From: Verrucomicrobiota bacterium
Lineage (GTDB): Bacteria > Verrucomicrobiota > Verrucomicrobiia > Limisphaerales > UBA11358
NCBI GenBank assembly: GCA_049517655.1
Contig: JBEKRQ010000001.1
Coordinates: 749,379 to 813,378 of the forward strand
Length of the DNA: 64,000 nucleotides
Direction: 5' to 3'
Part shown: piece after piece, positions 1-64,000 of the stretch
How positions within the stretch are numbered: the first letter of the stretch is position 1
How the letters are laid out: each line of letters begins with the position of its first letter
The notes under the pieces: generated by a model
What the model saw: only the letters and a program-made list of their open reading frames with translations
What the model was told of the DNA's origin: nothing
The model's database searches: none
Translations under genes and position numbers: made by a program

Positions 1-93
1 CATATTGAACCCGATTGAGACCTGAACCACATCTTGGGCATTTCATAATTCCATTTAAGATTTTTTATTTACCGCGCGTTGTCACGCTCCAAA

Positions 94-3000
94 TCAGGCT
101 CGCGTTACTAATTGCCGCAATACGCAAGGCAAAATGCCACCGTGCCGGTAGTAATCAATTTCAACCGGCGTATCGATGCGGCAACGGACCGTCACGTTTT
201 CCACTTTACCGTTTTTGCGCGTGATTTTAAGCGTGAGGTCCTGCTGCGGTTTCAGGTTCACGCCAAGGCCGACAACGTCATAGGTTTCAGTTCCGTCCAG
301 CTTCAATGCCCGTGCGGAAACGCCTTCCTTGAATTGCAACGGCAGCACGCCCATGCCGACAAGGTTGCTGCGGTGAATGCGTTCAAAACTCTGCGCGACA
401 ACAACTTTCACTCCGAGCAACGCCGTGCCTTTCGCCGCCCAATCGCGCGAGCTGCCCGCGCCGTATTCTTGGCCGGCAATCACAACCAGCGGCGTCCTGC
501 TCTTCGCGTATTCCATTGCTGCGTCGTAAATCGGCATTTTGTTTGGGAGGGACGGCGTGCCGCCGTCCCCGGATTTGGGACTGCAACATGCAGTCCCCCC
601 CATGAACAACGTATTTCCGCCTTCTTCACCGGCGAGCATGAGGTTCTTGATACGCACATTGGCGAACGTGCCGCGTGTCATCACGCGGTCGTTGCCGCGG
701 CGAGAGCCGTAGCTGTTGAAGTCCGCTGGCTGAACGCCGTGCTCAATCAGGTGCTTGCCGGCTGGTGAAGTTTCCTTGATGGAACCGGCGGGCGAAATGT
801 GGTCGGTCGTAATACTGTCACCGAAAATGGCCAGTGCCCGCGCGCCTTTGATTTCGCGGATTTCACCGGGCTTCATTGAGAAGTTCTCGAAGAACGGCGG
901 TTCCTGGATGTAAGTGGATTCGCGGTCCCATTCATAGACGTTGCCGGCGCTCGACTGAATTTCATTCCACTTTGGATTCTGCGCGACGAAATCCTTGTAA
1001 AGTTTGCGGAACACATCCGGTTGCAATGCGGCCTGCATGAGGTCGCAAATCTCGCGCTGGGTTGGCCAAAGGTCCTTCAGGTAAACCGCCGTGCCGTTTT
1101 TGTCTTTGCCAATCGGTTCATTGGCCATGTCAATGTCCACCCGCCCGGCGAGCGCGAACGCGACGACCAGCGGCGGCGACATGAGGAAATTCGCCTTGAT
1201 GCTCTGGTGGATGCGCGCCTCAAAGTTGCGGTTTCCAGACGATACCGAAGCGGCGATCAGATTGTGTTTATGAATCGCATCCTCAATCGGCGCGGCGAGC
1301 GGACCGGAATTACCGATGCATGTCGTGCAGCCATAACCGACGAGATTGAAACCGAGTTTGTCGAGATACGGCTGCAGCCCGGTCTTGTTCAAATAATCGG
1401 TGACGACGCGCGAACCGGGCGCAAGTGAAGCCTTCACGAGTGGATTCACACTGAGTCCGCGTTCGACCGCTTTTTTTGCAAGCAAGCCGGCGGCGAGCAT
1501 TACGCTGGGATTGCTTGTGTTCGTGCAACTCGTGATGGCGGCAATCAAAACCGAACCATTACGAATTTCGCCTTCCCCCGTCCGTACCGGAGTTGTGACC
1601 GAATCGGGTGTCGGACGATTGTTTGCCATTTCGAGTTCTGTGAACGGATTTGTGTTTTGCGATTTTGCGGCCTGCAATGAAACCGGTTCCTGACTGCCGC
1701 CACCGATCGCAGATTTGCCATTGGCGGAAACGGAAAATATTTTTGCCAAATCCCCAGGCGGTCTGCCAAAGCCATTTTCCGCCACGGATTTGCTGAATGC
1801 TGCGGCGAAATTTTCCTTCAGCTTCGGCAATTCAATTTTGTCCTGCGGGCGTTTCGGTCCGGCGACACTCGGCACGACAGCGCCGAGATCGAGTTCCAAT
1901 TCACGCGAATAGGCAATGTCGCCTTTTTTCGGAATGCCAAACAAGCCCTGCGCCTTGTAATAATTTTCGTAAAGCCTGCAATGTTCCACGCTACGGCCGG
2001 TGGCATGGAGATAATTCACGCACTCGGTGTCAATCGGGAAAAAGCCCATCGTCGCGCCGTATTCGGGCGCCATGTTGGCAATGGTCGCGCGGTCCACCAC
2101 CGGCAACGCCGCCGCGCCCGGCCCAAAAAATTCAACGAATTTGCCGACCACCTTCGCCTTGCGCAGCATTTGCGTGACGGTGAGCGCAAGGTCGGTGGCG
2201 GTAACGCCTTCACGCAACGAGCCGGTCAGGTGCACGCCGACGACATCCGGCGTGAGAAAATAAACCGGCTGGCCGAGCATTCCGGCTTCGGCTTCAATGC
2301 CCCCAACGCCCCAGCCCACGATGCCCAAGCCGTTGATCATCGTCGTGTGCGAATCCGTGCCGACAAGGGTGTCGGGATAAAAGAGTTGAGAGTTGTCGGT
2401 TGAGGGTTGAGCGAGCACGCCCTTGGCGAGGTATTCCAGATTGACCTGGTGGACGATGCCAATGCCGGGTGGAACGACTTTGAACGTGTCGAACGCCTGC
2501 ATGCCCCACTTGAGAAATTGGTAACGCTCGCGGTTGCGTTGGAATTCAATTTCGAGATTGCGTTGGAACGCGTCAGTCGTGCCGTTCACATCCACTTGCA
2601 CCGAATGATCAACCACGAGGTCCACCGGAACGAGTGGCTCGATGATTTTCGCGTTTTTGCCCAGCCGCTGCACCACCGAACGCATCGCCGCCAAATCCAC
2701 CAGTAATGGCACGCCGGTAAAGTCCTGCAGCACGATGCGCGCGACGATAAACGGAATTTCCTCTGTGCGGGTTTCGGTCGGCTTCCAGTTCGCCAGCGCG
2801 CGGACGTTTTGTTCAGTCACTTTTTTACCATCACAGTTCCGCAACACCGATTCGAGCACGAGGCGTATGGAGACCGGCAATTTGGAAATCGGCCCGATGC
2901 CGGCCTTTTCCAACGCGGGCAATGAATAAAACCGGCCGGGCTTCCCGCCGCCGGGATCAAATTCCTGAAGCGTGCCAAATAAATTATGCGGTGTGCTCAT
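94..3000 (-). CDS. acnA: aconitate hydratase A (AcnA/IRP type)
   Basis: 968-aa ORF with aconitase signatures [21 protein letters not shown] and [10 protein letters not shown]. Carries two repeat-derived in-frame inserts (549-597, 2385-2412). Confidence 0.95.
549..597. repeat. twin GGGAC...GTCCC hairpin module, in frame inside acnA
   Basis: gggacggcg-tgc-cgccgtccc (549-569) and gggactgca-aca-tgcagtccc (577-597). Encodes [19 protein letters not shown] in a loop that is about 16 aa shorter in E. coli AcnA as I recall it. Confidence 0.8.
2385..2412. repeat. heptamer array GTTGAGA-type (4 units) inside acnA
   Basis: gttgaga gttgtcg gttgagg gttgagc; encodes [10 protein letters not shown]. The same heptamer occurs in recJ. 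Confidence 0.8.
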
Positions 3001-3105
3001 GCAATTTCAACCTTCGTGAAAATGAAGGCTGCGCACAGATGTGTCAAGCGGGCGTGGACGTTGAACGGGGAATCATGCCGGCGATTATCCAGGGTTGTTC
3101 ACCAA

Positions 3106-3477
3106 TTAAGACTCCCGGTGTAATAAGCCGGTGATGCGGTGTTCGAGTCGCGCGAAATCAAGCGGCTTGGTGAAAAAATCCTCGGCGTGCATCGCCACGG
3201 TGCGTTTGGTCACGTCACCGGAAAGCGCGCTCACGAAAATAATTGGGATTGCTTGCGTGGCCGGCTGACGGCGCAAAATTTCGCAGACGGACAGGCCGTC
3301 GAGATCTGGCAGCAGAATATCAAGCAAAATCAGATCGGGTTTGCATTGCCGCGCCTGGTTTAATGCATGCACACCATCGTTGGCCACAATGAATTCGCAG
3401 CCCAGCCCGGCAAGCCGAAATCGCACCAGTTCAACAAAATCACACTCATCGTCGACAATTAAAATGCGGAATGCCAT
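3106..3477 (-). CDS. stand-alone response regulator receiver (CheY-like)
   Basis: REC hallmarks: IVDDE acidic pair, LILLDILLPDLDG phospho-acceptor region, FTKP lysine. No output domain. Start moved to MAFRILIVDD inside ORF 3106..3501. Confidence 0.85.
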   Translation of the reverse strand: MAFRILIVDDECDFVELVRFRLAGLGCEFIVANDGVHALNQARQCKPDLILLDILLPDLDGLSVCEILRRQPATQAIPIIFVSALSGDVTKRTVAMHAEDFFTKPLDFARLEHRITGLLHRES

Positions 3478-3587
3478 GCTGATTTCATAAGACGGACTCA
3501 CGCCAAGTGCAATGACAGTTCGGTTAAAACTGTGTCACGAATCGGAAACAAAAAAACGCGCCAAAACTTGTTCAGTAAGGACGATTT

Positions 3588-4547
3588 TTGTATCTTTCGG
3601 CAACAATGCCAACACGCCAGGGTTCCATTCGTTTGTTCCGGCTTTTCGGAATTGATGTGTATCTGCACTGGTTGTGGTTTCTGGCCGTCGTGTATTTCGT
3701 CAACGAGGCAAAAGGTTACACTTCCCCAATCTGGAGCGTGCTGGAATGTCTGGCATTGTTCCTGATTGTGCTGATACACGAATTCGGCCATCAACTGGCC
3801 TGCCGTCAGGTGGGTGGAAAAACCAGTGATATCATCCTCTGGCCGCTTGGTGGCGTGGCTTACGTTTCTCCGCCGCAACGTCCCGGCGCGCAACTGTGGA
3901 GCATCGCCGCCGGGCCATTGGTTAACGTCATCCTGTTTCCTATTTTAAGCGCGCTGGCCCTGCTGGGCGGGCATTTGGGATGGGTGGATACCTCGTCCAA
4001 CTTGACCAAATTCCTGAACAACATCTGGTCCATCAATCTCGTTTTGCTGATTTTCAACATGCTGCCAATTTATCCGCTCGACGGCGGACAGATTTTGCGG
4101 TCACTGCTTTGGTTTGTGTTTGGGCGCGCCAATAGTCTTTTGGCGGTGAGCATCATCGGATTCATCGGAGTGGCGGTGCTGATCGGGATGGCAGTGTTGC
4201 TTCTATTTTTTTCGACAGAGCCGACTCAAGGCATCTGGCTCGGCATTCTGTGCGTCTTTATTTTGATGAATTGCTGGGGCGGTTTGATGCAGGCGCGTGC
4301 GCTGTCCAAAATCGCCAAAATACCCCGACGTGCTGGTTTTGCCTGTCCCAACTGCAAAACTCCGCCGCCGCAAGGCGCATTTTGGGTATGCGGCAAATGC
4401 CGGAAGCCTTTTGACACGTTCCAAACGCAGGGTGTTTGCCCGAATTGCGGAGTTCGGTATTCCGCAACGTCCTGCCCGGAATGCGGAAGCTTGCGGCCAT
4501 TCAATGAGTGGATTGCTTCCGGGAACGTTCCGCCGCTGATGCAATAA
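3588..4547 (+). CDS. M50 (site-2 protease family) zinc metallopeptidase with C-terminal zinc-ribbon tail
   Basis: HEFGH motif in a hydrophobic segment and a second M50 motif LPIYPLDGGQ. The tail has four CxxC pairs (CPNC, CGKC, CPNC, CPEC). The true start may be the Met at 3606. Confidence 0.8.
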   Translation: MYLSATMPTRQGSIRLFRLFGIDVYLHWLWFLAVVYFVNEAKGYTSPIWSVLECLALFLIVLIHEFGHQLACRQVGGKTSDIILWPLGGVAYVSPPQRPGAQLWSIAAGPLVNVILFPILSALALLGGHLGWVDTSSNLTKFLNNIWSINLVLLIFNMLPIYPLDGGQILRSLLWFVFGRANSLLAVSIIGFIGVAVLIGMAVLLLFFSTEPTQGIWLGILCVFILMNCWGGLMQARALSKIAKIPRRAGFACPNCKTPPPQGAFWVCGKCRKPFDTFQTQGVCPNCGVRYSATSCPECGSLRPFNEWIASGNVPPLMQ

Positions 4548-4583
4548 CGCCAGTTAAAGTTGCATCACGAAATGGAAACGGAA

Positions 4584-5339
4584 TCAATTGCCGGAATGAA
4601 TCGGATTCCCTATTGCGTCAACAATTGTCGGCGTAATCATTACAACAAGGAATTTTTTTCCTTTCTTCATTTCGGCTTGCGCGATGTGCCGCGTCAGGCG
4701 CTGATCTTGTTCCACATCAGCCTTTGGAAACAATACCAGTGTCTGACCATCATCCAAGGTGCTCTGCGCGGAGGCGCGATCCACTTGAAGAACCGGCAAA
4801 ATTATTGGAAGATTTACTTTTTCTCCGGCGGAATTTGTAGCGAAACGCGAAGGTAAACCTTCGGGATCGGCATAACCAAAAAATCTCACGAGTGACGCCG
4901 TGGTTTTCAGGCCAATTTTTTGACCGTCGCTCGAAATTGTTGGAATGACATCCAAAATCGGACCGCATTCTATTTTTTCTGATTGTGGAACAGCCGATGA
5001 ATTGCCTGAATTTTCCTGAAAGGTGAAATTGGTCACGACGGTTTGGATTTCTGTTGCGCGCATTTGAGTTTGACGACCACTGCTTGTTATCACTTCGGGC
5101 GCAGATAATGATTTCACGTCAGGGTTGGAACGAAGATTTTTAAGTGTCGAATTCATTTGTTCCGGCGTCAGCCGTTCCGTGCCGTCGCTCGCAACTGCAA
5201 AATTCTTTTGCAAAGTTTCCAGTGTCGTTCTTGGGACTTCAAAAAAACTGGCTTTGATGTGAATCTCCTGCGCCCCTGCTCCGGCAGCAAATGCAAGAAT
5301 TCCGACGGTCGCTATTAGTAATTTGACAAGTGTTTTCAT
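4584..5339 (-). CDS. short secreted secretin-domain protein (GspD/PilQ C-terminal-domain-like)
   Basis: Signal peptide MKTLVKLLIATVGILAFAAGAGA. Pattern SAPEVITSSGRQTQM ... GPILDVIPTISSDGQKIGL ... DDGQTLVL matches my memory of the secretin-domain consensus. Only 251 aa, with no N-domains. Confidence 0.5.
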   Translation of the reverse strand: MKTLVKLLIATVGILAFAAGAGAQEIHIKASFFEVPRTTLETLQKNFAVASDGTERLTPEQMNSTLKNLRSNPDVKSLSAPEVITSSGRQTQMRATEIQTVVTNFTFQENSGNSSAVPQSEKIECGPILDVIPTISSDGQKIGLKTTASLVRFFGYADPEGLPSRFATNSAGEKVNLPIILPVLQVDRASAQSTLDDGQTLVLFPKADVEQDQRLTRHIAQAEMKKGKKFLVVMITPTIVDAIGNPIHSGN

Positions 5340-5388
5340 GGAATTAAAGCCGTTATTGCATCAAATCAAAACGGCTGCAACCCTTTCT

Positions 5389-5868
5389 TTACTTCAACTT
5401 CGCCAGCGCCGCTTTGACGGCCTCGAAGTTTGGTAAATCCCTTGGAGTCGGCGTTTGTTCGCTGTATTGCACGACGCCATTTTTATCAATCACGAACGCC
5501 GCACGCGACGCCGTGTCACCCACACCCGCGAGCATCTGGGACACAACGTCATATTTTTTGATGACTTCCTTGTTCAAATCGCTGGCAAGCGTGACGCCGA
5601 TTCCTTCCTTTTCCGCCCATGCCTCTTGCGCAAATGGACTGTCCACACTCACGGCGATGACATCAGCGTCCAGACCGGCATACGCATTGAGGCCGGCAGT
5701 GGTATCGCACATTTCCTTGGTGCAAACGCTTGTGAACGCAAAGGGACAAAAAAGCAGGACGGTGTTCTTCTTGCCGAAGTTGTTGCTAAGTTTCACGTCC
5801 ACCAAACCGGAGATTTGTTTGGATTTGAGAATGAAATCAGGAGCCTTTGAGCCAACTGGAATTGCCAT
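5389..5868 (-). CDS. peroxiredoxin (AhpC/TSA-redoxin family), paralog 1
   Basis: 159 aa with thioredoxin-fold peroxidatic motif PFAFTSVCTKE. Tandem paralog of 6092..6571. Confidence 0.9.
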   Translation of the reverse strand: MAIPVGSKAPDFILKSKQISGLVDVKLSNNFGKKNTVLLFCPFAFTSVCTKEMCDTTAGLNAYAGLDADVIAVSVDSPFAQEAWAEKEGIGVTLASDLNKEVIKKYDVVSQMLAGVGDTASRAAFVIDKNGVVQYSEQTPTPRDLPNFEAVKAALAKLK

Positions 5869-6091
5869 AATTGTTTCTGTTTACTCAGTTCGTTTATTTC
5901 CGTCACAGCTAAATCTTCGGGATTTACAGCGCTCGTGTCAAATAAGGATTACATGCCGCGACAATCTTTATGCCCTTATCCGGCAGCTTTCGCAAAACCT
6001 CCGGTGGCACGGCGCAAAAAAAATCCCGGCCACCCGGCAAATCCGGATTCCAGCCGTGACGGGAGATTTTGCGAGCCTTATCCATTCTCCT

Positions 6092-6571
6092 CTACTTCAA
6101 CCTTACCAGCGCCGCTTTGATGGCGTTGAAATTCGGCAAATCCTTTGGTGTCGGCGTTTGTTCGCTGTATTGAACAATGCCGTTTTTATCAATGACGAAT
6201 GCCGCGCGCGACGCCGTGTCGCCCACGCCGGCCAGCATCGGAAACACGACGTCATATTTTTTGATGACTTCCTTGTTCAAATCGCTGGCGAGTGTGATGC
6301 CGATTTTCTCCTGTTTTGCCCACGCTTCCTGCGCGAATGGACTGTCCACGCTGATGCCAATGACGTCCGCATTCAACCCGGAATACACGTTCAGTCCGGC
6401 GGTGAGGTCGCACATTTCCTTCGTGCAAACGCTGGTGAACGCGAGCGGGAAGAAGAGCAGCACGGTGTTCTTTTTGCCGAAGTTGTTGCTGAGTTTTACA
6501 TTCACCAAGCCGGATGCCTGCTTGGATTTGAGGGTAAAATCAGGGGCCTTTGAGCCAATTGGAATTGCCAT
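6092..6571 (-). CDS. peroxiredoxin (AhpC/TSA-redoxin family), paralog 2
   Basis: 159 aa with motif PLAFTSVCTKE. About 24 differences over 159 aa versus paralog 1 by manual alignment. Confidence 0.9.
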   Translation of the reverse strand: MAIPIGSKAPDFTLKSKQASGLVNVKLSNNFGKKNTVLLFFPLAFTSVCTKEMCDLTAGLNVYSGLNADVIGISVDSPFAQEAWAKQEKIGITLASDLNKEVIKKYDVVFPMLAGVGDTASRAAFVIDKNGIVQYSEQTPTPKDLPNFNAIKAALVRLK

Positions 6572-6680
6572 AATCGTTATTGGTTATTTGGTTAATTCTC
6601 CCTGGTTGCAATGCAAACCTTCGTCGCTCATTGCCCGACTGTCAAATGGGTGTTCCATTGCGCACTTTCCCGGAAAACGT

Positions 6681-7295
6681 TCATCCGTGTTTATCTGTGT
6701 TTATCTGTGGCTCGCTTGCCGAACTGGCCGGATACGAGCCGAGTTGTTTCACACCATCCCAAACGTAAAGCAGTCCCGACACCCCTGTGCACACCGCCGC
6801 GCCAATCGTCCAGACATCAAGCCAGCGCGCGCCCCGGCCTTCATTCCATTCCATCAAAATCCAAATCACAACGGCCATCTGCAGCACCGTCGCGATTTTG
6901 CCGATGATGCGCGGGCGCACGATGACTTTGCCGACGGTGAATCGAACAACGACAATGCCCATGAGTATCAACAAATCGCGCCCGATGATGGTGCCCGTGA
7001 ACCACAACGGAATCTGGGCAAGATACGGCCCATGATTGAAGCTCAACGTGATGATGCCTGACATGAGCAGCAATTTGTCCGCGAGCGGGTCGAGAATGGC
7101 GCCAAGCTCGCTTTTTTGGTTGTAACGACGCGCGATGTAACCGTCCACACCGTCCAAAATGGCCGTGACCGCAAACAAAAGGATCGCCAGCAAGTGGTGA
7201 ATTTCGTTGCCGGTTTCAATGTAATAAATCAGTTCGACGACAAAAAACGGGATCAGCAGGATTCGCAGAATCGTGATTTTATTGGCGGTCGTCAT
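6681..7295 (-). CDS. pgsA: CDP-alcohol phosphatidyltransferase (PgsA-like)
   Basis: Signature [27 protein letters not shown] (DG-x2-AR-x8-G-x3-D-x3-D) in a multi-TM protein. Start moved to [11 protein letters not shown]. The C-terminal codons run into the decamer repeat at 6685-6710. Confidence 0.8.
6685..6710. repeat. decamer tandem repeat GTGTTTATCT x2
   Basis: ccgtgtttatctgtgtttatctgtgg at the 3' end of pgsA. Related to the units in 30592-30681. Confidence 0.75.
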
Positions 7296-7396
7296 CGGTG
7301 GAAAATGTTGACACGAATTTCGCGGGTTTGCACGACCCAATTCCCGTTCATTTTGAAATGATGACTTTCGGCCTTTGGTTGGTTAAACTCCGGCGA

Positions 7397-7900
7397 ATGA
7401 AAACTGGCAAATCCGGCAAACCGCTGGTCGGTATTCTGATGGGCAGTGATTCGGACTGGCCTACGATGAAATCCGCCGCCGACGTGTGCGCGCAATTTGG
7501 AATTCCCTGCGAATCGAAAGTCGTCTCCGCGCATCGCACACCGCGTGACTTGGAGCGATACGCCGGTAAAGCGCGCGAACGCGGCCTGCGCGTCATCATC
7601 GCAGGCGCAGGTGGCGCGGCGCATTTGCCGGGTGTGACGGCGGCGTTCACCACCCTGCCCGTCATCGGCGTGCCGATTGAAGGCAAATCGTTGAAAGGCC
7701 TCGACTCGCTGCTTTCCATCGTGCAAATGCCGCCGGGCGTGCCGGTGGCCACGGTCGGCATCGGCGCGGCGAAAAATGCCGGATTGCTGGCGGTGCAAAT
7801 TCTCGCGGTCGCGGATTCAAAACTTCAGGCGGCATTGTTGAAATTCAAAAAAAAGCTCGCGGTGAAATCACGCGCAAAAAATCAAAACCTCAAAGGCTGA
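7397..7900 (+). CDS. purE: N5-carboxyaminoimidazole ribonucleotide mutase (class I PurE)
   Basis: Motifs [15 protein letters not shown] and GGAAHLPG. Start chosen at [16 protein letters not shown]; upstream Met codons in ORF 7298.. are possible. Confidence 0.9.
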
Positions 7901-7915
7901 AGCGCGCACTGAAAA

Positions 7916-9742
7916 ATGAGCACCAGCCCAAAACAAGGCGAGCTTGCGCCGTCTGATTTTATCCGCGACATCGTCGCCACTCATGTCGCCGAAAAAAAAT
8001 ATCCGCAGATTCACACCCGCTTTCCGCCGGAGCCGAACGGTTATCTCCATATCGGCCACGCCAAGAGCATTTGCCTGAACTTCGGCATCGCGCACGAGTT
8101 CGGCGGCATTTGCAACCTGCGTTATGACGACACGAATCCCGCCAAAGAGGAGGTCGAATACGTGGATTCCATTCTTGAGGATGTTCAGTGGCTGATTGCC
8201 GGCTGGGCTGACAACAAACTGGGCTTGAAGCCAAAAGGTAAAAGACCGGATACAATTACGAGCAACGGCAAGCTCGATTTTTATCTTCCTGCTGTTATCG
8301 GTAGGGCGGGCTCTCCGCAGCCCGCCGCAGAACGGCGCGATGAGACATCGCGCCCTACCATCGAGCCATTTTACGCTTCGGATTACTTCGACCAGATTTA
8401 CGAATACGCCGTGATGCTCGTCAAAAAGGGCAAGGCCTACGTCTGCGACCTGACACCGGACCAGACCGATGAATACCGCCGCCAAGCCAAGGAAAGCCCG
8501 TTCCGCAACCGGCCCGTCGCTGAAAACCTCGACCTCTTCACGCGCATGAAGAACGGCGAGTTTCCCGATGGCAAGCGTTCGCTCCGCGCGAAGATTGACG
8601 TCGCCTCGCCGAATATTTGGATGCGCGATCCCCTGCTCTATCGCATTCGGCACGCCGACCATCATCACACCGGCGGCAAATGGTGCATCTACCCGATGTA
8701 TGACTTCGCCCATTGCTTGAGCGATTACATCGAAGGCATCACGCACAGCATTTGCACGCTCGAGTTCGAGGTGCACCGCCCGCTTTACGATTGGATTCTG
8801 GAAAACCTCGATCTGCCGCGTCCGTTGCCCAAGCAATACGAATTCGCCCGCCTGAGCCTCGGATACACCGTGATGAGCAAACGCAAGCTCATGCAACTCG
8901 TGAACGAAAACCTCGTCACCGGCTGGGACGACCCGCGCATGCCGACCATTTGCGGCATCCGGCGACGCGGCGTCACGGCAGAAGCTCTGCGGGCGTTTGC
9001 CTACAACATCGGCATCACGAAATACAACGGTATCACCGACGTCGCCGTGCTCGAACACGCCATCCGCGAAGACCTGAACAAAATCGCGCTGCGTCGACTC
9101 GCCGTGTTGCGGCCTGTCAAAGTAGTCATCACCAATTATCCTGAAGGCAAAACCGAGGAACTGGATGCCGTCAACAATCCCGAGGACGAAAGTGCGGGCA
9201 AACGGAAGATTCCGTTCAGCCGCGAACTCTACATCGAACAAGACGATTTCAAGGAAGTTGCCGTGCCGAAATTTTTCCGGCTGAAACCCGGCGGCGAAGT
9301 CCGGCTCAAATACGCCTACATCATCAAATGCGACGAAGTGGTGAAGGACGCGAACGGAAAGATTGTGGAACTGCGCTGCACCGCCGACCTCGACAGCAAG
9401 ACCGGCGGCCCGACGGCAAATCGCAAAGTCAAAGGCACGATACATTGGGTGAGCGCCTCGCACGCTATTGACGCCGAAGTGCGCCTCTACGACCGGCTTT
9501 TCACCGAAGCCGAGCCGGAGAAGGACGGTCGCGACTTCAAATCCGTCCTCAACCCGCACAGCCTTGAAGTCGTGACGGCCAAATGCGAACCCGCCGTCGC
9601 TGAAGTTATGGCGGGCAGGCCGAGCGACGTGCGTTACCAATTCGAGCGTTTGGGATATTTTGCGTTGGACAAAGACAGCGCGCCCGGCAAATTGGTTTTC
9701 ACTCGGACGATTGCTTTGAAAGATACTTGGGCAAAAAAATAA
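7916..9742 (+). CDS. glnS: glutamine--tRNA ligase
   Basis: Class I motifs HIGH (LHIGHAKS) and KMSKS variant (VMSKR). Colinear with E. coli GlnRS as I recall it, except for a ~45-aa insert containing the repeat at 8300-8359. Confidence 0.95.
8300..8359. repeat. family-A palindromic element (GGTAGGGCG...CGCCCTACC), 60 bp, in frame inside glnS
   Basis: Terminal 9-bp inverted repeats. The first 28 nt are identical to the reverse complement of the right end of the hypF copy (56904-56931). Encodes [20 protein letters not shown]. Confidence 0.9.
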
Positions 9743-9823
9743 TATGCCAACTACACATGGAATCCCACATCAAGAAGGGACTGTGCGCGGGGGCTAGCGC
9801 AAGCACCCCTCCATCTCCAGAAC

Positions 9824-11218
9824 ATGGTGGCAGAGCTTGTTGACAACGCGCTCGGTGCTGCCAGCACGAATCAGAAAGTGTGGATTGATCTCTCGCTGCA
9901 CCCTGACGGCGGAGATCTTTACATACTTCGAGTGTGGGATAACGGCCCTGGAATTCCGCTTGAACGGCTTGAAAAGGACGTTTTCTCACTGGGACATCCT
10001 CCTGGTGGCACGTCTCATTTGCATGAGCATGGTTTCGGACTGAAGAATGTATTGGCAAAGGCACAGCAGCTTTCAAAGTTGCCTTGGTTTTTTCGAACAC
10101 GGGATTCGGCGGTTCTTGCACAGAACAAATTCTATCAATGTAAACGTCCGTTCTCATTCTCGATGCCAATTGACCCTCTTCCTTCGGCTGATTGGCCAGC
10201 CTATGCCTCCCAAACCACAGGCACGATTTGCGAGATCGTCGTCCCGATGACATATATGCAATCCGTTGCCTTTGGGAGACGTGGAGCGTTGCCTCGCGAC
10301 CTTGGCAAAATCATGGACTATCTGAGAGAACATCTTGGAGTCTTTTATCGCGGCTACTTGGAAGGTGGCGTCAGGGCGAACACGCAGATATTGACATCGA
10401 CGGGTCTCGGAGCACAAGATCATGTGGATCTCGTCGAGCCAGATTTCAAATCTAAAGACACGTTCACATTTAACCTCACACTTTCGGGTCAGCAAGTGAC
10501 AGTCACTGGCATCGTCGGACTTGTTGATAAGGATTCCCCAAAGACTAAGTCTCGTCTTCTCTACTACAAGCATGTGCCTGAATCTCAAGGAATCGATATT
10601 CGAGTCGGGAAGCGCACTGTTGCGACCCGCTTAATCAGTGAGATATGGGAGCGCGACAGACATCCATCTCTAAATGGTATCGCGGGTGAATTCCTAATTC
10701 CCGGCATACGCGGGGTTGCACCACCGACCTTAAATAACAAGACGAGCATCGATTTCGATAGTCCAACTTGGCATGCGGTTGTTGACGGGATTCAGCAACA
10801 ATTGCCTACTGATGACCTGCCGCACGGTGGCGGAAAATCGGAGGACAATCTTCGTGACGAGTTGTTTCAGCACATTAGCGGTTTGAAAAGGCCGACTCAC
10901 ACTCTCGAAAAAGAATTCGACTGCATACATGGTATTGCTGTTGATATTGTGTGGGATCAAACCGCTGCCGCAGGACCAATCGACATCTACGAAGTGAAAA
11001 AAGGCAAAGCTGCACCTATCGACTTATACCAGTTGGTCATGTATTGGGATGCTTTAGCAAGTGTTGGACGACAACCAACGACCGGACATTTAGTTTCAAA
11101 TGGCCGCACAGCGGGAGTGAATACACTCCTTGAATTCCTCAGAGGGCGAAAGGATGCCAACGGCCACCAATACGACTTGGTGGTCGAGGATTGGAGTACG
11201 CATGGCATTATTCCATGA
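9824..11218 (+). CDS. GHKL-type ATPase (HATPase_c_3/MORC-MutL-like N-terminus) fused to a RecB-like PD-(D/E)xK nuclease domain
   Basis: N-box ELVDNALGA (aa 4-12), G1 DNGPGI (39-44), G2 HGFGLKN (69-75), GT motif TTGTICEIVV. The C-terminus has VD374IV ... IYE390VK392 ... Q403LVMY407 (D / ExK / QxxxY). Confidence 0.7.
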   Translation: MVAELVDNALGAASTNQKVWIDLSLHPDGGDLYILRVWDNGPGIPLERLEKDVFSLGHPPGGTSHLHEHGFGLKNVLAKAQQLSKLPWFFRTRDSAVLAQNKFYQCKRPFSFSMPIDPLPSADWPAYASQTTGTICEIVVPMTYMQSVAFGRRGALPRDLGKIMDYLREHLGVFYRGYLEGGVRANTQILTSTGLGAQDHVDLVEPDFKSKDTFTFNLTLSGQQVTVTGIVGLVDKDSPKTKSRLLYYKHVPESQGIDIRVGKRTVATRLISEIWERDRHPSLNGIAGEFLIPGIRGVAPPTLNNKTSIDFDSPTWHAVVDGIQQQLPTDDLPHGGGKSEDNLRDELFQHISGLKRPTHTLEKEFDCIHGIAVDIVWDQTAAAGPIDIYEVKKGKAAPIDLYQLVMYWDALASVGRQPTTGHLVSNGRTAGVNTLLEFLRGRKDANGHQYDLVVEDWSTHGIIP

Positions 11219-11243
11219 TGTGTTTAGGGTATTTACGTCATGC

Positions 11244-11286
11244 CTGACGACTCCTCCAAATAATTTGTGCTGACCCGTTGAGCGTG
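11244..11286. repeat. R-repeat copy a (CTGACGACTC...TTTGTSCTGACCCGTTGAGCG)
   Basis: Aligns by eye with copies at 11480-11538 and 12806-12860. It is the most diverged copy. Confidence 0.7.
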
Positions 11287-11304
11287 CTGTCCCAAAGGGA
11301 CCCC

Positions 11305-11460
11305 GGAAATTAGCCCGGCACATCGTGCCGGGTTGATTGTTCATCTCGCATTTTTCCGTCCTGAGGGGACGGCGGAAATATACGCACACTTTCTACCGTC
11401 CCTCCGGGACGTGACACATTCTTCATGCCAACCGGGGGACGTTGTCCCCGGCTAATTTCC
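11305..11460. repeat. 156-bp hairpin-rich element bounded by 11-bp perfect inverted repeats (MITE-like or structured RNA)
   Basis: ggaaattagcc (11305-11315) pairs with ggctaatttcc (11450-11460). Internal GC hairpins at 11314-11332, 11356-11372, 11397-11411 and 11432-11451. A further GTCCC/GGGAC hairpin lies at 11289-11301. Confidence 0.8.
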
Positions 11461-11479
11461 ACTGCCGCTCCGCGGCTGG

Positions 11480-11538
11480 CTGACGACTCATTTTTGAAAG
11501 AATTTGTCCTGACTCGTTGAGCGCGTTGCCGGAGTTGC
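11480..11538. repeat. R-repeat copy b
   Basis: ctgacgactcatttttgaaagaatttgtcctgactcgttgagcgcgttgccggagttgc, lying 3' of the GH10 gene. Confidence 0.85.
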
Positions 11539-11556
11539 TGCCAAGCCAGCTCCTAA

Positions 11557-12642
11557 TCAATCATTCGACAACACATTAATGACCGCGTCAAATGCCGGCT
11601 TCGCCTGAAGCTTTCGGTCAAACAGCAATGGATAATTCGTGCGGCTTTTCCACAGGTTATAGTTCAGCCACGACTGACCGTCTTCAACCCCCCAGAATGT
11701 AACGCGCGGAATGAGATCGCGGTGTCTCTTGAAAATTGTAAACAATTCCGCATACCGTCCTGCCTCTTCTTTAAGAACTTTAGCAGGGACACCTGCTTTG
11801 TACGGATTGCTTCCATCGCGTGGCAACACATCCACATCCAGCTCCGTCACGATCACCTTGATCCCTTCTTTCCCCAACGCCTCGATCCCCGTTTCGATCA
11901 CGCTCGCATCGGGATACTGCAGGTGCCAATGCCCCTGTATCCCGATCGCGTCCAACCTTATGCCCGCCGCCTTGAGACTGCGAATCAATCGGATCACCTT
12001 CGGAAGCTTCACCGGGTCTTCCACGTTGAAATCGTTGTAATAGAGCGGCACATCCGGATCCGCCGCGTGCGCAAACTCAAACGCCTTCTGCACATAATCC
12101 TCTCCAATCGCCCGCAGTGCCGGCGTATCGCGTAAATACTCCCCAGGCTTGTCACTGATCGCCTCGTTCACCACATCCCAACTGCTCAGTTTCCCCTTGA
12201 AGTGTTTCATCACCGTTTCGATATGGGACTTCAAGTTCGCCAGTGCCTGCTCTCGCGGCAGCGGCTTATGCTTCGCATCCTCAAACATCCACGGGGGCGT
12301 CATCTGATTCCAGCACAGCATATGCCCGGTCACCGGCAATCCATGCTCTTGCCCAAAAGCCACAATCTGATCCGCTGCATTAAACGTAAACTTACCCGGC
12401 TCCGGCTGCAGAGAAGAGGGCATAAATTCGTATTCCCCCGTCAGACAATCAAACTGCTTGAGAATCAATGCTACTGTCGCCGGGTCGTCTAATTGCTTCG
12501 ATCGGATCGCAGCCCCAATCAAGAATTGATTCCCCGCCGCTTTGCGCAAAGTGGCCTTTTGCTTTTCTCCGCCAATAGTCACACAAAAGAAAAGCATCGC
12601 AACCGTCGCGACACCAAGCCATCCTCGCCATCGTAAGTTCAT
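11557..12642 (-). CDS. secreted GH10 endo-1,4-beta-xylanase
   Basis: N-terminal hydrophobic signal. GH10 catalytic motifs WDVVNEA (acid/base Glu) and VIVTELDVDV (nucleophile Glu). Confidence 0.9.
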   Translation of the reverse strand: MNLRWRGWLGVATVAMLFFCVTIGGEKQKATLRKAAGNQFLIGAAIRSKQLDDPATVALILKQFDCLTGEYEFMPSSLQPEPGKFTFNAADQIVAFGQEHGLPVTGHMLCWNQMTPPWMFEDAKHKPLPREQALANLKSHIETVMKHFKGKLSSWDVVNEAISDKPGEYLRDTPALRAIGEDYVQKAFEFAHAADPDVPLYYNDFNVEDPVKLPKVIRLIRSLKAAGIRLDAIGIQGHWHLQYPDASVIETGIEALGKEGIKVIVTELDVDVLPRDGSNPYKAGVPAKVLKEEAGRYAELFTIFKRHRDLIPRVTFWGVEDGQSWLNYNLWKSRTNYPLLFDRKLQAKPAFDAVINVLSND

Positions 12643-12805
12643 TTACCCCCAATATCCCACCAGCCAGCAATACTCAATATCAGAGTAATCCAAAGGGTCG
12701 CCAAGGTTTGCATTGTTTTGGGCCTGCTGTTGTGCTGAATTCGACAAAATGGTTCAACTGGCCAAAGCATATGGCAGCCAGCCTAAATAGTTCACTGGCG
12801 TCAGA

Positions 12806-12860
12806 CTGACGACTCCTTCAAAGAATTTGTCCTGACCCGTTGAGCGCGTTGTGGAGTTGC
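12806..12860. repeat. R-repeat copy c
   Basis: ctgacgactccttcaaagaatttgtcctgacccgttgagcgcgttgtggagttgc. Same orientation as copy b, lying 5' of the GH10 gene. Confidence 0.85.
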
Positions 12861-12914
12861 GCTGATTCATTTTCAACGCCAAGGCGCGAAGAGGATGCCA
12901 AGACGTGACTTCTA

Positions 12915-12969
12915 GTGGCACAGGCCTCCGGCCTGTGAACCCTAAACACAGATCAGAGATCTGTGCCAC
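12915..12969. repeat. family-C double-hairpin element (GTGGCACAG...CTGTGCCAC), intergenic copy
   Basis: Hairpins cacaggcc-tccg-gcctgtg and cacagatc-agagatctgtg, with outer gtggcacag / ctgtgccac complementarity. Confidence 0.85.
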
Positions 12970-13020
12970 GGGTTTGCATTTCAATTTTGTCCGTTTTTCC
13001 CTGTCTGCTACACTACGGTC

Positions 13021-13356
13021 GTGGCTGAGAAAACATTCGGTCCGAATTCGCCGTCCAAAAAGAGTGCGCGACTCAAGGCTATTGGCCTTATCGTGCTCCT
13101 GCTTGGAATCAGCAGTGCGTGCCTTGTTTATTGGACCCGCTCTCCGGATTTAAGCGATGACCTTTCCATGCTGGGATATAACAAAGTGCAACAGCGCCAG
13201 ATGGGGCAGCTTTATGGCAAAATGGGTCTTTTAATTGAGGACTGGTCCAACGACCTTAAACGTCCCGGCACGCAGGCAACTCTCATTGCAACGACTTCAA
13301 TCCTCATCGCGCTTGGGTGTTTTTACTTCGCCCGATTGTTGGAGAATGGCGACTGA
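13021..13356 (+). CDS. hypothetical small membrane protein
   Basis: 111-aa ORF (GTG start) with two hydrophobic helices (IGLIVLLLGISSACLVYW, LIATTSILIALGCFYFA). No recognisable family. Confidence 0.4.
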   Translation: MAEKTFGPNSPSKKSARLKAIGLIVLLLGISSACLVYWTRSPDLSDDLSMLGYNKVQQRQMGQLYGKMGLLIEDWSNDLKRPGTQATLIATTSILIALGCFYFARLLENGD

Positions 13357-13433
13357 ACACACTAGTGTAATCGCAGAAGCAGTGATTTCCCTTTTCATGT
13401 TGTTTTCTGAGTAATGGGTCCATTTACAAGTTT

Positions 13434-13483
13434 GGTGGGGTGAGCGTCCTCGCGAACCGGCTCGTCAATAGCCTCGCCCCACC
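13434..13483. repeat. family-A variant (GGTGGGGTGAG...CTCGCCCCACC)
   Basis: Terminal inverted repeats ggtggggtgag / ctcgccccacc. Intergenic. Confidence 0.8.
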
Positions 13484-13547
13484 TAAACTAATCTACCATT
13501 GTTTTCTACTTTTCTTTCACTGAAAACTGAGTCAACATCGTTTCATT

Positions 13548-14258
13548 ATGAAACGAATTTTTGTCCTCGTTGCTCTTGTTTTCACCATCGTTGCCGCGCG
13601 CGCTGATCTTGTCATGGAACAAAAGATTGAGAGTCCAATGGTCAACGGCAATATCACAACCAAAATCAAAGGTGACAAAGTCCGCCTGGACATGCCCGCC
13701 ACTCCGCAAGGCGCCATCAGCACGATTATGGATGTGAAGACGGGTGATTCGATTACACTGATGCATGGACAGAAGGCGGTGATAAAAATTTCCGGCACGG
13801 AGATCAGGCAAATGGCCGAGAACATGAAAAAGGCGCGGGCTAATGGCGCCGCCACGAACACCAAACCGCCAAAATTCCATGACACGGGCAAAACTGAGAA
13901 GGCGGGCGATTACGACACGGAAATTTACACCTGGTTGAGTCCCGATGGCGCAACCCAGACCGTTTGGGTGGCAAAGAACTTTCCGAATTACGCCGGGATC
14001 AAGGTTCAAATGGACAAGCTGAACAATTCACCCGTCGCCCAAATGTCCAAAGACACGTCGCCAGACGTCGGCGCACTGCCGGGCATGGTGGTAAAAACAC
14101 AAATGGAAATGAACGGACAGAAAGTCACTTCCACTTTGGTGTCAGCCAAAGAAGAATCTGTTGACGCGTCAGTCTTTGAAGCGCCGAAAGATTATCACGA
14201 AATGGTTCAGCCGGCGATGTCCAAACAACCTGCCCTTGGAACAGCGACAAACAGGTAA
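13548..14258 (+). CDS. secreted hypothetical protein (DUF4412-like by recollection)
   Basis: Signal peptide MKRIFVLVALVFTIVAARA followed by a beta-rich sequence. The family assignment is tentative. Confidence 0.5.
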   Translation: MKRIFVLVALVFTIVAARADLVMEQKIESPMVNGNITTKIKGDKVRLDMPATPQGAISTIMDVKTGDSITLMHGQKAVIKISGTEIRQMAENMKKARANGAATNTKPPKFHDTGKTEKAGDYDTEIYTWLSPDGATQTVWVAKNFPNYAGIKVQMDKLNNSPVAQMSKDTSPDVGALPGMVVKTQMEMNGQKVTSTLVSAKEESVDASVFEAPKDYHEMVQPAMSKQPALGTATNR

Positions 14259-14333
14259 TTGCCGATGCCAGCGCTCATTCCGCGCTTGATAAAAAGGCTT
14301 TGCCTGCCCTGGAAGACAATTCCGATTGCGAAT

Positions 14334-15158
14334 ATGAAAAATAAACTTTCAGTTATTCTTGCCATTGCGGTGTTTTTGCTTTCCAGCCCGTGCATTTTTG
14401 CCGCGGAAACCAACGACCCCACCGTCGAGTTCAAAGCTTTGGTCACAAAAATCAATGCCGACATTCGTGCGGGCAATAGGACGGAAACAGCCCTGGCCGA
14501 TGACCTGAAGCAATTCGATGTCCTGCTGGCCGAGCACAAGGGCGAAAAGACCGATGCCGTCGCCCGGATTTTATATATGAAAGCCGTGTTGTATGGCGAA
14601 GTTCTCCACAACGACGCAAAAGCCGCCGAACTCAAGAAACAACTCAAGACCGATTTCAAAGGCACCAAATTCGTAGCTTCCCTTGAAAAGCAGGAGGCAA
14701 GGCAGGCCGAGGCGAAAAAGATTCAAGCTGGCTTGGTGGAAGGGATGAAATTTCCCGACTTCAACGAGAAGGACACGGCGGGCAAACCGCTTTCCATTGC
14801 CAACTACAAGGGCAAGGTGGTGCTCGTGGATTTCTGGGCGACCTGGTGCGGGCCGTGTCGCGCCGAACTGCCCCATGTCATTGCCACCTATAAAAAATAC
14901 CACGACCAGGGATTTGAAATCATCGGCATCAGCCTAGATCAGGATCAGGCAAAACTCACCGGGTTCACCAAATCCATGAACATGACGTGGCCGCAATTTT
15001 TCGACGGCCAGGGCTGGCAAAACAAACTGGCCGTCAAATATGGCATCCAAAGCATCCCGGCGACCTTCCTGCTCGATGGCGAAGGGAAAATCATCGGCAA
15101 GGATTTGCGCGGCAAAGAATTGGAGCAAGCCGTCGCAAAAGCAGTGGCAAACAAATAA
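14334..15158 (+). CDS. TlpA/ResA-family periplasmic thiol:disulfide oxidoreductase
   Basis: Signal peptide (MKNKLSVILAIAVFLLSSPCIFA) and thioredoxin motif WATWCGPC. Start moved inside ORF 14259..15158. Confidence 0.85.
   Translation: MKNKLSVILAIAVFLLSSPCIFAAETNDPTVEFKALVTKINADIRAGNRTETALADDLKQFDVLLAEHKGEKTDAVARILYMKAVLYGEVLHNDAKAAELKKQLKTDFKGTKFVASLEKQEARQAEAKKIQAGLVEGMKFPDFNEKDTAGKPLSIANYKGKVVLVDFWATWCGPCRAELPHVIATYKKYHDQGFEIIGISLDQDQAKLTGFTKSMNMTWPQFFDGQGWQNKLAVKYGIQSIPATFLLDGEGKIIGKDLRGKELEQAVAKAVANK
14760..14857. repeat. 98-bp tract 100% identical to 17040-17137
   Basis: Base-by-base comparison of the two TlpA-module genes. The flanks are clearly diverged. Confidence 0.9.
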
Positions 15159-15230
15159 TAACCCCAAGAAGCAACACCACACAGAAAGATTCACCCGACA
15201 ATTTGTCCGTTTCCCCTATAGAGAAAATGT

Positions 15231-17438
15231 ATGAAATTTCCCTCCTCGGCTTCCAAGACATGGATTCAGCCTTTGCTCGTAACCTGCTTGATTTTTGTGT
15301 CAGTCGTGGGGTGTAATAAAATAAATTCATCTTCCTCGGGGAAAAAACTCGAATCTTCACCCCCTATTTCCGCCAATGACAAGGCAAGACAGGAACGGTT
15401 AAATTGGAACCTTCAAACTCTTGTAATGGCGTATGAAAAGGCAGGCCATACCGGCCGACCATGGGATACGTCAGCTAAAAACGCTTTGACTGAGTTCGCC
15501 CGCTTGAGATCACAAGTGACTGAAACTAACGAGCGCGGGGCACAAATTATTGCGACAAATTGCGAAGCTGCCGTCAAAGCCGGATGCGATGACCCGCTGA
15601 TTGCCTATCTCCACACGCGTTTCGTTCTGGACCAGACCAACACACCCAAGATTTTCGCCGACGCGTTTTTGAAAAACGCACAGGATATCCAACAAAGCAC
15701 ATATCCAAGTATCCGGAAGTTTTATGTTTCGTTACGGGCAGTACAACAGATTTACTACACATTTGGCACAAATGCAGACAGCCAAGAGATCCAAGCCGCT
15801 GGCGGCCGGCTCTTGGAATATCTTATGGGCGCCCTTAATGACAAAACGACGCCACCCGGCGAAGTTTACGAAGCATGTCTTGAAGGTCTCAATGCATACC
15901 AAGGGGACAAGAATCTGTATGAGCAATTTTACAACCGCATCGAAAAGCCCTTATTCGAGAACTGGCCGGATGAATCCGAATCCTGGTTATTAAAAGGAAA
16001 AGCCCATATCGAAATGGCATGGCATGACAGGGGCTTTAGTTACGCTGATAAAGTCAGCGAAGAAGGCTGGGAAGGGTTCGAAAAGCATCTCAAGACCGCC
16101 GAAGAAGCACTGAATCAGGCATGGACACTCAACCCCAAAGACTTGCGCATTGCCAACACAATGCTCGTGTTGGAATTAGGACAAGGGAAAGGTCGCGACC
16201 GGATGGAATTGTGGTTCAAGCGGGCAATGGCACTGGATCCCAACTCCTACGAAACTTGCGACCAAAAACGGTACTACTTGGAACCCAAGTGGTACGGCTC
16301 GGATGAGGACATGCTGGCGTTTGGCTGGGAGTGCACCGAGAGCACCAATTGGGGCGGGAAAGTGCCATTGGTGCTATTGGACGCCCACGAGGCCATCCAG
16401 CGTCACCTCGACAAATCTGATCAGGACAATTATTGGACACGTCCTGAGGTATGGTCCGATATACAAATGGCATTTGAAAAGTTTTTTCAACTCAACCCGG
16501 ATGCCACCAGTTGGTATCACAATTACGCCTGGTATGCCTATCACTGCGGACAATGGCGCAAGTTGAATGAGTTGATTCCCAAACTCGGTCCGGTCAATTA
16601 CTCCTACTTTGGAGGCAAGGCCGAGTTCGACAAAATGGTGAGCCTCGCCAGAGAGCATGCTGGTGAAACCAACGCAGAGATCAACACTACGCTGATCGAA
16701 ATCTATCGTTTGAATACAAAAATCGACGCCAAGGTGCATGAAGGCAAACAGACGGAAAACGATTTCGCGGACTTGTTGCAACAATGCGACACCTTACTTG
16801 CAAAACATAAGGACGAGAAAACTGATGAGGTGGCTCAAATTCTTTTTGCCAAAGCCAGCTTGTACTTGCAGGTTTTTGACAACGCGCAGAAAGGCCGGGA
16901 ATTGATTCTCCAACTTAAGCAAGATTTTCCCGAGACCAAACTAGGCAGGAACGCGGATAAAATTCTCGCTTTGATCGAACGTCAGGAAGAGGTCAAAAAG
17001 ATCAACCATGCACTAGCTGAAGGAATTCAATTCCCCGAGTTCAACGAGAAGGACACGGCGGGCAAACCGCTTTCCATTGCCAACTACAAGGGCAAGGTGG
17101 TGCTCGTGGATTTCTGGGCGACCTGGTGCGGGCCGTGCGTGGCTGAGTTGCCCAATGTGCAGGCAACTTACCAGAAACATCATGCGCAGGGTTTCGAGAT
17201 CATCGGTGTCAGCCTGGATGCAGATCAGCAAAAGTTCGAAAGCTTCATCAAACAGAAAAATATGACCTGGCGGCAATACTTCGACGGACAGGCTTGGAAC
17301 AATAAACTGGCCATAAAATACGGGATTGAAAGCATCCCGGCGACCTTCCTGCTCGACGGCGAAGGGAAAATCATCGCCAAGGATTTGCGTGGTGAAGAAT
17401 TGGAGCAAGCCGTGGCCAAGGCACTGGCTAAAAAATAA
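15231..17438 (+). CDS. lipoprotein: ~460-aa helical-repeat N-terminal module fused to a complete TlpA-like thioredoxin module
   Basis: Lipobox-like LIFVSVVGC. The C-terminal ~270 aa are homologous to the whole mature product of 14334..15158, including WATWCGPC. The N-terminal part is W/Y-rich and helical (DUF4034-like by recollection). Confidence 0.8.
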   Translation: MKFPSSASKTWIQPLLVTCLIFVSVVGCNKINSSSSGKKLESSPPISANDKARQERLNWNLQTLVMAYEKAGHTGRPWDTSAKNALTEFARLRSQVTETNERGAQIIATNCEAAVKAGCDDPLIAYLHTRFVLDQTNTPKIFADAFLKNAQDIQQSTYPSIRKFYVSLRAVQQIYYTFGTNADSQEIQAAGGRLLEYLMGALNDKTTPPGEVYEACLEGLNAYQGDKNLYEQFYNRIEKPLFENWPDESESWLLKGKAHIEMAWHDRGFSYADKVSEEGWEGFEKHLKTAEEALNQAWTLNPKDLRIANTMLVLELGQGKGRDRMELWFKRAMALDPNSYETCDQKRYYLEPKWYGSDEDMLAFGWECTESTNWGGKVPLVLLDAHEAIQRHLDKSDQDNYWTRPEVWSDIQMAFEKFFQLNPDATSWYHNYAWYAYHCGQWRKLNELIPKLGPVNYSYFGGKAEFDKMVSLAREHAGETNAEINTTLIEIYRLNTKIDAKVHEGKQTENDFADLLQQCDTLLAKHKDEKTDEVAQILFAKASLYLQVFDNAQKGRELILQLKQDFPETKLGRNADKILALIERQEEVKKINHALAEGIQFPEFNEKDTAGKPLSIANYKGKVVLVDFWATWCGPCVAELPNVQATYQKHHAQGFEIIGVSLDADQQKFESFIKQKNMTWRQYFDGQAWNNKLAIKYGIESIPATFLLDGEGKIIAKDLRGEELEQAVAKALAKK
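17040..17137. repeat. 98-bp tract 100% identical to 14760-14857
   Basis: See the partner tract. It covers FNEKDTAGKPLSIANYKGKVVLVDFWATWCGPC. Confidence 0.9.
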
Positions 17439-17444
17439 TTTTTG

Positions 17445-18296
17445 TTACGTGCTCGCGCTGGTGTAACGGCGGATGGAGAAGCGCCAGAACCATTCGGAAA
17501 TGAGCGCCCAAATAACACCCAAGCCGAACAGCGCCGACAAAGCGGCGGGCGATGTCAATTTGTCCGCCAGCACGCGCACGGGCACGTTGGACACCAGCAA
17601 CACCGGCAAGGCGAAGGTGAACACGGCCTTGAACACGCCGCGAAACGCTTCATCCGGCATCCGCGCGATGTTGAACAGATTGTAGTAGCCCCACACGATG
17701 CCTTGCGCGCGCACGGTCCAAAAACTCACCGAGGCAAGCATGAACATGAGCGAGTAATGCACCAAAAGCCCGACAACGCACAAAGCGGCAAAGACGAGCA
17801 ACTGCGCGGTGGTTGGGTGCAAATGTAATTTCCCTGCCGCAAAAACCATGACGCACACGGCGAACGCGGCGTTGGCAAATGACGGCAGGTCCACCTGTCG
17901 CATTGAAACGAGGAAACGCGTGTTGACCGGCAGCAGCAGCAGGAAATCCATTTTGCCCGTGCGGACGAGTTCGGAGAGGTTCGTGCAGTTCACGAGAAAG
18001 AACGCCTGGTAAATTTCCTGGATAAAATTGCTCGTGCCGGTGAGTAGCACCACCTGCCACACCGTCCACGTGCCGACGGTGCTGGTTTGACTGAAAAGAA
18101 CGCCGACAAAGGCGAGTTGCAGTCCGAACCACAGCAATTCGACGACAATCCAAAGAATAAAGTTGCCCTTGAACGACATTTCGCGCGTCACGGAAGTTTT
18201 CCACAACGCAGCGTAAATGGTGAGATAACGAGCGACGCCGGATACGAGTTGCGTGACGCCCGTTTCTGCCTTCTGTCTTCTGCCTTCTGCCTTCAT
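17445..18296 (-). CDS. ABC-2 type transporter permease (PF06182-like), second of pair
   Basis: Multi-TM protein typical of ABC-2 family permeases. Start moved to MKAEGRR, immediately after the stop of the upstream permease. The first codons are encoded by the heptamer array 18264-18294. Confidence 0.6.
   Translation of the reverse strand: MKAEGRRQKAETGVTQLVSGVARYLTIYAALWKTSVTREMSFKGNFILWIVVELLWFGLQLAFVGVLFSQTSTVGTWTVWQVVLLTGTSNFIQEIYQAFFLVNCTNLSELVRTGKMDFLLLLPVNTRFLVSMRQVDLPSFANAAFAVCVMVFAAGKLHLHPTTAQLLVFAALCVVGLLVHYSLMFMLASVSFWTVRAQGIVWGYYNLFNIARMPDEAFRGVFKAVFTFALPVLLVSNVPVRVLADKLTSPAALSALFGLGVIWALISEWFWRFSIRRYTSAST
18264..18294. repeat. heptamer array TTCTGCC x4
   Basis: ttctgcc ttctgtc ttctgcc ttctgcc at the junction of the two ABC-2 permease genes. 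Encodes MKAEGRRQKAE. Confidence 0.85.
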
Positions 18297-18300
18297 TTCA

Positions 18301-19110
18301 TCATCCTCCAAACGCGGCGTATTTCTTAATGCCGCGCCGCCACGCAAATCGCGCAAGCGCATAACCAATCAACACCCAACCCGCTTGCACAAACATTCCA
18401 CGCAGCAAATCCGCACCCGCAATTTCGCCAGTGTAAATGCCGATGGGGAAATAAAGCATATACGGAAACGGCGTGAAGAAGAGCGCGTGTTCCAGCGCGG
18501 GACTTATAGTATGCAATAGGGGGAGTGGAAATAGATGGCCGCTGGCGATGTATTCGAACGCGAACAAAATGAAAATGAACGTGGAAATTTCCAGCACCCA
18601 AAACGCGAGCATCGCCATCGCGTAGGAAATGAAAAATTGCAACAGCGCCGTCAGCACCAGCGAAATCAGGAAGGCCGCCAGCGCCAAGCCGTCCGGCGGG
18701 AAAATAAAATAACCGCGCAAACAAAAAACGAAAATCGCCAGCGGCACGACGGCCACGGTCATATACGCGACGCGCCCGGAAAAAAACAGGCACAGCCGAT
18801 ACCATAAATAATCAATCGGCTTGAGCAGGAACTGGCTGATGTTGCCTTCGCGAATGTCGGCGGCGATCTGCCAGTCGTCCTCGTTTACCGCCGTGAGCAC
18901 GTCCACAACGGCGACAAGCAGATAATAGGAAATCATTCCCGACAGGGTGTAACCGGAAATTGTCGCGCCCTTCGCCGCGTAAATGGTGCGCCAGAGCGAC
19001 AGCATGGCGAACAGCGGGATGAAGCTGAACAGCGTTCGCGTCAGGTAATTGAAGCGATACGTCAGGTTGTTTTGAATCCCGATGCCGATGACATGCCAGT
19101 ATTTTTTCAT
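18301..19110 (-). CDS. ABC-2 type transporter permease (PF06182-like), first of pair
   Basis: Multi-TM protein with N-terminus MKKYWHVIGIGIQNNLTYRFNYLTR. Start moved inside ORF 18301..19170. There is no cognate ATPase gene upstream. Confidence 0.6.
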   Translation of the reverse strand: MKKYWHVIGIGIQNNLTYRFNYLTRTLFSFIPLFAMLSLWRTIYAAKGATISGYTLSGMISYYLLVAVVDVLTAVNEDDWQIAADIREGNISQFLLKPIDYLWYRLCLFFSGRVAYMTVAVVPLAIFVFCLRGYFIFPPDGLALAAFLISLVLTALLQFFISYAMAMLAFWVLEISTFIFILFAFEYIASGHLFPLPLLHTISPALEHALFFTPFPYMLYFPIGIYTGEIAGADLLRGMFVQAGWVLIGYALARFAWRRGIKKYAAFGG

Positions 19111-19112
19111 TC
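18980..19112. repeat. 133-bp direct repeat, copy 1 (5' end of the ABC-2 permease gene)
   Basis: Three mismatches versus 21663-21795 by manual alignment. Weaker similarity continues for ~30 bp beyond. Confidence 0.9.
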
Positions 19113-19262
19113 CTATGCAGACACGCTGGAAATTTAGTTGCGATAGACCGGAACGCGAAGGGAAAATCAAAGCGATGAAATTTGAAAATCATTACTTTTC
19201 TACTTGTCATTGCAGCGTTCCGTTGCTAAACTTTTAGCTTAGCTTTCAACCGAGGTGACCTG

Positions 19263-21665
19263 ATGAAAAGATGTTTTTCACTCGTTTTGGCGGGGTGCGC
19301 AATGTTTATGTTTTCTCCTTCTTCGGCACGCGCCGTTCCCGGCGACGAGCATTGGGACCCGCAATTCAACTGGCCGGGCACGACGAATATCATCATGGGC
19401 ATTGGAATCGGCGGCGGAAAAATTTATGCGGGCGGCGAGATCAGCGCCGGCACGCTGACCAATGCGCCGCTGGAAGTGTGGGACGGTTTGCAGTGGTCCA
19501 CGATAGGTGCTTTTACCGGCAGCCCCGCAGTCATCGAAGATATTGCCGTTGCAGGCGGCACGCTGTATGTCGGCGGAGTTTTCACGACTGTCAATGGCGC
19601 AGCGATCAACGGGCTTGCCAAATGGGACGGGACAAGCTGGAGCGGAATTGGCTTTTCCGGCATCGTTTACGGGTTGGCCGTGAACGGCAATAATCTTTAT
19701 GTGGCCGGCTCATTCACCAATACCGACGCTGGCGGCGTGATGATGACCAACATCGGTTATTGGGATGGGAGCGCCTGGCACGCTTTGGGTGGTGGCCTCG
19801 GAACACCGGGCACCGGCTCGGCAAGGGTGGTCGCCGTCAACAACGGTCTGGTTTACGCAGGCGGTTCTTTCACCAATTCCGGCTCGCAACTCATCACGAA
19901 CCTCGCGGTGTGGAATGGTTCCGGTTGGTCGGCGGTCGGCGGTGGAGCCAATTCAGTTGTTTATGCCCTGACATTCAACGGAACTGATCTTTACGTCGGC
20001 GGCTCCTTCACGCAGGCTGGCCCCACGCTGGCGACGAACATTGCCAAGTGGGATGGCGTGAACTGGTCGGCGGTCGGCGGCGGTTTGACCGGCACGGGCA
20101 GCAGCGTGAACAGCCTCGCTGTTTTCAATGGCTCGGTTTGCGCGACGGGCGTGTTCACCAACGCCGGCGGGTTGATGGTGGCCAACTTCGCGGTTTGGAA
20201 CGGCTCGTCATGGTCGGTGGCCAACGGCGGCATCAGCGCGACCGGCTACCGCGTCGTCAACAACGGCACAAACGTTTATGTCGGCGGCAATTTTATTTCA
20301 GCAGGCAACAAATTGATGAACGGCATCACGGCCTGGGATGGCGTGAATTGGAACCCCATTGGAACCGCCGGCCGAATCAACGGCATTTATGCCACCGTCC
20401 GGGCTTTGGCCGGCGATGGGACAAATTTATACACAGGCGGAAGCTCGTTTTATTGGGCGGGACAAACCAACGTGAACCTGATCGGCCGCTTCGACGGCAC
20501 GAATTGGTATCCGCTCGGCACCGGCATCAGCGGGTCAAGCGTCATCAGCGGCCCCATCGGCACCGGTATTCTCACCATCGCCCTCACCAATAATTACGTT
20601 TATGCCGGCGGCTATTTCACAAACGCCGGCGGTGTGCCAGTAACCAACATCGCTTCCTGGAACGGGTCAAACTGGTCTGCGATGGGCAGCGGCCCCGGCG
20701 GCGTGGTGGCTTCCATTCTCGTCCGCCCGGACGGCGTTTATGCGGTGGGCGCGCCGTTTTACAATGTCAGCTATTACAACAGCCCGTTTTTCTCCCGTTG
20801 GGACGGTTCGAGCTGGCAGGGTGTTACCATCAACTTTCCGCCTTATACCGATTGGGAAACTTCTATTAGTCCCAACCTTGGCATGGCCGCGTTGGCCTGT
20901 ATCGGCACCAACATTTTCATCGGCGGCTATTTCTACCTTGGTGAATATACCAATCCACCTTCCGGCTATGTCGGCTGCAACAATATCATGCGCTTCGACG
21001 GCACATACGGGTGGGTCATGGGCATGGGACTCAGCAGCAACGTCACCGCCATGGCCGTCATCGACACCAATCTTTTTGTCGCAGGACAGTTCACGAATGC
21101 CAGCGGCGTGGCGGCCAGCAAGATTGCCCTGTGGAATGGCAATTACTGGACGAATCTTGGCAGCGGGCTGGTTGGCAGCGGCGTTATCAACGGGCTGGCG
21201 ACCATGGGCGGGAATCTTTACGTCGGCGGCACGTTCACCAACATGGGCGGCACACCGGTTAATCGCATCGCCAAATGGGACGGTACAAATTGGTCCGCGC
21301 TCGGCAACGGCGCCACTTATCCCGGCTTGAGCAGCGCCTCCATCTTCGGTCTCGGTGTTTTGGGCAACAGCCTTTATGCCAGCGGAAGTTTCCGAATGAT
21401 GGGTGACAAGCCGTCGTTCTACATCGCGCGTTGGAACGAGCAGAAGAATTTCGACACGCCGCAAATCAGCCCCCTCTTCGTGACCAACGGTCTGTTTCGC
21501 ATGCGGCTTTTCGGAGTCAGCGGCATGACCAACCTCATTCAGGCTACTACCAATTTTACCACTTGGACGCCGATACTGACCAACAGTGCCGGTATCTACG
21601 ACTTCAGCGACCCGAACTCTTCAAGTTATCCCTTCAGATTTTACCGCGCGGTTCTTGGCCCATAA
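19263..21665 (+). CDS. secreted beta-propeller-type repeat protein
   Basis: Signal peptide, then about 14-16 units of ~50 aa with the pattern W(D/N)G..W..(L/V)G.G....V.AL...G..LYVGG.FT..GG....NIA.W. C-terminal domain ends ...YPFRFYRAVLGP. Confidence 0.7.
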   Translation: MKRCFSLVLAGCAMFMFSPSSARAVPGDEHWDPQFNWPGTTNIIMGIGIGGGKIYAGGEISAGTLTNAPLEVWDGLQWSTIGAFTGSPAVIEDIAVAGGTLYVGGVFTTVNGAAINGLAKWDGTSWSGIGFSGIVYGLAVNGNNLYVAGSFTNTDAGGVMMTNIGYWDGSAWHALGGGLGTPGTGSARVVAVNNGLVYAGGSFTNSGSQLITNLAVWNGSGWSAVGGGANSVVYALTFNGTDLYVGGSFTQAGPTLATNIAKWDGVNWSAVGGGLTGTGSSVNSLAVFNGSVCATGVFTNAGGLMVANFAVWNGSSWSVANGGISATGYRVVNNGTNVYVGGNFISAGNKLMNGITAWDGVNWNPIGTAGRINGIYATVRALAGDGTNLYTGGSSFYWAGQTNVNLIGRFDGTNWYPLGTGISGSSVISGPIGTGILTIALTNNYVYAGGYFTNAGGVPVTNIASWNGSNWSAMGSGPGGVVASILVRPDGVYAVGAPFYNVSYYNSPFFSRWDGSSWQGVTINFPPYTDWETSISPNLGMAALACIGTNIFIGGYFYLGEYTNPPSGYVGCNNIMRFDGTYGWVMGMGLSSNVTAMAVIDTNLFVAGQFTNASGVAASKIALWNGNYWTNLGSGLVGSGVINGLATMGGNLYVGGTFTNMGGTPVNRIAKWDGTNWSALGNGATYPGLSSASIFGLGVLGNSLYASGSFRMMGDKPSFYIARWNEQKNFDTPQISPLFVTNGLFRMRLFGVSGMTNLIQATTNFTTWTPILTNSAGIYDFSDPNSSSYPFRFYRAVLGP

Positions 21666-21793
21666 ATCGTGCGCCAGAGCGACAGCATGGCGAACAGCGG
21701 GATGAAACCGAACAGCGTTCGCGTCAGGTAATTGAAGCGATACGTCAGGTTGTTTTGAATCCCGATGCCGATGACATGCCAGTATTTTTTCAT
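21641..21793 (-). pseudogene. 5' fragment of the ABC-2 permease gene (duplicate of 18980-19112)
   Basis: Encodes MKKYWHVIGIGIQNNLTYRFNYLTRTLFGFIPLFAMLSLWRTIY, then runs antisense into the end of the propeller gene and stops after 50 codons. Confidence 0.7.
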
Positions 21794-21795
21794 TC
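21663..21795. repeat. 133-bp direct repeat, copy 2
   Basis: Begins exactly at the stop codon of the beta-propeller gene and includes a duplicated permease start codon. Confidence 0.9.
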
Positions 21796-21936
21796 ATTCA
21801 CAAACGTTTGGAAATTTATCTGCGCAAAATGGAATTGCGATTCAATTTTTATTGCCGAACAACGCGTCCGCAATTAGTGTTAGCGCCGGTGATTGCCATT
21901 TGTGCCAGTCAACGCAACATTTAGGACCAAAGACGT

Positions 21937-24114
21937 ATGACAAGGAAACCTCTCGCAGGCGCGGAATTGAACGGGCTGGTTGCGGGCTTGAACAAGTTGT
22001 CCCGCAATTTGTGGTGGAGCTGGGATCAGGAGGCGCAGGATTTATTTCAGGAACTCTCGCCGCGCAGTTGGCAAAATCTTTATCATAACGCCGCCGCCAT
22101 TTTGCGCGAAGTCTCGGAATACGAACTGCGCGTGCGCCTGCAAGACGCTGACTTTGAGCAACACGCGCGCGCGGTCTTGCACGATTTCGAGGCGTATCTC
22201 GCCTGCAAAAGCACCTGGGGACACGTGAATGCTCCGCAATTACTCCAAAATCCCGTCGCGTATTTTTCCGCCGAATTTGGTTTTCACGAGTCGCTGCCGA
22301 TTTCGGCGGGCGGCCTCGGCATCCTGGCCGGTGACCACGCAAAATCCGCCAGCGACCTTGGCCTCGGCTTCGTCGGCGTCGGTTTATTTTACCGCGAAGG
22401 TTATTTCCAGCAGGCCATTGACTCGAACAACTGGCAGACCGAATTCTACAATCTGGTGGATCCGCAAAACGTGCCGCTCGAACCCGTGCTGGACGCCAAT
22501 GGCCAGACGCTCGTGTGCGACGTGGAAATTGACATGAATCACGTCTTCTTTCAGGCGTGGCGCGTGAACGTCGGGCGCGTGCCGGTATATTTGCTCGACG
22601 CCAACCGCCCGGAAAACGCCGAGCATTTCCGCGATTTGACGGCGCGCGTTTATGGCGGCGACGGCACAATACGCATCATGCAGGAAATCCTGCTCGGCAT
22701 CGGCGGGGTTCGCCTGCTGCACAAGCTCGGCGTGCAGCCGTCGGTCTTTCACATGAACGAGGGTCATGCGGCCTTCCTGACGCTGGAATTGATCCGCGAA
22801 AAACTGGCCACCGGACAAAAATTTACTGACGCGCTCGCCGCGACCCGGGCGCAATGTATTTTCACCACCCACACGCCGGTTGAAGCCGGACACGACCGCT
22901 TCGCCCCCGAATTGATGGACTACGCGTTCCTGCTTTACCAGCACCAATTGCCCGTGCCGTTTCAGGACATCATGCCGTTGGGCCGCGTGCATCCCGAGAA
23001 CGCGCACGAGCCGTTTTGCATGACTGTGCTCGCGCTCAAGCTGTCGCGCGCCGCCAACGGCGTGAGCGAACTGCACGGCGACACCAGCCGCCGCATGTGG
23101 CAATCCCTTTATCCCGGCACCCCCGTCGAAAAAGTCCCCATCGGCCACATCACCAACGGCATTCACCTGCTCGGCTGGATGAAAGGTTCGGTGCGCCAGT
23201 TCTGGCGGGAAAAAATGAAGGACAAGAGGGCGGGCGTGGTCAAGATGTGGGACGAAAAATATGGACACGATTGGGCGTCGGCGATTCACCACCATGAATT
23301 CTGGAAAAAAATGGCCGACGCGTCGTTCGTTTCCGATGAGGAACTTTGGGCGCTGCGCTACAAATTGCGGCGCGAGATGATTGAATTCATCCGCCGCCGT
23401 CTGTCGCACCAAACCCAGCGCATCACGCCCGGCGATTACATCCGCTTCGATCACCTGCTGAATCCCGATGCGCTGACCATTGGCTTCGCGCGCCGCTTCG
23501 CCACTTACAAACGCGCGCCGCTGATTTTCCAGCAATTTGACAACATCGTGAAACTCGCGCACGACAAACAGCGGCCGGTGCAGTTTATTTTCGCCGGCAA
23601 GGCGCATCCGCGCGATGACGAAGGCAAACGCTTCATCCAGCAAATCATTTGCCTCAGCAAACAGGGTGAATTGGCGGGTAGTGTGGTGTTTGTCGAAAAC
23701 TATGACATTCACATCGCGCGGCAGATGGTTTCCGGCTGCGACGTGTGGCTGAACAACCCGCGCCGCCCGCTGGAAGCCTCCGGCACCAGCGGCATGAAGG
23801 CCGGCTGCAATGGCTGTTTGAATTTCAGCATTCTGGACGGCTGGTGGCGCGAAGGCTACGACGGCACCAACGGTTTTGCCATCGGCGGCGATTCAAATCC
23901 GGACAACGTCGAGGAACAGGATCGCGTGGACAGCGCCAATCTTTACCAGACGCTCACCGAACAGGTCATTCCAATGTTCTTCGACCGCGACGAACAAGGT
24001 ATTCCGCGCCAATGGATTCAGCGCATTCGCCGCGCGATGGTCACGCTTGTGCCGCAATTCACCACCGACCGCATGGTCAAGGAATACACGCGGAAGTATT
24101 ATCTGGCGAAATAA
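21937..24114 (+). CDS. glgP: alpha-glucan phosphorylase (GT35)
   Basis: 725 aa with the PLP-site motif EASGTSGMKAGCNG. Overall organisation matches the alpha-glucan phosphorylase family. Confidence 0.9.
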   Translation: MTRKPLAGAELNGLVAGLNKLSRNLWWSWDQEAQDLFQELSPRSWQNLYHNAAAILREVSEYELRVRLQDADFEQHARAVLHDFEAYLACKSTWGHVNAPQLLQNPVAYFSAEFGFHESLPISAGGLGILAGDHAKSASDLGLGFVGVGLFYREGYFQQAIDSNNWQTEFYNLVDPQNVPLEPVLDANGQTLVCDVEIDMNHVFFQAWRVNVGRVPVYLLDANRPENAEHFRDLTARVYGGDGTIRIMQEILLGIGGVRLLHKLGVQPSVFHMNEGHAAFLTLELIREKLATGQKFTDALAATRAQCIFTTHTPVEAGHDRFAPELMDYAFLLYQHQLPVPFQDIMPLGRVHPENAHEPFCMTVLALKLSRAANGVSELHGDTSRRMWQSLYPGTPVEKVPIGHITNGIHLLGWMKGSVRQFWREKMKDKRAGVVKMWDEKYGHDWASAIHHHEFWKKMADASFVSDEELWALRYKLRREMIEFIRRRLSHQTQRITPGDYIRFDHLLNPDALTIGFARRFATYKRAPLIFQQFDNIVKLAHDKQRPVQFIFAGKAHPRDDEGKRFIQQIICLSKQGELAGSVVFVENYDIHIARQMVSGCDVWLNNPRRPLEASGTSGMKAGCNGCLNFSILDGWWREGYDGTNGFAIGGDSNPDNVEEQDRVDSANLYQTLTEQVIPMFFDRDEQGIPRQWIQRIRRAMVTLVPQFTTDRMVKEYTRKYYLAK

Positions 24115-24117
24115 GTT

Positions 24118-24190
24118 GGTAGGGACATCCTGCCGGGATGTCCGCCACGGTCGCCCCGGCGGTGCGTTTCTACAAAGACGTCAGCCCTAC
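24118..24190. repeat. family-A variant directly 3' of glgP
   Basis: ggtagggac...cagccctac ends with an internal hairpin ggacatcc-tgcc-gggatgtcc. Confidence 0.7.
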
Positions 24191-24280
24191 GGGCTCGAAA
24201 AAATTCGCGCTCAATCCGCCCCGATTAATTTCCTTCCTTGCGCTCCTCTGCCCCGGTCGTAACCTTTCCGCCGGTCTAAT

Positions 24281-25456
24281 ATGAATTATCGTATTTCTCA
24301 ACGCGCCGCTTCACTGTCACTATCGCTCACGCTCGCCATTGACGCGAAAGCCAAAGCCATGAAGGCCTCGGGCGAGGACGTCGTTGGTTTCGGTGCAGGC
24401 GAACCGGATTTCGACACGCCGCAACACATCAAGGACGCCGCCGCCAAGGCGCTCGCCGCCGGGTTCACCAAATATACGCCGTCCAGCGGCATGCCGGAAT
24501 TGCGCCAGGCCATCGCCGACAAGTTCAAGCGCGAAAACGGCCTCACTTATAAACCGTCGCAAATCATCGTCTCCTGCGGCGGCAAACACTCGTGTTACAA
24601 CGTCATCATCACCACCTGCCAAGAAGGCGATGAAGTGCTCATTCCTGCGCCGTATTGGTTGAGCTACCCGGAAATGGTCAAGCTCGCCAGTGCCAAGCCG
24701 GTATTTCTGCAAACCACCGACAAGACCGAATTCAAAGTGACACCGCAACAGTTGCGCGCCGCGATCACGCCCAACACGCGGCTTTTCATTCTCAACTCGC
24801 CGAGCAATCCGACCGGCAGCGTTTATTCACCTGAAGAAAGCAAGGCGCTGGGCGATGTCTGCATTGAGAAGGGCGTGCTCATCATGAGCGACGAAATTTA
24901 CGAGCACCTGCTTTACGACGGCGCGGTGCACAAGAGCGTTGCCAGCTTCTCGCCTGCGCACCAGGAACACACCGTCATCGTCCACGGTTTTGCGAAGGCA
25001 TGGAGTATGACGGGCTGGCGTCTCGGTTTCCTTGCTGCGCCAGAACCGATTGCCAAGGCCATTGACGCCGTGCAAAGCCACAGTACAAGCAACCCGACGT
25101 CGTTCGCGCAAAAGGGCGCGCTGGCTGCGATTACCGGCTCAATGGATCATTTGAAGGCGTGGATTGCCGAATTTGACAGGCGCCGCCGGTTCGCATATCA
25201 GAAATTGAACAGCATTCCAGGCATTTCCTGCGTGAATCCGAAGGGCGCGTTCTATTTGTTCCCGAATATCTCGAAGACCGGCCTCAAAAGCACCGAATTC
25301 TGCGCGAAGCTTCTTGACGCGGAAAAGGTCGCCGCCGTGCCCGGCATCGCATTCGGCGCGGATGATTACATCCGTTTGAGCTATGCGACGAGCATGGCAA
25401 ACATCGAAAAAGGCCTGAAACGGATTGAGAAATTTGTGCGCAGTCTAAAAAAGTAA
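24281..25456 (+). CDS. aspC: aspartate/aromatic aminotransferase (class I)
   Basis: Motifs GEPDFDTP, NSPSNPTG and FAKAWSMTGWRLGF (PLP lysine). Confidence 0.9.
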   Translation: MNYRISQRAASLSLSLTLAIDAKAKAMKASGEDVVGFGAGEPDFDTPQHIKDAAAKALAAGFTKYTPSSGMPELRQAIADKFKRENGLTYKPSQIIVSCGGKHSCYNVIITTCQEGDEVLIPAPYWLSYPEMVKLASAKPVFLQTTDKTEFKVTPQQLRAAITPNTRLFILNSPSNPTGSVYSPEESKALGDVCIEKGVLIMSDEIYEHLLYDGAVHKSVASFSPAHQEHTVIVHGFAKAWSMTGWRLGFLAAPEPIAKAIDAVQSHSTSNPTSFAQKGALAAITGSMDHLKAWIAEFDRRRRFAYQKLNSIPGISCVNPKGAFYLFPNISKTGLKSTEFCAKLLDAEKVAAVPGIAFGADDYIRLSYATSMANIEKGLKRIEKFVRSLKK

Positions 25457-25475
25457 CACAGGCCTCTGGCCTGTG
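25457..25475. repeat. family-C half element (single hairpin) directly after the aspC stop
   Basis: cacaggcc-tct-ggcctgtg. Same hairpin as the first half of 12915-12969. No U-tract. Confidence 0.75.
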
Positions 25476-25510
25476 AAATTCAACAAGGTAGGAACGCGCG
25501 TCCCTCTGCC

Positions 25511-26542
25511 TCATGCCAACTCCCAACTTGGATTAATTTCCTGATCGAGTGATGTCGGCTCAACGTCAGCTAGCAGTTTTCGCTCGGCCAAAATGCCAAT
25601 CATCGCCGCGTTGTCGGTGCAGAGATTTTTTTCTGCAAGCCGCAGCGCAAAACCTTCGCGTTTGCAAGCTCGCGCCAACTCGTGTCGCAACGCGCGGTTG
25701 CACGTCACGCCACCGGACGCGGTCACACAACGAACGTGGTTTCGTTTTGCTGCACGAATTGTTTTTGCAACGAGAACGTCCACAATTGCCGCCTGGACAC
25801 TCGCGCACAAATCGCATATTTGCTGTTTATCATTCAACAAATTCGGGTTATCGCGCAAAAAATAGCGCACGGACGTTTTTAATCCGCTGAAACTGAAGTC
25901 GTCACTGGCGTCATTCAGCAACGGTCGGGGGAAATCAAATGCCTTGGGATTCCCCTGCTCTGCCAGCCGGTCAATCTCCGGGCCGGCGGGATACGCCAGT
26001 CCCATCAACTTTCCGGCCTTGTCAAAACATTCGCCGCCGGCGTCATCCACCGTCGAACCGAGAACGCGATGTTTTAATTCGGATTCCACCAAAGCCAAAA
26101 TCGTGTGGCCGCCGCTGACAATCAACGAGACGTTTGGTTGAAAGACGGCAAAGTCGGCGGCGAGGGCGCCGCCGCCGCACACAATCCACGGCGAATATAA
26201 ATGCGCTTCGTGATGGTTGATGCCGACGAATGGTTTCCGCAAGGCAAACGCGATGGTTTGCGCCGCCTTGAACCCGATGAGCAGCGCAGTCGGCAATCCC
26301 GGCCCTTGCGTGGCGGCGACGGCGTCGAGTTGTTCCGGCTGCACGCCTGCTTCGCTCAACGCGGCTTGCGCGACGGGAATCAGGTTCCGCAAATGTTCGC
26401 GTGCGGCCAGCTCCGGCACCACGCCGCCGTATTCGGCGTGCAATTCGATTTGTGAAGAAACAACACTGGACAGGATTTTGCCATCGCGCACAACAGCGGC
26501 GCTGGTTTCATCGCAGGAAGTTTCAAGGGCGAGCAAAATCAT
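25511..26542 (-). CDS. tsaD: tRNA N6-adenosine threonylcarbamoyltransferase
   Basis: Motifs ETSCDETSAAV, GINHHEAHLYS and SGGHT. Start moved to MILLALETS. The ORF-track N-terminal extension is encoded by the inverted repeat 26545-26595. Confidence 0.9.
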   Translation of the reverse strand: MILLALETSCDETSAAVVRDGKILSSVVSSQIELHAEYGGVVPELAAREHLRNLIPVAQAALSEAGVQPEQLDAVAATQGPGLPTALLIGFKAAQTIAFALRKPFVGINHHEAHLYSPWIVCGGGALAADFAVFQPNVSLIVSGGHTILALVESELKHRVLGSTVDDAGGECFDKAGKLMGLAYPAGPEIDRLAEQGNPKAFDFPRPLLNDASDDFSFSGLKTSVRYFLRDNPNLLNDKQQICDLCASVQAAIVDVLVAKTIRAAKRNHVRCVTASGGVTCNRALRHELARACKREGFALRLAEKNLCTDNAAMIGILAERKLLADVEPTSLDQEINPSWELA

Positions 26543-26544
26543 TG

Positions 26545-26595
26545 GAATGTCGAATTTTAAGTTGCGAATTACGAACGATTCTTCATTCGACATTC
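26545..26595. repeat. 11-bp perfect inverted repeat in the ctp-tsaD intercistronic spacer
   Basis: gaatgtcgaat (26545-26555) pairs with attcgacattc (26585-26595). The spacer contains cgaatt/acgaa heptamer-like units. It ends 2 nt from the tsaD ATG. Confidence 0.85.
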
Positions 26596-26603
26596 ACAAT
26601 CCG

Positions 26604-27950
26604 TCATTTACCTGCCGTCATTTTTTCGGGCGTTTTGCCGAGTTCGCTGTAAAGCAACAGGCCTTTGATCAAATCCTCGGCGCGTTCGAGTTGCGCGTCT
26701 TGAATGCCTTTGACACGGGCACGATCTTCCGGACGAAGCGATTCGAGCCCGCCGGGTGCGCGCTTGAATATCAACGCGGCTTCTTCTTCATCGCTCATGG
26801 GGACGGTGATGTCGGGCGTGATGCCTTGTTCCTGAATGACTTTGTGGCTGGGCGTGTAATATTTGGCTGTGGTCAGCTTGAGCGCGGAACCATCGTCGAG
26901 AGGAAAAATGCTTTGCACGGAACCTTTGCCGAAGGTTTTTTCGCCGAGAATGATGGCGCGATGCAAATCCTGCAAACAGCCGGCGACAATTTCCGACGCG
27001 CTTGCGCTGCCCAAATTCACGAGCACGACAATGGGCATGCTTTTCAATACATTGCCGTGACTCCCGGCGCGCCGGATTGTATTTTGACCCGGATCGCGTC
27101 CTTCAGTGGTAACAACAAGTTCTCCACGGGGCAAAAATTCACTGCAAACCTCAACCGCCTCGTCGAGCAAACCGCCGGGATTCCAGCGTAAATCAAGAAT
27201 CAACGCCTTCATGCCCTGTGCTTTCAATTTATTCAGCGCAGTTTTAAGCTCGTCGTCTGTCTTGTCGCCAAATTGCGTGACACGGATATAGCCAATTTTG
27301 TCGGCGCCGAGCGGGAATTCCTTTTTGCCGTTGATGTCCTTGACCATGTCCATCTTGACAATCGCGCGGGTGAGCGTGAAATCCCTCACCATGCCCGACG
27401 AAGGCCGCTGAATGGTCACGGTCACTTGCGTGCCCGGTTCGCCGCGAAGCAGTTTCACTGCGTCCGGCAAAGACATTCTTTCCGCGCTCTTGCCGTTGAT
27501 TTTGACAATGCGGTCGCCGGACAAAATACCCGCGCGAAATCCCGGCGTATCCTCCATCGGCGTGACTACCGTGACATAATTGTTTTTCATCGTCACCACC
27601 AAACCGAGTCCTCCGAACGCGCCTTCCGTGTCACTTTGCAATTCCCGATACTCGTCCGGGTCCATGAACTCGCTGTGCGGGTCGAGCGAACCGATCATGC
27701 CCTTGAGCGCCGCGTAAACCAGGTCGCGATACGTCAAGTTCTGGCCGTTCACGTATTCCGTCCGGACTTTTCCCAGCACGCCGGCAAAAAGCTCCAGGTT
27801 TGGTTCAGCCGAATCTTTCCGTTCCGCCGCGTGGGCCGAACTTAAATAAATTCGCGCGCCGACGATCAAATTCACCGTCAGCGCCATAATCACAAATCCA
27901 TAAATCAAACGTCGTTTCATAAAGGGAGGAAAGCTAGCACAGGCGTGCAA
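26604..27950 (-). CDS. ctpA: carboxy-terminal processing protease (S41)
   Basis: PDZ region plus S41 motifs GSASASEIVAG and TFGKGSVQ. The start may be the Met at 27920 (MKRRLIYGF). Confidence 0.9.
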   Translation of the reverse strand: MHACASFPPFMKRRLIYGFVIMALTVNLIVGARIYLSSAHAAERKDSAEPNLELFAGVLGKVRTEYVNGQNLTYRDLVYAALKGMIGSLDPHSEFMDPDEYRELQSDTEGAFGGLGLVVTMKNNYVTVVTPMEDTPGFRAGILSGDRIVKINGKSAERMSLPDAVKLLRGEPGTQVTVTIQRPSSGMVRDFTLTRAIVKMDMVKDINGKKEFPLGADKIGYIRVTQFGDKTDDELKTALNKLKAQGMKALILDLRWNPGGLLDEAVEVCSEFLPRGELVVTTEGRDPGQNTIRRAGSHGNVLKSMPIVVLVNLGSASASEIVAGCLQDLHRAIILGEKTFGKGSVQSIFPLDDGSALKLTTAKYYTPSHKVIQEQGITPDITVPMSDEEEAALIFKRAPGGLESLRPEDRARVKGIQDAQLERAEDLIKGLLLYSELGKTPEKMTAGK

Positions 27951-27959
27951 AATTTCGAA

Positions 27960-28682
27960 TCAAGTTTTATTTCGCAGCAGCATTTCGACGAACGGCAAAT
28001 CACCCGCCATCGTAATCTTGGGATTTGGCGCGATGCTCGACACAAGCCGGACCGGCTGGCCAATCAATTCGCACGCCGCCGTATCGTCCGTGAAAACGAG
28101 CTTGCGGCGGCGCGCTTCGGTCAGCGCGCGGCGAATCACCTCCACGCGAAACGTCTGCGGCGTTTGCACCGCCCATAGGCGCGACCGGTCAAGCGTGCAT
28201 CGAATCAATCCGCCTTCCGTCGATTCCTTGATTGTGTCCGTCACCGGCTGCGCCGCCACCGCCGCGCCGGTTTCGTCCGCCGCCTTGACCGTCGCCGCGA
28301 TCAATTCCCTGCTCGTGCAAGGCCGCGCCGCGTCGTGAATCGCCACGATTTCCGCCGTCGGCGACAATGCTTCCAGACCGTTCCAGACCGAATCCTGCCG
28401 TTCCGCTCCGCCAACGACAATGCGGAACGGTTTTTTAAAAAGGAATTTCGCCGCCAGTTCCCTGAAAGCCTCCTGCATTCCGTCGCGCACGACGAGAATG
28501 ATTTCATCGATGTATTTTACCTCATCGAACCGCAGCCATGTGTGCGCCACGACCGGACGCCCGGCCACTTCCAGAAACAATTTATCCGCCCCAGCTTGTG
28601 TGGCCGAAGCTTCTCCAGCCCGGCGAAGGCCCGCGCCCATGCGGACACCTTTGCCGGCAGCGACCAGAATGGCTGAAACCAT
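27960..28682 (-). CDS. ispD: 2-C-methyl-D-erythritol 4-phosphate cytidylyltransferase
   Basis: Motifs AAGKGVRMG and IHDAARP. Start moved to MVSAILVAAG. The upstream part of ORF 27960..28703 lies in the heptamer array. Confidence 0.85.
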   Translation of the reverse strand: MVSAILVAAGKGVRMGAGLRRAGEASATQAGADKLFLEVAGRPVVAHTWLRFDEVKYIDEIILVVRDGMQEAFRELAAKFLFKKPFRIVVGGAERQDSVWNGLEALSPTAEIVAIHDAARPCTSRELIAATVKAADETGAAVAAQPVTDTIKESTEGGLIRCTLDRSRLWAVQTPQTFRVEVIRRALTEARRRKLVFTDDTAACELIGQPVRLVSSIAPNPKITMAGDLPFVEMLLRNKT

Positions 28683-28690
28683 GGGAACCA

Positions 28691-28725
28691 GTCTAAAGTC
28701 CAAAGTCCAAAGTCCAAAGTCTAAA
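28691..28725. repeat. heptamer array GTCCAAA x5
   Basis: gtctaaa gtccaaa gtccaaa gtccaaa gtctaaa, with the complementary cagactttggac at 28749-28760. Lies in the recJ-ispD spacer and abuts the ispD start. Confidence 0.9.
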
Positions 28726-28769
28726 ATGTTCGTGACCGCTTTGAACTTCAGACTTTGGACCCTGGATTA

Positions 28770-30584
28770 TTACGCCGCCCGCCAATCCAAAACTTTCAAT
28801 TGCACCGTGCGGCGGCCGTTGAACTCGTTGATTTGCGGCGCGAACGCCAGGTCAAATTTTCCGATGGGCAATGACGCTTCACCACCATTCCACCAAACAG
28901 CTTCCAACACCGTGCCGCCCGCAGCGCCGTAGCCGCCTTGCGGCGAAGGCGTGTCCGTCACCCACATCTTGACGTGCCGCCTGTCCGCGCCGATGCGCTG
29001 GAGCGGTCGCGCGTGGGTGAGATTGCGCGCGCAGAATCGCACGCCGGGATTTCCCTGCCCCGTTGGTTTCAAACGCGCCAGCTCGTTCAGCGTTTCAAAA
29101 TTCATTTCGTCCAGGCCGACTTCCGCATCGAGGCGCAATGACGGTTGCAAATCCTCCGGTTTCAATTCGCGGCGCGCCAATTCGTTCAATCGCTCCCGCA
29201 GCGCGTCAATTTTGTCCGATTGAATGCTCAAGCCCGCGGCCATTGCGTGCCCACCGTGGCGCACCAGCAAATCGTCGCATTCGCGCAATGCGGCGGCCAG
29301 ATCGAAACCCGCGATGCTGCGTCCCGATCCACGCCATTCATCGCCCTCACCACCAATGATGATGGTGGGCCGGTAAAACTCCTGCAACACACGCGACGCG
29401 ACGATGCCGACAACGCCGATGTGCCAGAGTAATTGTCCTTCGACGATGACGAAGTCTTTCCCCGGGTCAAACTTCGCACGTAATGTGCCGACAACTTCCT
29501 CGACGATGTCACGCTCGATTTTTTGGCGTTCGCGATTCCGCGCATCGAGACTTTGTGCCAGCGGCATGGCTTCGGCCTGACTGCGGACGAGCAGCAGATG
29601 CAGCGATTCCTCGGCTGATTCGAGCCGACCGGCGGCGTTGAGGCGCGGCGCAAGTTGAAAACCGACTTCGTGTGTGCCCAACATGGCGGGCGATTGCGCG
29701 GCCTTTTTCAACGCGATGAGACCGGGCCGTTTCGTCGTGTTCAGCCGCTGCAAACCGGCGGAAACAAGAATGCGGTTTTCGCCGATGAGTAGCACGAGGT
29801 CGGCGATGGTGCCCAGTGCGACCAAATCGAGCAGCGGGCGCAAATCGAATTCCGCAGCGCCGGGCAGATTCATCTCGCGTCCGCGTTTGACCAGGGCGTG
29901 CGCGAGTTTGAAAGCGAGACCAACGGAGCAGAGTTCGGTAAAAACGGTTGAGGGTTGAGAGTTGCCCGCCTTCACTTCGTTTCGGCGCGGTCGCGCCGGA
30001 GCTTCCAGCGGAGGCGGAAGAGTTGAGAGTTGTGGATTGACCAGCGCGACTGCCTCCGGCGCGGGCGAAGAAATCTGATGATGATCGAGAACAACCACAT
30101 CCACACCGCGTTCACGCAGCCATGAAATGGTTTCTACGGCGGTCGAGCCGCAATCCACGGCCAGCAAGAGGGTTACAGGAAATTTTTTGAGGCAATTTTC
30201 GACGCCGTCCTGGCTCAGGCCGTAGCCTTCGTCCATGCGATTCGGCAGATAAAAATCCACCTTCCAGCCCAGCGTGCGCAAAACTTCAACAAGCAGCGCG
30301 GTGGAAGTGACACCGTCCGTGTCGTAATCGCCAAAAATCACGAGCGGTTCGTTTTGCTCCCGAGCATGGAGCAATCGCCCGACAGCGGCGTCCATGTTCG
30401 GCAGTAAAAACGGGTCGGCGAGATTTTTAAGGCGCGGCTGCAAAAAATCACGGATGGCAATCGGCTCACTGAAGCCGCGATTCAGCAGGCATTGGGCAAG
30501 CAGCGGCGGGATTTTGAGTTGCGCGGCCAGTTGACCGGCGAGCAGAGGTTGCGGTGGCGCGAGCGACCAGTGAAATTTCATCAT
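28770..30584 (-). CDS. recJ: single-stranded-DNA-specific exonuclease RecJ
   Basis: DHH motifs (FGDYDTDG, VVLDHHQ) and DHHA1 motif GGHAMAAG. Start moved to MMKFHW. Contains the repeat-derived insert 29947-30035. Confidence 0.9.
   Translation of the reverse strand: MMKFHWSLAPPQPLLAGQLAAQLKIPPLLAQCLLNRGFSEPIAIRDFLQPRLKNLADPFLLPNMDAAVGRLLHAREQNEPLVIFGDYDTDGVTSTALLVEVLRTLGWKVDFYLPNRMDEGYGLSQDGVENCLKKFPVTLLLAVDCGSTAVETISWLRERGVDVVVLDHHQISSPAPEAVALVNPQLSTLPPPLEAPARPRRNEVKAGNSQPSTVFTELCSVGLAFKLAHALVKRGREMNLPGAAEFDLRPLLDLVALGTIADLVLLIGENRILVSAGLQRLNTTKRPGLIALKKAAQSPAMLGTHEVGFQLAPRLNAAGRLESAEESLHLLLVRSQAEAMPLAQSLDARNRERQKIERDIVEEVVGTLRAKFDPGKDFVIVEGQLLWHIGVVGIVASRVLQEFYRPTIIIGGEGDEWRGSGRSIAGFDLAAALRECDDLLVRHGGHAMAAGLSIQSDKIDALRERLNELARRELKPEDLQPSLRLDAEVGLDEMNFETLNELARLKPTGQGNPGVRFCARNLTHARPLQRIGADRRHVKMWVTDTPSPQGGYGAAGGTVLEAVWWNGGEASLPIGKFDLAFAPQINEFNGRRTVQLKVLDWRAA
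29947..30035. repeat. GTTGAGA-heptamer-flanked insert inside recJ
   Basis: gttgagg gttgaga gttgccc (29947-29967) and gttgaga gttgtgg (30022-30035) bracket a GC-rich core with the palindrome ggcgcggtcgcgcc. Encodes ...LSTLPPPLEAPARPRRNEVKAGNSQPST.... Confidence 0.8.
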
Positions 30585-30591
30585 TAAATCG

Positions 30592-30681
30592 AACCACGAA
30601 TAAACACCAATGGACACGAACTTTTTTTGGCACGGATGCCGCGGATTTTTGATTCGTGTTTATTCGTGTTCATTGGTGGTT
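30592..30681. repeat. inverted pair of decamer-repeat arms in the terC-recJ spacer
   Basis: Left arm aaccacgaataaacaccaatggacacgaa; right arm ttcgtgtttattcgtgttcattggtggtt. The same 10-bp units appear in opposite orientation, but complementarity is imperfect. Confidence 0.7.
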
Positions 30682-31637
30682 GCCATTTTTTCATGCTGCG
30701 CGGCGGAAACGGAAAGCACGATGGAAATTAAAAGAATCGCAGCCACGATGAGCAATGAAACGCCTGTTGGAATCTCAATTTGAAACCAGCGGGACGGCGG
30801 GCCGTGCGGCTCGACCAGCATTTTTGCGCCGACAAAAGCGAGCACAATGGAGAGTCCAATTTTCAAATAGCGGAAGTTGCCGAGCGCACCGGCAAGCAGG
30901 GAATACAGCGAGCGAAGGCCGAGAATCGCAAAGATGTTCGAGGTGAAAACAATGAAAGGCTGACGCGTCACGGAAAACACCGCCGGAATGGAATCCGTGG
31001 CGAAAATCAAATCGGTTGTTTCGACCAACAACAGCACCAAAGCCAGCGGCGTGAGCGCAAGACGACCATCAAACCGCGTGAAAAACCTCTGGCCGTCGAA
31101 ATTTTGAGAGACAGGAAAGAGTTTTTGCGCCAGGCGCAGCGCGAGATTTTTTTCCGGATGCACCGCCTCCTGTTTCGAGAAAAACATCCTTGCACCGGCA
31201 AAGATGAGAAACGCCCCGAACACGTAAAGCACCCAGTCGAATTGGTGAATGAGCGCCGCGCCGACTGCGATCATCGCGCCGCGCATCACCAGCGCGCCGA
31301 GGATACCCCAAAAGAGCAGCCGATGTTGAAATTCCAGCGGCACGCGAAACCACGCGAAGATGAGCGCGATGAATAGAATGTTGTCCAGCGAAAGTGAAAG
31401 TTCGATGACGTAGCCGGCGGCAAATTCAGTCGCTTCCTCGCGACCGCGCCAATGCGCCATTGCCCCGGCAAAAAGCATGGCCAGCACGAACCACAACGCG
31501 CTCCAGGCAAGCGCTTCGCCAAATTTGATGACGCGCGCGCGGCGATGAAATGCGCCCAGGTCGAGCGCAAGAAAAAACAGGACACAAAGAATGAAGCCAG
31601 CCCAATGCCACGGGGTGATTTCAATGAAACCGGGCAT
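30660..31637 (-). CDS. TerC-family integral membrane protein
   Basis: 325-aa polytopic protein with the TerC-like pattern (ELSLSLDNILFIALIF, TDLIFATDSIPAVF). Confidence 0.85.
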   Translation of the reverse strand: MPGFIEITPWHWAGFILCVLFFLALDLGAFHRRARVIKFGEALAWSALWFVLAMLFAGAMAHWRGREEATEFAAGYVIELSLSLDNILFIALIFAWFRVPLEFQHRLLFWGILGALVMRGAMIAVGAALIHQFDWVLYVFGAFLIFAGARMFFSKQEAVHPEKNLALRLAQKLFPVSQNFDGQRFFTRFDGRLALTPLALVLLLVETTDLIFATDSIPAVFSVTRQPFIVFTSNIFAILGLRSLYSLLAGALGNFRYLKIGLSIVLAFVGAKMLVEPHGPPSRWFQIEIPTGVSLLIVAAILLISIVLSVSAAQHEKMATTNEHE

Positions 31638-31649
31638 GGTTTTGAGTCA

Positions 31650-34157
31650 TCAGATCTTCGCCGGCGCCACGTTTTGCATCGTCACTTGCGACGCGCCAAT
31701 ATTCGGGCGTTCGCCTTTGTGCCACCACCACACGAACGCGCTGGCGATGTAGATGCTCGAATATGTGCCGGTGATGATGCCGATGAGGAATGTAAACGCG
31801 AAGTCGTTGATGACGCCGCCGCCGAAAAGATAGAGCGACATCGTGGCCAAAAACACCGTGCCGCTGGTGATCAGCGTTCGGCTCAAGGTCTGATTCACCG
31901 CTTGATTGATGATTTCCTTGAACGAGCCGCGCACGCCGAGTTTCAGGTCTTCGCGGATGCGGTCAAAAATCACGATGGTGTCATTGGTGGAGAAGCCGAT
32001 GATGGTCAGAACCGCCGCAACGACTGTAGCGTTGAATTCGCGGCCCGAAACGCCGTTGGCAATGCAGTAACAGCCAATGGTCATAAACACGTCGTGAATG
32101 ACCGCGACGACCGCGCCGACAGCGAACGAAAATTCGTAACGGAACGCGACATAAACCAAAATGCCGAAGAGCGACAGCAAACAGGCAACAATGGCCGATT
32201 GCAGAATCTCCCTGCCAACAACCGCGCCGACGCGCTGCTGGCTGCCGACTTTGAAGTTCGCCTGCGGAAATTTGTCGGCGAGCGCCTGTTGGACTTTTTC
32301 GGCGGAGCCGGGTAAGGTTGTCACGCGGAGCGTTTCAGTGCCGCCGGCCACGTCCTTTTGATATTGGATTTGCGAATCCTTTTCACCGGTTTGCACGAGC
32401 ACGGCGCGGATCTGTTCCACGTCAACTCGTTGCTGGAAACTGAATGTCGTGCTGTCACCGCCCATAAAGTCCACTCCGAACACCTTTGAACCGCGATGAT
32501 AGCCGTAGATCAAGCCGACGAGAATAATCACCCATGACAAAACGAATGCGGGCCTAGCCAGTTTCATGAAATCGAGCTTGGTGGCGCGAATGAGATGGAA
32601 CATCCGGAGCGATTTGATCCAATCGTGGTCGAGCAGCCAGTTGAAAATCAGCCGCGTCACCACGAGCGCGGTGAACAAACTTGCCGCCACACCAATGGTC
32701 AGTGTCACGCCGAAACCTTTGACTTCACCGGTGCCCATGAAAATCAGGATGACCGAGGCAATGAGCGTGGTGACGTGTGAATCGAAAATCGTGCCGAACG
32801 CCCGGGCGTAACCGGCGGCGATTGCGCCCCGCAGGGATTTGCCCTTGGCCAATTCCTCGCGGATGCGTTCGTAAATCAGCACGTTCGCGTCCACCGCCAT
32901 GCCGACGGTGAGCACCACGCCCGCGATGCCCGGCAAGGTGAGCGTCGTGCCGATGGAACACATGACGCCGAGCAAAATGATGATGTTCGTGACCAGCGCG
33001 ATGTTTGCCACAACGCCCGCGAGCAAGTAATAGCACAGCATGAACGCGGAAACCAAAACAACGCCGGCGATGGACGCGCGAACACCGCTGCGAATTGAGT
33101 CTCTGCCGAGAGTTGGGTCAACGTCGCTGGAATAGACAGGAATCAACGGGGCGCGCAGCGGATTTTGGAGGACGTTCGCCAATTCCAGCGCTGCTTGGAT
33201 GGTATAGCGTCCCGTGATCTGACCGTTGCCGGTTTCAATCGGACTCTGGATATTTGGCGCTGAATACAACTGGCCGTCCAAAACGATGGCCAGCCGGTGG
33301 TTAACGTTGTTGCGGGTGACGTCGGCAAACCTTTTTGCGCCGTTGTCATTGAGCGTGAAATCAATTTGCGGTTCCCCCAAATTGCCGCGCACCACCATCG
33401 CACTTTTTATGATGTCGCCGGCCAGGCCATTCTCCGGCTTTTTCTTTACGATGACCTGCTCAATTCTCGGCGGACCATTTGGTTGCAGTTCCACGTGCTT
33501 GAGCAGTTCATAACCCGGCGGAATCGGTTCATTGTTATTGATGATTTCATCGCTGTCATCCTTCACCATCCGGAATTCAAGATACGCGGCTTTTTGGATT
33601 TGTTCCTTGGCGCTTTCCTTGTCGGCCTCGGACAGGCCGGGCAACTGAATCAAAATGCGATTACCGCCCGCCGGTTGAATGACCGGCTCGGCCACGCCAA
33701 AACGGTCAATGCGTTTGCGCAACACCTCAACCGCCTGCGAAAGCGCCCCGCCCGCATCCGACGGATTGGACAGCTTGTTCGTTTCCATCTCGACGAGAAA
33801 GGACGTGCCGCCCTGCAAATCGAGACCAAGTTTGATGCGTCCGGATGCATCGCGCTGAAGCTGGTTCAAAATGAACGTCGTTGGATACAACTCGTTCTCC
33901 GCGTTGACGAACGGAAAGTAGGGCCGAATGTCATTCGTGCCGATGGCTCCCTGTAAATTGGCGAACTCACGGTCGGGGCGCGCCTTTTGCAACGGTTCAA
34001 GCCGTTGCAAAATGTCCTTGAACGCGGCGTCCCGCTTGACCGCGCGCGATGAAAATTGCTGCACCAGATCGCGCGACGTCGGCGGGTAAGTCTGATAAAG
34101 CGACCAGCAAATGATGAAGACAACAAAGACGAATTTCCAGAAATCGTTTTTTTTCAT
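31650..34157 (-). CDS. secDF: protein translocase subunit SecDF (fused)
   Basis: About 835 aa with SecD and SecF halves, each with RND-like TM bundles and periplasmic domains. Start moved to MKKNDFWKF just downstream of yajC. Confidence 0.9.
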   Translation of the reverse strand: MKKNDFWKFVFVVFIICWSLYQTYPPTSRDLVQQFSSRAVKRDAAFKDILQRLEPLQKARPDREFANLQGAIGTNDIRPYFPFVNAENELYPTTFILNQLQRDASGRIKLGLDLQGGTSFLVEMETNKLSNPSDAGGALSQAVEVLRKRIDRFGVAEPVIQPAGGNRILIQLPGLSEADKESAKEQIQKAAYLEFRMVKDDSDEIINNNEPIPPGYELLKHVELQPNGPPRIEQVIVKKKPENGLAGDIIKSAMVVRGNLGEPQIDFTLNDNGAKRFADVTRNNVNHRLAIVLDGQLYSAPNIQSPIETGNGQITGRYTIQAALELANVLQNPLRAPLIPVYSSDVDPTLGRDSIRSGVRASIAGVVLVSAFMLCYYLLAGVVANIALVTNIIILLGVMCSIGTTLTLPGIAGVVLTVGMAVDANVLIYERIREELAKGKSLRGAIAAGYARAFGTIFDSHVTTLIASVILIFMGTGEVKGFGVTLTIGVAASLFTALVVTRLIFNWLLDHDWIKSLRMFHLIRATKLDFMKLARPAFVLSWVIILVGLIYGYHRGSKVFGVDFMGGDSTTFSFQQRVDVEQIRAVLVQTGEKDSQIQYQKDVAGGTETLRVTTLPGSAEKVQQALADKFPQANFKVGSQQRVGAVVGREILQSAIVACLLSLFGILVYVAFRYEFSFAVGAVVAVIHDVFMTIGCYCIANGVSGREFNATVVAAVLTIIGFSTNDTIVIFDRIREDLKLGVRGSFKEIINQAVNQTLSRTLITSGTVFLATMSLYLFGGGVINDFAFTFLIGIITGTYSSIYIASAFVWWWHKGERPNIGASQVTMQNVAPAKI

Positions 34158-34164
34158 TGTCAGC

Positions 34165-34515
34165 CTACGATTCAGTCGTGCCGCCGGATTCAATAATTTC
34201 CACCACTGAAGACTTGGTGATTTCCATTTTGGCGTCAGCCGACCGGAGTGAAACAGTCTTGTCCTTCACGGTGATGACAATGCCGACGATGCCGCCGGCT
34301 GTGACCACCTTGTCGCCCGATTTGAGGTTTTTGAGCAATGCCGCGTGCCGGGCGCGCTGCTGCTGTTGTGGCCGAAACAGGAGGAAATACATCATTACCC
34401 CCATCAAAACCAACAAGATAAGGGGGCTGCCAAAGAGAGCTTGGAAGCCTGTTGGCTGTTGTGGTTGTCCGGATTGCGGCGATGCCGCCTGTGCCAGAAT
34501 TTCGTTCAAGTGCAT
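34165..34515 (-). CDS. yajC: preprotein translocase subunit YajC
   Basis: Single TM followed by LKSGDKVVTAGGIVGIV (YajC signature). Lies upstream of secDF. Confidence 0.85.
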   Translation of the reverse strand: MHLNEILAQAASPQSGQPQQPTGFQALFGSPLILLVLMGVMMYFLLFRPQQQQRARHAALLKNLKSGDKVVTAGGIVGIVITVKDKTVSLRSADAKMEITKSSVVEIIESGGTTES

Positions 34516-34596
34516 AAATTGAAAAATGGGTGTTCACTTTATGAAAGCAGGCGCATCGGGGCAAGCGTTTTGGCTGCCGAAATTGCTATAATTTCA

Positions 34597-36423
34597 CTAT
34601 TTTAAAGTTTCAACTTTAGCTTCCGGCTCGACCCACTTGTTATGTTCCTTGATAAGGTCAACGAGTCGTTCCACAGCTTCGGCTTCGGGGATGTTGAACT
34701 TGATCGCCTGCTTGCCGACGTAAAGGTTGATCTTGCCGGGCGCGCCGCCAACGTATCCGAAGTCGGCATCTGCCATTTCACCCGGGCCGTTCACGATGCA
34801 GCCCATGATGGCGATTTTAACACCCTTGAGATGCTCCGTCCGAGCCTTGATGCGAGCCATCACGGTCTGCAAGTTGAACAGCGTCCGCCCGCACGACGGG
34901 CACACCACGTAATCGGTCTTGAACGAACGGCAGCCCGCTGCCTGCAAAATATTGTAAGCCAGCCGCAGCGATTGTCCGCTGTCGGACTCCCCGCGAATCA
35001 AAATCGCATCGCCAATGCCGTCCGCCAGCAGCGAACCGATTACAACGGACGCGCGCAGCAAGACGATTTTGGGTTCCAGTGGCACAGACCTCTGGTCTGT
35101 GTTCGCCCTTTCATTCACAGGCTGGAAGCCTGTGCCACATAAACAATCCTTGAGTAGAATCGGATTGTTGCGACCAAGTCTCTTCAATTTCGCCACGAGC
35201 AGACGGAATGCAGTAATCGCGGGTAAATTCACACCATCTTTTACAGTCACGAGTTGCGTGTCACTGTTAATGTTGAAATCCTTTGTTGGGTCGAGTTCCG
35301 CAACATTCAAGTCTTCATAGACTGCCTCCGGTTTCACGTCGTCCCTCAGGCGAATCTTCGGAGTAACCTTGTCCCACGTGGCGCGAGTGACGACGACGCG
35401 GATGAGCTGTTCGCCGCCGCACTTGAAATTTTCGCTTGGAGAAATTCCCGGCGTTTTGCGACGCTCGAAGTGGAAGGGGTCGAACGGAAATTCCGAATTC
35501 GGAATTCGGAATTCGGAATTCGACAGTTTGGGAATTTGCGCCAGCAAATCGCGGCAGACCTCGACTTCGCGCGGCGAATCTTCCGTGAGTGAAACTCGGA
35601 TCGTGTCGCCCAACCCGTCGCACAGCAACGAGCCGATGCCGATGGCGGATTTGATGCGGCCGTCCTCGCCCCCGCCCGCCTCGGTCACACCCAGGTGGAT
35701 CGGATAATTCCAGTCCGGCCCTTCCTGTTCCAGCCGCGCGACGAGCAGCCGATAACATTCGATCATCACCTTGGGATTGCTCGCTTTCATCGAGAATTTG
35801 AAGTTGTGGAAATCGTGCATGCGGCAGATGCGGGCGAATTCCAACGCGCTCTCGACCATGCCAAGCGGCGTATCACCGTAACGGTTCATGATGCGGTCGG
35901 AAAGCGAGCCGTGGTTCGTGCCGATGCGCAACGCGCGCTTCAGGCGTTTGCACTCGATGACCAGAGGCGTGAATTTTTCCTCAATGCGCTTTAATTCGGC
36001 GGCGTATTGCCCATCGGTGTATTCCTTGCCGGCAAATTTCTTGGAATCGGCGTAGTTGCCCGGATTGACACGCACGACTTCGACCCATTTCACCGCTTCC
36101 ATCGCCGCCTCCGGTTTGAAATGGATGTCGGCGACGATAGGCACGTTGCAGCCGCGCTTGCGAAGCCCGGCGACAATGTTTTTGAGATTCGCCGCGTCTT
36201 TGACTGTCGGCGCGGTGATGCGGACGATCTGGCAGCCGACGGCGACGAGGTCGAGCGTTTGTTTCACGCACCCGGCGGTGTCCATCGTGTCGCATGTAAT
36301 CATGGACTGTATGACGACCGGATGGTCGCCACCAATGACGATGCCGCCGCGCGCCGGATCGCCGATGACAATTTCGCGGCTCTTCCGCCGCTGATGAAAA
36401 AATGGTGATTCGCAGTAGCGCAT
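34597..36423 (-). CDS. ispG: 4-hydroxy-3-methylbut-2-en-1-yl diphosphate synthase (long-form IspG/GcpE)
   Basis: TIM-barrel N-terminus (VIQSMITCDT) and C-terminal Fe-S motifs CPSCGRT and GCIVNGPGE. Start moved to MRYCESPFF directly after the rseP stop. Two repeat inserts (35079-35138, 35486-35521). Confidence 0.9.
   Translation of the reverse strand: MRYCESPFFHQRRKSREIVIGDPARGGIVIGGDHPVVIQSMITCDTMDTAGCVKQTLDLVAVGCQIVRITAPTVKDAANLKNIVAGLRKRGCNVPIVADIHFKPEAAMEAVKWVEVVRVNPGNYADSKKFAGKEYTDGQYAAELKRIEEKFTPLVIECKRLKRALRIGTNHGSLSDRIMNRYGDTPLGMVESALEFARICRMHDFHNFKFSMKASNPKVMIECYRLLVARLEQEGPDWNYPIHLGVTEAGGGEDGRIKSAIGIGSLLCDGLGDTIRVSLTEDSPREVEVCRDLLAQIPKLSNSEFRIPNSEFPFDPFHFERRKTPGISPSENFKCGGEQLIRVVVTRATWDKVTPKIRLRDDVKPEAVYEDLNVAELDPTKDFNINSDTQLVTVKDGVNLPAITAFRLLVAKLKRLGRNNPILLKDCLCGTGFQPVNERANTDQRSVPLEPKIVLLRASVVIGSLLADGIGDAILIRGESDSGQSLRLAYNILQAAGCRSFKTDYVVCPSCGRTLFNLQTVMARIKARTEHLKGVKIAIMGCIVNGPGEMADADFGYVGGAPGKINLYVGKQAIKFNIPEAEAVERLVDLIKEHNKWVEPEAKVETLK
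35079..35138. repeat. family-C double-hairpin element, 60 bp, in frame inside ispG
   Basis: The reverse complement aligns along its whole length with 12915-12969. Encodes GTGFQPVNERANTDQRSVPL. Confidence 0.9.
35486..35521. repeat. heptamer array GGAATTC x4-5 inside ispG
   Basis: ggaaattc cgaattc ggaattc ggaattc ggaattc, each unit carrying GAATTC. Encodes SNSEFRIPNSEFPF. Confidence 0.9.
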
Positions 36424-36427
36424 GAAA

Positions 36428-37813
36428 TTATCTGGCCGGCACCGGTACAGTTTCTGCGGGTGGCTGGGTTGTTTGTTCGATTTGCACGTTGTTATTGAAC
36501 ATCGCTCGGAACAGTGGAATCCGTTTGATGTCAAAGAACGAGACATAGAGCATGAACGAAATCACGAGCACCGCGAAGCAGGTCGTGGTGTATTCGACGA
36601 ACCTGATGTCCAAAGGCCGGCGGCGGATTTTTTCGATGATTGCCATCAAAATGTGGCCGCCGTCGAGCACGGGAACCGGCAGCAAATTGATAATTGCAAG
36701 GTTGATGTTGAGCAACACAAGAAAACTCAAGGCGAGGCGATAGTCCGCGTTCACATACACGGCAAGAATCGAAAGGATGCCCAATGGGCCGCTCAAATCG
36801 CTCGCTTTCACGCCTGTCTGCCGCGTATGAATGAGGGCCGAGATAACTCCGAAGGTTTGTTTTGTGACTTCCTGAATCTGGACCCACGGCAAAGGACCGG
36901 GCTTTTTCACCTCGTAGACACCTTCACTGAAAACGACGCCGATGCGGGCACGCTCGTTGACCGGGTCGTATTGCGGCGTTACGGTCGTGCTCCTTTTTTC
37001 ATTCTGACGGTTGAACACGATTATACACGGTTTGCCTTCGGATTTGGAAATGACCTCGATCATCCGGTCTCTGCTGGGGACCGGGATTCCATTTACCGAC
37101 AGGATTTTATCGCCACTCATCAAACCAGCCGCCGCTGCGGGCATGCCACTTTCGACGGCACCGACGACTGGATGCTCACGTGGATCGAGATCCAGCCACT
37201 TGCCACCCGCGGGGTTCGCCTTGGCCGTCAGATAGTAGGTTTTCTGTTCACCACTCCGTTTGATGACTACGGGAAAGACATTGGTCTTGGCCGTCATCGT
37301 CTCGAATACAACATCCTGCCAGGATTCCACCGCATGCCCGTTGACTATCACGATACGGTCGCCTTCCGTGATCCCAAGTTTTCCTTCCGGCGAATTCGGA
37401 TTGACTTCGCCAATCACCGACGGGTTTACCAATATGGGCAATCCGACAAAATAAATCACCGTGGCAATGGCGAAGGCGAACACGACGTTCATGAACGGTC
37501 CGGCAAAAGCAACAAGTATTTTGCGCAACGGAGGCGCAGGCGGGACCTTTTCGGTGGACTGACCTTCCAGCGCTTCGGAGGTAATCATTTGCGGCAGCTT
37601 CACAAAACCGCCGGCGGGAATCCAACGCAGCGAATATTCGACGCCGTTGCGCTTCCGACTGCAAATTTTTGGGCCAAACCCGACGGCAAATTCGTCCACT
37701 TTCATTCCCAGCCGGCGCGCGACCCAAAAATGGCCAAACTCATGGACAAAAATGGCCGCGCCAAACAACGCCAACACGGCGGCAATCACGTAAATGATGT
37801 TTAAAATGGTCAT
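36428..37813 (-). CDS. rseP: RIP zinc metalloprotease RseP (M50 with PDZ)
   Basis: Motifs HEFGHF and NLLPVPVLDGGH with PDZ segments between them. Start moved to MTILNIIYV. Confidence 0.9.
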   Translation of the reverse strand: MTILNIIYVIAAVLALFGAAIFVHEFGHFWVARRLGMKVDEFAVGFGPKICSRKRNGVEYSLRWIPAGGFVKLPQMITSEALEGQSTEKVPPAPPLRKILVAFAGPFMNVVFAFAIATVIYFVGLPILVNPSVIGEVNPNSPEGKLGITEGDRIVIVNGHAVESWQDVVFETMTAKTNVFPVVIKRSGEQKTYYLTAKANPAGGKWLDLDPREHPVVGAVESGMPAAAAGLMSGDKILSVNGIPVPSRDRMIEVISKSEGKPCIIVFNRQNEKRSTTVTPQYDPVNERARIGVVFSEGVYEVKKPGPLPWVQIQEVTKQTFGVISALIHTRQTGVKASDLSGPLGILSILAVYVNADYRLALSFLVLLNINLAIINLLPVPVLDGGHILMAIIEKIRRRPLDIRFVEYTTTCFAVLVISFMLYVSFFDIKRIPLFRAMFNNNVQIEQTTQPPAETVPVPAR

Positions 37814-37848
37814 GCAAAAACCAGCTTTTAAGAATGTAATAGTAAAAA

Positions 37849-38994
37849 TTAAATTGTGGCTTCGTGCCGCGCCCAAGCGTCGGCTTCCAAAATTTGTTCG
37901 AGTGTCGGATGCAGAACGACTTTGTGCCGTTCCATGGTGCGCCGCACTGTTTCCGCGATTTGCGGGAAATTGATTTTGCGATCTACGAACGCTTTGACCG
38001 CGACTTCGTTGGCCGCGTTCAATACCGCCGGCAGCGTGCCGCCCATCTCCCCTGCCCTGCGCGCAAGATTCAGCGCCGGAAAGCGTTCCACGTCAGGTTC
38101 TTCAAACGTGAGGCTGCCGAGTCTGGTGAAATCGGTTTGCACGCGTCCGCTCGGCGCGCGATCGGGATACGTTAATGCGTATTGAATCGGCAAACACATG
38201 TCCGGCGTGGACAACTGCGCGAGCATTGAGCCGTCCACAAACTCGACCATTGAATGAACGATGCTCTGCGGATGCACCAGCACGCCGACGCGTTCCATGC
38301 CAATATTGAACAACCACCGCGCTTCGATCATCTCCAGTCCTTTATTGAACAGCGTGGCCGAATCAATTGTAATTTTGCGGCCCATGACCCACGACGGATG
38401 TTTGAGCGCGCACTCTACCGTGATTTCCGAGAATTTTTCCTTCGGCCAGATTTTTTTGTCGCGAAACGGCCCGCCGGAAGCGGTCAACCAAAGTTTGCGG
38501 ACTGAACTCGGAGGCTTTCCATCGAGACATTGGAAAATCGCCGAATGTTCGCTGTCCACGGCGAGAACGCGGACGCCGTGTTTGCGCGCTTCTTCCATGA
38601 CGATTTCGCCGGCCATGACCAGGATTTCCTTGGACGCGACGGCGATGTCCTTGCCGGCGCGAATCGCGGCGAGCGCGGGTTTTAGTCCCGCCGTGCCAAC
38701 AATCGCAATCAACACAATGTCCGCCGACGGCAACGTGGCGAGTTTGATCAAACCTTCGTCGCCTGAATAAACCTGCGTGGTTGCGCCGAAGAATTTTCCC
38801 AGTTTGCGGGCTTTTTCCGGATTACCGATGCAAATTGCCTCGGGCCGGTGTTTGCGGGTTTGCTCAAGAAGCAACTTAGCGTTATTGCCCGCAGCCAGGC
38901 CAACCAGCCGGATCCGATCCGGCAAATCCCCGGCGACTTTGACGGTGCTGGTGCCGATGGAACCGGTGCTGCCAAGGAGAACGACGTTTTTCAT
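37849..38994 (-). CDS. dxr: 1-deoxy-D-xylulose 5-phosphate reductoisomerase
   Basis: N-terminal GSTGSIGT NADPH motif. Full-length Dxr pattern in the classic cdsA-dxr-rseP synteny. Confidence 0.95.
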   Translation of the reverse strand: MKNVVLLGSTGSIGTSTVKVAGDLPDRIRLVGLAAGNNAKLLLEQTRKHRPEAICIGNPEKARKLGKFFGATTQVYSGDEGLIKLATLPSADIVLIAIVGTAGLKPALAAIRAGKDIAVASKEILVMAGEIVMEEARKHGVRVLAVDSEHSAIFQCLDGKPPSSVRKLWLTASGGPFRDKKIWPKEKFSEITVECALKHPSWVMGRKITIDSATLFNKGLEMIEARWLFNIGMERVGVLVHPQSIVHSMVEFVDGSMLAQLSTPDMCLPIQYALTYPDRAPSGRVQTDFTRLGSLTFEEPDVERFPALNLARRAGEMGGTLPAVLNAANEVAVKAFVDRKINFPQIAETVRRTMERHKVVLHPTLEQILEADAWARHEATI

Positions 38995-39902
38995 GGAACC
39001 AGGATATGCCGTAAATAGAGATACATGATGGGCGCGTTGAACAAAAGACTGTCGAGCAAATCGAGAATGCCGCCGATGCCGGGGAAAAAACTGCCGGAGT
39101 CTTTCACGCCGGCCCCGCGTTTGAACAACGACTCAATCAAATCGCCGACGACGGCAGTCATACCGAACAAAACGCCGAGCAGAACGGCGTGGAACCAGTT
39201 CATGTCCGCCATTTTATCTCCAAAAAAACCTGCAAACAGGGCGCTCGACGCCGTCGAAAATAAAATCGCGCCGCCAAAGCCCTCCCAGGTTTTGCCGGGG
39301 CTGATGCGCGGCATCATCTTGTGCCTGCCGATGAGCGAGCCGACGGCATACGCGCCGGTGTCGCTGAACTTTGTGACCAGCACGAAGTAGAGCAGAAAAA
39401 ATTTGCCATCCACGCCTGGGAAAAAATTGATTTTTTGAATGAAGTTCAACAGCCACGGCACATACATGAGACCGAAGAGTGTCGTCGCAATGGCCACGAT
39501 TCCCACCGCGTTGGACTTTGACAATAATTGTCGCAGACACAAACCGAGCACGAACAAGATAAGAAAGCCCGTTTCAAAATCGTTGACGCGCGCCGGGGAA
39601 CCCGAAGTGCCAAGATGACCGGTTAAATTCAAAAATGTCCCAACCATCAGCAGCACGCCGCCGAGCAGACCGCACCACTTGAAGCAAACAAGGCCGCATT
39701 TTTCGGCGAGTCCATAAAATTCCGCGAGGCCGGCCAGCGCGAGAAAGACAATGATGAGAATGAATACGCCATTGGAAATCAACGCGTTGCCGGAAAACAA
39801 AGCGGTGATGATCACCGTCCAGAGAATCACCGAGGTGATTAACCGGCGGAGAAAAACCTGCGCCTTCGAGGGCGTTTGCGCTGCCGCAGCTGCGTCGGAC
39901 AT
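38991..39902 (-). CDS. cdsA: phosphatidate cytidylyltransferase
   Basis: Polytopic protein with a C-terminal CDS signature region SLFKRGAGVKDSGSFFPGIGGILDLLDS. This deviates from the HGG / DR positions I recall. Start moved to MSDAAAAAQ. Confidence 0.8.
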   Translation of the reverse strand: MSDAAAAAQTPSKAQVFLRRLITSVILWTVIITALFSGNALISNGVFILIIVFLALAGLAEFYGLAEKCGLVCFKWCGLLGGVLLMVGTFLNLTGHLGTSGSPARVNDFETGFLILFVLGLCLRQLLSKSNAVGIVAIATTLFGLMYVPWLLNFIQKINFFPGVDGKFFLLYFVLVTKFSDTGAYAVGSLIGRHKMMPRISPGKTWEGFGGAILFSTASSALFAGFFGDKMADMNWFHAVLLGVLFGMTAVVGDLIESLFKRGAGVKDSGSFFPGIGGILDLLDSLLFNAPIMYLYLRHILVP

Positions 39903-40124
39903 GCGCGCGCAAGGTAACAGACGTGGCGGCGATTGCCAACACCGACTTCTGTCGCGCAGAATGAAGTTCTTAATTGCATTGTAGCGGCGCTCTGTGAGCG
40001 CCGACGTTGGCAATTCGGATATTGCGGCGGTCACAGACCGCCGCTACAGCCAAGTTGGATTCACTTAACAATTGCGCGGCGCGCGTTTTTGTGCAAAAGC
40101 TGTTGTCGCACGAACGGCAAGGCT

Positions 40125-40200
40125 GGGGTCGTAGCTCAGTTGGTAGAGCGGCTGGTTCGCAATCAGCAGGTCAGGGGTTCGAATCCCCTCGGCTCCACCA
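40125..40200 (+). tRNA. tRNA-Ala (anticodon CGC), CCA encoded
   Basis: Manual cloverleaf: acceptor GGGGTCG/CGGCTCC with the G3:U70 alanine identity pair; D arm GCTC-AGTTGGTA-GAGC; anticodon loop TTCGCAA; T arm AGGGG-TTCGAAT-CCCCT; terminal ACCA. Confidence 0.9.
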
Positions 40201-40220
40201 GCCCCGAAAGCTTTCGGGGC
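40201..40220 (+). other. perfect 20-nt palindrome directly 3' of tRNA-Ala
   Basis: gccccgaaagctttcggggc forms a 10-bp stem but has no U-tract. It could be a processing or termination hairpin. Confidence 0.4.
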
Positions 40221-40327
40221 TGCCGCGCCGGAGCACGAAGTGCGAAGGCGGGCCGACACCAGCCAAGTGCAATACGCTCCGAGCTACGGATGGCAAGCCA
40301 ATTCATATTTTGACAAACTCATTCTAT

Positions 40328-41131
40328 ATGAAATCACCGCTGGAAAATAAATTGGTTTTGATCACCGGCGCATCGAGTGGATTTGGCGCAGCAGCAGCGC
40401 AGGCGTTTGGCGTCACGGGCGCAAAACTACTGCTGGGCGCGCGGCGCGTTGACCGTCTGAAAATAACAGCGGCAGAATCGCTCAAGGCCGGCGCAGCAGC
40501 AGCGCATTTTCACGAACTGGACGTATCAAAAACTTCGAGCGTTGAATCATTCATTGCATGGGCGCGAGAGAAAATTGGAAGCCGGAAGTCAGAAACCGGA
40601 GGTCTGCATGTTTTGATCAACAACGCCGGCGGCGCGCACGGCGTGGACACAATTGCCGAAGGCAAGGACGCGGATTGGGAAGCGATGATCCAGACAAACG
40701 TCCTCGGCCTGTTGCGCGTGACGCGCGCGGCGTTGCCGCTCATGCCGCGCAACGCGGGCGCTAGCATTATCAACATCGGCTCGGTCGCCGGCCACACGGC
40801 TTACGAAGGCGGTGCGGTATATTGCGCGGCGAAAGCGGGCGAACTGCAAATCACCGGCGCGCTGCGGTTGGAATTGCTCGGCACAGGTATTCGCGTCGGC
40901 ACGGTGGATCCTGGTCTGGCAAAAACGGGATTTTCACTCGTGCGTTTCAAAGGCGACGCGGCGAGCGCGAAAAAGGTTTATGAAGGTACAAACCCGTTGA
41001 CCGCTGAAGACATTGCGGAAATTTTGGTCTGGGTCGCCAGCCGCCCACCGCATGTGAACATAGATGAACTGATTGTCAAACCCGTTGACCAAGCGGCGAT
41101 TGGCAAAGTGTATCGGCGGTTGAAACGCTAA
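40328..41131 (+). CDS. short-chain dehydrogenase/reductase (SDR)
   Basis: Motifs TGASSGFG (TGxxxGxG), NNAG and YCAAK (YxxxK). ORF 40007.. reads through the tRNA, so the start was moved to MKSPLENK. Confidence 0.85.
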
Positions 41132-42333
41132 ATCCCGCGATTTGCGCGCCAAAGCAGCACCGCGCCGACGGCCTGAAAAATGAAATTCGGCACCCAGAAA
41201 ATCAAGTGCGGCGCAAATTCCGGACGCGCGGACAATGATTCGCCAAGAATTACGAAGCTGTAGTAAATCAGCACCAGCACGAGGGCCATGGCAACGCCAA
41301 CGTTCGTCTCGCGCCGATGCACGCGAATGCCCAGCGGAATGCCAATGAGCGTAAATCCGAAACATGCAAAGGAAAACGCGATTTGCCGGTGCATTTCCAC
41401 ATGAATCGGCTCGGTCAAATCGGTTTGTTGCTTCGCGACCTCGCGAAGTTGCGCTTGTAATTCCGACGGCGATGCAGAAGCGGCAGGCGGCAGGCTGAAT
41501 CGCTGTTCCAAGTCGCGCAGTTCATCCTGCAATTGCCAGAACGTCATGTCGCTGATTTTGGGTTTTAAAACCCGGTTTGTAGCCGCGTTCAGGTCAAAGT
41601 TCAACGTCAACATCGGGAATGAGGTGATTCCCACATGTGATCCATTCAACGTTACACTGCGGGCGTCGAACAAATGCAAAACGAGTTGTTTGTTTTTTGC
41701 GTCCGTCTCGAACTGGCCACGCGGCGCGCGCAAGGTTGTTTCCACGTTTGTCCCATTTTCGAGTTTGAAGATCATCACGCCCTGCAAATTGCCGTCGTGA
41801 TTTTTTTCCACGTAAAAAATATAACCCGGAAAATCGCGGATGAACCGGCCTTCAGGCAATCGGACGTTCATCAATTCAGAACGCGCGCGGGAGAGAAGCT
41901 TCTTGTAAGCGACGCGACAATGGGGGCCAATGTCCATGTTGATCCAGGCGCTCACGCAGCAGCAAAGCAAACTCAGGAGCAAAATGGGCGTGATGAGTGA
42001 CAGCAAACTGATGCCGCTGGCGCGCACAGCGGTAAGTTCCTGGTCGGCGCTGAAACGACCGAACACCAGCAGTGTCGCGGTGAGCAAACCCATTGGCAGC
42101 GCATATACCCAGACGAATGGAATTAACAAGCCGATTGCTTTGAACGCTGTGCTGGGGCGCACCTGACCGTTGACAATCAACTTGAGGATTTCCTGGAGCA
42201 CGTTGCCGAGTAACAACACAAAGGTGAATACCGCCACGGTCAACAACAATGAAGCGATCACCTGATACGTCAGATATTTCTGCAATGTTTTCACATTTGT
42301 CCGGCGCGGACGCGCAAACCCTAAAACGAACAC
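41128..42333 (-). CDS. LptF/LptG-family (YjgP/YjgQ) permease
   Basis: Six-TM architecture with a large periplasmic beta-jellyroll-like insert. The start may be the GTG at 42294 ([11 protein letters not shown]). Confidence 0.75.
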
Positions 42334-42481
42334 GCAAAATCTGAAATGTTAAAATACGATGGTGACCGGGATGGAATCATGCATCGCCACCGAATTTCCC
42401 TATCTATCTGGTGGTTTTCCAACGTATGCAACCGGATGGAAAATAATTGCAAGAATGATGTTCTTCGGTTAAATTGCTGTC

Positions 42482-43540
42482 GTGCAGACAATATTTGCTA
42501 AGCAAGACTTGGGCGACCATTCCGCTCAACTTCCTTTGCGCCAAGATGTTATTACTGCACCACGACTCCGACCGGCAATCACAGGCTCCGTTCTAACAAC
42601 AAACAGATTTGTTTCCAAAGACAAAACCCCTGTTGCCGCCCCGAATGGCAATGGTAACGGCAACGGCAACCATGCGTTGATCGAGGCGCTCCTCGGTTCA
42701 AAAATCTACCAGGATTACGAGCGTGCCTTCGGCGACATGACCGGATTGCCGGTGTCGTTGCAGCCGGTTGAAACATGGCAACTGCCGTATCATGGCCGGC
42801 GGAATGAAAATCCGTTTTGCGCCTTGATGGCGCAAAAAAGCCACGCTTGCGCGGCGTGTTTGCAGGTGCGCGAGCGGCTTTGTGAAAACGCCTCAACCGA
42901 ACCGTGTACCATCATTTGTTCCTCCGGGCTCTGCGAGACGGCCGTGCCGGTGCGATTGAGCGATCGGTTGATTGGATTTCTCCAAACCGGACAGGTCTTC
43001 CGCAAAAAACCGGGCAGAGCGCAGTTTGAGCGGGTCGCCAGACAGGTCGCCGAATGGGGTTCAGACGTGGAACATGATGTTTTGAAGAAGGCCTACTTTT
43101 CCGGCAAGGTGGTGTCGCCCAAACAACATGAGTCAGTGGTGAAACTGCTCGCCATTTTTGCCCAGCACCTAGCAATGGTGAGCAATCAGGTCATCATCCA
43201 GCAGGAAAACGCCGAATCGCCGGTCATCACGCGCGCCAGGGATTACATTCGCGAACATCAGTCTGAAAAACTTTCGCTCGGCCAGGTCGCCAAAGCGGTC
43301 AACATGAGCGCCTTCTACTTTTGCAAAATGTTTAAAAAAGTCACCGGGGTCAATTTCACCGACTATCTTTCGCGCGTGCGCATCGAGAAAGCGAAAAACC
43401 TGCTGCTCAATCCCAACCTGCGCGTCAGTGAAATCGCATTTGAAGTCGGATTCCAATCACTCACGCATTTCAACCGCGTGTTCAAAAAGCTTCTGGGCCA
43501 ATCCCCCACCGATTACCGCGCGCAATTGCTCGCCTATTGA
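42482..43540 (+). CDS. AraC-family transcriptional regulator with PocR-like sensor domain
   Basis: C-terminal AraC HTH (LSLGQVAKAVNMSAFYFCKMFKK ... FQSLTHFNRVFKK). The N-terminal Cys-rich region resembles PocR. Contains a (GNG)n tract at 42646-42672. Confidence 0.8.
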   Translation: MQTIFAKQDLGDHSAQLPLRQDVITAPRLRPAITGSVLTTNRFVSKDKTPVAAPNGNGNGNGNHALIEALLGSKIYQDYERAFGDMTGLPVSLQPVETWQLPYHGRRNENPFCALMAQKSHACAACLQVRERLCENASTEPCTIICSSGLCETAVPVRLSDRLIGFLQTGQVFRKKPGRAQFERVARQVAEWGSDVEHDVLKKAYFSGKVVSPKQHESVVKLLAIFAQHLAMVSNQVIIQQENAESPVITRARDYIREHQSEKLSLGQVAKAVNMSAFYFCKMFKKVTGVNFTDYLSRVRIEKAKNLLLNPNLRVSEIAFEVGFQSLTHFNRVFKKLLGQSPTDYRAQLLAY

Positions 43541-43767
43541 ACGCTGCGGCGATGCGAAAACACCTTTTCGCTGGTGTTCCGGGAGAATTCTCCTGTCACG
43601 CCGTGTTGAATGCCATCAACACAAAAAAGGGAAAGGATTTGCCAAAGTCAGCGAAGCCGAACCGGTCTGGAACTGGCAATTTTTAAGTGTGAAATGAGTT
43701 GGTTGCCACCGACAAGTTTGAGATTATGATTTATGATTTGTAACCCATCTTAAGACCCCGGCATTCC

Positions 43768-46530
43768 ATGCAGACCATGACAACAAGCCCAACTTCAAAG
43801 CGTCCAGAATCCGCCCGCGACATTTTACAGCAGACACGACAGCATCCACTTAAAGCCATTCTTGCACCCAAAACCGTCGCGGTCATCGGCGCGACGGAAA
43901 ACCCGGGCACCGTCGGACGCACGGTGTTTCAAAATCTCGGCCGCGGCGGGTTTGCAGGGACCGTTTATCCGGTCAACCCGAAGCGTCCCTCCGTGTTGGG
44001 TGTAAAGGCGTATCCTAATATCGCCTCCGTGCCGGAAAAGGTGGACCTGGCGGTTATCTGCACGCCGGCGAAAACGGCGCCGAACCTCATCCATGAGTGC
44101 GTCGAGGCAGGTGTGCCGGGTGCTGTCATTATTTCCGCCGGCTTCAAGGAAACCGGTGCGGAAGGTGCCAAGCTTGAACAACAGATTCTCGCCGAGGCGC
44201 GACGCGGCGGGATGCGCATCGTCGGCCCGAACTGCCTCGGTATCATGATGCCGGGGATCGGGTTGAACGCCACGTTCGCCGCCGCCATTGCCAAGCCGGG
44301 CAATGTCGGTTTTCTAAGCCAAAGCGGCGCGCTGTGCACCGCGGTTCTCGACTGGAGTCTGAAGGAAAACGTCGGCTTCAGCGCGTTCATCTCCATCGGC
44401 TCCATGCTGGATGTCGGCTGGGGCGATTTGATTTATTATCTTGGCGATGATCCAAACACCAAGAGCATCGTCATTTACATGGAGACCATTGGCGATGCGC
44501 GTTCGTTCCTGTCCGCAGCCCGCGAAGTGGCGCTGACCAAGCCGATCATTGTCATCAAGCCCGGTCGCACCGAAGGCGCCGCCAAGGCGGCCGCTTCTCA
44601 CACCGGTTCGCTGACCGGGAGCGACGACGTTCTTGAAGCCGCTTTCAAGCGTTGCGGCGTGCTGCGCGTGAACGACATCTCCGACCTGTTCCACCTATCG
44701 GAAGTGTTGGATCGACAACCCAGGCCCCGGGGCAACCGCATGACTATGATCACGAACGCCGGCGGCCCGGGCGTGCTGGCCACTGACGCGCTTATTACCA
44801 GTGGCGGCGCACTCGCTGAAGTTTCCAAAGACACCATTGAGGAACTGAACAAAATTCTTCCTGCAGCCTGGTCGCACAACAATCCCATTGATGTGTTGGG
44901 CGACGCCAGCGCCGAGGTTTACGCCAAAACGCTGGAAATCGCGGGACGCGATCCGAACAGCGACGGTTTGCTTGTGATTCTGACGCCGCAGGCCATGACC
45001 GATTGCACCGGCACCGCGGAAAAGCTGGCAGCGTTCGGCCACATCGAAGGCAAGCCGGTGCTCGCGAGTTGGATGGGCGGCACCGACGTCGCCGCCGGTG
45101 TGCAGATCCTCAATGCCGCGGGCATTCCGACCTTCCTGTATCCCGACACCGCCGCACGAATGTTTACTTCCATGTGGCGCTATGCGGACAACCTCCGGGC
45201 GCTCTACGAAACCCCGGTGCCATCCGCCAATCCCGCCGATCTCGAATCAGGCCGCGCCAGAGCCGGGGCTTTGATTGAATCGGTGAAAAAAGCCGGCCGC
45301 ACAATCTTCACCGAGGCCGAATCCAAGGAATTGCTTGCCTGCTATAATATTCCGACGGTGGTCACGAAGGTTGCCAGGACGGAAGTCCAAGCGGCCAAAC
45401 TGGCCAGGGAAATCGGTTTTCCAACGGTACTGAAGCTTTATTCCGAAACCATCACTCACAAGACCGACGTAGGCGGCGTGCAGTTGAACCTGAAAGACGA
45501 GGCCGAGGTCTGCAAGGCGTTCAACGCGATCAAAACCGCCTGTACCGAAAAAGCCGGCGCCAAACATTTCCAAGGCGTCACCGTCCAGAAGATGATCAAT
45601 TTGAGCGAAGGGTACGAAATCATCCTCGGCAGCAGCATTGACCCGCAATTCGGGCCGGTGCTCCTCTTCGGCATGGGCGGCCAACTCGTCGAAGTGTTCA
45701 AGGACAAAGCCCTCGCCCTGCCGCCGTTGAACACCACGCTCGCACGCCGCATGATGGAGACGACGAAAATTTATCACGCGCTCAAGGGCGTCCGCGGCCG
45801 CAAGCCTGTGGACCTCGCCGCGCTGGAAAAACTGATGGTCGGCTTCAGCCAGCTCGTCGCCGAGCAACGCTGGATCAAGGAAATTGACATTAATCCGTTG
45901 TTCGCCTCCGCCGAGGATCTCGTAGCGCTGGACGCCCGCGTCATCCTGCACGATCCGAAGACGACGGAAGACAAACTGCCCCGGCTCGCCATCCGACCGT
46001 ATCCGACGCAATACATGGCGCCGTGGAAGTTGAAAAACGGCACGGCGGTCATGATCCGCCCGATCCGGCCCGAAGACGAACCGCTGCTGGCGAAGTTTCA
46101 CGAAACACTTTCCGAAGAGAGCGTTTATCGCCGCTATTCCAACCAGATCAAACTGGACCAGCGCATCGCGCACGAGTGGCTGACGCGCATTTGCTTCAAC
46201 GATTACGACCGCGAAATCGCGCTCGTTGTCGAACGCAAGGATCCGCAAACCGGCCAATTAGAAATTCTTGGCGTAGGTCAGTTGAGCAAGGCGCGTGGTC
46301 TGAACGAAGCGGAATTCACGCTTTTGATCAGTGACCGTTGGCAGAAGCAGGGTTTCGGCACCGAGTTACTCAAGCGTCTCGTGCAAATTGGGCGCGACGA
46401 AAAGCTCGATCGCATTTTCGCGCATATCCCCCCTGACAACCACGCGATGATTCACGTGAGCAAAGAAGCCGGGTTCAAAATTGCACATGAGGCTGACAAT
46501 CACGGTTCCACCGCTGAATACATTCTTTAA
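43768..46530 (+). CDS. ADP-forming acetyl-CoA synthetase family protein fused to a GNAT acetyltransferase (Pat-like)
   Basis: CoA-binding N-terminus ([14 protein letters not shown]), succinyl-CoA-ligase-like and ATP-grasp regions, and a C-terminal GNAT motif ([16 protein letters not shown]). Confidence 0.85.
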
Positions 46531-46534
46531 TTTT

Positions 46535-50203
<3,669 letters not shown>

Positions 50204-50225
50204 GCTGGATAGTTCCAACACCAAA

Positions 50226-50280
50226 GGTAGGGCGCGATGTCCCCATCGCGCCGCGGCGGGCTGAGACAGCCCCCCCTACC
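50226..50280. repeat. family-A element in the PFOR / DHOD-like spacer
   Basis: ggtagggcgcgatgtccccatcgcgccg...cccccctacc. The first 27 nt match the copy at 59047 with one mismatch. Confidence 0.85.
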
Positions 50281-50294
50281 AACTGAAAAAAATT

Positions 50295-51290
50295 ATGGAC
50301 CTAACAACGACTTATCTCGGTTTGAAACTGCGCACACCACTGGTGCCGTCGGCCTCGCCGCTATCGGAGGAAATTGACAGCATCAGAAACATGGAAGACG
50401 CCGGTGCGTCGGCGGTGGTGCTTTATTCCCTGTTTGAGGAGCAACTGCGCCAGGACCGTCTTGAACTGGCCCACCATCTCGAGCAAGGCACCGAAAGTTT
50501 CGCGGAGGCGCTCTCCTATTTTCCGAAATCCGAGGACTATCGCCTCGGTCCGGAGGAATACCTCAAACACATTGCCAATGCGAAGAAAGCCGTACGCATT
50601 CCCATCATCGCGAGCTTGAACGGCTCATCCGCAGGCGGCTGGACGCACTACGCGAAACTGATCCAGCAGGCGGGCGCAGACGCATTGGAATTGAACATTT
50701 ACCAAATTCCCACCGACACAAGTGTTCCGGCGGAAAAGATTGAACAAGGTTATCTTGAAATTCTGAAAGCGGTGAAATCCGAGGTCACGATTCCAGTAGC
50801 GGTGAAACTCAGCCCGTTCTTCACCAATTTTGCCCACATGGCCAAGCAACTTAACGAGGCCGGCGCGGACGGGCTGGTGCTGTTCAACCGGTTTTACCAG
50901 CCGGACATCGATCTGGATACACTTGAGGTCAAACCCAACATTTTGTTGAGCACGCCGATGGCCATGCGCCTTCCACTGCGCTGGATTGCCATCCTTTACG
51001 GTCGTCTCCAGACCAGCTTGGCGGCCACCAGTGGCATCCATCGCGCAACCGACGTTTTGAAAATGCTCATGGCCGGCGCGGACGTGACAATGCTCTGCTC
51101 CGTGCTGATCCGGAACGGCGTCCAACAAATCAGCGTCATCGAACGCGAACTCGCCACGTGGATGGAAGAGCATGAATATGAATCCGTCTCGCAACTCAAG
51201 GGCAGTTTAAGCCAGAAAAAATGCCCTGCGCCCAGCGCCTTCGAACGCGCACAATATATGCGGGCGCTTTCCAGTTATTCGGTGTCGTAA
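50295..51290 (+). CDS. dihydroorotate dehydrogenase-like TIM-barrel flavoprotein
   Basis: 331 aa, PyrD-like pattern, directly downstream of PFOR. Confidence 0.75.
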   Translation: MDLTTTYLGLKLRTPLVPSASPLSEEIDSIRNMEDAGASAVVLYSLFEEQLRQDRLELAHHLEQGTESFAEALSYFPKSEDYRLGPEEYLKHIANAKKAVRIPIIASLNGSSAGGWTHYAKLIQQAGADALELNIYQIPTDTSVPAEKIEQGYLEILKAVKSEVTIPVAVKLSPFFTNFAHMAKQLNEAGADGLVLFNRFYQPDIDLDTLEVKPNILLSTPMAMRLPLRWIAILYGRLQTSLAATSGIHRATDVLKMLMAGADVTMLCSVLIRNGVQQISVIERELATWMEEHEYESVSQLKGSLSQKKCPAPSAFERAQYMRALSSYSVS

Positions 51291-51489
51291 TCAAGTCTGC
51301 CTGGAGGAAAAACGCGGATTTTCTCAACGCAAAGACGCAGAGTGCGGAGTGAACCGCGAAGCGCAATCGCGCTGAAGGCGCGTGAAATCAGGGAATGGCG
51401 ATACGCTGTCCCTCCCGGAAATCTGTGGTTCAATTCTTTGTGTTCCTTTGCGGCAAGAGAGATTCGGAGGGACGCGTTCAAGCGCGTTT

Positions 51490-52419
51490 TTAAAAAACTT
51501 CTGCTTTCAAACCGGTCACCTGCCGCACGGTCTGGGCAATGTTGGAAAGCGTTTTCAACGGCAGATGCCCGCACTCCGCGTGGGCCATGGGGCGCGTGGC
51601 GGAATAAATCTGCACCAGCGGAATTTGCGCACCGTTGTCCTTCAGTTCCTTGAGCCGCTGCACATATTGCACGATTTCTTCCGGCGACGGTTCTTCGCCG
51701 TTGATGGCGGGGAAAAGACTTTGAATGACCACCGGACGCTGGCGGGCGAGCTGAAGAATGTTGGAGAGGATTTTTTCCAGCGACGTATTTTTCAAACGGC
51801 AAACCTTGTTCAAATACTCCTGCGTGCCGCCGTCGAGCTTTACCCAAACTTCGTCGGACTTGGTAAAATGCCTCAAACTTTCCTGGATCTGCGGATGATC
51901 CAGTCCGGTGGCGTTCGTGATCAACACAATTTTGAAAAATGGAAGTCCGCCCATCGCCCTGATATGAATCACTGCTTGCACCGCCTCGGCGAAATTCGGT
52001 GATAACGTCGGCTCCCCATCGCCGCTCAATGCCACGTGGCTCAACTGCAACAACTCATTCGGCAACGATTGATATTGCGGACGTTCGTGCAACCGGTTTT
52101 GCAGGACAAACGCCAGAGTCCTGTGCAGTTCCGTCGCCATGACGCCCGCGTCCAGTTTCATCTCCAGCGGCGGCGTGCGCCGATCCACCTCGCAGTATAA
52201 ACAGTCGAAGTTGCAGTGTTTGTCCGGGTTCATGTTCACGCCCAGCGACAGGCCGCGCGCGCGCGACGAGAGGACCGCATAAACAAAGCGGTTGTTCAGA
52301 AAATCACGGGGCCGGTCGAAAGCGGCTTCGCGCGATGGTGCGTGCCTTTTCTTTTCCGGCAGTCCGGCTGCAGTCACGGTTTTGGCATGAATCTCTCCCA
52401 TAATTCCTGTCTGGCACAT
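51490..52419 (-). CDS. radical SAM protein, function unknown
   Basis: CX3CX2C motif CNFDCLYC near the N-terminus, plus a GDGEPTL glycine-rich SAM motif. Confidence 0.75.
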   Translation of the reverse strand: MCQTGIMGEIHAKTVTAAGLPEKKRHAPSREAAFDRPRDFLNNRFVYAVLSSRARGLSLGVNMNPDKHCNFDCLYCEVDRRTPPLEMKLDAGVMATELHRTLAFVLQNRLHERPQYQSLPNELLQLSHVALSGDGEPTLSPNFAEAVQAVIHIRAMGGLPFFKIVLITNATGLDHPQIQESLRHFTKSDEVWVKLDGGTQEYLNKVCRLKNTSLEKILSNILQLARQRPVVIQSLFPAINGEEPSPEEIVQYVQRLKELKDNGAQIPLVQIYSATRPMAHAECGHLPLKTLSNIAQTVRQVTGLKAEVF

Positions 52420-52698
52420 TAAACGCGCACCGACGAGGGAGCTACACGGTTATTGCCAAAAATTCGACATGCCTTGCAGGCGCAAAAGCAAGATTTCACA
52501 GGGCGATTCAACATCGCGAACCACAACCGTCCCGTTTCGTAAATTTTGGCAAAGTAGAGACATCTTTTGGAAAAATCGCTCATCAATTGTTGGATAAAGA
52601 AACAATTTGTTATAAGCTGCGGGCGCATGGGTAAAAAAAATGACCGGGTGTCCTGGATTAAAGGCGGCAATGCGCTTTGCTCAAATCCACCGCGCACA

Positions 52699-53382
52699 AT
52701 GCCGGATCGAGTCTGGCGACTGGTGCTTTTGGGCGCACCGGGCGTCGGCAAGGGAACGCAGGCGAAATTGCTGCATGAACGATTGGGCGCCTGTCACCTT
52801 TCCACTGGCGACATCTTTCGCGCGGCCAAAATCTTGTCAGACCGTGAAAGAAGCCCCGCGTTAAATGACGCGTTGGAATACATGCGGCTCGGCAAGCTCG
52901 TGCCGGACGAAACCGTGCTGGACATGGTACGCGAGCGTTTGCATTGCTTGCATTGCGCCAACGGTTTCCTGCTCGACGGCTTTCCGCGCACCGTCGCCCA
53001 AGCCGAAGCTTTGGAGAAAATTCTGCGGGAGGAAAAACTGCCGTTGACTGCGGTGCTTAATTACGAGTTGCCGCTCGAAACAATTCTGTCACGGCTCGGT
53101 GGACGGCGTACTTGCTCTGGCTGCAAGGCGGTCTTTCACATCGTCAATATGCCGCCGCGAGTTGAAGGTGTTTGTGATTCTTGCGGCGCCAAACTTATCC
53201 TGCGCGAAGATGACCGCCCGGAATCGATCCGTGTGCGAATGGAAGCTTATGAAAAAAGCACCCGGCCGCTGATCGAATTCTACCAAAAACGCGGTGTGCT
53301 GGTTTCAATCACTGCGAAAGGCTCACCGGAAGAAATTTACCGGAGCACGATGAGCAAACTCGATGGTGTCATCGCAGCCTGA
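52699..53382 (+). CDS. adk: adenylate kinase (zinc-lid type)
   Basis: P-loop GAPGVGKGTQ and LID cysteines CSGC ... CDSC. Start moved to MPDRVWRLVLLG. Confidence 0.9.
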   Translation: MPDRVWRLVLLGAPGVGKGTQAKLLHERLGACHLSTGDIFRAAKILSDRERSPALNDALEYMRLGKLVPDETVLDMVRERLHCLHCANGFLLDGFPRTVAQAEALEKILREEKLPLTAVLNYELPLETILSRLGGRRTCSGCKAVFHIVNMPPRVEGVCDSCGAKLILREDDRPESIRVRMEAYEKSTRPLIEFYQKRGVLVSITAKGSPEEIYRSTMSKLDGVIAA

Positions 53383-53388
53383 CTTGAA

Positions 53389-54453
53389 TCAACAAATCCG
53401 CGGCAGTTGCTCGCCGCTTGGCATGTCGAGGATCCGGTTCACGCCAATCGTGCTTTTTAACGTGACCAGCGGCGAAGCGCTCTCAATGACTTTGCCGATG
53501 GCCGCCACGCCCGCACCTGTCGCGTAGCCGTGCATGATTTGCAATGCGCGCTCCGCGTCCTTTTCCGCGACAAACACGATGAATCGTCCTTCGCACGCAA
53601 CGTGCAACGGGTCGAGTCCCAGCATCTCGCAGGCGGCATGAACGTCTTCGCGCACCGGCACGGCTTTTTCCTCAACGTCAATTTGCAGGTGCGCCGCTTC
53701 GGCAATTTCGTTGAGCGCGCTGGCCAGGCCGCCGCGCGTGAGGTCGCGCAGACAATGAATTTCAATCCCGACTTTAAGCAACTGCAAAACAATTTCGTGA
53801 ACGGGCGCGGAATCACTTTCAATGGCGCTTTCAAATTGCAATCCCTCGCGCATGGCCATGATTGCCATGCCGTGGCGGCCCAAATCGCCATTGACCAAAA
53901 TCACATCGCCGGGTTGCACATTTTGCGGCGCGATTTTTTGGTCATGCTCGATGACGCCGATGCCAGCGGTGTTGATGAACAAACCATCGCCCTTGCCTTT
54001 ATCCACCACTTTCGTATCGCCGGTGATGATCTGCACGCCGCAGCGTTGCGCCGCGTCGCGCATCGAGCAAACAATTTTCCAAAGCGTTTCCATTGGCAGC
54101 CCTTCTTCCAAAATGAACGCCGCACTTAAATAAAGCGGACGCGCGCCGGCCATGGCCAGATCATTGACTGTGCCATGCACGGCCATTGAACCGATGTCTC
54201 CGCCGGGGAAAAATAATGGCCGAACGACATAGGAATCTGTCGTGAATGCGATTCGTTTTCCGGTTAATTCAACGACTGCCGCGTCGTGTTGCGTCTCCAG
54301 AATGGGATTGTGAAACGCAGTCAGAAACATTTTGCCGATGAGCTGGTGCATCAGCCTGCCGCCACCGCCATGCGCGAGCAGGACATGCGGGTATTGCTGA
54401 ATTGGAATGGGGCAAACCGGCGTGAAATCTTTGGCGGAATTTTTCCTGCTCAT
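53389..54453 (-). CDS. hypE: hydrogenase maturation protein HypE
   Basis: PurM-like fold pattern and the C-terminal PRIC signature. Start moved to MSRKNSAKD, overlapping the hypD stop. Confidence 0.9.
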
Positions 54454-55562
54454 ATTGTTTTGCCGGTTTCTGCGGGCACATGCCGGCGATAACGGTAATA
54501 CGCGGCGCACGTCCCTTCGGATGAAACCATCGTCGCACCAAGCGGATGCTCCGGCGTGCAACGTGTGCCGAACATCGGACATTCGTGCGGTTTGATTTTT
54601 CCCTGCAAAACGAGGCCGCTGAGACATTCGGCGGGTTCGTCAACATGACGGTCGGCCAGGCCGAATTTCTTCTCGGCGTCAAACGCGGCATAGGTGTCGT
54701 TCAAACCGAGGCCGCTTTGCGGAATTTCCCCGACACCGCGCCATTTGCGGGGCACGACCTTGAAAACCTTGTGAATCAACTCCTGCGCCGGCTGGTTGCC
54801 TTCGCGGCGCACGGAACGAACGTATTGGTTTTCGACCTCGGCGCGGCCGGATTCGAGTTGCTGCACGACCATCAGCACGCCCTGCAAAATATCGAGCGGC
54901 TCGAAGCCGGTGACGACAATCGGCACGCGATATTTCGCCGCAATGGGGAAATATTCTTCATAACCCATGACGGTGCAAACGTGACCGGCGGCGAGAAAAC
55001 CCTGCACGCGGCAGTTCGGCGACGACAGCAACGCCTTCATCGCGGGCGGCACGAGCACGTGCGAAATGAGCATGGAAAAATTATTCAATCTCTTGTGCGC
55101 GGCCTGGTAAATGGCCATTGCTGTTGCGGGCGCCGTCGTCTCAAACCCGACACCGAAGAAAACGACTTCTTTCTTCGGATTTTCCTGCGCGAGTTTCATC
55201 GCGTCGAGCGGCGAGTAAACAATGCGCACATCGCCGCCTCTGGCTTTGACGCTGAGCAAATCCGTCGTGCTGCCGGGTACGCGCAACATGTCGCCGAATG
55301 AGGTGAAAATGACGTCTGGCCGGGCGGCGATTTCGAGCGCCTTGTCGATGATTTCCAGCGGCGTGACGCAGACCGGACAACCCGGTCCGTGGATGAGCGT
55401 GATTTGTTTGGGCAACAGTTCATCAATGCCGAACTTCACGATGGCGTGCGTCTGGCCGCCGCAAACTTCCATGATGTTCCAGGAACGGGTTGTGATGCGG
55501 TGAATCTCCCGCGCGAATTGCCGCGCGGGTTCCGCGTCACGATATTCATCAAGATATTTCAT
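54450..55562 (-). CDS. hypD: hydrogenase maturation protein HypD
   Basis: Motifs [10 protein letters not shown] and [10 protein letters not shown]; 370 aa. Confidence 0.95.
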
Positions 55563-55571
55563 GGTTTATTT

Positions 55572-55646
55572 GGTGGGGCGAGGCTACTGACGAGCCGTCT
55601 CCGCTTCGCCGCGCTAAGGTCGGCTCGCGAGGACGCTCGCCCCACC
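55572..55646. repeat. family-A variant in the hypC-hypD spacer
   Basis: ggtggggcgag...ctcgccccacc terminal inverted repeats. Confidence 0.85.
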
Positions 55647-55657
55647 GGTTCAAATTG

Positions 55658-55936
55658 TCAGCCGCTTTGTGTAGGAGGAACGCCTGCACCAGTTGTTCCC
55701 AGTTCGCCGAGTTCCTCCATCTCTTTCAAATAATCGAAGACCTTGTGCGCTTCGTCTTCGTCAAGCCGGCTGAGGGCAAAGCCGACGTGGACGATGACGT
55801 AGTCGCCCACTTTCACCTCCGGCACATAGGCCAGACTGACTTCCTTGAGGATGCCGCCAAAGTTGACCTTGCCAATCCGCAACAACGAATCGTTGCCGCT
55901 GATGCTTTCAATTTTTCCTGGGATTGCGAGACACAT
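55658..55936 (-). CDS. hypC: hydrogenase maturation chaperone HypC
   Basis: N-terminal MCLAIPGKI (essential Cys2). 92 aa with a C-terminal extension. Confidence 0.9.
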   Translation of the reverse strand: MCLAIPGKIESISGNDSLLRIGKVNFGGILKEVSLAYVPEVKVGDYVIVHVGFALSRLDEDEAHKVFDYLKEMEELGELGTTGAGVPPTQSG

Positions 55937-55947
55937 TGTCCCCTACT

Positions 55948-58488
55948 TTACTCCTTCCTCCGCAAGGCAGCAACGACTTGTCCCAGTGCAATCCCGCCGT
56001 CGTTCGGCGGCACGCGCTGATGCCAATAGGGTCGAAAACCCTCCGCCAGCAAACGCCGCACCGCGCGCTCCGTCAAATAACGATTCTGAAAACAACCACC
56101 GGAAAGCACAACCCGGTTTTGGCCGACGCGTTTTGCAATGGCGATAATGGCCTCGACCAATGCGTTGTGAAATTTTGCGGAAATTTTGCCGACCGAAACA
56201 CCACGCTTAACATCCGCCAAAATGGCTTCAATCATCGGCGACCAATCCAAAATAATTGCGGATTGCGGACCCCGGCTTTGCCGGAGGCTTCGCCGAGGCG
56301 AGTTGTGGATTGCGAATTGGCTGCTAATCCGCAATTCATAAGCTTCCTCGGTTTCAACGCCCTCCAGCGCGAATTCCAGTTCCATCGCCGCCTGACCTTC
56401 AAATCGGATGTGCTGACGAAGATTGGTGAGTGAAGCGACGGCGTCGAAAAGCCGGCCCACACTGGAACAAAGCGGCGAATTCAATTTTTTGGCCAGCATT
56501 GTTTTCAGCGTGGTCATTTCTGCTGCCGAAAAAGCGGTGATTGTTGCCAGTTTTTCCTGTTTAAAAACTTTGTCGCCGGAAATTTCGTAAAGCAGTCCGA
56601 GCGCGGTTCGGCGCGGTTCCTTCACGGCCTTGTCGCCGCCCGGCAGATGGAACGGACGCAAATGCGCGACGCGTTCGATGTTGTTATCGGTGACGATAAA
56701 AAATTCGCCGCCCCAAATCGTGCCGTCCAAACCGTAACCTGTTCCGTCCCACGACACGCCGAGCATGGGCGGCGCGATTTCATTTTCGGCCATGCAGGAC
56801 AGGACGTGGGCGATGTGATGCTGGACGCCGACGTGGCACACTGTGGTGGGGTGCGATGCTCGCCTGGGCGAAGCCTCGCGAAGACCGGTCCCTATCGCGT
56901 CGTCGGCGGGCTGCGGAGAGCCCGCCCTACCTGTCATTTCATTGGCATACTTTGTCGAGAGATAATCCGGATGCAAATCGGCGGCAATGATTTGCGGCTC
57001 GGCCTCGTAAAGCTTTTCGAAATCCGCGATGACATGGCGGAAGGCGGCGTGCGCCTGTTCGGTTTCCAAATCACCGATGTGCTGGCTGATGAAAACCTGA
57101 TTACCGACAGAAAGCGCCACGGTGTTTTTTAAATGAGCGCCAACGGCCAATACAATTGCGGATTGCGGATTGCGGATTGCGGATTTCAGAGTTTTGGTGG
57201 GGCGAGCGTCCCCGCGAGCCGCATTCCGCATTCTGCATTCCACATTCTGCATTTGAATGGGCAGCGGTGCATAACCGCGGGCGCGGCGCAAAACCAATTC
57301 GCGGTCGAGCATCACGCGCACAACCGAATCGTCCACATGCCGGACAATGGGGCGGTTGTGGACCAAAAATAAATCCGCGATGCCGCCGAGACGCTCCAAG
57401 GCTTCATGTTCATCCGTGCAAATCGGCTCATCACTCAGGTTGCCGCTTGTGGCGATGACAGGAAAACCGAGTTCGGTCATCAACAGATGATGCAACGGCG
57501 TGTAAGGCAGCATCACGCCGAGATTAGGATTGCCGGGAGCCACCGAATTTACGATTTGCGATTTGCGATTTGCGATTTTCTTGAGCAGGACGATGGGTGC
57601 TTCGGATGAGTGCAACAGTCGCTTTTCCAAAGGCGAGACTTTGCATTCCACCTTGATGACCTTCAATGAAGGAAACATCAGCGCGAACGGTCTTTCTTCG
57701 CGATGTTTCCGCTCGCGTAAAAGTCGAACTGCTTTGTCGTTGCGGGTATCCGTCATCAGGTGAAACCCGCCGAGTCCCTTGACTGCGACGATTTGTCCCT
57801 GTCGGATGGCTTCGGCAGCAGCGAGCAAAGCGTCGGCATTCTGGAGTGCGCGGACATGTCCGCGCTTTGAAAGCGGCGACACGTCGCCGCATTCCCACAA
57901 TTCCAAATGCGGGCCGCAGACCGGACACGCATTTGGCTGCGCGTGAAAACGGCGGTCGCGCGGGTCATCGTATTCAGCCTGACATTGCGGACACATCGTG
58001 AACTTGCGCATCGAAGTGTTCGCGCGGTCGTAAGGCAGGGATTCAATGATGCTGAAGCGCGGGCCGCAATGGGTGCAATTGGTGAATGGATAACGGTAAC
58101 GACGATTGGCAGGATCAAAAACTTCGTGTAGACAATCCGGACAAGCGGCAATGTCCGGCAAAATCAGCGCGGTTTTGCCGCCGCCGGTTTGACTTTCGCG
58201 GATTTCAAATTTCTTGTAACCGGCGGCGTCAAGCCACGAGCTTTCGAGGCTTTGGATGAAACTGCGCGGCGGTTTCTCGGTGTCGAGACGGAGAAAAAAT
58301 TGTTCGAGCGCGGCGCGCGGACCTTCAACTTCGATGAAAACGCCTTGCGAAGAATTATTGACCCATCCGGAAAGGTGGAGTTCGGCGGCGAGGCGGAAGA
58401 CGAACGGGCGAAAGCCGACGCCCTGCACCGCGCCGCGAACGGAAAGTTTCAGGCGCGTGCATCGGCTGGTTTGGCTGGCTTTGTTCAC
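55948..58488 (-). CDS. hypF: carbamoyltransferase HypF
   Basis: Acylphosphatase domain (VRGAVQGVGFRPFV), two zinc-finger pairs (CPDC..CTHCGPR, CPQC..CPVCGP), and YrdC and Kae1-like domains. 846 aa, including about 100 aa of repeat-derived inserts. Confidence 0.95.
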   Translation of the reverse strand: MNKASQTSRCTRLKLSVRGAVQGVGFRPFVFRLAAELHLSGWVNNSSQGVFIEVEGPRAALEQFFLRLDTEKPPRSFIQSLESSWLDAAGYKKFEIRESQTGGGKTALILPDIAACPDCLHEVFDPANRRYRYPFTNCTHCGPRFSIIESLPYDRANTSMRKFTMCPQCQAEYDDPRDRRFHAQPNACPVCGPHLELWECGDVSPLSKRGHVRALQNADALLAAAEAIRQGQIVAVKGLGGFHLMTDTRNDKAVRLLRERKHREERPFALMFPSLKVIKVECKVSPLEKRLLHSSEAPIVLLKKIANRKSQIVNSVAPGNPNLGVMLPYTPLHHLLMTELGFPVIATSGNLSDEPICTDEHEALERLGGIADLFLVHNRPIVRHVDDSVVRVMLDRELVLRRARGYAPLPIQMQNVECRMRNAARGDARPTKTLKSAIRNPQSAIVLAVGAHLKNTVALSVGNQVFISQHIGDLETEQAHAAFRHVIADFEKLYEAEPQIIAADLHPDYLSTKYANEMTGRAGSPQPADDAIGTGLREASPRRASHPTTVCHVGVQHHIAHVLSCMAENEIAPPMLGVSWDGTGYGLDGTIWGGEFFIVTDNNIERVAHLRPFHLPGGDKAVKEPRRTALGLLYEISGDKVFKQEKLATITAFSAAEMTTLKTMLAKKLNSPLCSSVGRLFDAVASLTNLRQHIRFEGQAAMELEFALEGVETEEAYELRISSQFAIHNSPRRSLRQSRGPQSAIILDWSPMIEAILADVKRGVSVGKISAKFHNALVEAIIAIAKRVGQNRVVLSGGCFQNRYLTERAVRRLLAEGFRPYWHQRVPPNDGGIALGQVVAALRRKE
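56254..56336. repeat. ATTGCGG-type inverted-repeat element inside hypF
   Basis: aattgcggatt (56254-56264) pairs with aatccgcaatt (56326-56336). The core shares ctcgcctNggcgaagcctc with 56858-56878. Encodes ...SSQFAIHNSPRRSLRQSRGPQSAII.... Confidence 0.85.
56845..56931. repeat. family-A element, 87 bp, in frame inside hypF
   Basis: ggtggggtg...cccgccctacc. The reverse complement starts with the same 28 nt as the glnS copy. Encodes [29 protein letters not shown]. Confidence 0.9.
57154..57187. repeat. heptamer array ATTGCGG x4 inside hypF
   Basis: attgcgg units at 57155, 57162, 57169 and 57176. Confidence 0.9.
57196..57220. repeat. family-A half element inside hypF
   Basis: ggtggggcgagcgtccccgcgagcc, matching the left ends of 13434 and 55572. 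Confidence 0.75.
57221..57255. repeat. heptamer array GCATTCY x5 inside hypF
   Basis: gcattcc gcattct gcattcc acattct gcatttg. Confidence 0.85.
57553..57580. repeat. heptamer array GATTTGC x4 inside hypF
   Basis: gatttgc x3 plus gattttc. Encodes KIANRKSQIV. Confidence 0.9.
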
Positions 58489-58585
58489 GGGGGGATTTTG
58501 TCCGAAGCAGCTTCGAATTCAAAGCGGAAGAGACGGGAAAAACCAGTGCTGTCGCCGCTCGGAGCGTTTTTGCACTGGAAATAAA

Positions 58586-59029
58586 TCAAAATTTGCCGCT
58601 GCGGACGATTTTGACGATTTGTTTCACGACTTCGCGCGCGGCTTGTTCGACTTCCGGGGAAAGGGTTGTGCCAAAATTAAAATCACGGCCGCGGATGCTG
58701 AAAAGGATGGCGCGCGGCTCGCGGCCATGAAGTGTTTTGCACAGCGATAGCACATCAGCCGGAGTCAGATAATGGGCGACGGCGTGGCTTCGGAAACGCG
58801 GTGTGACGACGGTGCGTTGGATTGGCTCCGGCGCTTCGGGAATTGCTGCGTCTACGAAGATGACGGTGTCGAAACGGCTGATGGTCTCGGCAGCTTCGAT
58901 TTCAAGCTGTTGATCGGTCTCCAATTCCACCTCAGGCAGGTTCAGCGCAGCCAGTTGTTCGATGACGAACCAGCCGACGCCGTCGTCGCGACGGCTGCGG
59001 TTGCCATAGCCAATAACAAGGGTTTTCAT
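58586..59029 (-). CDS. hoxW: hydrogenase maturation endopeptidase (HoxW/HycI family)
   Basis: Motif VIGYGNRSRRDDGVG (GxGNxxxxDDGxG); 147 aa; lies between hoxH and hypF. Confidence 0.8.
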   Translation of the reverse strand: MKTLVIGYGNRSRRDDGVGWFVIEQLAALNLPEVELETDQQLEIEAAETISRFDTVIFVDAAIPEAPEPIQRTVVTPRFRSHAVAHYLTPADVLSLCKTLHGREPRAILFSIRGRDFNFGTTLSPEVEQAAREVVKQIVKIVRSGKF

Positions 59030-59046
59030 GAGTTACAACACGTATT

Positions 59047-59128
59047 GGTAGGGCGCGATGTCCCTATCGCGCCGTGGCTGGCCGCCGGTTTTCGCACGAG
59101 CGGCGCGCTGGGGACAGCGCGCCCTACC
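59047..59128. repeat. family-A element in the hoxH-hoxW spacer
   Basis: ggtagggcgcgatgtccctatcgcgccg...gggacagcgcgccctacc. Confidence 0.9.
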
Positions 59129-59138
59129 TAAAAATGAG

Positions 59139-60566
59139 TTACGAATTGCGTTGCAGTGTTTGCAACACTTTCCCGTCCGCGTCCACCAGTTCGACGTGTA
59201 TCGGCATCTGGCCCATGGCGTGGGTGGCGCAGCTCAAGCAGGGATCGTAGCAGCGGATGAGCGCCTCGACGCGGTTGAGCATGCCTTCCTTGAGTTTCTT
59301 TGCCTTGACGTATTTCCGTGCAATGGCCTGCACGCCGCGGTTCATCGCCAGGTTGTTATGGCCGGTGGCAACAATCAGGTTGGCTTTCTCAATCCGGCCA
59401 TCGGCGTCCACCCAATAATGATGGATTAACGTGCCACGCGGCGCCTCGATCACGCCCACACCCTCCCGTTGGGTCGGCTGGTTCGGCACCAGAATATCGG
59501 TGCTGGTGATGTCGGGGCTTTCCAGCAACTGCTGCGCGCGTTCCAGTCCGTAAAGTATCTCAATCAACCGCGCCCAGTGATAGTAGAACGAACTGGTCTG
59601 CACACGGCCCTTGGCGCGCCAAACTTTCAACTCCGCGTTGGCCTTCGGTGTCGCAATATGGCTGCAGAGGTTCACGCGCGCGAGCGGTCCCACGCGATAC
59701 ATACCCCGTGGATAACCGAGCTTTGAGATGAATGGGAACTTCATGTAAGACCACGGTTCGACCGCCTCGCTGATGTAATCCAGATATTTCGCCGGTGAAA
59801 TCTGGTCATGCACAATCCCGCCCCTGGCATCACAGAAGCGCAGATTGCCGTCGTATAACTCCAGCGCGCCGTCCGGCTGGACCAGTCCCATGTAGTTGGA
59901 ATCGAAGTTGGCGAAGTCTTCGACTTCCGCAAGATGCTGACGATGGTAGCCCTTGAGCAAATCAAGGGCGAACCGCGCGTGCTCGAACGCTTCGGGCAGA
60001 CCGCGCAGAATTTCGTCGCGTTGCGCCATTGTGAGGACCTTATTCACACCGCCGGGCACCGTGAAGTCCGCATGTATCTTGCGTCCGCCGACCGACTTGA
60101 TCAGTTCCTGGCCGAATTTGCGCAGCCGCACGCCTTTGATTGCAATGTCAGGCTTCAGCTGGATCAGACCGACAATATTGCGGATGGCCGGGTCGGCGTC
60201 GTAGCCGAGCAACAGGTCGGGTGCGCTCAAATGGAAGAAGCTAAGCGCGTGGGATTGGATGACTTGTCCCATGTGTATCAGTTCGCGCAGCATCTTCGCC
60301 GTGCGCGGAATCTCGCGGCCGACGATGACGTCGCAGGCCTTGGCGCTGGCCAGCAAATGGCTGACGGGGCAGATGCCGCAGACGCGCGGCGTGATTTGCG
60401 GCATCTCGGTGAAATGCCGGCCTTCGCAGAACTTCTCAAAACCGCGAAATTCCACGACATGGAAGCGGGCGTCGTCCACCTCGCCGCGGCTGTCGAGATG
60501 GATGGTGATCTTCGCGTGACCTTCGATGCGGGTTACGGGGTTGATGATGATGGTTTTGATCGTCAT
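59139..60566 (-). CDS. hoxH: [NiFe]-hydrogenase large subunit, bidirectional Hox type (group 3-like)
   Basis: RIEGH; N-terminal Ni-binding motif [10 protein letters not shown]; C-terminal [10 protein letters not shown]. Confidence 0.9.
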
Positions 60567-60567
60567 G

Positions 60568-61167
60568 TCAGTCGTATCTTAAATTCTTTTCATTCCATTG
60601 CGGCGTGCGGCCAGCCAGCAATTCCGTCAGGACATACCAAATCACGTCCGCATCCGGCGGACAGCCGGGGATACTGAAATCAACCTTCACCACCTCTTGA
60701 AGCGGCCGCGCCTTCGGGCACAGCCCCGGCACGACAGGGTCATTGGGGATGCAACTGATGCGGTTGCTTTCAGCCTGCTCGTAAGCGCGCGCCAGGCAGT
60801 CCTTCAACGGAAACTGATTACGCAGCGCCGGGATGTTGCCTGTGATGGCGCAATCGCCAAGCGCAATGAGAATTTTGCAGCGGTCGCGCAGCATCTTCAG
60901 CTCATGTTCCTGATCGGTGTTGTTCACGCAACCCTCGACAATACCGACGTCCACCTGTGGCATATCCTTTACCTTGGTGTCCACGATTGGGCTGAACAGG
61001 ATGTCAATCAGCTTGAACAAATCCACCAGGCGCTCGTCCAGATCGAGGAATGACATGTGACAACCCGAGCAGCCGCTCAGCCACATTGTCGCCACGCGCA
61101 CCTTGGCGGGAGCCTTTGCAGTCGATACACTTGCTGATTTCTTCGTTGTTTTCCGTGTCTTGTTCAT
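60568..61167 (-). CDS. hoxY: [NiFe]-hydrogenase small subunit HoxY (NuoB-like)
   Basis: Proximal-cluster motif SGCSGCHMS plus further Cys ligands. About 199 aa, as in Hox-type small subunits. Confidence 0.85.
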   Translation of the reverse strand: MNKTRKTTKKSASVSTAKAPAKVRVATMWLSGCSGCHMSFLDLDERLVDLFKLIDILFSPIVDTKVKDMPQVDVGIVEGCVNNTDQEHELKMLRDRCKILIALGDCAITGNIPALRNQFPLKDCLARAYEQAESNRISCIPNDPVVPGLCPKARPLQEVVKVDFSIPGCPPDADVIWYVLTELLAGRTPQWNEKNLRYD

Positions 61168-62987
61168 GCAAATACGTTCTCCAAAATCGCCGCGTCTTCG
61201 CGCGCCTCGCCGCTGACTGGCAGCACGGGCCGCAGAGATAACTTGCGTCCTTCAAAATTGGTAATCGTGCCGGACTTCTCGCACCAGATGGTTGCGGGCA
61301 ACACAATCGCCGCCTTTTCGGTGAGCGCCGAACGGTAACTGGCCTGCACCACCACACAAGGAATTTGCTCCAATAGCTCCGGCACGCGCTCCTCTTCCAG
61401 AATCCGCGCACCGCCATCGGGCGCGTCGCTGGCGATGATGTGCAGGAGTTTCAATGGTTTGGCGTCCAGCCACGGGCCGATGTTTTCAATCGCCCCAATG
61501 CCGGCACCCGCCAAGGCGAGGCTGTTGCTGCTCACCGGCAAGCCGATATGTACGAGTTTCTGGCCGCCCGGATTATTTTCAAAAATCCGGATGAGCCGTT
61601 CCATCACAGTCATGCCGACCGGGGTCGTCGCGTCAAGGCCATACACCAATACGGGTCGTTGCGCGCCTTCGAGCACTTCGGCCACCCGATCCCAGAGTTT
61701 GCCCTCCAAACTGACGGCATGGGCGCAGACATTCGCATACTTGTCGAGGTCGCTTTTGTGCGCGTGGAGTATCAGCAATTTCGCACCGCGCTTGCGGACG
61801 GTGGTTCGGATGCGCGCAGCCACAACCCCATTGTCGCGGGATGGCTGGGCGCCGACGACGATGATGGCGTCTGCGTCTTCCAGGTTCCGCAACGCGTCGG
61901 CGCTAAAAGACGGCTTGTTGCAGAGCGCCGCCTCATTGGCGGCTACATACATACCAATGCGGTCAATCTTGCCGGCGAATTTTTTGATTGTTTGCGCTGT
62001 TTCGTTGGTCACGCGCGGGGCAACAAGCATCGCCATTTCCGCCTTTTGCGCGTCTTTTGCGGCCTTGCGAATGGCGGCAATCGCCTTGTCCCACGTGGTG
62101 GGTTGCAGTTTGCCGTTCTTATCGCGAAGCATCGGTTGGGTGATGCGTTCGCGCGGTTCAGCCCACGTCTCATACCGGCCTTTCACGCAGAGATGGCCGC
62201 GGTTGACGGGCGAATCCGGGTCGCCCCAAACGCTCACGATGCGGTCTTCCTTGACGAACACCTTCAGGCCACAGCCAACCGGACATTCGGTGCATGTTGT
62301 TAAGACCTGCTGGCAACTCGCGAGCGGCCCACGGAACGCGGCGGCCTTGTCAAACAACGCGCCAGTCGGGCAACTGGCAACGCACGCACCGCAAGACGTG
62401 CATGTCTCGGACGCGCCGAATTTCTTCAGCATGTCCACGATGATTAGGTTTTTGATGCCGCGATTGGCGACGTCGAGCGTGTGCACGCCTTCAATCTCAT
62501 CGCAGGTGCGAACGCAGCGCGTGCACAGGATGCAGCGGTTGTGGTCCAGCCCGAAATACCTGCCGGTAAGGTCAACCGGCAACGCCGGGTATAAATACTG
62601 ATACCTGATGCCAGTGATACCGTGGAGGTAACCCTGATGCTGCAGGCCGCAGTCGCCCTTGTTATACGGGCACATCGGGCAGATGTGGTTGCGTTCGCTA
62701 AAAAGCAACTCCAGTGTGGCCTTCCGCAAGTCCTGCAAACGCGGGCTGTTGGTGATGATTTTCGAACCGTTCACCGCCGGTGTGGCGCAAGACGGCACGA
62801 CCTTCGGACTGCCCTCAATTTCAACGATGCACATCCGGCAGCCGCCCCATGCAGTCAGTCCATCCAGATAGCACAGCGTTGGGATGTAAATGCCGTTGGC
62901 ACGGGCGATTTCCAGGATGGTCTGTCCAAGCTCGCCGTTGCAGGCTTTGCCGTTGATGGTGAGGGAAATTTTCTTGGTGGCAATCAT
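61164..62987 (-). CDS. hoxU: diaphorase Fe-S subunit: HoxU-like N-terminus fused to a NuoG/molybdopterin-oxidoreductase-like domain
   Basis: 2Fe-2S region (CYLDGLTAWGGCRMC) and 4Fe-4S motifs (HICPMCPYNKGDC, CILCTRCVRTC, CTSCGACVASCP). These are followed by a CTECPVGCG cluster and about 330 aa of molybdopterin-oxidoreductase-like sequence. Start set at MIATKK, with GGAG 7-8 nt upstream. Confidence 0.75.
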   Translation of the reverse strand: MIATKKISLTINGKACNGELGQTILEIARANGIYIPTLCYLDGLTAWGGCRMCIVEIEGSPKVVPSCATPAVNGSKIITNSPRLQDLRKATLELLFSERNHICPMCPYNKGDCGLQHQGYLHGITGIRYQYLYPALPVDLTGRYFGLDHNRCILCTRCVRTCDEIEGVHTLDVANRGIKNLIIVDMLKKFGASETCTSCGACVASCPTGALFDKAAAFRGPLASCQQVLTTCTECPVGCGLKVFVKEDRIVSVWGDPDSPVNRGHLCVKGRYETWAEPRERITQPMLRDKNGKLQPTTWDKAIAAIRKAAKDAQKAEMAMLVAPRVTNETAQTIKKFAGKIDRIGMYVAANEAALCNKPSFSADALRNLEDADAIIVVGAQPSRDNGVVAARIRTTVRKRGAKLLILHAHKSDLDKYANVCAHAVSLEGKLWDRVAEVLEGAQRPVLVYGLDATTPVGMTVMERLIRIFENNPGGQKLVHIGLPVSSNSLALAGAGIGAIENIGPWLDAKPLKLLHIIASDAPDGGARILEEERVPELLEQIPCVVVQASYRSALTEKAAIVLPATIWCEKSGTITNFEGRKLSLRPVLPVSGEAREDAAILENVFA

Positions 62988-62991
62988 GGTT

Positions 62992-64000
62992 TCACTCCGC
63001 ATCAATGTGACTTCCTTTCGTCGCCGCCGATTTTGACGGTGAAAGGCGCAGATTGCCGCACACACCCGCCACGCAATGGTGCTCGCGGATGTGCTGCTCG
63101 TATTCGTGCCGGAAATACTTCAACGTTGTCAGCACCGGATTCGGCGCCGCCTGGCCGAGACCGCAGAGGCTGGCGTCACGGACGACGACGCAAAGAGCCT
63201 CGAGTTTGTCGAGGTCGGTAAGCTCGCCTTCGCCTCGGCAGATTTTCTCCAGCAGATTCAGCATCTGCTTGGTGCCGACGCGGCAGGGCGGACATTTGCC
63301 GCAGGATTCGTCGCAGCAAAACTCCAGGAAAAACCGGGCGACGTCCACCATGCAGGAATCCTCGTCCATGACAACCATGCCGCCGGAACCCATGATGGAG
63401 CCAAGTTTCTGAAGCGTCTCGTATTCGACCGGGGTGTCGAGATGTTGAGCAGGGATGACTCCCCCGGATGGACCGCCGGTCTGGACGGCCTTGAATTGTT
63501 TGCCGTCAGGAATGCCGCCGCCGATTTCGTAAATGATGTCGCGCAACGATGTGCCAAACGGAACTTCAACCAACCCGGTGTTTTTGATCTTGCCCGCGAG
63601 CGCGAAGACTTTGGTGCCCTTGGTCTTCTCGGTGCCGAATGTGGAATACCACGCGGCGCCTTTGCGGATGATGACCGGTACGGCGGCCCAGGTTTCGACA
63701 TTATTGATGTTGGAGGGTTTGCCCCAAAGGCCGCGTTGTGCCGGGAACGGCGGACGCGGCATCGGTTGGCCGCGCCGGCCTTCGATGGAACGCATGAGCG
63801 CGGTTTCCTCGCCGCAAACGAATGCGCCGGCGCCGATGCGGAGTTCGAGGCCGAAATCGAATCCTTTCTCAAAGAGGTTTTTGCCGAGCAAACCGTGTTC
63901 GTAGGCTTGATTGATGGCGATCTGGAGGCGTTTGATGGCCAGCGGATACTCGGCGCGGATGTAAATGAACCCGCGGTTGGCGCCCATCGCGTAACCGCCG
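62992..64000 (-). CDS. hoxF: NAD(P)H-binding diaphorase subunit HoxF (NuoF-like), 5' end outside the window
   Basis: Motifs [19 protein letters not shown] and [10 protein letters not shown]. The reading frame stays open to the window edge. Confidence 0.85.

Follow-up and report, generated by a model that had tools for sequence, protein, structure and literature searches.

A REP dimer and a heptamer array read in frame in two loops of a verrucomicrobial three-domain IspG

The repeats closest to those described here were found in Opitutus terrae, where Di Nocera, De Gregorio and Rocco (2013; PMC3733652) named the family GTAG-19 and reported single units and dimers that are read through in many genes. 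Its intragenic copies encode GTGVPPV, HGRDARAT, TGGTPVP and, as dimers, 20-residue peptides such as GTGVPPVMADQPHGRDARAT, and in the family GTAG-20 the majority form has the GTAG tag mutated to GTGG (PMC3733652). The published hosts of GTAG repeats include HypF, Dxr, UvrA and DnaE2; IspG is not in the host list, and different REPs at about the same site of recB orthologues are on record (PMC3733652). A related arrangement, a pair of REPs in inverted orientation around a short spacer and able to form one long or two local hairpins, is known from REPINs and their RAYTs (Bertels & Rainey 2011; Nunvar et al. 2010). Palindromic repeats in frame in the genes of functional proteins, predicted to lie where the fold tolerates them, are also known from Rickettsia. 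Heptameric repeats have been described as the cyanobacterial STRR, as GGGAATC arrays in Xanthomonas and Nostoc (PMC4692102) and as TAACTGA arrays in the Beggiatoaceae (PMC4679880).

Both kinds of repeat are present, in frame and on the minus strand, in the ispG gene of a Limisphaerales-type MAG, within a window of 64 kb (the whole stretch of DNA that was analysed; Table 1). The encoded protein matches the Pfam families GcpE and GcpE_C and has the three-domain organization A-A*-B, the A* domain having been described in the literature for Verrucomicrobia. The synteny cdsA-dxr-rseP-ispG-yajC-secDF is conserved among the orthologues, and 70 sequences all share C508, C511 and C542. The two-domain IspGs of the PDB align to residues 1-293 and 487-592 only, so the A* region is absent from the solved two-domain structures, and it is there that both repeat segments fall, outside the catalytic domains. 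In an AlphaFold model of moderate confidence (mean pLDDT 64.5) the residues at the two sites, 303-317 for the heptamers and 429-449 for the hairpins, have a pLDDT below 50 and form low-confidence coil between secondary-structure elements; placement in a structure model had been proposed as a check in the initial annotation. The repeat-encoded peptides, FQPVNERANTDQR and NSEFRIPNSEF, are thus predicted to be floppy or disordered surface loops of an essential isoprenoid enzyme. Records of the identical protein come from 61 contigs, and within its 90% cluster both repeat peptides are present in all members that extend over these regions, which rules out an assembly artefact; judged from these records, both repeats are fixed in the species.

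Table 1. Repeats and the ispG gene in the window (aa, residues of the protein named)
Feature	Position	Strand	Remarks
ispG (gcpE) CDS	34597..36423	minus	608 aa, three-domain form; ORF and Pfam GcpE, E=2e-121
IspG domain limits			A 1-~293; A* insert ~294-486; B ~487-592
REP dimer, REPIN-like double hairpin	35079..35138	.	60 bp; outer tags GTGG...CCAC; minus-strand reading aa 429-449, CGTGFQPVNERANTDQRSVPL
Hairpin unit 1	35083..35101	.	8-bp stem CACAGACC/GGTCTGTG, loop TCT; DNA fold
Spacer between hairpins	35102..35115	.	14 nt, unconstrained
Hairpin unit 2, inverted	35116..35134	.	Stem CACAGGCT/AGCCTGTG, loop GGA; DNA fold
REP dimer, intergenic copy	12915..12969	.	55 nt with a 9-nt spacer; flanked by the divergent GH10 and DUF4412 genes; z of RNA fold -4.9 to -5.1
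Single REP hairpin	25457..25475	.	CACAGGCC-TCT-GGCCTGTG; begins on the base directly after the TAA stop codon of a class I/II aminotransferase gene (PF00155)
Period-7 array in ispG	35489..35522	.	4.9 copies, 96% matches (Tandem Repeats Finder); aa 301-313, SNSEFRIPNSEFP, A/A* junction
Period-7 array ATTGCGG	57155..57193	.	In frame, hypF linker between YrdC-like and Kae1-like domains
Period-7 array CCGCATT	57219..57253	.	Inverted partner of 57155..57193; same hypF linker, in frame; about 25 aa inserted vs 3vth
Period-7 array ATTTGCG/ATTTACG	57547..57580	.	In frame, hypF aa 304-314; replaces a loop of similar length
Period-7 array AGAGTTG (weaker)	2382..2411	.	78% matches; in frame, aconitase aa ~197-207; loop 5 aa longer than IRP1
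Period-7 array AGTCCAA	28690..28727	.	Between recJ and ispD; array conserved in L121 at the orthologous position
Period-7 array TTCTGCC	18264..18294	.	Between, or at the N-terminus of, two ABC-2 permease genes

Sequence, folds and ORF agree with the initial annotation that a double hairpin of 60 bp is read in frame in IspG, with the layout GTGG-CACAGACC-TCT-GGTCTGTG-(14 nt)-CACAGGCT-GGA-AGCCTGTG-CCAC. Each unit has the short stem-loop and tetranucleotide tag of a GTAG-type REP (8-bp stem, 3-nt loop, GTGG tag), for which stems of 6-9 bp and a GTAG tag or a degenerate form of it are characteristic. The motif CACAG-N9-CTGTG occurs five times in the window, as five hairpin units at three loci (0.03 expected), and GTGGCACAG four times (0.40 expected). 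Every hairpin stretch folds far better than its shuffles (z -3.6 to -5.1); for the ispG element in the mRNA sense the predicted energy is -31.4 kcal/mol (z -4.6). Against the A-type orthologues 41-42 of 42 positions of the arms are identical, including 14 of 14 third codon positions, as compared with 7-8 of 15 in the spacer and a gene-wide third-position identity of 0.60-0.63. Such third-position identity could speak against passenger status, as a sign of constraint on DNA or RNA structure rather than neutrality; it would be accounted for just as well if the same family had inserted independently.

The full dimer pattern was found at no fewer than 120 loci in many taxa, and the family appears from these matches to be spread through the Verrucomicrobiota, the Planctomycetota and some other phyla. 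The matches listed comprise 124 dimer copies in at least 120 loci; in 111 of these copies both arms form all three inner stem pairs, and the loop polarity is opposite between the two arms (TCC/TCT versus GGA/AGA). The family is mostly extragenic: 35 of the 124 listed copies (28%) are spanned by long ORFs as compared with 63% of random 60-mers, where spanned means that an ORF extends for 80 aa or more to both sides, an ORF heuristic rather than gene calls. In other genomes the same family is read in frame in the Zn-binding domain of RecQ (L038, L064) and in RecG (L103). In the ispG-centred loci the hairpins number 14 units per Mb, a sparse census biased by ispG itself that was not used for coding and intergenic rates.

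In their three reading frames the present hairpins match the published GTGVPPV, HGRDARAT, TGGTPVP and WHGRLAR. The ispG hairpin can accordingly be placed as the CACAGG version of GTAG-19, an identity that is judged from the encoded peptides and not from a published nucleotide consensus. The phylum is the same as that of O. terrae, as are the hairpin, its frames (GTGxxPV, HxxDACAT, TGxxPVP), the GTGG tag variant, the occurrence as singles and inverted dimers, and the mostly extragenic distribution with many copies read through in housekeeping genes, where dimers make 20-30 aa. The stem differs, being CACAGG here and CACGGG there, although other IspG orthologues do have the CACGGG form; the host order differs as well, and for O. 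terrae the recurrence of many families in a single codon window was described for recB only. The layout is also that of a REPIN. No RAYT or transposase was found beside CACAGG hairpins among 9112 ORFs in 1.9 Mb, nor any in the window; the search was made by phmmer with an IS608 TnpA sequence as a rough seed, then by jackhmmer from the matches. It returned only two Y1_Tnp genes (L067 and L198), both confirmed by Pfam (E about 1e-25) and neither flanked by CACAGG hairpins. The likeness to the Rickettsia palindromic elements lies in the in-frame positions in IspG, RecQ and RecG. Those elements, however, are about 100-150 bp long, unrelated in sequence and found in an obligate intracellular alphaproteobacterium, whereas the element described here measures 55-60 bp: it works like such an element but is not one. 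A search of Rfam (evalue mode) with 34000-37000 gave only a chance miRNA-like match (E 0.12).

L121 (87% nucleotide identity), the nearest orthologue in which the state differs, has an empty hairpin site. The same site (site 2) is empty, with a 10-aa linker such as CINFEPVPLE, in 24 of 121 proteins and 33 of 67 DNA loci. It is filled in the other 34 loci, and the remaining orthologues carry at least eight unrelated palindromic families there, all in a stretch of 3-6 codons; about nine families occur at the A/A* linker (site 1). Parsimony places the empty state at the root for the hairpin site. Fitch counts on an NJ tree gave 44 and 23 changes, which are probably overestimates, the tree being poorly resolved; a safe lower bound on the number of events is the number of families minus one. 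In distant three-domain IspGs the segments measure 10-102 and 3-107 aa, and neither site is conserved. The residues are thus not the conserved IspG sequence in unrelated taxa that the initial annotation had named as the finding that would overturn it, and judged from the orthologues the hairpin appears to be an insertion rather than ancestral IspG sequence. In one clade CATAG replaces CACAG in one arm (NIDQRSVP), a stem-breaking change that is fixed there and probably a sign of decay. Repeats occupy the two ispG loops at a far higher density than the intergenic DNA of the flanks, the same families being rare in roughly 1 Mb of flanks; outside ispG the counts of the other insert families by strict patterns are low, with palindromes counted on both strands, and are to be read qualitatively only. 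Such dense occupancy is not obviously predicted by a pure "random hit plus selection", a point that weighs against regarding the repeats as passengers.

We consider it probable that a REP dimer landed in a permissive loop of IspG, that a heptamer array came to lie in a linker, and that both are tolerated passengers rather than working parts. The ispG element is a dimer of two inverted REP hairpins (8-bp stem CACAGGNN and 3-nt loop each, outer tags GTGG/CCAC), a copy of which would have inserted in the non-catalytic A* domain, in a beta-to-alpha loop that is permissive. As its length is divisible by three and the copy is free of stop codons, it would simply be translated as a disordered surface loop of about 20 aa. 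The GGAATTC array fills the 13-aa linker between A and A* and belongs to a second lineage-wide class, with arrays of about 28-40 nt. We expect that the repeat peptides are made and are neutral. The distribution of the hairpin family suggests that it is mobile, and spread may have occurred by a RAYT-type HUH transposase or by recombination. The two loops may accumulate repeats because an essential gene offers few other tolerant places and imprecise loss there would be lethal.

Alternatively, the DNA of the two IspG loops might itself attract palindromic elements, either by its likeness to a REP half-site or because a resident palindrome serves as the substrate for replacement, so that site preference and not selection after random insertion would explain the recurrence. 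The number of families that recur within a few codons at both sites, the filling of half of the site 2 loci against the rarity of the same families in the flanks, and the precedent of recB are in line with such a preference. Furthermore, there is a likeness between the empty allele GAA CCC GTG CCG CTG GAA and the CACGGG hairpin at its 3' end (GCCCGTGCCAC), and ...PVPLE is kept in filled alleles. The third positions of EPVP, however, vary freely in empty alleles, which indicates that the resemblance is held at the level of the protein and not of the DNA; the junctions differ by several nucleotides between families, which a permissive window fits better than one cleavage site; and both shared ancestry and a faster loss of copies from intergenic DNA confound the comparison with the flanks. 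Site preference is possible, but we think it rather unlikely.

The second repeat was annotated initially as a translated GGAATTC array, and this description holds (35489-35522, period 7, 4.9 copies); the unit on the coding strand is AATTCCG/GAATTCC. The window contains 4-7 period-7 arrays of at least four copies and none of any other period, and 1.05 Mb of this lineage contains 38 period-7 arrays as compared with 0-5 for other periods (4-12). As in the known heptameric repeats, period 7 specifically is over-represented, short arrays of about 4-5 units are preferred, and inverted pairs of arrays occur. They differ in that the units are diverse here (19 classes in 32 arrays), in that about half of the arrays are spanned by long ORFs (15 of 28 outside site 1 of ispG, against a background of about 71%), and in that several lie in frame in conserved enzymes: in the window, five of seven are in frame in IspG, HypF or aconitase. 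The under-representation in coding regions published for Xanthomonas and Nostoc was not found for these arrays.

At the A/A* linker the length is kept and the repeat unit differs between lineages. The orthologues range from non-repetitive sequences of 39 nt to near-perfect arrays of the same length, with at least six units (AATTCCG, ACTTCGG, ACTGCGG, AACCTTC, AGCCTTC and CACGCAT). No intermediates of plus or minus 7 aa were seen among 186 sequences, and no length variants of the array among six cluster members, 61 contigs and 115 heptamer-type orthologues, all of which have a 13-aa linker. One might propose that period-7 arrays are written not by ordinary slippage but by a length-preserving templated process, which overwrites about 30-40 nt, protein loops included, with copies of one heptamer, and that the two IspG loops are true targets of REP insertion or replacement, beyond being permissive. 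We regard this combined proposal as improbable.

Another possibility is that the repeats have been co-opted, with mRNA hairpins (e.g. as pause sites for translation between domains, or in mRNA stability) or the loop that the repeat encodes serving IspG under selection. The near identity of the arms, complete at the third positions, beside a spacer that matches at about half, the strong predicted structure in the mRNA sense and the fixation of the element across 61 contigs would all suit such a role. The element is absent, however, from the closest relative with a different state and from 33 of the 67 loci, unrelated palindromes stand in at the same place, stem-breaking changes such as CATAG/NIDQRSVP have become fixed in a clade, and the peptide is low-confidence coil in the A* domain. 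A selected function thus seems very unlikely.

The heptamer array could further be thought of as a contingency switch through which slippage turns IspG on and off, since each 7-nt unit gained or lost would shift the frame and heptamer repeats drive phase variation in some pathogens. The constant length of the array among the cluster members, contigs and orthologues argues against this, as do the similar arrays in the loops of HypF and aconitase, and with IspG being the only copy in the MEP-pathway neighbourhood an off state would be lethal; we reject phase variation as extremely improbable. Virtually no room is left for the view that the segments are normal conserved IspG sequence, or an artefact of assembly or annotation, with a chance likeness to repeats. 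Both readings are rejected as already refuted by the orthologue comparison: although NSEFRIPNSEF-like peptides recur in many 85%-identical orthologues, the repeats exceed shuffles, orthologues have empty sites or unrelated fillers, distant IspGs are unconserved and the identical protein is found in many independent assemblies.

The reading of REPs through genes of this phylum was published in 2013 (PMC3733652), and IspG is a new example of it. The most original aspects are the hot-spot behaviour of the two IspG loops and the length-preserving turnover of heptamer units, the in-frame arrays with fixed-length unit turnover being the least documented. The repeats amount to a natural insertion scan, in which two positions of three-domain IspG accept 10-40 extra residues of arbitrary sequence. 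Such sites may be useful for engineering a rate-limiting enzyme of the MEP pathway and for thinking about the unexplained A* domain. That verrucomicrobial REP families re-enter the same loops of an essential gene bears on whether such insertion is targeted, and the IspG repeats bear on how coding regions can trap selfish DNA. For annotation, odd or low-complexity peptides in PVC proteomes (GTGFQPV...TDQRSVP, NSEFRIPNSEF) are to be taken as repeat read-through and not as motifs.

Finally, the other hairpin copies in the window deserve comment. The ispG element had been described as the reverse complement of the intergenic copy at 12915-12969, and the orientation is correct (47 of 60 positions identical, as compared with 41 of 60 in the same orientation), but the two are not 60-nt twins, the intergenic copy being shorter with a shorter spacer. 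Their stem differences are compensatory (GCC..GGC versus GCT..AGC; ATC..GAT versus ACC..GGT). A half copy does follow the aminotransferase stop, as reported; position 25457 is the base after the TAA, and the gene, earlier called aspC, is placed only to its family. This hairpin is identical to arm 1 of the 12915 copy at 18 of 19 positions. That the module is coding in IspG and a hairpin elsewhere stands, but to say that it is "used as" either is too strong, and passenger status fits better. A REP hairpin unit in intergenic DNA can nevertheless, to judge from its form, act like a 3' stem-loop. For the hairpin after the aminotransferase gene the T-run is on the minus strand, and a terminator pattern, a GC-rich stem with a T-run behind it, is matched on that strand only (shuffles give 1.1 such sites), so that the terminator-like form probably faces the convergent tsaD and not the aminotransferase.

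The ispG gene of the window carries two repeat elements within its reading frame, a double hairpin at the position that we call site 2 and a heptamer array at site 1 (see table). The double hairpin consists of two stem-loops in inverted orientation (stem 8 bp, loop 3 nt), with GTGG and CCAC as outer brackets. On the coding strand it is read as CGTGFQPVNERANTDQRSVPL (aa 429-449) and the array as SNSEFRIPNSEFP (aa 301-313). The window contains five occurrences of the motif CACAG-N9-CTGTG, where 0.03 would be expected: two in IspG, two in an intergenic copy at 12915-12969 and one in a single hairpin behind an aminotransferase gene. All copies fold far better than shuffled sequences (z -3.6 to -5.1), and the IspG and intergenic copies show compensatory stem differences; they agree at 47/60 positions as reverse complements versus 41/60 in the same orientation. 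The initial annotation had described the double hairpin, its reverse-complement relation to the intergenic copy, the GAATTC-heptamer array some 350 bp away, the translation of both elements and the partial copy 3' of the aminotransferase stop codon, and each of these observations is confirmed.

Coordinates of ispG, of its repeat elements and of related features in the window and in compared loci (L numbers)
Feature	Sequence	Position	Strand	Description
ispG	window	36423 to 34597	minus	608 aa; Pfam GcpE E 2e-121
Double hairpin in ispG (site 2)	window	35079-35138		GTGG-CACAGACC-TCT-GGTCTGTG-(14 nt)-CACAGGCT-GGA-AGCCTGTG-CCAC
Heptamer array in ispG (site 1)	window	35489-35522		period 7, 4.9 copies, 96% matches; ~350 bp from hairpins
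Single hairpin	window	25457-25475		first base directly after a class I/II aminotransferase stop codon
hypF linker array pair	window	57155-57253	minus	inverted (ATTGCGG)n and (CCGCATT)n, 25 nt apart
recJ-ispD intergenic array	window; L121	28690-28727; 17559-17589		unit class AAAGTCC
(CAATCCG)4.7 array in ispG	L172; L174; L175	1404-1436; 10717-10749; 3286-3318		
ispG 3'-end cassette	L130; L143; L170	11858-12600; 11011-11741; 3574-4335		
Regions with in-frame CACAGG/CACGGG double hairpins	L038; L064; L103	1466-3736; 2536-5016; 31-2379	minus; plus; plus	RecQ zinc-binding domain in two genomes; RecG
Y1_Tnp gene	L198	8106-8630	minus	IS200-like, possibly RAYT

Judged from the alignments, the hairpin and heptamer segments are insertions and not IspG sequence. 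Solved two-domain IspG structures align to residues 1-293 (TIM-barrel domain A) and 487-592 (Fe-S domain B), and both sites lie between these, in the A* region, which the literature describes as a third, TIM-barrel-like domain whose role is unknown and which is present in Verrucomicrobia. In an AlphaFold model based on 70 sequences, of moderate confidence only (mean pLDDT 64.5), the stretches with a pLDDT below 50 include 303-317 and 429-449, both coil: helix 285-300 and strand 327-330 enclose the former, strand 422-425 and helix 451-467 the latter. Invariant positions of the alignment include the catalytic cysteines and most of domains A and B. Conservation of the repeat residues in the IspG of unrelated taxa, named in the initial annotation as the observation that would speak against it, was looked for in 136 representatives of distant three-domain IspGs; neither repeat peptide is conserved among them, and the two regions are 10-102 aa and 3-107 aa long.

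The best 120 IspG homologues (83-88% identical, from Verrucomicrobiota/Limisphaerales MAGs) measure 587 to 641 aa, with the length variation concentrated at precisely sites 1 and 2. At site 2, a plain linker of 10 aa (e.g. CINFEPVPLE) is present in 24 of 121 proteins and the window's own element (TGFQPV...NTDQRSVP) in 36; the remainder carry at least seven other inserts. The DNA of this site was collected from four syntenic orthologues and 80 metagenome loci; it is empty in 33 of the 67 readable loci. All insert families are palindromic, among them CACGGG and GACAGG versions of the window's hairpin, two families that start with a canonical GTAG tag (GTAGCGTCGAGCC... and GTAGCCGCCGAGG...), CCCTCTCCCC/GGGGAGAGGG, TTGGAGTTCA/TGAACTCCAA and a multi-hairpin family. 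Their junctions are spread over 3-6 codons, with no single shared nucleotide. The closest orthologue differing in state (L121, 87% nucleotide identity) is empty. Parsimony gives empty as the root state. The exact window protein is on record from 61 contigs, and its near-identical strain variants retain both repeat peptides.

In its stem pairing, loops and spacer the hairpin element is built like a REP dimer (REPIN). The full dimer pattern was scanned over one genome per species, and the figures rest on at least 124 copies among the matches listed. These matches come from Limisphaerales, other Verrucomicrobiia, Chthoniobacter, Gemmata, Phycisphaerae, Pirellulales, Hydrogenedentota and some 'delta proteobacterium' MAGs. 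Among them the inner three stem pairs covary and are all formed in both arms in 111/124 copies, the 5' arm has TCC/TCT loops and the 3' arm GGA/AGA loops, and spacers measure 5 to 25 nt. Fewer of these copies than of random 60-mers lie in long ORFs (28% vs 63%). Two Verrucomicrobiota MAGs nonetheless carry an in-frame copy in the zinc-binding domain of RecQ, and a further genome has one in RecG, between the helicase lobes, in keeping with the published preference of intragenic REPs for DNA-repair genes (PMC3733652). Dozens of GTAG-19 REPs inside genes of the verrucomicrobium Opitutus terrae were listed in that study (Di Nocera et al. 2013); they encode GTGVPPV, HGRDARAT, TGGTPVP and WHGRLAR, and their host genes include uvrA, dnaE2, hypF and dxr. 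The list has 20-aa dimers, e.g. GTGVPPVMADQPHGRDARAT; by the account of the same study, most O. terrae GTAG-20 elements have GTGG in place of the GTAG tag, and recB orthologues carry different REPs at about one site. The GTAG-19 residues correspond to three reading frames of the window-type hairpin, and by this match of encoded peptides the literature settles the family: the window element belongs to the published GTAG-type REP kind, as a new member in a new host gene. It behaves like the Rickettsia palindromic elements, yet is not one of them.

Compared with three orthologues bearing the same element, the window ispG has a gene-wide nucleotide identity of 0.81-0.82 (0.60-0.63 at third positions). 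The hairpin arms are identical at 41-42/42 nt, including 14/14 third positions, and the spacer at 7-8/15 nt. Since the nearest relative of the window is empty at site 2, we favour an independent or recent acquisition of the window's copy. Constraint on the arms at the DNA or RNA level is a less favoured reading of the same identity; a clade has CATAG in one arm (NIDQRSVP), so that an intact hairpin is not strictly required. REPINs are defined by their link to a RAYT transposase; the 1.9 Mb of fetched sequence holds only two Y1_Tnp (IS200-like) genes, neither flanked by the window hairpin, and the window itself has none. In L198 the Y1_Tnp gene, which lies about 4 kb away from ispG, has a repeat distinct from the window hairpin, CGTAGG...CATGTTTATAGCC, on either side; this locus may be a related genome's REPtron for a different REP family.

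Taken together, the two elements are most readily understood as passengers, a REP dimer and a heptamer SSR, that are translated in permissive A* loops of IspG. We favour a selection filter, in which an essential gene would tolerate extra residues at few places and the survivors would be limited to in-frame, stop-free insertions. The three peptide series show that the hairpin consensus is open in each of the three frames, and as imprecise loss would be lethal, copies would persist and be replaced instead of deleted. A real target preference of the repeats for the two loops appears rather unlikely to us; it would agree with their dense occupation compared with the flanking intergenic DNA and with the fact that the empty allele (CCCGTGCCGCTGGAA) resembles the 3' end of the hairpin. 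Since the kind has already been published for Verrucomicrobia, the newness of the feature is modest and lies in the host gene, the stem variant and the clear multi-family hot spot.

The most original thread is that in-frame heptamer arrays turn over with their length preserved. In orthologues, site 1 can be a non-repetitive linker of 39 nt (SNSKVQISEKNFP) or, at the other extreme, a near-perfect array, for which at least six kinds of unit occur (AATTCCG, ACTTCGG, ACTGCGG, AACCTTC, AGCCTTC, CACGCAT), and in some it holds inserted GTAG-tagged palindromes. The linker length is identical in 115/186 sequences and forms differing by ±7 aa (three-unit slippage) are absent among the 186, which implies that units change in concert at fixed length; a phase-variation switch is disfavoured on the same grounds. 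Transient-misalignment or conversion-type homogenisation, or repeated replacement, are possible generating processes.

Among periods 4 to 12, only period 7 has arrays of at least four copies in the window, and 1.05 Mb of Limisphaerales-type DNA contains 38 period-7 arrays (28-40 nt, 4-6 copies) versus 0-5 for each other period. Outside the IspG site there are 28, about half of them spanned by long ORFs. Five of the seven window arrays are in frame in conserved enzymes, namely IspG, aconitase and HypF (three arrays), at positions that are variable loops or an interdomain linker in solved homologues; the inverted HypF pair jointly forms a linker insertion of ~25 aa. An analogous inverted period-8 pair, (GGAGCGTC)n...(CACGCTCC)n, was seen at ispG site 1 of the L128 locus. 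The units are non-random: class AAATCGT occurs in 8/32 arrays, and unit pairs at most one mismatch apart are about four times as frequent as among random heptamers. Heptameric SSRs are a known and poorly understood class, reported to favour about four units and to be under-represented in coding DNA (PMC4692102), from which the in-frame habit observed here departs. The intragenic REP entry for Oter_3011 of O. terrae (PMC3733652, Additional file 3) ends in ...LNSQPSTLNSPEL, a 7-aa periodic peptide resembling our heptamer-array translations (VNLQPSTFNLQPS), which hints at in-frame arrays also in Opitutus. The recJ-ispD array is conserved in position and unit class between the window and L121, and (CGTAAAT)4 arrays are found repeatedly in the short spacers between genes of several loci, e.g. 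behind cdsA, ahead of dxr and in the secDF-terC gap.

The single hairpin behind the aminotransferase has its T-run on the minus strand, so that the terminator-like form points at the convergent tsaD, for which it is, by pattern match only, a putative terminator. The T-run (within 25457-25485) is made by the last plus-strand codons of the aminotransferase (AAA AAA GTA A).

Three ispG orthologues have a third in-frame repeat site at about aa 239 in the A domain, a (CAATCCG)4.7 array read as FNPQSAIRNPQS; compared with Aquifex IspG, the window protein itself has additional residues in this region. Three other orthologous loci contain a cassette of ~650 bp at the extreme 3' end of ispG, framed by a direct duplication of ~70 nt of the ispG terminus. 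It encodes a PIN-domain protein (PF01850, E 4e-5) and a 59-aa ORF without family, and looks toxin-antitoxin-like. In these loci ispG gains a new C-terminus (…EPENKEMAMS), and the old terminus persists downstream as a remnant.

What the first reader, a model, noticed from the sequence alone, without database searches (positions are those of the whole stretch)
55948..58488. HypF is a mosaic carrying at least four separate repeat-derived in-frame insertions (~100 aa)
Four insertion sites lie inside the hypF ORF.
1. 56254-56336: an element with 11-bp inverted repeats built from ATTGCGG units.
2. 56845-56931: an 87-bp family-A element.
3. 57154-57255: a composite of an ATTGCGG x4 array, a family-A half element and a GCATTCY x5 array.
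4. 57553-57580: a GATTTGC x4 array.
Together they encode about 100 residues of low-complexity peptide, for example KSAIRNPQSAI, IQMQNVECRMRNAARGDARPTK and KIANRKSQIV. Removing them brings the 846-aa protein down to the ~750 aa I recall for typical HypF. The frame is preserved every time, although the 7-bp unit is not a multiple of 3. That implies selection for a functional maturase while the gene keeps receiving repeats.
Basis: partly seen in the sequence, partly recalled or inferred. Interest (0 to 1): 0.75.

Follow-up and report, generated by a model that had tools for sequence, protein, structure and literature searches.

The report
Repeat DNA translated inside hypF
The hydrogenase-maturation gene hypF of an uncultured Verrucomicrobiota bacterium stays intact while carrying five stretches of the genome's own repeat DNA, translated as about 80 net extra residues in variable segments, a known kind of event made unusual by 7-base repeat arrays.

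Summary
hypF (55948-58488, minus strand, 846 aa) is a complete HypF with all five domains.

It carries five repeat-derived tracts, not four.
- Two tracts are GTAG/GTGG-tagged REP palindrome doublets.
- Three are built on arrays of about 4.5 copies of a 7-nt unit. Two of these have inverted arms.
- One array tract has a REP half in its centre.
- A 30-33-nt element is nested inside two tracts.

Outgroup HypFs lack all these segments. Close relatives (74-84% identity) have empty, differently filled or larger versions of the same sites. The net gain is about 80 aa, and about 100 aa are repeat-encoded.

The core is under purifying selection (dN/dS 0.10-0.14). The same 846-aa length recurs on about 90 contigs, so this is not an assembly artefact. 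No slippage-type variation was seen.

In-frame REPs are already known from Opitutus terrae and from Rickettsia palindromic elements. GlnRS, aconitase and IspG in this window carry them too.

Three points are less ordinary. Repeat tracts are about 11-fold denser in hypF. The arrays evolve in concert between species. Shared tracts are 95% identical in DNA against 63% at third codon positions.

The parts
55948..58488 (-). hypF coding sequence, 846 aa. It is a complete carbamoyltransferase HypF: acylphosphatase, 2 x HypF zinc finger, YrdC-like and Kae1-like domains.
   Evidence: E = 5e-191 to 3VTH. Core dN/dS is 0.10-0.14 against relatives.
57838..57892 (-). It is a double-palindrome repeat between the zinc fingers and the YrdC domain, with a net gain of 27 nt.
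   Evidence: It is absent in L002 and L003 and in outgroups. Its DNA fold has z = -3.4. A near-identical element lies outside hypF on IMG/VR contig L043, with more divergent copies sharing the same 18-nt palindrome on L042 and L045. At least six other REP doublet families occupy this loop in relatives. AlphaFold pLDDT is below 50 for aa 199-217.
57547..57580 (-). Site B (aa ~304-313, KIANRKSQIV). It is a heptamer array, (AAATCGC)x4.6 on the sense strand, in a loop of the YrdC domain. The net gain is 0-2 aa.
   Evidence: The array is in register in relatives, with other units (AAGTCCA, AATCGGC, AAATCCG and others). It has no fold potential.
57154..57255 (-). Site C (aa ~411-445), in the YrdC to Kae1 linker. 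It is a composite: left array (GGAATGC)x5, then a REP half, then AAAACTCTG, then right array (AATCCGC)x4.4. The net gain is about 25 aa.
   Evidence: L001-L003 have only the right array and 63 nt are missing. Searches show the same architecture at sites C and E of other species.
57196..57220 (-). GTGG-tagged REP half (GGCTCGCGGGGACGCTCGCCCCACC on the sense strand) at the centre of site C. It encodes ARGDARPT.
   Evidence: The same unit forms intergenic doublets at 55572-55646 and 13434-13483.
56845..56931 (-). Site D (aa ~520-552) inside the first Kae1-like subdomain. It is a GTAG/GTGG REP doublet encoding [15 protein letters not shown]...SHPT. The net gain is about 28 aa.
   Evidence: arm 56904-56931 is 100% complementary to 8300-8327; the compact doublet is present in L001 and L003, and the site is empty in L002. 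pLDDT is below 50 for aa 521-548 within a confident domain.
56859..56888 (+). A 30-nt element (CTCGCCTGGGCGAAGCCTCGCGAAGACCGG) nested in the second REP of site D. It encodes GLREASPRRA.
   Evidence: Absent in L001 and L003, which have the intact REP. It belongs to the same family as 56270-56302.
56254..56336 (-). Site E (aa ~722-745) in the second Kae1-like subdomain. It is an element with 11-nt terminal inverted repeats made of ATTGCGG units. The net gain is about 17 aa.
   Evidence: Its DNA fold has z = -3.1. pLDDT is below 50 for aa 724-742, between two confident strands.
56270..56302 (-). A 33-nt element (sense strand CTCGCCTCGGCGAAGCCTCCGGCAAAGCCGGGG) nested in the array of site E. It encodes SPRRSLRQSRG.
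   Evidence: Absent in L001. Present in L002 with 30 of 33 bases identical.
55572..55646 (.). REPIN-like doublet of the GTGG REP in the hypD-hypC spacer. It is the extragenic form of the unit found inside site C.
   Evidence: Fold z = -2.8. It is present at the same spacer in L001, L009, L014, L016 and L027.
59047..59128 (.). REPIN-like doublet of the GTAG REP between the hydrogenase protease gene and hoxH. It is the extragenic form of the family found in site D.
   Evidence: Fold energy -35.4 kcal/mol, z = -5.9.

Best explanation
hypF of this uncultured Verrucomicrobiota bacterium (closest relatives labelled Limisphaerales or Verrucomicrobiia) has taken up short dispersed repeat DNA of its own genome at five variable loop or linker positions (two between domains, three within them). 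The ribosome reads straight through it.

Three kinds of repeat are involved:
1. GTAG/GTGG-tagged REP palindromes, mostly as inverted doublets like REPINs (sites A and D, and the centre of site C).
2. Arrays of about 4.5 copies of a 7-nt unit, alone or as two roughly inverted arms around a variable centre (sites B, C and E).
3. A 30-33-nt element nested inside two of the others.

Each tract is translated into a hydrophilic segment rich in Arg, Ser, Ala, Gln and Pro. Three of them (A, D, E) coincide with low-confidence stretches of the structure model and are probably disordered.

Shown here:
- The tracts are repeats.
- They are absent from outgroups, and present, absent or replaced among close relatives.
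- They lie at alignment gaps, two between Pfam domains and three within them.
- The rest of the protein is under purifying selection.
- The tracts are fixed in the species.

Inferred, not shown:
- REP units are inserted by a RAYT-type transposase or by recombination between copies.
- The heptamer arrays are kept uniform by gene conversion or by slippage with no net length change.
- Selection removes every variant that shifts the frame or disturbs the fold, so only in-frame tracts in tolerant loops remain.
- The protein is an active maturase whose extra loops are tolerated rather than needed.
For: Anatomy and repeat nature.

Absence in outgroups and in solved HypFs.

Empty or alternative states at DNA level in relatives with about 80% nucleotide identity. 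At least seven different palindromic doublet families, several of them GTAG- or GTGG-tagged, occupy site A across the clade (the window's type plus six others). L002, L003 and L016 keep the ancestral 16-residue loop.

The same families occur outside hypF:
- REP doublets at 8300, 13434, 50226, 55572 and 59047.
- The site A element on IMG/VR contigs.
- Hairpins with heptamer-array stems in the tig-HD spacer of L051 and L052, and in tandem in L050.

Other housekeeping genes of the window carry the same repeats in frame:
- Gln[22 protein letters not shown], lying in a stretch of about 50 aa that is missing from 5BNZ.
- Aconitase, +5 aa.
- IspG.

Function retained:
- Five Pfam domains.
- Invariant VQHHxAH and NDGG motifs.
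- Core dN/dS 0.10-0.14, against 0.45-0.69 in the site windows.
- Intact hypE-D-C and hox neighbours.

Not an artefact: the same 846-aa length on 28 + 58 + further contigs.

Disorder: low pLDDT exactly at aa 199-217, 521-548 and 724-742.

Precedent: intragenic GTAG REPs are most numerous in Opitutus terrae. Their dimers encode 20-30 aa and a GTGG variant exists (PMC3733652). RPEs in Rickettsia are the other precedent (PMC10969869).
Against: No RAYT or other transposase is encoded in the 64-kb window. The mobilising agent is therefore unidentified.

The 30-33-nt nested element was not found outside hypF in the sequence held. Its status as a dispersed repeat is unproven.

The composite with a REP centre and array arms was seen only inside hypF: 9 of 9 copies there, 0 of 10 REP copies elsewhere. 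That fits intragenic copying between sites C and E as well as it fits transposition.

Shared tracts are much more conserved in DNA than neutral sites: 211 of 223 bases against 63% at third codon positions. Pure 'junk in a loop' does not predict this.

Repeat tracts are about 11-fold denser in hypF than in the rest of the window. Heptamer arrays are 11.6-fold denser in hypF than in 580 kb of flanks of relatives. Loop tolerance alone does not explain this.

The structure model is poor outside the Kae1 domain (mean pLDDT 57.9). Surface exposure of sites B and C is therefore inferred from alignment gaps only.
Confidence: 0.78

Rival explanations
1. The tracts, above all the heptamer arrays and hairpins, are kept because they do something at the DNA or RNA level in the hyp operon. 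Candidate roles are mRNA stability, translational pausing between domains, a protein-binding site, or service as flexible linkers. On this view they are maintained by selection, not merely tolerated.
For: Shared tracts are islands of 89-100% DNA identity in a gene whose third codon positions are 61-66% identical. The peaks stop at the tract borders (P = 7e-9).

Arrays stay near-perfect in every species although dS between species is 0.45-0.9.

Arrays are 11.6-fold enriched in hypF. They also recur at the hypF-hypC junction, and as inverted pairs about 1.4 kb downstream in many relatives.

In cyanobacteria, 7-bp STRR repeats that form hairpins sit between hupS and hupL and upstream of hoxW. They have been proposed to affect transcript stability or translational coupling (PMC2670836).
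Against: The unit sequence changes freely between lineages at the same site, so no fixed sequence motif is conserved.

Site B has no folding potential, and sites C and D do not fold better than shuffled sequence (z = +1.1, -1.5 and -1.0).

Several close relatives have empty site A or D, or only the simple array at site C, and still have an intact hypF.

There is no Rfam match and no terminator-like excess.

High identity can also come from gene conversion against conserved genomic copies.
Confidence: 0.2
2. The heptamer arrays at sites B, C (right arm) and E were never inserted. They arose where they are, by slippage and amplification of native linker codons, and have since evolved in concert. 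Only the REP-type parts are true insertions.
For: The arrays are in register and of constant length at each site across about 30 species: 57, 60 and 54 nt in the simple state.

The net gain at site B is 0-2 aa.

A more distant relative (L024, 64% identity) has a decayed remnant with a 21-nt period at site B.

At site C the array starts inside the conserved I-T-L codons.
Against: Arrays of the same narrow size (22-37 nt, median 31) and related units occur at many unrelated places. These include other genes, spacers and other taxa. That points to a shared generating process, not three local accidents.

Sites C and E often carry the same unit within one genome while differing between genomes.

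Slippage by single units would break the frame.
Confidence: 0.3
3. The 7-nt arrays make hypF a phase-variable contingency gene. Gain or loss of one unit would switch the frame and turn hydrogenase maturation off and on, as in NeuO.
For: A 7-nt unit in a coding region changes the frame with every single-unit slip. NeuO of E. coli K1 works this way with AAGACTC repeats (PMC3046976). There are three arrays in one gene.
Against: There is no length difference at any array among the members of the 90% cluster, which stand for about 90 contigs.

The broken hypF copies in L025, L036, L040 and L041 are interrupted by scattered 1-nt indels away from the arrays, in assemblies named MFD, which are probably long-read assemblies (my inference from the contig names).

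The arrays are short, 4-5 units, and of the same length in almost all species. Known switches vary widely; NeuO ranges from 2 to 93 copies.
Confidence: 0.03
4. The tracts are assembly or binning artefacts, that is, repeats wrongly joined into the gene.
For: Short dispersed repeats are a classic cause of misassembly, and the window comes from a metagenome-derived genome.
Against: The identical protein is on 28 contigs and a variant that differs only in how the start codon is written is on 58, from NCBI, ENA and JGI sources. All eight full-length cluster members are 846 aa.

Relatives from independent projects carry homologous tracts at the same codons.

Every tract keeps the frame.
Confidence: 0.01

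Closest known systems
Intragenic GTAG-tagged REPs (REP / REPIN / BIME type) as described for Opitutus terrae, Verrucomicrobia (Di Nocera et al. 2013, PMC3733652)
   Same: The tracts share the defining anatomy: a short palindrome preceded by GTAG, or by GTGG as in O. terrae family GTAG-20. They form inverted doublets with short spacers. They are mostly extragenic, but many copies lie in frame inside housekeeping ORFs. Doublets encode 20-30 aa. Some ORFs are hit twice. The phylum is the same.
   Different: Here five tracts of three kinds sit in one gene, with one element nested in another. The same loop is occupied by several different REP families in related species. No RAYT gene could be tied to them. 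Identity with the published O. terrae families was not tested, because their consensus sequences are in a figure that is not held.
Rickettsia palindromic elements (RPE; Ogata et al. 2000, cited through PMC10969869)
   Same: Both are selfish palindromic repeats inserted in frame into unrelated metabolic genes. Both are translated and are judged compatible with the fold and function of the host protein.
   Different: RPEs are about 150 bp, belong to an obligate intracellular alphaproteobacterium, and usually occur once per gene. The tracts here are 28-102 nt, more varied, and partly tandem arrays.
Cyanobacterial STRR (short tandemly repeated repetitive) heptanucleotide sequences (PMC2670836; the original description by Mazel et al. 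1990 is recalled from memory)
   Same: Both have 7-nt units in short tandem arrays and several unit sequences per genome. Both can form hairpins through inverted arrays. Both are repeatedly noted in hydrogenase gene clusters (hupS-hupL spacer, upstream of hoxW). In both cases the function and the generating mechanism are unknown.
   Different: STRRs are described as intergenic and cyanobacterial. Here the arrays are in Verrucomicrobiota, lie inside an ORF and are translated. They are very uniform in size, about 4.5 copies. No homology between the two was tested.
NeuO poly-psi motif of E. coli K1 (PMC3046976)
   Same: A heptanucleotide array lies inside a coding region and is read in all three phases. 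Three units give one 7-residue heptad. The resulting hydrophilic segment is disordered in the crystal.
   Different: NeuO has 2-93 copies, is highly variable within the species and acts as an on/off switch. The hypF arrays have 4-5 copies, are fixed within the species and show no slippage variants.

Membership tests
HypF carbamoyltransferase ([NiFe]-hydrogenase maturation) | N-terminal acylphosphatase domain | tested here: met
   PF00708, E = 1.2e-22, aa 14-96.
HypF carbamoyltransferase ([NiFe]-hydrogenase maturation) | Two HypF zinc-finger motifs | tested here: met
   PF07503, two stretches, E = 8e-33. The cysteines are invariant in 51 relatives.
HypF carbamoyltransferase ([NiFe]-hydrogenase maturation) | A YrdC-like domain and a Kae1-like domain carrying the VQHHxAH and NDGG motifs | tested here: met
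   PF01300, PF17788 and PF22521. Aligned over the full length to 3VTH, E = 5e-191. The motifs are invariant.
HypF carbamoyltransferase ([NiFe]-hydrogenase maturation) | Clustered with the other hyp genes and a [NiFe] hydrogenase | tested here: met
   HypE-like, HypD and HypC lie downstream. A protease, the NiFe large subunit and the small subunit lie upstream.
HypF carbamoyltransferase ([NiFe]-hydrogenase maturation) | Carbamoyl transfer activity | not testable with these tools
   Only inferred, from core dN/dS of 0.10-0.14.
GTAG-tagged REP / REPIN | A 20-40-nt imperfect palindrome able to form a stem-loop | tested here: met
   GGGCGGGCT-CTCCGC-AGCCCGCC and similar units. The doublets fold with z = -2.8 to -5.9.
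GTAG-tagged REP / REPIN | An unpaired GTAG tag (or the GTGG variant) at one end | tested here: met
   G-GTAG-GGCGGGC at 8300, 50226, 59047 and 56931 (reverse complement). G-GTGG-GGCGAGC at 13434, 55572 and 57196. The site A families of relatives begin with GTAG or GTGG. The window's own site A element has no clear tag.
GTAG-tagged REP / REPIN | Many dispersed copies, mostly extragenic, often as inverted doublets | tested here: met
   At least six doublets in 64 kb. Four are intergenic, one is in GlnRS and one is in hypF.
GTAG-tagged REP / REPIN | An associated RAYT (Y1 transposase) gene flanked by the same REPs | tested here: inconclusive
   No Y1_Tnp hit in any of the 48 window ORFs scanned. 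The window is only a small part of the genome.
In-frame selfish repeat of the RPE type | The same repeat family is present at unrelated loci | tested here: met
   Met for the REP families and the site A element and for heptamer arrays and hairpins. Not shown for the 30-33-nt nested element.
In-frame selfish repeat of the RPE type | The orthologous site is empty in relatives | tested here: met
In-frame selfish repeat of the RPE type | The insert lies on the protein surface or in a loop and does not disturb the fold | tested here: inconclusive
   All five tracts fall at alignment gaps against 3VTH, two between Pfam domains and three within them. A, D and E are low-pLDDT stretches. The model is too poor for B and C.
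Phase-variable simple-sequence contingency locus | Repeat number varies within the species and switches the frame | tested here: not met
   No array-length variants in the cluster. Frame breaks in relatives are not at arrays.
Cyanobacterial STRR | Short tandem arrays of a 7-nt unit, with several unit types per genome | tested here: met
Cyanobacterial STRR | Intergenic location in heterocystous or filamentous cyanobacteria | tested here: not met
   The lineage is Verrucomicrobiota. Five of the eight arrays that Tandem Repeats Finder lists in the window at score 30 or more are inside ORFs with a Pfam-supported identity, counting the site E array at 56255-56269.

The most novel reading that the evidence does not exclude
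The arrays of about 31 nt made of 7-nt units, and the hairpins built from two inverted arrays, may be a distinct and undescribed class of bacterial repeat in Verrucomicrobiota and some other taxa, a counterpart of cyanobacterial STRRs.

On this reading they are actively rewritten or homogenised. Arrays stay perfect within a genome, whole arrays change unit between lineages without changing length, and different sites in one genome share a unit.

They would also be preferentially kept in the hyp operon, including inside hypF, because they act on the DNA or mRNA of the hydrogenase-maturation genes.
Probability: 0.2. Interest if true: 0.7.

Novelty: new variant of a known kind. Interest (0 to 1): 0.5.

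Why it matters
This locus shows how much selfish or neutral repeat DNA a working multi-domain enzyme can absorb. Five tracts add about 80 net residues, with elements nested in elements, while purifying selection still acts on the core.

It offers a natural map of positions in HypF that accept inserts. That is useful for engineering the maturase.

It gives a clade-wide series in which the same loops are empty, filled or refilled by different repeat families.

The heptamer arrays raise a concrete and testable question. Something keeps a translated 7-nt array perfect over divergences where synonymous sites are half saturated, and it is not known what. It is also not known why such arrays gather in hydrogenase gene clusters in both cyanobacteria and Verrucomicrobiota.

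For annotation, repeat-encoded peptides such as [17 protein letters not shown] and KSEIRNP should not be read as domains.

Tried and rejected
1. Structure model. AlphaFold2 on the 51-sequence alignment gave mean pLDDT 57.9. Only the Kae1 domain is reliable, so it supports sites A, D and E but not B and C. I did not run fold search on such a model.

2. Phase variation. No array-length variants in the species cluster. Frame breaks in four relatives are scattered 1-nt indels in assemblies named MFD, which I take to be long-read assemblies. Rejected.

3. Recombination tracts as the cause of the high tract identity. Sliding identity drops right at the tract borders. Rejected as the sole cause.

4. 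The 30-33-nt nested element as a dispersed repeat.
- It was not found outside hypF in the window or in 760 kb of loci.
- Its 19-mer hits on IMG/VR contigs are unrelated sequences.
- Unresolved. I ran no further search on it, because hits would be swamped by hypF copies of this abundant species.

5. Profile search with the composite peptide.
- A doubled profile returned only short ORFs and HypF fragments.
- It showed that array hairpins are widespread but could not count host protein families.

6. A RAYT transposase. None among all 48 window ORFs.

7. Rfam and the terminator scan found nothing beyond chance.

8. Literature. No paper in the held library links heptanucleotide repeats with Verrucomicrobia.

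Full report
**The gene and its setting**

The ORF 55948-58488 on the minus strand encodes 846 aa. It has all five Pfam domains of HypF: acylphosphatase aa 14-96, two HypF zinc fingers, YrdC-like aa 226-402, and Kae1-like aa 444-568 and 577-837. It aligns end to end with the solved HypF of Caldanaerobacter (3VTH, E = 5e-191).

It sits in a hydrogenase cluster:
- hypE-like, 53389-54627
- hypD, 54450-55562
- hypC, 55658-55936
- hypF
- a maturation protease (weak match to 5TTX), 58586-59029
- NiFe large subunit, 59139-60566
- small subunit, 60568-61167
- a diaphorase-type subunit, 61164-63065

The identical protein is known as 'MAG: carbamoyltransferase HypF [Verrucomicrobiota bacterium]'. The nearest relatives are labelled Limisphaerales or Verrucomicrobiia.

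**Checking the observation**

Against 3VTH, the alignment opens gaps in the reference at query aa ~203-216, 306-311, 415-441, 521-552 and 722-745. That is five places, not four.

The extra one, site A (57838-57892), is a double palindrome: GGCGACGTGTCGCC-GCTTTCAAAGC-GCGGACATGTCCGC. It encodes CGDVSPLSKRGHVRALQ. A near-identical element lies outside hypF on IMG/VR contig L043, and more divergent copies sharing the same 18-nt palindrome lie on L042 and L045, so it is a dispersed repeat.

**What the tracts are**

It is a short palindrome preceded by GTAG or GTGG, usually found as an inverted doublet.
- Extragenic doublets lie at 13434-13483, 50226-50285, 55572-55646 and 59047-59128.
- Another doublet lies in frame inside GlnRS at 8300-8360.
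- The intergenic doublets and the GlnRS copy fold far better than shuffled sequence, z = -2.8 to -5.9.

Site D (56845-56931) is such a doublet. A 30-nt element is nested in its second arm.

Site C (57154-57255) has three parts: a left heptamer array, one REP half (57196-57220) and a right heptamer array. The two arrays are inverted copies of each other apart from one mismatch per unit.

Site E (56254-56336) is a pair of inverted ATTGCGG-type arms. A 33-nt element of the same family as the 30-nt one is nested in it, in the opposite orientation.

Site B (57547-57580) is a plain array, (AAATCGC)x4.6 on the sense strand.

**Comparison with relatives**

I aligned 50 database relatives (74-84% identity, 789-953 aa). 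The alignment swells to 1165 columns because of hot spots at these same five places. There are two further places that are empty in the window: a 54-aa insert at site B and a 14-aa insert near aa 645.

I then fetched 38 genomic loci from species-representative genomes and three loci through exact protein look-up.

Residues in fixed windows around each site:

| Site | Outgroup HypFs (45-64% identity) | Window |
|---|---|---|
| A | 15-20 (mostly 16) | 25 |
| B | 12-24 | 16 |
| C | 12-16 | 39 |
| D | 9-13 | 39 |
| E | 11-21 | 32 |

The net gain is therefore about 9 + 1 + 25 + 28 + 17 = 80 aa. Subtracting it gives 766 aa, inside the outgroup range of 733-800.

At DNA level the empty or simpler states are clear:
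- Site A is empty in L002 and L003.
- At site C, L001-L003 have only the right array, and 63 nt are missing.
- Site D is empty in L002 and is a compact doublet in L001 and L003.
- The nested 30 and 33 nt are absent in L001.

Site A is occupied in different species by at least seven different palindromic doublet families, several of them GTAG- or GTGG-tagged. L002, L003, L016 and the outgroups keep the ancestral loop.

**Is the gene functional, and are the tracts real?**

The core evolves with dN/dS of 0.10-0.14 against seven relatives. The site windows run at 0.45-0.69. The catalytic motifs are invariant.

The exact protein is on 28 contigs and a variant that differs only in how the start codon is written is on 58. 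All eight full-length members of the 90% cluster are 846 aa, with no difference at any array. One further member is 836 aa, with a 10-aa gap in a conserved stretch and not in a repeat tract.

AlphaFold2 was poor overall (mean pLDDT 57.9). In the well-modelled Kae1 domain, the only low-confidence stretches are aa 521-548 and 724-742. Residues 199-217 are also low. These are tracts D, E and A.

The tracts are enriched in Arg, Ser, Gln and Asn and depleted in Leu and Val. 22 of their 30 reading frames are stop-free, so being open is easy. The real filter is length and tolerance.

**The phenomenon is genome-wide and has precedent**

In the same window:
- GlnRS carries [20 protein letters not shown], lying in a stretch of about 50 aa that is missing from 5BNZ.
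- Aconitase carries an AGAGTTG array, +5 aa against IRP1.
- IspG carries an AATTCGG array and a palindrome.

Di Nocera et al. 2013 reported that intragenic GTAG REPs are most numerous in Opitutus terrae, a verrucomicrobium. They described a GTGG variant, dimers encoding 20-30 aa, and some ORFs hit twice (PMC3733652). Rickettsia palindromic elements are the classic case (PMC10969869).

So the core of the finding is a new and unusually dense instance of a known kind.

**What is less ordinary: the heptamer arrays**

In 825 kb of loci plus the window, period 7 (91 arrays) and period 14 (27) dominate all tandem repeats. The arrays are 22-37 nt long with a single exception of 56 nt, with a median of 31 and about 4.5 copies. 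They are absent from seven of the nine outgroup loci; L028 and L030 have one each.

They are 11.6 times denser in hypF than in 580 kb of flanks. In the window alone the enrichment is 24-fold for arrays and 11-fold for all tracts (P = 3e-4 and 1e-4).

At sites B, C and E the arrays are in register and of constant length across some 30 species. The unit, however, differs between lineages by substitutions carried through every copy. At site C the units are TCCGCAA, TCCGAAA, TCCGAAC, TCCAAAG and CCTCAAC. Each species' array remains nearly perfect. This is concerted evolution without length change.

Sites C and E often share a unit within one genome.

A more distant relative, L024, has a decayed remnant at site B.

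Where the window and L001 share a tract, 211 of 223 bases are identical. The core is 81% identical and third codon positions 63% (P = 7e-9). The identity peaks end at the tract borders.

Hairpins whose stems are inverted heptamer arrays also occur in spacers of other genomes: L051 and L052 between tig and an HD gene, and L050 in tandem. The version with a REP half in the centre was seen only in hypF, 9 of 9 copies.

Cyanobacterial STRRs are 7-bp repeats that form hairpins and have been noted between hupS and hupL and upstream of hoxW (PMC2670836). NeuO shows that a translated heptanucleotide array gives a disordered heptad segment (PMC3046976).

**Rivals tested**

- Phase variation is not supported. 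There are no array-length variants. The broken hypF copies of L025, L036, L040 and L041 carry scattered 1-nt indels away from the arrays.
- There is no Rfam family and no terminator excess.
- No RAYT gene is present in the window.
- A role for the arrays at the nucleic-acid level remains possible. It is the main open point.

**Verdict**

- There is a fifth site.
- The net gain is about 80 aa, not 100.
- Site 4 is not a net insertion.
- The arrays are ancient and evolve in concert.

The kind is known. The density, the nesting, the hot-spot behaviour and the conserved, homogenised heptamer arrays make it a variant worth a closer look.

Noticed in passing
window 7916-9742 (+), repeat at 8300-8360: The glutaminyl-tRNA synthetase gene carries a GTAG REP doublet in frame ([20 protein letters not shown], aa 129-149). 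It lies within a stretch of about 50 aa that is missing from the solved GlnRS 5BNZ and from E. coli GlnRS.
   Followed up: partly
window 94-3000 (-), array at 2382-2411: The aconitase gene has an (AGAGTTG)x4.3 array read in frame as [10 protein letters not shown]. That is 5 residues more than human IRP1 at that loop.
   Followed up: partly
window 34597-36546 (-), 35489-35522 and 35114-35138: IspG (GcpE) has an (AATTCGG)x4.9 array translated as SNSEFRIPNSEF. It also has a palindrome, TTCACAGGCTGGAAGCCTGTGCCAC, translated as CGTGFQPVN. Both lie in the large insert between its two conserved parts.
   Followed up: partly
window 55572-55646; L001 ~6700-6747, L009, L014, L016, L027: The REP doublet in the hypC-hypD spacer is present at the same spacer in several species that are about 75-84% identical in HypF. 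It is therefore an old, retained extragenic copy.
   Followed up: partly
L006 12419-12448, L011 9845-9876, L012, L013, L016, L020, L025, L036, L040 (hypF stop to hypC start): Many relatives have a further (AAATCGT/AAATCAA) array exactly at the hypF-hypC junction. They also have inverted array pairs (AACATCG / TTCGATG) about 1.4 kb downstream. The window has neither.
   Followed up: no
L014, L017, L020, L033, L022 at site B of hypF: A much larger in-frame insert of about 160 nt (LVRPHPGPLPQERGN...SLSPGERARVRAS) occupies site B in several relatives, giving HypFs of about 870-950 aa.
   Followed up: no
L030 (labelled Candidatus Manganitrophaceae), L050, L051/L052: Heptamer arrays of the same unit family (TCCGCAA, AAATCCG) and array-stem hairpins occur on contigs labelled as other taxa, or of unknown taxon. 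Either the repeat class is wider than Limisphaerales or these contigs are misbinned.
   Followed up: partly
window 18980-19112 and 21663-21795: A 133-nt direct repeat, 98% identical, flanks the 800-aa ORF 19263-21665. It contains the 5' end of a minus-strand gene (MKKYWHVIGIGIQNN...). This suggests a duplication created when the large gene was inserted.
   Followed up: partly
window 5387-5686 vs 6090-6389; 14703-15002 vs 16983-17282: There are two pairs of 300-nt direct repeats (82% and 76% identical). One is an internal duplication in ORF 5414-6553. The other links two neighbouring thioredoxin-like (redoxin) genes.
   Followed up: no
L040, L041, L025, L036 (hypF): hypF is broken by several 1-nt indels in four assemblies named MFD, most likely sequencing error. 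The closest species-representative genome (L041, 84%) is therefore unusable for codon-level comparison.
   Followed up: yes
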